This document shows, piece after piece, positions 1-20,000 of a stretch of 20,000 nucleotides of DNA. The stretch is from an uncultured virus (IMG/VR IMGVR_UViG_3300028886_000092) (taxonomy: Duplodnaviria > Heunggongvirae > Uroviricota > Caudoviricetes), in the IMG/VR virus record IMGVR_UViG_3300028886_000092; one strand, 5' to 3'. The position numbers and the translations under genes are program-made. A model generated the notes under the pieces. It had not been told where the DNA came from and did no database searches. It was given only the letters and a program-made list of their open reading frames with translations. How positions within the stretch are numbered: position 1 is the stretch's first letter; every line of letters starts with the position of its first letter.

Positions 1-91
1 GTACTCTCTTTATAACCTCAATCAGCTTCGCGTTGTACTCGAACTGAATCTTGTACTTGCTCGGCATAGAAGTTATATAGATAGGTTTCAT
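1..91 (-). CDS. N-terminus of an ORF running off the window, possibly an SNF2/DEAD-type helicase
   Basis: ATG at 91 just after the stop of the 95..646 ORF; reads MKPIYITSMPSKYKIQFEYNAKLIEVIKRV open to the edge. The helicase guess rests on recalled similarity to Bacteroidales phage helicase N-termini and on operon context. Confidence 0.5.
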   Translation of the reverse strand, partial: MKPIYITSMPSKYKIQFEYNAKLIEVIKRV

Positions 92-94
92 CTC

Positions 95-646
95 TTATGA
101 GGCTTTATCGAGTGGGTCCGACTCTCCTGCTTCACCTTCATTTCCGAACGGGTTCTCCGTACCCTCAAAATCAAGGGTAGTCTGAACGGCTGAATACTTG
201 TGTTCCTTAACGTACAACTTAGCCTCTTCAATAACGGCATCTACCGCCTCGTTCAGTTCAGACAGACGCTCATAGTTCTCTGCCTCTTCCTCAAGGGTTA
301 TAGGAGGCGTGTTGAGGCATAACACCTTATTGGTGACAACAAGCGTTCTACGGCCCGTCAGAACGCACGAAACGAATGAATCAGAACCACTGATGGTAAC
401 ACCAGTCACGTCCATACGTCTAACGAGATCTGCGTTAGCCTCTGAATCGGGTGCGTTCCAGTCAAACTTCTCTGCTTCTTTCTGTTCCGTCAAGTCACAG
501 AGGAACGGCACAAGCCGCTTCATCGCATCCTTCAAGTCGGAATGAACGGGATTCGCACCTTTCAGGTTCACCTCATTACCCTCATCATCAATGAAGGTGG
601 TCTCCAAACAACCGTTCTTAATGATTTTTGCTTTTTTGATAATCAT
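95..646 (-). CDS. hypothetical phage protein, 183 aa, acidic
   Basis: Long ORF co-oriented in the early operon, with an A-rich leader. Confidence 0.8.
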   Translation of the reverse strand: MIIKKAKIIKNGCLETTFIDDEGNEVNLKGANPVHSDLKDAMKRLVPFLCDLTEQKEAEKFDWNAPDSEANADLVRRMDVTGVTISGSDSFVSCVLTGRRTLVVTNKVLCLNTPPITLEEEAENYERLSELNEAVDAVIEEAKLYVKEHKYSAVQTTLDFEGTENPFGNEGEAGESDPLDKAS

Positions 647-682
647 AGTAGTGAAATTTTGAATTAGAAAAAAAGAGGAGCA

Positions 683-1102
683 TCACTTATTGCGATACTC
701 CTTAATGAAATCTTCGTAGAACCTATCAGCCGGTAGCGGAAGTTGTATGCCTAACTCTGAAGCCGCGTCCGCCTGTATCAGGTTAAGGAATTTAGTCATC
801 TGCATAGTCGTAAGGCTGGATGAGGAACCTTTCACCATCGTCTCATTGATGCCTACCTTAACAGGCCTTGCAAGAAACTTCGTGCAATAGTAGTCGTATA
901 TGTCCTGTTTCGGTTGTCCCGTCTCCTGACTTATACACTCCATCCACATCCACATGAGCGAGTTCTGTGCAACAGTCCTCGGCTCTTTCTTCCGCGAAAT
1001 GGTAAGGTCGTATGTCCCGTTCGTCAGCTTGGAGCAGAGATATTCCAACGATTGTTCCATACTGACCTTACCATCCTTCTTGATAAGTTGAGTGGTTACC
1101 AT
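683..1102 (-). CDS. NinB/Orf-like recombination mediator, 139 aa
   Basis: Start moved to ATG 1102, adjacent to the ssb stop. Motifs 'RTVAQNSLMW' and 'SSSSLTTMQMTKFL...ELGIQLP' resemble NinB; it sits next to ssb and erf. Confidence 0.65.
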   Translation of the reverse strand: MVTTQLIKKDGKVSMEQSLEYLCSKLTNGTYDLTISRKKEPRTVAQNSLMWMWMECISQETGQPKQDIYDYYCTKFLARPVKVGINETMVKGSSSSLTTMQMTKFLNLIQADAASELGIQLPLPADRFYEDFIKEYRNK

Positions 1103-1103
1103 A

Positions 1104-1643
1104 TTACCAAGGTTTATTATCCACCGGTACCGCCTGCGATGCATGTCCGTACACGCCTACAGGTGGTTGTTGTGTAGGAGCTGCAGGGGCAGGTGCATAC
1201 GGCTGTTGCACTGGAGCCTGACTGTACTGCGGGGCGGGTGCGTACTGGGGAGCCGCTGGCTGCGGAATGTAGCCAGGTTGAGGCATTACCTGCTGAGTCT
1301 GAGCCTGCGCCTTTGGTGTCAGCAGTTCGAGCACGTCGCACTGGACTTCCGTGTAAGACTTCTTTACGCCTTGCTGGTCGGTGTATTCTCCAGTGTAGGT
1401 TTTGCCCTCGATATACACCTTGTCGCCTTTGTGCAGGTATTGCTCTGCGACATCTGCCTTCTTGCCACGACAGATGATGTTGAACCACTCTGTATGGTCC
1501 GGTACTTGCGCACCGCTCTGTGTAGTGTAACATTTCTCAGTGACGGCTACAGAAAAGCGGCATGCCTTAGAGCCATCTGGAAAGCTGCGAACATCGGGGT
1601 CTTTCCCCAAGTTGCCAATAAGAATTTGTTTGTTTACGCTCAT
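1104..1643 (-). CDS. ssb: single-stranded DNA-binding protein
   Basis: 'VNKQILIGNLGKDP...TEWFNI...YLHKGDKVYIEG' OB-fold signature, Pro/Gln-rich linker, and a C-terminal tip 'DNKPW'. Confidence 0.95.
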   Translation of the reverse strand: MSVNKQILIGNLGKDPDVRSFPDGSKACRFSVAVTEKCYTTQSGAQVPDHTEWFNIICRGKKADVAEQYLHKGDKVYIEGKTYTGEYTDQQGVKKSYTEVQCDVLELLTPKAQAQTQQVMPQPGYIPQPAAPQYAPAPQYSQAPVQQPYAPAPAAPTQQPPVGVYGHASQAVPVDNKPW

Positions 1644-1645
1644 CG

Positions 1646-2653
1646 TTATTTAAGTTTAAGAGTAAATGCTCCGGCCCTTACCGACTGCTTGATATACTGC
1701 TCGTACAGATCGGCATGGTCTTTCTTGAATCTTGTTGTGTCAAAGGTGTTGGTAATGCTGTCCTTAGCTATAGTAGCAATGAACTTTCCACCATCCCAAC
1801 TCTTTATGCCGTGCTCAAGCATGGCGTTCTTCAACTGGACTTTCAACTCATCAAGCCGCTTCTTTGCAGCCGTCTCTTCTTCAAGGATGGCGGCTATGAC
1901 ATTGATAACCTGCTGAGGTAAGAGGTTATTCTCCTGGGCGGCCATAGAGGTACCAGCGTAGGCGAATCTCGACTTGTCACCAACATCATACACGAAGCCA
2001 TGATCCGTGAGTTCGTAGGTGCAGTCGAGAAGCTGCGCGATGAGGCTGTCATCCTTGCGCTCGATTGCCCACTGCTTACACTGGGAATCACGGAACCAGT
2101 TGCCAAGCAATCCCTCAACCTTCAATGTCGGGTTCTGCTTCTCGAAGAGGAAGGCATAGCTACTAAGCTGCCAAGACAGATACTCAATGAGAGCATCTTC
2201 GCCGCCAGGGTAGAGGTCAAGGTTGTTAGTCTTGGTATCAACAAGCCAGATGCCTCCGGTATCTTTCTTCTGCCAGACATTATCAATGTTACTTGCGTAC
2301 ATGATATTGTCGCTGACAGTGTACTCGTTATCGATAGGGTCGAAACCTTCACGCAACTTGATGTAGTTCTCCAACTGGGCAGACACGTCAAGGTGCCCGT
2401 TCAGTGGGAGGTCATACTCGGTTATCTTCTCTCCTGTCTTGTCATACATCTCAATGGAGTGGTGTACTGCCGTTCCCTTCTCTCCAGCCTTGGGGATAAG
2501 ATACTCTTTAACATAATCACTTGCGTCACCATAAACACCAAGGCCGGTAGCGGCCTTGATGAGTGTAGTGATACCTGATAGCTGAACTCCCTGCAGGAAA
2601 TATCCATGAGGGTTCTCGCTGAACTCAACTTGACTTTGAACTAACTGAATCAT
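1646..2653 (-). CDS. PD-(D/E)XK (Cas4/RecB-like) phage exonuclease, 335 aa
   Basis: Start at ATG 2653 overlapping the erf stop (ATGA). Motifs 'GTAVHHSIE', 'E..V......ASNIDNV...LVDTKT', 'WQLSSYA'; C-terminal coiled coil. Confidence 0.8.
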   Translation of the reverse strand: MIQLVQSQVEFSENPHGYFLQGVQLSGITTLIKAATGLGVYGDASDYVKEYLIPKAGEKGTAVHHSIEMYDKTGEKITEYDLPLNGHLDVSAQLENYIKLREGFDPIDNEYTVSDNIMYASNIDNVWQKKDTGGIWLVDTKTNNLDLYPGGEDALIEYLSWQLSSYAFLFEKQNPTLKVEGLLGNWFRDSQCKQWAIERKDDSLIAQLLDCTYELTDHGFVYDVGDKSRFAYAGTSMAAQENNLLPQQVINVIAAILEEETAAKKRLDELKVQLKNAMLEHGIKSWDGGKFIATIAKDSITNTFDTTRFKKDHADLYEQYIKQSVRAGAFTLKLK

Positions 2654-3456
2654 GCTGTAAGAGTTTGACGTTTTGCAACAATAGCATTTCCGAAAGGAGT
2701 GTTGGCGGCAATGGTTGCAGGCCAAATGTCAGTCCAACGCTGAATGAGAATCTCTATGTCATCGTTTTTCTGGCACGTTTCCAATTCTGCAATACCGAAG
2801 CCAGATGCCTTCTGGAACATGGCATTACACAACTGCGTGTTTTGGCTCAATTCGGGATGCTCCTTTGAAATATCCTGCCAGTAAGCCATCAGTTCATCGA
2901 TGCTCTGCTTTGCGTTCACATCGTTGATGAATCCTTTCAGTTGGGCACCATTGATGCCAGCCTTGGTACTCGCTGCACCTTGCGTTGCTTGCTTGGTGGC
3001 ACCCTGTTTCCCGTTGTACTCGACCTGATTGCCACAAGCGGCATTGGCATCATCGTCTTCATCTGCAACAATGCCGAGGATGGCGCAATAGGCATAACGC
3101 TTCAGATAGGTAATCATGGAGCCTATCTGCTGAAAGGCGTTAGAGGATAGTGTGCCTTGATGAAGCGGCAACTGCGATGTTACGAACTCTCCTGACGAGT
3201 GAGCAAGGGTAGTCACAAGGACTTGCCCTTGGATTGTCTGAATGACTGCGAGACCGTTCTTCTGCAACTCAGGTGCGGCTGCGCTGATGCACGCAGCGAG
3301 ATCTGCGTACTGGAACGTGTACGAGCGGCCGTCCTTCGTGGCGACTTTAACGGACTTGCTCAACTTGGGCTGCTTGAGGCTCCCTTGGAACTTTGACAGA
3401 GCTTCGGCGAGTTTGCCGATTGTTTCACTCTGCATTGGAATCATTTTTTCTTCCAT
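2650..3456 (-). CDS. ERF-family single-strand annealing recombinase
   Basis: 'LAEALSKFQ', 'YADLA', 'TTLAHSSGE', 'QQIGSMITYLKRYAYCAILGIVADEDDDAN' are typical ERF motifs. Confidence 0.9.
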   Translation of the reverse strand: MEEKMIPMQSETIGKLAEALSKFQGSLKQPKLSKSVKVATKDGRSYTFQYADLAACISAAAPELQKNGLAVIQTIQGQVLVTTLAHSSGEFVTSQLPLHQGTLSSNAFQQIGSMITYLKRYAYCAILGIVADEDDDANAACGNQVEYNGKQGATKQATQGAASTKAGINGAQLKGFINDVNAKQSIDELMAYWQDISKEHPELSQNTQLCNAMFQKASGFGIAELETCQKNDDIEILIQRWTDIWPATIAANTPFGNAIVAKRQTLTA

Positions 3457-3744
3457 TTTGATTAAATTTAATTGGTTTGACTTATGTGAGAATTAATCTC
3501 ATTTACATCTGTAAAGTTAGGCATAAAAGACAAGATAAGAAAACAGAAACTTCACCATTTTGCCACCTTAACTTTTACTAACATATTGTTGTCTGTTGGA
3601 ATATTCAGAAAACCTGCACCGCCTCCTCGGACGATGCAGGACAATGTTTTATCGTCCATAAAAGATTGATTGATTGGCAGACAATAAAACAATCACTGGC
3701 TATCCTCACGAACCGTCAGTGTCGCGGTTTGAAATGATTGATTG

Positions 3745-3819
3745 TGGGCCATCAGGGATTCGAACCCCTTCATCCCCTCCAGTCGCAACCACAGATACCA
3801 CACTGGAGCGATAGGCCCA
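3745..3819 (-). ncRNA. tRNA-like structured element (T-arm, closing stem, no clear D-arm)
   Basis: On the minus strand: TGGGCC...GGCCCA closing stem, CTCCAGT/ACTGGAG internal stem, and a GGGTTCGAATCCC T-loop hairpin. Confidence 0.45.
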
Positions 3820-3858
3820 TTAGGGAGAGGCGGCTACCTCTCCCAGTCCTGAATAAAA

Positions 3859-4107
3859 TCAATCGAGGTTTGATTTCCTATCCTCACGGACCAGATAATC
3901 AACCGTGTTCCTTACCCAGTCGGGTATCAGCAAACGCGAATACTTCAACAGGAATAAGGAATATATAATACCGATAAGGTTCACCAGATATGGACCATTG
4001 TCAATACCGATGAAACTTAACAGTGAATAGCCTCCCTCGCAGAAAATGAGGATACATGGTGAGCACACGATTGTCACCCATAATACTGCAATAATTTCTT
4101 TCTTCAT
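3859..4107 (-). CDS. small membrane protein, 82 aa
   Basis: Start ATG 4107 (MKKEIIAVLW...), two hydrophobic segments, A-rich leader. Confidence 0.65.
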   Translation of the reverse strand: MKKEIIAVLWVTIVCSPCILIFCEGGYSLLSFIGIDNGPYLVNLIGIIYSLFLLKYSRLLIPDWVRNTVDYLVREDRKSNLD

Positions 4108-4138
4108 GACTTTTATATTTAGATGGTTTGACTTGTGT

Positions 4139-4384
4139 TTAGCGTCTGTTCTTGCAATGCACCAGTACTTGTGGAGCACACACGAACCATTTGCCGTTTT
4201 GCTTATAGCATGGTTTTGAAGCTTTCACTTGCTCTGATGCGATGAGGCTTTCAAGTTTGCCGGTACCGCCTACGATATGGGCGGCAAGTTCTTTGCTGAA
4301 AGTCTCATGCTCAAAGGCAAGCAGTATGTTCTGCAGCATTGCCGACTGGGTGGCAAGCGGCACATTGTCTAAACTTACTCTCAT
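4139..4384 (-). CDS. excisionase-like winged HTH protein
   Basis: 'FSKELAAHIVGGTGKLESLIASEQVKASK...NGKWFVCAPQVL' has a MerR/Xis-like wHTH pattern; the start overlaps the upstream stop. Confidence 0.55.
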   Translation of the reverse strand: MRVSLDNVPLATQSAMLQNILLAFEHETFSKELAAHIVGGTGKLESLIASEQVKASKPCYKQNGKWFVCAPQVLVHCKNRR

Positions 4385-4599
4385 AAGAGGAACTCCTTTC
4401 TCCAGTAGTCCATTCCTTTCATGTGGATGGTATCTACAAGCACTTTGATGAGTTTCCTCTTGCTGCCTTCTACTCCGATGCTGAAAATCTCCCAGTCAGA
4501 ATCAGCAATCTGCTTCTCTGTAGCCTCAAAAAAGTAGGCAGACGTGTAAGGCATGCCAGCTCGATGAATCTGGCTTTTCAGTTTCTTGAAATTTATCAT
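4381..4599 (-). CDS. hypothetical protein, 72 aa, first ORF of the leftward operon
   Basis: ATG start; ATGA coupling to the next ORF. Confidence 0.6.
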   Translation of the reverse strand: MINFKKLKSQIHRAGMPYTSAYFFEATEKQIADSDWEIFSIGVEGSKRKLIKVLVDTIHMKGMDYWRKEFLL

Positions 4600-4962
4600 C
4601 TTCGTTAAAATTTAGGGGGTTGTAGTGGCCATGCGTGTTCCGGTGTGTACGCTTACAGCCTCCGCTGAGGCTATGGCCCCAGGCAGGACGGTTTGAAAAT
4701 GTGGAAAACCTGCCTTATAATTTAATAATGTATTTATCTACTTCTCATCTCTCTGTCCGGATGATGGACTGTTGCTCTTTGCGACCGTCCCCTCTCTTTG
4801 GGTTATAATGGTCACTCCTCCGGGGAACATTCAGCCCCGTTTCCCTCCGCCCCTATCTACCCTTAACGAGCCTCGCCCGTGTTTATGTAGCTTTGGCGTC
4901 CAATGGGGAACTCCATAATTTTTATATGATTTATGGAAGTCTGTCAAAGAACTCTTCTTCAA

Positions 4963-5053
4963 TGGCGATCATGCCAGGACTCGAACCTGATGCGCCCCTC
5001 TTGGCGCAGACCTGCGAACACACGAATTAGCATCCGCTTGTTACAATCAAGCC
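4963..5053 (-). ncRNA. second tRNA-like element in the early leader
   Basis: Minus strand has a TGCGCC/GGCGCA hairpin directly followed by the T-arm CAGG-TTCGAGT-CCTG and ends ...GATCGCCA; the acceptor stem is imperfect. Confidence 0.4.
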
Positions 5054-5079
5054 GAGAACGAGAGTTTTTGAAAGATTTC

Positions 5080-5111
5080 TTTGGTAAAATGCCTTTTTTG
5101 TCATAACTTTG
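5080..5111 (+). promoter_or_regulatory. Bacteroidetes sigma-A promoter for the repressor operon
   Basis: TTTG (5080-83), 20-nt spacer, TAACTTTG (5104-11): full consensus. Confidence 0.75.
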
Positions 5112-5136
5112 CCCTCGATTGATTGATTTGATACCG

Positions 5137-5169
5137 CAAAGGTATAACATTTGGCGCAATTATTCCAAA
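5137..5169 (-). promoter_or_regulatory. Bacteroidetes sigma-A promoter for the leftward early (lytic) operon
   Basis: Minus strand TTTG (5169-66), 21-nt spacer, TACCTTTG (5144-37). Confidence 0.75.
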
Positions 5170-5204
5170 TATTTTTGGAAGAAATTGCAACACATGGCGC
5201 AATT
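5152..5204. promoter_or_regulatory. candidate repressor operators
   Basis: TGGCGCAATT direct repeat (5152-61, 5195-5204); palindrome TTCCAAA-tatt-TTTGGAA (5163-80) over the -33 box of the leftward promoter. Confidence 0.45.
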
Positions 5205-5258
5205 TTGTGAAAAATAACGCCATTTGACACAATTTTTAACTAAAAAAACGGTTTGAAA

Positions 5259-5663
5259 ATGGAAGCAAAAGACTTTAGACAAGATGTTTTTAATCGGCTT
5301 GTCGAATTCAAGGAGCAGACAGGCTTGACCTTAAACGCATTTGCAGGAGGCATTGGAATGAAACATGCCACACTACACAATCAGTTTCATGGCAAAAGAG
5401 ACCTCTCTCTTGAAACTGTCATCAACACCCTTGCTAATTACGGAGAACTTTCAGCAGAATGGCTATTGCGTGGGAACGGTAGTATGTATCTGGTTGAGCC
5501 ATCTGTTACAACAGATGATGCCAAACAGAAAAATGATGCCCGTCTTGACACGCTTATTGACACAATAAAATTGCTGCAAGAGACTATAAAGTCGAAGAAC
5601 GCCACCATTGACGCTCTCCAGGCTGAACTTTCCAAGTATGAGAACAAATCAAAGAAAGCATGA
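5259..5663 (+). CDS. CI-like XRE/HTH phage repressor, 134 aa
   Basis: HTH 'LTLNAFAGGIGMKHATLHNQFHGKRDLS', the 'SAEWLLRGNGSM' motif typical of Bacteroidales phage repressors, and a C-terminal coiled coil. No S24 peptidase domain. Divergent from the early genes. Confidence 0.85.
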   Translation: MEAKDFRQDVFNRLVEFKEQTGLTLNAFAGGIGMKHATLHNQFHGKRDLSLETVINTLANYGELSAEWLLRGNGSMYLVEPSVTTDDAKQKNDARLDTLIDTIKLLQETIKSKNATIDALQAELSKYENKSKKA

Positions 5664-6346
5664 AAAAAGCAATTTTTATCTTGGCGTTTATTCTTCTTTG
5701 CGTTTTAGGTTGCTTTTTCAGTAATCATAATAGCATGACTAACAATAATGACACATTAGAAGATACAACAGAAGTTGGGCCTGCAACAGAAGAGAATGAT
5801 AATGCTAAAGATACAACAAAACGTGAAGTTGCAAAAGTGGAGCCGTTCCCTGAACATCTCATCGTAAGAACTCGTGATGAGATTAAGTACAGAACTCTTG
5901 TAGAACACAAGGGGCGTCAAAGGTTTGGAAGCTGCGTTTTGACAGCCATTTATTCTATTGAAGAACTGGACAATATAACGGGGAAGAAACTGAGTACTCC
6001 AAATGTAGGCTCGTTTCAGCTTGTAATGTACCTGTCACATAAAGGTGCGTACAAACCTGAGACCATCGTTCTCGTTTGCGACGGGGTGCCACATCAAATA
6101 ACTCCAAATTTCATCCAGTCTGCTGGCAGTGGGAAGTTTATTCTCCTGTTTAATATAGGAATTATGAATAGTACTTCAACGGTTCCGCGTGACATAACAA
6201 AAGCGAAAACGGTTGAAATAAGGGTTCGTTATGATAATGGGGATGATATAATTAAGGTATCGGACAAAGACCAAGAAGCCATTAAGGTTATGTATTGGAG
6301 TTTCTATAGAGATGGAGGAACAAATACTGAAGTAGATGGCTATTGA
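5660..6346 (+). CDS. putative lipoprotein or membrane-anchored protein, 228 aa
   Basis: MKK, hydrophobic core and a VLGC lipobox-like sequence, followed by an acidic linker; ATGA overlap with the repressor. Confidence 0.75.
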   Translation: MKKAIFILAFILLCVLGCFFSNHNSMTNNNDTLEDTTEVGPATEENDNAKDTTKREVAKVEPFPEHLIVRTRDEIKYRTLVEHKGRQRFGSCVLTAIYSIEELDNITGKKLSTPNVGSFQLVMYLSHKGAYKPETIVLVCDGVPHQITPNFIQSAGSGKFILLFNIGIMNSTSTVPRDITKAKTVEIRVRYDNGDDIIKVSDKDQEAIKVMYWSFYRDGGTNTEVDGY

Positions 6347-6643
6347 ATAATTATTAACTCAAAAACGGTTTGAAAATGGAAAAAGACGATTTTGTTTCCG
6401 ATTTATTGTCGGGCTGAAAAAGCAAATGAGTCCGAATATGCGAGTTTTCCTAAGTTTCAAGCAGTTTTATTGCAAAAAAGTTGTATTTATGCACTAAAAA
6501 CTGCCACAATTTACGGAAAACACGCAACTATACGGACTTTAGAGAGTAACCAATTAAGAAAATGAGCCACTTTTGACGCAAATCTTATTGTCGGTTTGTG
6601 GTCCTTCTGGCTCAAAACATTTACTTTTTATTGTCGCAAAATT

Positions 6644-7846
6644 ATGGCAAATCTTAGCGCAGTTATTGTACCTGCAAAGGTACTAAAAGGTGGGAAGCAT
6701 AAAATAAGGATCGCCGTCTCACACAATTCAAAAACACGATACATCGTAACGGATATTACAATAGATTCAGACAAAGAGTTTAAGGATGGTCGTATAGTCA
6801 AGCGGCCAGACGCAGCCATCAAGAACGTGAAGCTGCGTGGCCTGCTCGATAAGTATCAGGAGGCTCTGGACAATCTCGTCTTCGTTGAGAGCCTTTCATG
6901 TGAGGAACTTGTGTCACAACTGAAGAACAATGACAGGTACCGCCATCGTACAATCCGCTCAATATATGATGAGTATGTAACAGTTAAGTCTATAAAAGCC
7001 TCATCGCGCTCTATATATGATATTCAAATCAGAAGTATATTGCGATACCTCGGGACCGATATGCTGATGGAGAACGTGAGCTATTCTACGGTGATAGGAC
7101 TGGAGAAATACCTTACCGAACAGGGGAATTCATCAACAACTATAAGAGGTAAGCAGCTTTTCCTTATGACTCTATACTTCTTCGCTCAGAAGTGTATGTA
7201 TATACCTTTCAAGACAGACCCTTGGTTCGGATACAAGTTTCCGGAAGCTAAGGTGAGAGATGCCTGGCTAACAATAGAAGAGGTGGCAAGGATTAGGGAT
7301 GCCTCATTCAAGCAACGCCAAAGAAGTCAGGTGCGCGATATGTTCATGCTCTCATACTACCTTGGAGGAATTAACATGGTGGATATGCTCAGCATCAACT
7401 TCAACGAGTGCGGAAGGCATATTATTTACGAACGTACAAAGACAGACAGAATGTCTAAAATTAACAAGTACGTTGAGTTTGACATGCCAGACGAGGCGAT
7501 GGAAATAATCAACCGCTACAAGCAGCCTAATGGCTTGCTATTCTCAGCCTCATCAACGAGAAGCAGAAGGTTTCACCAGACGCTCGACTACAACATGAAG
7601 CGCATAGCGGAGGACTTGGGGCTTAACAAGCTCATCTTCTATTCTGCCCGTAAATCATTTGCACAACATGCTCTCGACCTCGGTATAGAGCAATGTACCA
7701 TAGACTTTATTTTGGGCCACAAACTGAACAAGAGGGGTACGAGTTTGTTCAATTATATAAAGGTAACACCTGAACTTGCAACAGATGCAGTGAAAAAAGT
7801 TTGCAGTTCTCTAAGAAATGTCGTACCTTTGCCAACGAATCAGTAA
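6644..7846 (+). CDS. int: tyrosine integrase (Bacteroidetes type with arm-binding and SAM-like domains), 400 aa
   Basis: ATG 6644; N-terminal arm-binding-like region; 'RDMFMLSYYLGGINMVD', 'YERTKT', 'FYSARKSFA', 'ILGH', and a candidate catalytic Tyr in 'FNYI'. Confidence 0.92.
   Translation: MANLSAVIVPAKVLKGGKHKIRIAVSHNSKTRYIVTDITIDSDKEFKDGRIVKRPDAAIKNVKLRGLLDKYQEALDNLVFVESLSCEELVSQLKNNDRYRHRTIRSIYDEYVTVKSIKASSRSIYDIQIRSILRYLGTDMLMENVSYSTVIGLEKYLTEQGNSSTTIRGKQLFLMTLYFFAQKCMYIPFKTDPWFGYKFPEAKVRDAWLTIEEVARIRDASFKQRQRSQVRDMFMLSYYLGGINMVDMLSINFNECGRHIIYERTKTDRMSKINKYVEFDMPDEAMEIINRYKQPNGLLFSASSTRSRRFHQTLDYNMKRIAEDLGLNKLIFYSARKSFAQHALDLGIEQCTIDFILGHKLNKRGTSLFNYIKVTPELATDAVKKVCSSLRNVVPLPTNQ
7800..7831 (+). 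promoter_or_regulatory. consensus sigma-A promoter inside the 3' end of int
   Basis: TTTG (7800-03), 20-nt spacer, TACCTTTG (7824-31). Confidence 0.7.
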
Positions 7847-7913
7847 GATTTCCATTTTGGTTATCACTGGTTTGACTTGTGTGGCACTGGGGGTGGTTCC
7901 CCAGTGCTTTTTT
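7837..7913 (+). ncRNA. predicted ~75-nt trans-acting antisense sRNA
   Basis: Lies between a consensus promoter and an intrinsic terminator; carries 15-16 nt complementary to leaders of two leftward early genes. The 5' end is approximate. Confidence 0.55.
7884..7913 (+). terminator. intrinsic terminator
   Basis: GCACTGGGG-gtggtt-CCCCAGTGC followed by T6. Confidence 0.85.
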
Positions 7914-8005
7914 ATATCCCTCATGCAACCTTTCCAAATATTATGAGTATCTTATATAGAGTACCCCAATTGCGAGATGAGATTGTGTGGTTGAGGGGTA
8001 TTCTT

Positions 8006-8045
8006 GGAGGCTGCGTGTTACTGTGCTGTGCAGCCTCCTTTTTTT
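8006..8045 (+). terminator. second rightward intrinsic terminator
   Basis: GGAGGCTGC...GCAGCCTCC followed by T7. Confidence 0.75.
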
Positions 8046-8059
8046 GTTTGAGCCTCATC

Positions 8060-8083
8060 AAAAAAACGCGTCCCTCGGACGCG
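8060..8083 (-). terminator. terminator of the lysis genes
   Basis: CGCGTCC-3nt-GGACGCG stem followed by T7 on the minus strand, immediately after the lysin stop. Confidence 0.75.
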
Positions 8084-8089
8084 CCTTAT

Positions 8090-8773
8090 TCATAGTTTGG
8101 AATATTCCTTCAAAGCATCAAATGACGGACAGCATTTTATCCACTCACAGGGTGATATGATTCCGTCACCGTTTTTGTCCGGGGAGAAATCCCGATGTCC
8201 CTTAATAATAGCCCTTGGATATTGACCCTTCAGCTCCTTTAAGAGCCTCATCAGGGATTGCTTCTGCTCTGGTGTCCGAGTGTCCTTTGCTTTCAGCTTG
8301 CTATACGGTACATTCGGATTGTTCTCCAATCCTCCCACGTATGCTACACCGATGCTATGGGAGTTGTAACCGCTAACGTGCGCACCTACCTTGTCAACAC
8401 TTCGCCCTCGTGCTATTGTCCCGTCTCGGTAGATAACGAAATGGTAGCCGATATCGCTCCAGCCGTTCTGCGTCATGTGCTCGTTTCGGATCTGCGCCAC
8501 CGTCTTATCCTTACCCTCAGGAGTAGCAGTACAATGTACGGCAATATAGTCAATACGGCGTGCAGTTGTCTTAGCGACATCAACCTGCGGCAAAAGTTTG
8601 GCAAGGGTCTCTGGGCCTGCTATACCATCAGGTGTAAGTCTGTTCTCACGCTGCCATGTTATAAGAGCCTCGCGTGTCAGCTTACCAAATATGCCATCAG
8701 GGATGAGGTGTAAAGCACGTTGTATCTGTTTGACTCCCTCACCTCTCGAATTGAGTTTATATATGGTAGTCAT
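8090..8773 (-). CDS. endolysin: peptidoglycan-binding domain plus T7-type N-acetylmuramoyl-L-alanine amidase
   Basis: 'DGIFGKLT...WQREN.LTPDGIAGPET' (PG_binding_1); 'VHCTAT', 'DIGYH', 'GAHVSGYN', 'GHRDF', 'KCCPSF' Zn-amidase motifs. Confidence 0.95.
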   Translation of the reverse strand: MTTIYKLNSRGEGVKQIQRALHLIPDGIFGKLTREALITWQRENRLTPDGIAGPETLAKLLPQVDVAKTTARRIDYIAVHCTATPEGKDKTVAQIRNEHMTQNGWSDIGYHFVIYRDGTIARGRSVDKVGAHVSGYNSHSIGVAYVGGLENNPNVPYSKLKAKDTRTPEQKQSLMRLLKELKGQYPRAIIKGHRDFSPDKNGDGIISPCEWIKCCPSFDALKEYSKL

Positions 8774-9243
8774 TATTCCTCCTTATCCTTGATATTACAA
8801 TCCTCAATAAGACTAATTACACGCTCACGGAAAGACGCTTCCGATAAAGCACTTTGCAGCAACCGTTTGAAATCATCCTGCAGCTTTTTCTCCTTGATAT
8901 TGGCCGGCTCCGTTATGCTCCTAATCTCGACAAAGGCTTCGTAGAGTACGCCTATGAGTGTAAAAACTGGCAGCATAGGAATATCATACTGATACTCACG
9001 ATAGAGCATATATAATAGGCTTATCTGGACTGCATCAACAAGCGTCATGGCAAAGTGCATGGCAAAGTACTTGTTAATCTTCCCAACTGTCTTTTTAAGG
9101 CCCTCACTGGTGCGAAATTCGCCTCTCTGTTTAGCCTTGCGCACACCAGCCCACAAATCAGCAAAGATAAGACCTAATGCTACTATATAGAAAAGCAACA
9201 CAACAAAACCGCACACAATCAAAGTTCCTATTCTTCCTTCCAT
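8773..9243 (-). CDS. phage holin, 156 aa
   Basis: ATG 9243; three hydrophobic segments, 'ADLWAGVRKAK..GE..TSEGLKKTVGK', 'EIRSITE'; its stop overlaps the lysin start. Confidence 0.85.
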   Translation of the reverse strand: MEGRIGTLIVCGFVVLLFYIVALGLIFADLWAGVRKAKQRGEFRTSEGLKKTVGKINKYFAMHFAMTLVDAVQISLLYMLYREYQYDIPMLPVFTLIGVLYEAFVEIRSITEPANIKEKKLQDDFKRLLQSALSEASFRERVISLIEDCNIKDKEE

Positions 9244-9371
9244 TTTTGAATTTACATTAAAAATTAAACATAGGAAGAACGGCCACTGGCTCCCATCGGG
9301 CTGTCTCCCTATGCAAAGGTAGGACAAAATGCGGTACGTTTAACATTTTGCCGGAATCTCAAATAAACAGG

Positions 9372-9401
9372 AAAAGCCCTGAAGGGTTATCCTCCAGGGC
9401 T
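9372..9401 (-). terminator. terminator after the DUF5053-like cassette
   Basis: AGCCCTG...CAGGGCT stem followed by a T run on the minus strand. Confidence 0.65.
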
Positions 9402-9457
9402 AAATTGCGCTGACGGTCACCAGCGACTTTTGTCAATCGGCGAGATAGGGCCGAGAC

Positions 9458-9715
9458 CTAAAATATCTCATCAGCCGCCTTGCGAAGGCGTTCTGACATA
9501 TCAATAAGAGCTCCGCGAAGCTGTAATGCTTCAGTTTCTGAAAATCCGCCTTGACCTCCGTTTCCGTCTATTCCATCCATCTTATGATAGAACCATGAAG
9601 ACGATTTGTGGAAATACGTGTTTGATAGTTCCCTCCATGATACAATCATGAGAATGTCCTTTAGCTTTTTCTTCATGTCTGTAATAACATAAGGTTGTTT
9701 TAGTACTTCTTCCAT
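9458..9715 (-). CDS. DUF5053-like HTH protein, 85 aa
   Basis: 'VSWRELSNTYFHKSSSWFYHKMDGIDGNG..GGFSE.E..QLRGALIDMSERLRKAAD' matches my recollection of Bacteroidetes DUF5053; ATG 9715. Confidence 0.75.
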   Translation of the reverse strand: MEEVLKQPYVITDMKKKLKDILMIVSWRELSNTYFHKSSSWFYHKMDGIDGNGGQGGFSETEALQLRGALIDMSERLRKAADEIF

Positions 9716-9780
9716 AATTAAAAACTGGTTAATGGTTGTTTCTGTTATAAGGTTCCCTCCCCGAAGGGAGGGTTCCTTTT

Positions 9781-9933
9781 TCACTCGTAAGGCTGTCTTA
9801 ACATGTTGTCGAAGAGCCTTTGTGCATACCAGAGGAGTTCGGGATAACCATCGGGAAATGATTTGTTGTAGTTTCTGATGGCTGCGAGTAATTCCTCTTC
9901 TTGCTCACTTACTTCAATAAATTTCTTTTTCAT
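9781..9933 (-). CDS. small protein, 50 aa, partner of the DUF5053-like gene
   Basis: ATG 9933 with an A-rich leader directly downstream of a consensus promoter. Confidence 0.7.
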   Translation of the reverse strand: MKKKFIEVSEQEEELLAAIRNYNKSFPDGYPELLWYAQRLFDNMLRQPYE

Positions 9934-9960
9934 TTTTCTATCTCTTTTTGTTTGACAATA

Positions 9961-9992
9961 CAAAGGTACTACGAATTTTCGTATTATGCAAA
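9961..9992 (-). promoter_or_regulatory. sigma-A promoter with a palindromic operator in the spacer
   Basis: TTTG (9992-89), 20-nt spacer, TACCTTTG (9968-61); TACGAAttTTCGTA palindrome at 9970-83. Confidence 0.75.
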
Positions 9993-10063
9993 TTTTTGAA
10001 CAACTTTTTTTCAAAAAAATACAAAATTCTTGATTTTCGTACGTTATTTTGCGAAAATCGCAC

Positions 10064-10091
10064 AAAAAAGGCGGCACATCGCTGCACCGCC
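10064..10091 (-). terminator. probable terminator after the 154-aa gene
   Basis: GGCGG...CCGCC stem followed by T6 on the minus strand. Confidence 0.55.
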
Positions 10092-10119
10092 AAAACCCTA
10101 AACTTTAACAACCATGACA

Positions 10120-10584
10120 CTATATGGAATAGCAATTCAAATCAAGACTTGTCTTCTCAGCCCAGCAGGACTGCAGGCAGTCCTTTATATGGTTCTGCAC
10201 ACTAGAATAGAAGGCAGAATAATTATCCTTTGTCAGGGATATAGTCACATCGTTACCTTCTGCATCCTCCACCTTGATAACAACTGGGTATCTTCCCATG
10301 CTCTTGAACATGGCATAGTTCAACTGATTCTCAACAGAGAGGTTAATCTTGTAACCATCATACACCATACCGCCAGTGATACGGGCACGGGTTTCGTTGT
10401 CTATAGCTTCAAGGATACATGTCTTTATCTCTTCTGGAGTAGGCTTGTGGTCAAACTTGTGCCTATAGTTATATCCATGTTCGGCATCATCATTCTCCTT
10501 GCCGAAGCCATAGTACAAATAATACACCTTACCGACTTTGATAAGGGAATCTTGTCTTTGATTAGCGCCAAAAATCTTTTCCAT
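10120..10584 (-). CDS. phage protein, DUF4376/tail-fibre-assembly-like, 154 aa
   Basis: Clean ORF with its own -7 box (10616-09). 'AIDNETRARITGGMVYDG..INLSVENQLNY' resembles proteins found after tail-fibre genes; the family call is tentative. Confidence 0.6.
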   Translation of the reverse strand: MEKIFGANQRQDSLIKVGKVYYLYYGFGKENDDAEHGYNYRHKFDHKPTPEEIKTCILEAIDNETRARITGGMVYDGYKINLSVENQLNYAMFKSMGRYPVVIKVEDAEGNDVTISLTKDNYSAFYSSVQNHIKDCLQSCWAEKTSLDLNCYSI

Positions 10585-10631
10585 ACCTTTTGAGATTTTT
10601 TCCTACTGCAAAGGTATGAAAAAAAACAATG

Positions 10632-11975
10632 CTATGTGAAAATGTACTTAATCTTGTTGTCAGCGAAAGGTTCTGCACGAATGACTGTCTCAAAGGGAAA
10701 GCCGTCCTCTATGTCGCTTATCTTGTCGAGAATCTGCTTCATCTCCTTGCTTGCTGTGAAGAACTTTTTGAACACTTCACCTTCTTTCACGGAAACAAGG
10801 TATCTGTCATCCCCGTTCTCTGTTTTCAAGTCCTTCTCATAGTCAAGTACAACTATGGGGACATTGGTAATGCTACTCAATCGCACGGTATTGCCGGGGA
10901 ATCGTTTCTTCCCGTCTTCGGGAGTATAGGTCACCCCCATCTCGCTAAATTTCTTCATATATTTACTTGTTAATTTGTGATACAAGTTTTTGCAGTCGGC
11001 ATGACAGGCCATTCCCAAAAACGAGCCTATTATCTCCTGCCTGCGTTTTCTACTCTTTACCTTGTGCAGCTTCCTTGCCGCATTCTGCTTTATCCTCTTC
11101 CTGATGAGGCTGTAATCCTCAAACTGAACATATCCGAGATAGTCGAGGCCTTCACTGATGGGGCGGACTGCCTCATTCGGCTTTATCCTCAGGCCGAGCT
11201 TTGCAATCTCACTTACATAAAGGTCGCGCAGCTTCCATAGATGTTTTTTGCTATTGGAGAAAATTACAACGTCATCACAATAGCGATAATAAAGAAACCT
11301 CACCTCTTCTCCGTCGTCAGTTTGCAAGACGTAAGAATATACATGTTTCAGCATAACATGATCGACAGGAGAAAGAAAGAGGTTTGCATAACACTGGGAT
11401 GAGCGCAGGCCCTTGGAGAGTCCGTTTGGTAGCAAGTCTACGAAGTTTTCAAGCATGGGGAGCAATACCTCGTCACAAACATATTTCCTCAGCTCTTGTT
11501 TCATCAGGGTATGGCTGATATTGTCATAGTAGTGCTCGATGTCGCTCTGCCAGTAGTATTTGCATAGCAGTGGGACGTTCTTAATATCGTCCTCTACAAT
11601 ATGGTGCATCCAGTGCATACCCCTTCCCTTGATTGAGGCAGCCGTATTTTTGATGAGGCTCGGATAAGTGTAGCGTTCTACAACTACCATGATGGCATGT
11701 ATTCCTACTCTCTTATAGACGGTAGGAGCCTGCACGTCCCTCTCCTTTGGCCCGTCCTTCACATGGATATCACGCACATCCTCCCTATATATACGAAAAA
11801 TGCCGCTCCCAATCTCTGCAGTCAGTTTCTCTACATAAGACATTCGGAGTGGCTTATACTTCTCTCGCTGTTCCTCATATTCAAGATGCCCGATAACATA
11901 GTCAAAGCTATCGTACATGTTTTCTTCGCAGACAATCTCAGGGATGAGGTTGTCAAGAGGATAGGAAAATTCCAT
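10632..11975 (-). CDS. DGR reverse transcriptase with C-terminal extension, 447 aa
   Basis: RT motifs 'GPKERDV', 'ASIKGRGMH', 'QSDIEHYYDNI', 'GLSKGLRSSQCYANLFL' (DGR-type SQ), 'YYRYCDD', 'GLDYLGY'; adjacent TR/VR pair. Confidence 0.96.
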   Translation of the reverse strand: MEFSYPLDNLIPEIVCEENMYDSFDYVIGHLEYEEQREKYKPLRMSYVEKLTAEIGSGIFRIYREDVRDIHVKDGPKERDVQAPTVYKRVGIHAIMVVVERYTYPSLIKNTAASIKGRGMHWMHHIVEDDIKNVPLLCKYYWQSDIEHYYDNISHTLMKQELRKYVCDEVLLPMLENFVDLLPNGLSKGLRSSQCYANLFLSPVDHVMLKHVYSYVLQTDDGEEVRFLYYRYCDDVVIFSNSKKHLWKLRDLYVSEIAKLGLRIKPNEAVRPISEGLDYLGYVQFEDYSLIRKRIKQNAARKLHKVKSRKRRQEIIGSFLGMACHADCKNLYHKLTSKYMKKFSEMGVTYTPEDGKKRFPGNTVRLSSITNVPIVVLDYEKDLKTENGDDRYLVSVKEGEVFKKFFTASKEMKQILDKISDIEDGFPFETVIRAEPFADNKIKYIFT

Positions 11976-12116
11976 TTGCCTTCAGGACTTTAAGATATTT
12001 TTCGGCTTTCCACCATTGATGCTGTTGCCGTTGCTCGGAGTCCTCGCACATACTATGGCCAACACGTAGCCTTGGCAGAGATGCGATTATCGGGTTTTAC
12101 CCTAAGTTCTTTAGTT

Positions 12117-12230
12117 GAGACGCGCCCCGTTGTTCGTGTTCGAGTTCGAAGAAGCGTTGTTCGTGTTCGTATAGGCGAGACCGCCGTTAGCGTTCGCGTT
12201 GTTGTTCGCACGACTGACAACACGGCCGTT
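12117..12230 (-). repeat. DGR template repeat (TR), 114 bp
   Basis: Ungapped match to 12435-12548. Contains 13 AAC codons in the target frame (NGRVVSRANNNANANGGLAYTNTNNASSNSNTNNGARL). Confidence 0.97.
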
Positions 12231-12246
12231 GGACTCTTCCGCGCTG

Positions 12247-12254
12247 CAAAGGTA
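12247..12254 (-). promoter_or_regulatory. -7 promoter box for the TR-RT transcript
   Basis: TACCTTTG(CA) 16 nt upstream of the TR; no consensus -33 box. Confidence 0.55.
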
Positions 12255-12330
12255 CGCAATTTCAAAAAGATTTCCATATTTGGGCTCAAAAAATTTTTCG
12301 CCTTTGGCGATTTTTGACTTTGCAAACGAG

Positions 12331-12359
12331 AGAGGGAGCAGCCTTTCGGCTCTCCCTCT
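12331..12359 (-). promoter_or_regulatory. hairpin/cruciform downstream of the VR (candidate DGR target-recognition element)
   Basis: AGAGGGAG-AGCC-GAAA-GGCT-g-CTCCCTCT: 12-bp stem with one bulge and a GAAA loop. Confidence 0.7.
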
Positions 12360-12398
12360 GACGCTCTTTTCAAAATTTTCGCTCGACGCTCTGACGCT

Positions 12399-15300
12399 CT
12401 ATTCGTCCACTTCGACTATGTCGCCCCTGAAGGCGAGACGCGCCCCGAAGCCCGTGCTCGAGTACGAAGAAGCGTAGTACGTGTTCGTACAGGCGAGACC
12501 GCCGCCAGCGACCGCGTAGTAGTACGCACGACCGACAACACGGCCGGTTGAGCCGTTAATAGAGCCATAGCAGCAATAGTGCGTAATGAACCTGCTATTG
12601 TCTGATGGGTCGAGTTTGCTCGGAGTGGTGTCGCAGAATCTTCCATGCTTAACTCTTGCCACATTGTAGCCGGTCAATGCGCTTGGCGCAGGAACAACAC
12701 GCTCTGTGTCACTTATCGGGTCGTAAATGCGGAAATTGTAATCTACAACGTCGGCAGATGATGCGTTGCAGGAATTTTTCACAAAGTTCTTCCACGACTT
12801 GACATTGAAAGCTATGTTGCCCTTCCACTCGTAGTTACATGCCACGATACCTTCAAGTCCGACGGCTTTGTTTACACCGCTTGCCTTGCTTGTATGCGAT
12901 TTGCCGATAGCATCCGTGGAACCTGTGGTATAACCTGAACTTGTACCCTGTCCGATAACGTCTTGATCGTGACGGTTGCCAATGAGTGCCCAGAATATTT
13001 GAGCTACGATAATATCCTGCTCATGGTCCATAAGCTGATAACCAGGTCCGCGCATCTCTGCCACGTTCATAAAGTCTTTGCAGGTGTAGTGAAGACCACT
13101 CGGCAGTACGGAGTTCGTAACCTTGCCGTTGGCATCATACGTCCACTCTGGAGAGGTGGCAGAGGTACCGTCGCCTCGCCTTGTCACAACACCGCTGATA
13201 GAACGTGCACGGCCAATGTTATCCACATACATTCCATAGACTCCCATAAGTTCGTTATCCTTATGCTCTACCCAGTCGGGTTCTATTGCCTCTATCTCTG
13301 TGCTGTCAGTGGCAATAACCTCTGTATCGAGGCTTACTGTCTGATAGCAGCAGAAATAACACTTGACAGAACCTGCAGGAACGTCTGTAAAGACATAGTC
13401 GCCATCAACGAAGTCGAACAGTGAGTGACTTATAGACATATTGAACTTGCCGGTCACTCTATCCTCGTCATCAACAAACACTGCCCCATATCCTGATATG
13501 TTCAAGCCGGGGAAACGTATCTGTTTCATGCCTGTAACATCAAAGGCAAATGACATGAGGTTGCTCACTACTTGCAGATTTGCATCCGTGAAGATACCTC
13601 CTATTGTCACGTTGTTCAGATTTACGCCCATGTTGGCAAATGGTGACAATCGCCCAAGTATGCTACGGCTATACTCGCCGCTTGCTTCTGGCCTGCTCTC
13701 CAAAGAGGACAGGAAGGTGTACTTCAACTGATTCTTGAAGTCGTTCACACCCTTGTACCAGAAGTGGCCAGGTCTCATCATAACATCATAACCCTCTCCC
13801 AAGCGGTCCGACGGGTCAAATTCGCTACCGTCAGCATACTGGAGGTATGTGGCATCGCTGAGCTGCCTAACTTCCATCTTACCAGTCTGCTCGTTGAATT
13901 TGGCACGTACGGCGTGCATATTGTTCCAGATGTTCAGAATGTGAGCACTTGGAGTATAGACTGCACCTGTACCGTAGCCAGTGTTGTTGTCGAGGTTCGT
14001 GATGTTCTGAGGGTCTTGCTCGGTATCATGGAAGCGAATGGCGGTGTACTGAACATTCTTAACCAACAGACCTTCAAAGGCGGCGTTGTATGCCTCTACC
14101 TCTTCATCCTCATAGTATCTTGTAAGATTGTAGGTACCGATGAGAACAGGCTTGGGGCTTACATTACCTACGGCATCATATCCTCCGAGGTTCATTCCCA
14201 TAATGGTTGTAAGGTCTGTTCCGGTACCGCTGGCCTTTACTGTCTTGATACGCACATTCCTCAACTGACTGTTGCCGGTGATGAGGCTCCGAAGCAATTC
14301 CATACCGTCTATCTTATCGCACTCCTCAAAGATAAATGATGTTACGTTGGCAGCGTTGGCAAGTATCAGTCCCTCACTGGTTAGATTGGGCAGATAGCGA
14401 AGCTTCAGATAGTTGTAGCTTGCAGGCAACTGCAAATAAGTTATCTTGGCTCCGTCTGCTATGTCTGCACGTACCAACTGACTGCCTGCCGCATACAGAG
14501 ACTCCAATCGTGGGCAGCTGCTACATACAACATTGGTGATGAGGGTGTCCCTGATGTCGAGTTTCTTCAAGAACGGCAACTCTCCAAGGTTGAGGTTTGT
14601 CAGCAGGGTGTATGCTCCGATGGTGAGGTTGACCTTGCCTACCTTACCGATGTAGATTTCCTCAGCCAGTGTCATGACAGAGAAGTCGAAGTTGTTCGAC
14701 AATGTGATTTCCGAGAGGTCTATCATAGACATACGGTCTGCCTGATAGATGTACAGCAATGCACCCTCTTCATGCGAGAAGTTGGTAAAGACATGGGTAT
14801 CTCCAGCCTCCAGATAGACGCTCTCAGAGATTGAGCCGCTACTATCGTTACCGATACCGAAATAACCTGTCTTAGCTGCCTTGATCGTAATTGTGGCACC
14901 ATCGGGAGCATTAACACGTCCAGACAACACTCCGCTGAAGAAATTGCCGGTTCCGTAGAATCCGTCACGGATTCTCCATCTTCTTTCTATGAATGCAGGA
15001 AGTGAGGTGAGGCCCAATCCTTGCAGGGCATAGAAGTAGATGTTATTGGCCGTGGTACTCGTAAAGTCTATGTACTTGCGCTCTCCATCGTAGGAAGATA
15101 CCTTCTTCTGCCAGCGCTTGATGCGTGCTTCAACGAAGAAATAGTACGCCCCTTCAGGTGAGAATGGCTGCAAGGTCTGACCGTCAACAGTGGCCGTGCA
15201 GCTTCGCATGGCTGAGGCTACCGTCCTAAGCGAGAGTTCGGTACCCTGAGCATCTACATTGACAGTCTGCTGCAAGTAGATGTTACGGAACAGGACTGAG

Positions 15301-18300
15301 TTGTACCCTGCGTATGGGTTGGTGTAACCCGTCTGAGGGTCGGGCAGCTTGTTCGGGTCAACCTCTGCGTCAACAGTCTGACCACCATCATTGTCCTTGC
15401 CGTTGCAGGTATCGCAGTCATAGACCTTATTCAGATACATGCGCATTGCGAGCATTCCGGTAGTGGAGTCGCTTGCCTGATTGTCGGCATTGTAGTACAC
15501 ACCGTCCACAACCTTACAGCCATCCTCCAGGAACCACATGGGCTGCATGTTCTTGGCCCTCTGGTCAACGGCTGCACAATAGTCCGTGAACACGTCGTAA
15601 GAGAGGCAGGAGTATGGGGAAGCGTACTTGTAGAGGTCTGTCTTCCACAGAGCGAGACGCGCTGCGCCGTTGTCGCCGTCCTCATCCTTGTAGGTGTCGT
15701 AGTCGCAACTGTCGCAGAACTTCATCCAACGGTAGAGGTTGTAGGGAACCTTCTTTCCGAGGGCGTAGGCTATAGCCAGATTATCGTCATCAACCAGGCA
15801 TTCATAGTAGTACGTCCAGGCAGGAACTGTCTCTACGGAAATGTCGCCACCGTCGATAAGGGCTTGCACCCACTTCGAGAACGATGTGGAGGGTGCCATC
15901 ATGTCTGCAACAGACGAAACGCCCTTGAACCAGTCCATGCCCTGATAGTTCAGAAGCTCGAAGCCGTCAGTCGGGTTGACAACAGATCCTGTGACAGTCC
16001 ATTTGCCGTTAGCGTTCTGGACCATCGAGCCGCTTTGCTCCACCCACTGGCTGCCGTTGTGCTTCATCACCTTGTAGCTGCTGCCGCAATACTGGGTGAG
16101 TACATAGGTGGCTTCTGTGTCAAGGCCATTAGTAGCAAGGAAACGGGTCTTGGTCTGTGCCAGCGTCTCATTGCTCAGACCGTAAAACTCTATGAAGTCG
16201 CCATAGTTCAGACAGCCCTTGTTATATCCTGGCACATCGTTGAAGCCAAGTGCCACCTGTTCCTTCTTGTCTTCCTTCCAGTTGCCCTTTGAATGGAAAT
16301 ACGGGCTGCTGCCAGTATCGCTCTTTGAACGGAACATGGCCACAGGTATATTGGCGGTTGAATGGTTCATTACAAGACCATCCACAACAAGGGTGCCTTT
16401 CTTCCAGGTACCATCGAAGGCTCTCTGCGCAGGGGTCATATAGTTGCGGCCCAAGGCTCTGAAAGTGGCGTTCATCATGTCACAGATGCCGCAGTCATTG
16501 GCATTGGAGCTGTCGCTATAGTCCACCTTCACCGTGATAATATCCACAGGGATGCTGTCATCATGGATCTGTACCTTGTTGATGGCTGCCAGAGCGATTG
16601 CCCTGCGTCCTGCCTCAGTGCTGTCATCGGGGTTCAGCAGCGTGATCGTCGTGCCGCCCGTCTTGTTCACCTTGTCATAGGTTGAACCTTTCTTCTGTGC
16701 CAGATAGTAGCGAGGGTTCTTGACAGGGCGCTGGGCTGACGTGGTGCCCTGGTTCCTTCGTGCAACGTCACGGGCAACAAAGTTGGTCCAGGGACGTGCA
16801 GGGTCTATATAGTACAGGGTCACATAGATCTGGTCTTTCGTCGATACGGTTCTATCAAGGCCCTCGATGTCGGAGCCGTTGAAAGGACACTCGATGATGT
16901 AGGCCATACCCCTGTCTGCCAGCTCTGATGCCTGAGGGCGCAGTTTCGTGGTCTGTATGCCAAGTTCCGTGACAGCCTGTGAAGCCATCACACCCTCGAA
17001 GTCGTACTCAGTCACCATGTCACCGGTGTCGGTCAGCTTCACAAGGTAGTTCTGGAAAGCCTGGTCAAACTGGAAGTAGTCTTCCCATGCCATCATATAG
17101 AACAGGTAGAAGTCGCCCTGAGTGCCGTTGAAGGTGATGTTCTGCTCCTGGATCAGATTGCTCTGTCCTGCCACATAGCCGATGACGGCCACTTCTTCAC
17201 CGTTCAGATAGAGCTTGATGAAGTAGTAGGTGGTACCACTACGGGTCTGTCCCAAGCCTTCTGCCGCAGGTTCAACCACGACGGCAACAGTCACCTTCTC
17301 ACCCTGTCTGTAGGCGCGTTCCTCAACATGGTTGGAAAGACCTGTTGAACAGTAGATGCCTACTGCCTTACCTGTGACATAGAAGCCTGCACCTACACCC
17401 TCATGATAGCATTGCATCAGAACAGCATTGTCATCAACCAGGTTCTTTGAGGCAAAGGCAAACTGGATGGCAAGACCGTTGGCCTCTATCGATGTGGGCT
17501 TGAAAGGCTGGTGGTTCAGGACGGCTGTCACGTCCTCTGCAATTCTAAGGCACTTCTCGCCCAGGAACGTGCGGAAGCCGGTAGTGCTCCAGTTCGAGCC
17601 GCTGACGGCTATCGTCTTGCCGCCGCTGGTGATGGTGTGGTCGCTCTCTTCATTGCTGCGGTTCGAGAAGTCGAAGGCATAGATGGCACCGCTCTTCAAT
17701 GCGGCATCAATCACCGTGCCGCTCACAAGGAACGTCGCTTCTGTGCCGTATGCAGCGCCCACGCCCACCTTCACGATATGCGAGAAGGTGCCGTCACTCA
17801 CTACGCCTGTCACCTGATGGGTATAGGTGTATGAGGTTGAGCGGTAGGCCGTATGGCTCTGAACAGCGTTGCCATCCAGATAGACGGTGGCTGTCGGTGC
17901 ATTGTTCGTCGGGTCATAGACGGCATAGTTCACGGTGATGGTCTCATAGAGCTTCACCGCTGCATTGGCTGTCTCGCAAGTCCAGCTCTCCACCACAAGG
18001 GGCGTTGTGCTGCTCTCATCTATCACGAAGATGCCTGAGTACAGGTAGTTACCCACAACACCCGATGCCACGTCCACGCCATGAACGCGGATGGGATAGG
18101 CACCATGTGACAATACTGAGCCAAGGCAGTTCGTCGGGTCAATGGTGATGCCGTGCGAATAGGTGTCTGATATGACACTGCTGCCAAGCTGCTGCCAGCT
18201 GCCGTTAAGATATATCTCAGTGATGGCCGTGATGCCTCGGTCACTCGCATTGTTCGCAAACTTATACAGGGGGATGCTCTTGGCACCGCCGCCAACTGTC

Positions 18301-20000
18301 AGGGCAGTGCTCTGGGTGTATTGCAGCGTCTGCACGCTCGACACCGTCACGTCAACAGCAGTCACGTTGATATTGCGTGAGCCGGTATTGCCGCCATCGT
18401 CTGTAATCAGGCAGCGGAAACGGCGCACACCAGCTGCTGCGAAATACTGCGAAACGTCCATCACGAAGTCGTAGGTGCTCAGCGAAACAGATGAGGCCTT
18501 ATTGAAGAGGAACGTATCAAGCAGCGTGTTCGTGTCACGGTCATACAGGGCAATGGTGGCAATCGTGTTTTCCTGCTCAGATGAGCCTACAGTGGTCACA
18601 CTTCTCACCGCTGCACGGATGATGAACGAGCCACCGGCATTGCCGTACATGGGGGACTGCTGGAACGCTGCCGTCACGATGGTACCAGAACCGCCACCAC
18701 CGCCGCCAGTGCCGACGGGGAACTGCACTTCGTCACCGATGCCGTCACCTCCGGCATTCTCCAGCTGGAGCTTCACCACGCCCTCAGTCTCGGTGTCAAC
18801 CTTGATGCCGGTTGGGATATGCTCGTATGCGCCGCCTGCTGATAAGGCCTTTTCGCTGTCCTTTTCTGGTTCGTCAGTGACTTCCACATCAGTACCGCCC
18901 CCGAAGTCTTTCCACAAGCCAACCTCGCCGATGTCTGTCACTTCGCCCTGGAACTGCTTGGTCTCCATCTCGTTCTCACCTGTACGGTAGGAAATGATGA
19001 GGCCCTTCTTGGCATAGGTCACGCCAGACTCGTTCTGATAGGCAACAAGTCGGGCAACGGCTGTTTCCAGCGTATAGTATTCACCAGCTATCGGAGCACC
19101 TATCAGGTCATTGATGATGATGTAGGTCTCACTGCCTGCCGCCAGCGATCCAAAGTCTTTCCAGTTGTCTGTGTTGAGCCAGTTGGCTGATGTCACGGTC
19201 TTGCCGATGTACTGGTATGTCTTCCAGATACCTGCCGCAATCTCAAACGAGATAATCAGACCGCTCACGGCCTTCTCTGCATTCCATGCGGCATGAACGG
19301 CTGACAGACCCGTGTTCTGCTGGTCGCATAGAACATAGTAGCCCTGGATAGGCACTTCGTTGGTGGCGTTGAAGATGCTGCTCACGCTGCTGCCGCCAAC
19401 CTCCACCATCTTCGTGCCAGCTGCATCATACATATACAAGCGGTTGCCACAGACATACTGCTTATCTGTGTATGGGAGTCCTGTGCCACTATCCGCATAT
19501 TCATCTTGACCAAGCCACGCATTGTAATACTTGATGTTTAGACCAGAACCTGTACGTATCGCAAAGCAGTTATTATCCTTACACCATACGATGGTAGAGC
19601 CAATCGGTACAAAAGGAAGTCCCACTTGCTCAAAGGTGACGTGCCCCTCGACAATAGCCTCAAAGCGTGATGCATGATGGGCCTTGTCTGACTGCTCTAT
19701 CTCTTCAAACTGGTCATCCATGCCGTCAAGCTTTTCTTTGTCGGCTGCACTCATCAGACCTGCATTGTCTGACGATGCCAGGACATACCCGAAGGCTTTC
19801 TGTACGTGTGAGGGAACCTCACTGCCATAATAACGGCCAACAAAAGTAAACCCGTCGGTTCTACTTTCTGCATTATACACAACACAGTCTTTCACACCGA
19901 TGCCGAAGCCGTCTTCGTTCGTGTCGCCTTTCTTCAGGCAGAACGCAAGCCAATAGGTATCGCCGTCACTCATCGAATAGATGCGTGAGTCAACAGGATA
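12399..20000 (-). CDS. giant DGR target protein (>2530 aa), probable tail/adhesin with C-terminal C-type-lectin-like fold; 5' end is outside the window
   Basis: The frame stays open from 19973 to the window edge (YPVDSRIYSM...). Beta-rich Ig/LamG-like regions, a CotH-like segment, LRR-like repeats, and a C-terminal 'GLEGIVACNYEW...GRVVGR...GARLAF' CLec-type end containing the VR. Confidence 0.9.
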   Translation of the reverse strand, partial: YPVDSRIYSMSDGDTYWLAFCLKKGDTNEDGFGIGVKDCVVYNAESRTDGFTFVGRYYGSEVPSHVQKAFGYVLASSDNAGLMSAADKEKLDGMDDQFEEIEQSDKAHHASRFEAIVEGHVTFEQVGLPFVPIGSTIVWCKDNNCFAIRTGSGLNIKYYNAWLGQDEYADSGTGLPYTDKQYVCGNRLYMYDAAGTKMVEVGGSSVSSIFNATNEVPIQGYYVLCDQQNTGLSAVHAAWNAEKAVSGLIISFEIAAGIWKTYQYIGKTVTSANWLNTDNWKDFGSLAAGSETYIIINDLIGAPIAGEYYTLETAVARLVAYQNESGVTYAKKGLIISYRTGENEMETKQFQGEVTDIGEVGLWKDFGGGTDVEVTDEPEKDSEKALSAGGAYEHIPTGIKVDTETEGVVKLQLENAGGDGIGDEVQFPVGTGGGGGGSGTIVTAAFQQSPMYGNAGGSFIIRAAVRSVTTVGSSEQENTIATIALYDRDTNTLLDTFLFNKASSVSLSTYDFVMDVSQYFAAAGVRRFRCLITDDGGNTGSRNINVTAVDVTVSSVQTLQYTQSTALTVGGGAKSIPLYKFANNASDRGITAITEIYLNGSWQQLGSSVISDTYSHGITIDPTNCLGSVLSHGAYPIRVHGVDVASGVVGNYLYSGIFVIDESSTTPLVVESWTCETANAAVKLYETITVNYAVYDPTNNAPTATVYLDGNAVQSHTAYRSTSYTYTHQVTGVVSDGTFSHIVKVGVGAAYGTEATFLVSGTVIDAALKSGAIYAFDFSNRSNEESDHTITSGGKTIAVSGSNWSTTGFRTFLGEKCLRIAEDVTAVLNHQPFKPTSIEANGLAIQFAFASKNLVDDNAVLMQCYHEGVGAGFYVTGKAVGIYCSTGLSNHVEERAYRQGEKVTVAVVVEPAAEGLGQTRSGTTYYFIKLYLNGEEVAVIGYVAGQSNLIQEQNITFNGTQGDFYLFYMMAWEDYFQFDQAFQNYLVKLTDTGDMVTEYDFEGVMASQAVTELGIQTTKLRPQASELADRGMAYIIECPFNGSDIEGLDRTVSTKDQIYVTLYYIDPARPWTNFVARDVARRNQGTTSAQRPVKNPRYYLAQKKGSTYDKVNKTGGTTITLLNPDDSTEAGRRAIALAAINKVQIHDDSIPVDIITVKVDYSDSSNANDCGICDMMNATFRALGRNYMTPAQRAFDGTWKKGTLVVDGLVMNHSTANIPVAMFRSKSDTGSSPYFHSKGNWKEDKKEQVALGFNDVPGYNKGCLNYGDFIEFYGLSNETLAQTKTRFLATNGLDTEATYVLTQYCGSSYKVMKHNGSQWVEQSGSMVQNANGKWTVTGSVVNPTDGFELLNYQGMDWFKGVSSVADMMAPSTSFSKWVQALIDGGDISVETVPAWTYYYECLVDDDNLAIAYALGKKVPYNLYRWMKFCDSCDYDTYKDEDGDNGAARLALWKTDLYKYASPYSCLSYDVFTDYCAAVDQRAKNMQPMWFLEDGCKVVDGVYYNADNQASDSTTGMLAMRMYLNKVYDCDTCNGKDNDGGQTVDAEVDPNKLPDPQTGYTNPYAGYNSVLFRNIYLQQTVNVDAQGTELSLRTVASAMRSCTATVDGQTLQPFSPEGAYYFFVEARIKRWQKKVSSYDGERKYIDFTSTTANNIYFYALQGLGLTSLPAFIERRWRIRDGFYGTGNFFSGVLSGRVNAPDGATITIKAAKTGYFGIGNDSSGSISESVYLEAGDTHVFTNFSHEEGALLYIYQADRMSMIDLSEITLSNNFDFSVMTLAEEIYIGKVGKVNLTIGAYTLLTNLNLGELPFLKKLDIRDTLITNVVCSSCPRLESLYAAGSQLVRADIADGAKITYLQLPASYNYLKLRYLPNLTSEGLILANAANVTSFIFEECDKIDGMELLRSLITGNSQLRNVRIKTVKASGTGTDLTTIMGMNLGGYDAVGNVSPKPVLIGTYNLTRYYEDEEVEAYNAAFEGLLVKNVQYTAIRFHDTEQDPQNITNLDNNTGYGTGAVYTPSAHILNIWNNMHAVRAKFNEQTGKMEVRQLSDATYLQYADGSEFDPSDRLGEGYDVMMRPGHFWYKGVNDFKNQLKYTFLSSLESRPEASGEYSRSILGRLSPFANMGVNLNNVTIGGIFTDANLQVVSNLMSFAFDVTGMKQIRFPGLNISGYGAVFVDDEDRVTGKFNMSISHSLFDFVDGDYVFTDVPAGSVKCYFCCYQTVSLDTEVIATDSTEIEAIEPDWVEHKDNELMGVYGMYVDNIGRARSISGVVTRRGDGTSATSPEWTYDANGKVTNSVLPSGLHYTCKDFMNVAEMRGPGYQLMDHEQDIIVAQIFWALIGNRHDQDVIGQGTSSGYTTGSTDAIGKSHTSKASGVNKAVGLEGIVACNYEWKGNIAFNVKSWKNFVKNSCNASSADVVDYNFRIYDPISDTERVVPAPSALTGYNVARVKHGRFCDTTPSKLDPSDNSRFITHYCCYGSINGSTGRVVGRAYYYAVAGGGLACTNTYYASSYSSTGFGARLAFRGDIVEVDE
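12435..12548 (-). repeat. DGR variable repeat (VR), 114 bp
   Basis: Encodes TGRVVGRAYYYAVAGGGLACTNTYYASSYSSTGFGARL at the target C-terminus; 18 mismatches to TR, all at TR adenines. Confidence 0.97.

What the first reader, a model, noticed from the sequence alone, without database searches (positions are those of the whole stretch)
7800..7913. Hidden sRNA gene behind the integrase, antisense to early lytic gene leaders
Seen: a full consensus promoter (TTTG-N20-TACCTTTG, 7800-31) within the last codons of int and a strong terminator (7884-7913) delimit ~75 nt with no useful ORF. Its body TTCCATTTTG-gttatcac-TGGTTTGACTTGTGTG repeats the + strand upstream of erf: TTCCATTTTG (3451-60, covering the start codon) and TGGTTTGACTTaTGTG (3473-88). 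It also repeats TGGTTTGACTTGTGT (4124-38) upstream of the 82-aa gene. These genes are transcribed from the - strand, so the RNA would pair with their translation-initiation regions. Inference: a lysogen-expressed trans-acting silencer of lytic genes, conceptually like P1 C4 or P4 CI RNA immunity; I know of no description in Bacteroidales phages. Caveat: the TTCCATTTT part is generic for AAAATGGAA starts and also fits the repressor and holin.
Basis: partly seen in the sequence, partly recalled or inferred. Interest (0 to 1): 0.85.

Follow-up and report, generated by a model that had tools for sequence, protein, structure and literature searches.

The report
Phage small RNA against lytic-gene leaders
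Just after the integrase gene of this Bacteroidales temperate phage lies a probable ~77-base small RNA gene, conserved in many related phages, whose sequence is the mirror image of a short box placed in front of the start codons of the phage's lytic genes, so it probably switches them off by base pairing.

Summary
Window 7800-7913 holds TTTG-N20-TACCTTTG, about 77 nt with no conserved ORF, and a strong terminator. Its 16-mer recurs at 3473-3488 and 4124-4139 (3 matches, 0.03 expected).

The unit belongs to a family absent from Rfam 15. It was found in 55 of 80 fetched phage loci, usually right after an integrase homologue. Members share a -7 box, a 5' hairpin, a short single-stranded linker and a GC terminator. 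Hairpin covariation is well above controls (0.457 against 0.153 shuffled).

Its conserved block is the complement of a leader box, AAGTCAAACCA. In each of five further ~60-kb genomes the box occurs 6-11 times on one strand and 0-1 on the other. It sits 12-17 nt before the ATG in 32 of 44 copies. Some copies follow promoters and others lie between cistrons, which points to action on RNA.

Each phage's unit pairs best with its own leaders (-33.5 against -27.0 kcal/mol; 2 of 5040 permutations as good). The five box-bearing leaders are the top 5 of 166 predicted targets.

Most likely this is a trans-acting antisense sRNA that silences lytic operons (confidence 0.6). Transcription, pairing in cells and the direction of regulation are untested. 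The attachment site was not located.

The parts
7800..7803 (+). -33 element TTTG of the unit's promoter, inside the last codons of int
   Evidence: Read. An nTTG lies 18-20 nt upstream of the -7 box in 23 of 27 distinct units (9 exact TTTG, 14 A/GTTG). This also holds where the unit follows a terminator and not int.
7824..7831 (+). -7 element TACCTTTG (Bacteroides TAnnTTTG type)
   Evidence: Read. TAnnTTTG is present in all 27 distinct units and was not part of the search pattern. In L009, int stops earlier after a ~45-nt tandem duplication, and only the copy next to the RNA keeps TACCTTTG and CGAATCAGT.
7836..7913 (+). Predicted small RNA, about 77 nt. The 5' end is inferred from promoter geometry, not measured.
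   Evidence: Folds at -34.2 kcal/mol with z -5.81; 0 of 200 shuffles fold as well. Scores 69.3 bits, E 1.1e-13, against family model R1. No Rfam family matches.
7836..7874 (+). Hairpin 1. The 5' arm CGAAUCAGU pairs with ACUGGUUUG. The loop carries CAU (7853-7855), the complement of a start codon.
   Evidence: Fold. Family covariation in helix 1: 8 of 11 pairs change on both sides. CAT lies in the apical 18 nt in 17 of 23 distinct units, against a shuffled mean of 6.8; 0 of 2000 shuffles reach 17.
7868..7883 (+). Anti-box TGGTTTGACTTGTGTG, complement of the leader box. 7875-7882 (ACUUGUGU) is the single-stranded linker and the proposed toehold.
   Evidence: There are 15-nt exact matches to two leaders of the same phage and a 13-nt match to a third.
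7883..7913 (+). Rho-independent terminator, shared with int
   Evidence: The outer stem pairs covary across the family: 3 of 6 model pairs change on both sides and 96.4% of cells are paired.
3473..3488 (-). Leader box of the erf operon (CACATAAGTCAAACCA), 16 nt upstream of the erf ATG (erf is 2650-3456 on the - strand)
   Evidence: Best predicted target of 166 start regions, -26.1 kcal/mol net.
3489..3575 (-). Repeated promoter module of lytic operons: AAGTTAAGGTGnnAAAATGGTGAAGTTTCTG...CTAACTTTACAGATGTAAA
   Evidence: Four copies on one strand of the whole phage record G001.
4124..4139 (-). Intercistronic leader box (AACACAAGTCAAACCA). It starts at the stop codon of the 81-aa gene (4139-4384) and lies 16 nt upstream of the ATG of the 82-aa gene (3859-4107).
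   Evidence: Fifth best predicted target, -14.0 kcal/mol.
6596..7846 (+). Tyrosine integrase (Arm-DNA-bind_5, Phage_int_SAM_5, Phage_integrase domains). Its 3' end overlaps the unit's promoter.
   Evidence: A homologue at 34-84% identity lies directly upstream of the unit in 21 of 29 representative loci.

Best explanation
Window 7800-7913 is a small RNA gene of a temperate Bacteroidales phage. It has a Bacteroides-type promoter in the last codons of int and shares int's terminator.

The roughly 77-nt RNA folds into a 5' hairpin, an 8-nt single-stranded linker and a terminator hairpin. The linker and the 3' arm of hairpin 1 carry UGGUUUGACUUGUGUG. This is the complement of a leader box (AAGUCAAACCA plus phage-specific flanks) that sits 12-17 nt upstream of the start codons of the first genes of the lytic operons and of some internal cistrons. 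In the window these are erf and the 82-aa gene. Elsewhere in the genome they are the ParB-like, WYL_2 and 160-aa genes. The hairpin loop carries CAU opposite the start codon.

Proposed mechanism: the free linker nucleates on the box. The duplex then spreads into hairpin 1 and covers the translation initiation region. This blocks ribosome loading in a phylum that does not use Shine-Dalgarno pairing. One constitutive RNA would thus hold down all lytic operons in a lysogen, and probably those of incoming relatives.

Shown here: the sequence features, the family, the structural covariation, the genome-wide box pattern, the cognate complementarity and a favourable net hybridisation energy. Inferred: transcription and its start point, pairing in the cell, repression as the outcome, and expression in the lysogen.
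For: 1. The unit is a conserved family.
- The pattern scan found at least 109 viral stretches. Of the 80 fetched, 55 have the full hairpin form, giving 27 distinct units.
- Relatives found independently through the integrase protein (L009, L010, L011, L013; int 74-84% identical) keep the unit, with compensatory changes in the terminator stem.

2. Features that were not in the search pattern are also conserved.
- TAnnTTTG is present in 27 of 27 units, and an nTTG -33 element 18-20 nt upstream in 23 of 27.
- The 5' AUCAA pairs with UUGGU.
- In 8 of 29 representative loci the unit follows a 149-152-aa ORF and its terminator and not int; 3 of 3 such ORFs tested are DUF5053. It is therefore a free-standing gene.
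- In L009, int and the promoter have been separated by a duplication, and the non-coding copy keeps the -7 box.

3. The RNA structure is supported.
- 89.8% of cells are paired against 72.5% shuffled. The covariation score is 0.457 against 0.153 (0 of 500 shuffles reach it) and 0.05-0.11 for slid controls. 11 of 17 pairs change on both sides.
- The window RNA folds with z -5.8, and five other units take the same shape with z -4.1 to -5.0.

4. The leader box has a genome-wide pattern.
- Counts of AAGTCAAACCA (up to 1 mismatch) on the leader strand / other strand in five ~60-kb phages: 7/0, 9/1, 6/1, 7/0, 11/1. The reversed-pattern control gives 0-2 per strand.
- Of 44 non-unit boxes in 7 phages, 36 have an ATG 5-30 nt downstream and 32 have one at 12-17 nt (median 14.5).
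- 24 of those 36 follow a TAnnTTT[AG] box. The other 12 do not, and several of these lie directly after a stop codon. A fixed distance to AUG without a promoter points to action on RNA.

5. Unit and leaders match within each phage. Using all leaders, own unit against own leaders averages -33.5 kcal/mol and non-cognate pairs -27.0. The own unit ranks first for 6 of 7 phages. 2 of 5040 permutations do as well. Exact matches of 15-18 nt extend into phage-specific flanks.

6. Pairing is favourable after paying for intramolecular structure. The top 5 of 166 start regions of the whole phage are the five box leaders (-26.1 to -14.0 kcal/mol); the next is -11.4 and the median -2.8.

7. CAT lies in the apical part of hairpin 1 in 17 of 23 units, against 6.8 expected.

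8. The box is phage-specific. In five bacterial genomes it is at background level except in clusters on prophage contigs.
Against: - There is no direct evidence of a discrete transcript. Only assembled contigs of RNA libraries were available.
- The two most invariant blocks (GGTTTGACTT and GGTGGTT) were in the search pattern, so their invariance among pattern-derived loci is partly circular.
- The G-U wobble test does not favour RNA pairing overall: 27 G-U-compatible against 22 A-C transitions. In the flank 3' of the box, 13 transitions are all of the A-C kind.
- About half of the anti-box is sequestered in hairpin 1.
- 8 of 44 boxes lack a nearby ATG, and some precede tRNA or tRNA-like genes (with the tRNAs of L062). 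The box may therefore have its own cis function, such as processing or an enhancer role.
- Cognate matching could also arise from recombination between repeated copies.
- The unit always lies in the int-to-lysis junction, where attP is expected, and I could not locate attP.
- (G)TAnnTTTGC resembles the CTnDOT core consensus; this is recalled, not tested.
- Named Bacteroides phages with 31-32% identical integrases (BS-TP3, BF1-TP2) lack the unit.
Confidence: 0.6

Rival explanations
1. The small RNA is real and pairs with the box, but the outcome is not silencing. The box would be a cis-acting RNA element, such as a processing site or translational enhancer. The RNA would then guide or block cleavage, stabilise 5' ends or activate translation, for instance as a timing device during lytic growth.
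For: The 11-nt core is unchanged across phages whose integrases are only 34-53% identical. That could reflect a third-party constraint on the box. Boxes also lie in front of tRNA or tRNA-like genes, and between cistrons directly after stop codons.
Against: The box lies 12-17 nt from AUG, inside the ribosome-loading window, and the hairpin loop carries the anti-start codon. Both fit occlusion. A multi-target seed is expected to be frozen without any third party. No complementarity of the box to 16S rRNA was found: best duplex -8.6 kcal/mol against a shuffled mean of -8.8.
Confidence: 0.15
2. The motif is a protein-bound DNA site: an Int arm-type site, a repressor operator or a recombination boundary. 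On this view the copy after int is part of attP, and the hairpin is simply int's terminator.
For: The integrase has an arm-binding domain. The unit always lies in the int-to-lysis junction. All copies have the same absolute orientation on the DNA. TAnnTTTGC resembles the CTnDOT core consensus (recalled).
Against: The copies are spread over 60 kb at a fixed 12-17 nt from start codons, and 12 of 36 have no promoter box upstream. The motif is not palindromic. The model does not explain the conserved promoter at fixed distance, the covariation in hairpin 1, the CAU in the loop, or the units separated from int by a gene and a terminator. In L011 a ~570-nt insertion separates the unit from the next conserved element.
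Confidence: 0.1
3. This is not a gene of its own. It would be int's 3' UTR and terminator carrying a relic inverted copy of a leader, with no function.
For: The unit's reverse complement looks like a leader with a start codon, and the model also weakly hits the antisense of the erf leader (24.9 bits). The promoter elements overlap conserved int codons in the window type.
Against: The unit is kept next to integrases as little as 34% identical, and also away from int. It carries compensatory changes and matches the leaders of its own phage. A relic would decay.
Confidence: 0.07
4. The functional reading is on the - strand: a leader box in front of a mini-ORF.
For: On the - strand the box is followed after 12 nt by ATGGAA.
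Against: The ORF is 14 codons in the window and 4 codons in L009 and L010. No promoter module lies upstream on that strand. The T-run fits + strand termination only.
Confidence: 0.02

Closest known systems
c4 antisense RNA of phages P1 and P7 (immunity region immI)
   Same: A small prophage RNA whose short single-stranded and loop sequences pair with sites in the leader of lytic (antirepressor) genes and block their expression, giving immunity. Basis: passages of the review PMC12197685 read, plus recalled knowledge.
   Different: c4 is processed from the same transcript that it controls, and acts on one operon. Here the RNA has its own promoter on the opposite strand, and the target box is repeated at 4-10 cistrons across the genome. 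No sequence or Rfam relationship was found.
CI RNA of satellite phage P4 (recalled)
   Same: An RNA, not a protein, acts as the immunity factor and pairs with repeated short sites in early transcripts.
   Different: P4 CI is cut out of the leader it controls and causes premature termination. Here the geometry points to translation start regions, and the RNA is encoded elsewhere in the genome.
FopS and GibS sRNAs of Bacteroides thetaiotaomicron
   Same: About 65-70 nt, sigma-ABfr promoters, and repression by pairing next to start codons of the first gene of an operon in a phylum without Hfq. Basis: passages of PMC11697453 read.
   Different: FopS has a conserved 5' seed and targets host SusC-like genes. 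The FopS Rfam model does not match the unit: the only hit is a sub-threshold one about 430 nt away in L018. Here the seed lies 3' of hairpin 1 and the targets are phage genes.
3' UTR-derived sRNAs with an internal promoter (DapZ / MicL type, recalled)
   Same: The promoter lies inside the end of the upstream coding sequence, and the terminator is shared with the mRNA.
   Different: In 8 of 29 representative loci the same RNA is a free-standing gene behind another gene's terminator.
RteR of CTnDOT (recalled), and sar of P22 and STnc6030 of BTP1 (review PMC12197685)
   Same: RNAs of mobile elements or phages that hold down the element's own transfer or lytic genes, or exclude superinfection.
   Different: sar and STnc6030 are cis-antisense to a single gene. 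RteR belongs to a conjugative transposon. None uses a repeated leader box.

Membership tests
Any Rfam 15 family (4227 models, including FopS RF04319, the BTnc sRNAs and phage antisense RNAs) | Covariance-model score at or above the family's gathering score at the unit | tested here: not met
   No match at window 7600-8200 even at E up to 10. No match at the units of 9 other loci at the gathering threshold, nor of 7 loci at E up to 1.
Bacteroides sigma-ABfr-driven small RNA gene | -33 TTTG and -7 TAnnTTTG at about 19-21 nt spacing (consensus recalled) | tested here: met
   Window: TTTG-N20-TACCTTTG. Family: -7 box in 27 of 27 units, nTTG at 18-20 nt in 23 of 27.
Bacteroides sigma-ABfr-driven small RNA gene | Rho-independent terminator and a discrete short transcript | tested here: inconclusive
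   The terminator is present and covaries. No transcript could be shown: only contigs of RNA libraries were available.
Trans-acting base-pairing sRNA with a multi-target seed | A conserved accessible seed complementary to sites in several mRNAs near their start codons | tested here: met
   Box copies lie 12-17 nt from ATG in 32 of 44 cases. The top 5 of 166 start regions by net energy are the box leaders. The linker is single-stranded, though about half of the anti-box is in a stem.
Trans-acting base-pairing sRNA with a multi-target seed | Co-evolution of the RNA and its targets | tested here: met
   Cognate -33.5 against non-cognate -27.0 kcal/mol, with 2 of 5040 permutations as good. The wobble test is inconclusive, and recombination between copies is not excluded.
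P1/P7 c4-type immunity RNA | Cotranscribed with, and processed from, the operon it represses | tested here: not met
   The unit is on the strand opposite all box-bearing genes and has its own promoter.
P1/P7 c4-type immunity RNA | Expressed in the lysogen and confers immunity | not testable with these tools
   Needs a lysogen, Northern blot or RNA-seq, and superinfection assays.
Int arm-type site / attP | Repeats confined to the arms of attP around the crossover core | tested here: not met
   The copies are dispersed over about 60 kb in front of start codons.
Int arm-type site / attP | The integration junction falls in or next to the element | tested here: inconclusive
   No clean attL/attR pair was found. 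L011 turned out to carry a ~570-nt insertion and not a junction. The comparison of G080 with G158 was ambiguous because of contig breaks.

The most novel reading that the evidence does not exclude
A whole clade of Bacteroidales temperate phages has put all its lytic operons, and several internal cistrons, under one RNA address. This is an 11-13-nt leader box at a fixed distance from the start codon.

A single phage-encoded, hairpin-gated antisense RNA next to the integrase reads that address. It would act as a master RNA immunity switch alongside, or in place of, a protein repressor.

Because the core is shared across the clade and only the flanks differ, the RNA could give graded cross-immunity between related prophages. 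It may work together with a phage Sm-like (WYL_2) protein in a phylum that lacks Hfq.
Probability: 0.35. Interest if true: 0.88.

Novelty: new variant of a known kind. Interest (0 to 1): 0.78.

Why it matters
Antisense-RNA immunity is known from a few enterobacterial phages (P1/P7 c4, P4 CI). I found nothing comparable described for phages of Bacteroidota:
- The 2025 review of phage-derived sRNAs does not contain the word Bacteroid.
- Full-text searches for the motif strings returned only unrelated primers and siRNAs among the 15 of 27 papers listed.
- Two keyword searches gave no relevant paper among those listed.

If the reading holds, it gives:
- a new RNA family for Rfam;
- a regulon defined by a short box that could be used to annotate lytic operon starts in uncultured gut and rumen phages;
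- a natural toehold-gated translational repressor that works without Shine-Dalgarno pairing or Hfq;
- a testable determinant of prophage stability and cross-immunity in abundant gut bacteria.

Tried and rejected
1. Sequencing runs. Four RNA-library runs held small shares (0.05-0.13) of window 5200-8100, all as assembled contigs.
- Run X4 has one 151-nt contig, depth 2 and 0 differences, on 7757-7907, and another on 7588-7738.
- The first bridges the predicted start (about 7836) and stops in the terminator stem.
- It cannot show a start, an end, a strand or that the source was RNA, so it neither supports nor refutes a separate transcript. No habitat is inferred from these shares.

2. Host sRNA or tRNA 3' end as the origin of the conserved blocks. 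The two-block pattern is in 2 of 151 sampled genomes of the family, and model R1 hits 1 of 151. ARAGORN finds no tRNA in the window. Rejected.

3. Box pairing with 16S rRNA: no complementarity beyond shuffled controls. Rejected.

4. Integration junctions.
- L011 looked like a junction directly after the terminator but carries a ~570-nt insertion.
- G157 lacks the int region at its contig ends.
- G080 against G158 is ambiguous.
- attP was not located.

5. GenBank phage collection. No nucleotide match to window 3000-9000 or to a unit of the L024 type. The protein search gave integrases at or below 32% identity, and the two records inspected lack the unit.

6. Wobble (G-U) bias test: inconclusive, 27 against 22.

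7. One search compared units with the best-matching leader only, which biases towards cognate pairs. It was replaced by the all-leader test.

8. One fold (L017) was given wrong coordinates, with the promoter included and the terminator cut (z 0.03). It is disregarded.

9. Earlier notes of this scan: nothing on record for this place or sequence.

10. The - strand mini-ORF is not conserved.
Full report
**Setting.** The window is part of a temperate phage of the Bacteroidales type.
- On the - strand lie recombination and early genes: NinB-like 683-1144, SSB 1104-1643, exonuclease 1646-2725, Erf 2650-3456, and small genes at 3859-4107, 4139-4384 and 4381-4599.
- On the + strand lie a cI-like HTH protein (5253-5663), two unknown ORFs and a tyrosine integrase (6596-7846).
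- Beyond about 8090 the - strand carries a lysis cassette (amidase 8090-8773), a retroelement reverse transcriptase (10632-11975) and a 2524-aa protein.
- The window's own assembly is not held. The nearest record, G001 (61.5 kb), matches window 1-6609 at 100% and 6422-19475 at 94%. Window 6422-6609 maps to both ends of G001, so that record closes on itself.

TTTG (7800-7803), a 20-nt spacer and TACCTTTG (7824-7831) lie in the last codons of int, whose stop is at 7844-7846. A terminator of 11 pairs at 7883-7908 is followed by TTTTTT.
- The 16-mer at 7868-7883 recurs at 3473-3488 and 4124-4139: 3 matches against 0.03 expected, and 0 of 200 shuffles reach 3.
- TTCCATTTTG recurs over the erf start codon: 2 matches against 0.07 expected.
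- Read on the - strand, all three copies are CAC(A/T/C)AAGTCAAACCA followed 12-16 nt later by ATG.

**The unit is a member of a family.**
- Relatives found through the integrase protein keep TACCTTTG, CGAATCAGT, the motif and the hairpin, with compensatory changes in the stem. These are two viral contigs (82-84% identical int) and, of four metagenome-assembled Bacteroidaceae genomes, the two whose contigs reach the unit, L011 and L013 (74-75%); L012 and L014 end before it.
- L009 provides a natural experiment. After a ~45-nt tandem duplication, int ends early in a diverged copy, while the non-coding copy next to the RNA keeps the -7 box and the RNA's first bases exactly.
- A pattern made of the motif and the hairpin loop found at least 109 viral stretches. 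Of the 80 fetched, 55 have the same layout and 25 are chance or coding matches.
- The layout is: TAnnTTTG, about 45 nt forming a variable hairpin, ATTGGTTTGACTT, a GC hairpin around GGGGGTGGTTCCCC, and a T-run. There are 27 distinct units.
- The two blocks in the pattern are invariant partly by construction, so I rely on features that were not in the pattern.

**Independent features.**
- The -7 box is present in 27 of 27 distinct units. An nTTG lies 18-20 nt upstream in 23 of 27.
- An integrase homologue at 34-84% identity lies directly upstream in 21 of 29 representative loci.
- In the other 8, the unit follows a 149-152-aa ORF (3 of 3 tested are DUF5053) and that gene's own terminator. It is therefore a free-standing transcription unit and not merely int's 3' end.
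- RNAalifold and a covariance model give the same two-hairpin structure. On the model-fitted alignment of 29 sequences, 89.8% of cells pair against 72.5% in shuffles. The covariation score is 0.457 against 0.153 shuffled (0 of 500) and 0.05-0.11 for slid partners. 11 of 17 pairs change on both sides. The alignment was fitted to the model, which favours the structure somewhat.
- The window RNA (7836-7913) folds at -34.2 kcal/mol, z -5.8. Hairpin 1 is 7836-7874, the free linker ACUUGUGU is 7875-7882 and the terminator is 7883-7908. Five other units give the same shape with z -4.1 to -5.0. A sixth fold had wrong coordinates and is disregarded.
- No Rfam 15 family matches the unit.

**The target box.**
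- In the whole phage record G001 the complement of the conserved block heads the leaders of erf, the 82-aa gene, a ParB-like gene (563 aa), a WYL_2/Sm-like gene (108 aa) and a 160-aa gene.
- Three of these follow one repeated promoter module, which has four copies per genome.
- In five further ~60-kb phage records, AAGTCAAACCA (up to 1 mismatch) occurs 7/0, 9/1, 6/1, 7/0 and 11/1 times on the leader strand / other strand. One copy per phage is the unit itself. A reversed-pattern control gives 0-2 per strand.
- Over seven phages there are 44 non-unit boxes on the leader strand. 36 have an ATG 5-30 nt downstream and 32 have one at 12-17 nt (median 14.5).
- The 8 dropped copies have no ATG in that range. 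Several of them precede tRNA or tRNA-like sequences.
- Of the 36, 24 follow a TAnnTTT[AG] box ending 16-29 nt upstream and 12 do not. Several of the 12 sit directly after the stop codon of the preceding gene.
- A fixed distance to the start codon with or without a promoter argues for a function on the RNA and against a DNA operator or an Int arm site.
- In five bacterial genomes the 13-mer is at background level, except for same-strand clusters on prophage contigs.
- The box has no special complementarity to 16S rRNA.

**Unit and leaders match within each phage.**
- Exact matches between a unit and the leaders of its own phage run 13-18 nt and extend into flanks that differ between phages: GTGTG in the window type, TTATTGG in G156 and TTTTAGT in G158.
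- Using all leaders with no selection, the mean duplex energy of a unit with its own phage's leaders is -33.5 kcal/mol, against -27.0 for other phages' leaders. The own unit is the best of seven for 6 of 7 phages; the exception is beaten by a close relative. Only 2 of 5040 permutations do as well.
- The apical part of hairpin 1 contains CAT, the complement of a start codon, in 17 of 23 distinct units, against 6.8 expected; 0 of 2000 shuffles reach 17. The units are not phylogenetically independent.
- With intramolecular structure charged, the five box leaders are the top 5 of 166 start regions of G001: -26.1, -23.1, -19.9, -16.0 and -14.0 kcal/mol. The next is -11.4 and the median -2.8.

**Mechanism proposed.** A constitutive sigma-ABfr-type promoter makes a ~77-nt RNA.
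- Its free linker nucleates on the 5' part of the box.
- The duplex then invades hairpin 1, whose 3' arm and loop are antisense to the rest of the leader and to the start codon.
- The initiation region is occluded. This fits a phylum that relies on an unstructured initiation region and not on Shine-Dalgarno pairing (general knowledge; the FopS paper PMC11697453, passages read, shows repression by pairing next to start codons in Bacteroides).
- With 4-10 targets per genome the seed is locked, which explains its invariance.
- The direction of regulation, the timing and in-vivo pairing are all inferred.

**What weighs against it.**
- There is no transcript evidence. The only RNA-library material was assembled contigs, one of which (run X4, 7757-7907, depth 2) bridges the predicted start. 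It could be int mRNA or DNA.
- The wobble test is inconclusive (27 against 22), and the flank 3' of the box shows only A-C type transitions.
- Boxes in front of tRNA-like genes suggest the box may have a cis role of its own.
- Recombination among repeated copies could mimic co-evolution.
- The unit always sits where attP is expected, and attP was not found.
- Bacteroides phages BS-TP3 and BF1-TP2, whose integrases are 31-32% identical, lack the unit.

**Comparison with known systems.** It works like the c4 RNA of P1/P7 and the CI RNA of P4, where an RNA acts as the immunity factor against sites in lytic leaders. It is not a member of either.
- It has its own promoter on the opposite strand.
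- It uses a repeated box at many cistrons.
- It has no Rfam match.
- In form it resembles a 3' UTR-type sRNA with an internal promoter. In action it resembles FopS/GibS.
- I found no description in print. The review of phage sRNAs (PMC12197685, passages and term counts) does not mention Bacteroid. Searches for the motif strings and keyword searches gave nothing relevant among the papers listed. Subscription-only papers and supplements were not searched.

**Verdict.** This is a real, conserved and previously uncatalogued small RNA unit. A well-supported antisense relationship links it to a genome-wide leader box. Its function as a lytic-gene silencer is likely (0.6) but untested.

Noticed in passing
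window 7921-8050 (+): A second conserved non-coding element lies between the unit and the lysis cassette. It aligns across six phages and ends in a hairpin (GGAGGCTGC...GCAGCCTCC) with a T-run on the + strand. It could be a second small RNA, read-through RNA of the unit, or attP. In L011 a ~570-nt insertion rich in ACAAAAGTTATACATTTGTAT-like repeats separates it from the unit.
   Followed up: partly
window 10632-12088 (-), 12399-19973 (-): A diversity-generating-retroelement-like module: reverse transcriptase (PF00078, phrog_1423), an RT-3 RNA (RF03068, 55.5 bits) at 11984-12088, and a 2524-aa protein. The window and G001 are only 94% identical across this half, against 100% for the early region.
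   Followed up: no
window 3489-3575 (-); G001 58465, 50752, 42895, 20171: A promoter module of about 90 nt (AAGTTAAGGTG..AAAATGGTGAAGTTTCTG..CTAACTTTACAGATGTAAA) is repeated four times on one strand in front of the phage's operons. One copy (42895) has no leader box. The conserved upstream half may be a binding site for a regulator such as the cI-like protein.
   Followed up: partly
window about 3735-3812 (-), with a box variant AAATCAAACC at 3867-3876: By eye this sequence looks tRNA-like (GGTTCGAATCC arm), but neither ARAGORN nor Rfam calls it. In related phages a leader box directly precedes tRNA or tRNA-like genes, for example the L062 tRNAs at 1679-1748 and 1985-2068.
   Followed up: partly
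G001 19743-20069 (-), outside the window: The first gene of one box-led operon encodes a 108-aa WYL_2 protein (PF10902, Sm-like SH3 fold). It is a candidate RNA-binding partner for the small RNA in a phylum without Hfq. This is speculation.
   Followed up: no
L058 49-156, L039 8215-8321: The Bacteroides sRNA BTnc049 (RF04179, about 91 bits) lies about 2.3 kb upstream of the unit in the DUF5053-linked subgroup, at the point where several viral contigs begin or end.
   Followed up: no
G080:C84:5485-5569 (-): A second, diverged copy of the unit in one bacterial genome (34.7 bits), with a different hairpin loop. This shows that the GGTGGTT loop is not strictly invariant.
   Followed up: no
L009 6760-6840: A tandem duplication of about 45 nt at the end of int separates the integrase's C-terminal codons from the small RNA's promoter.
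   Followed up: partly
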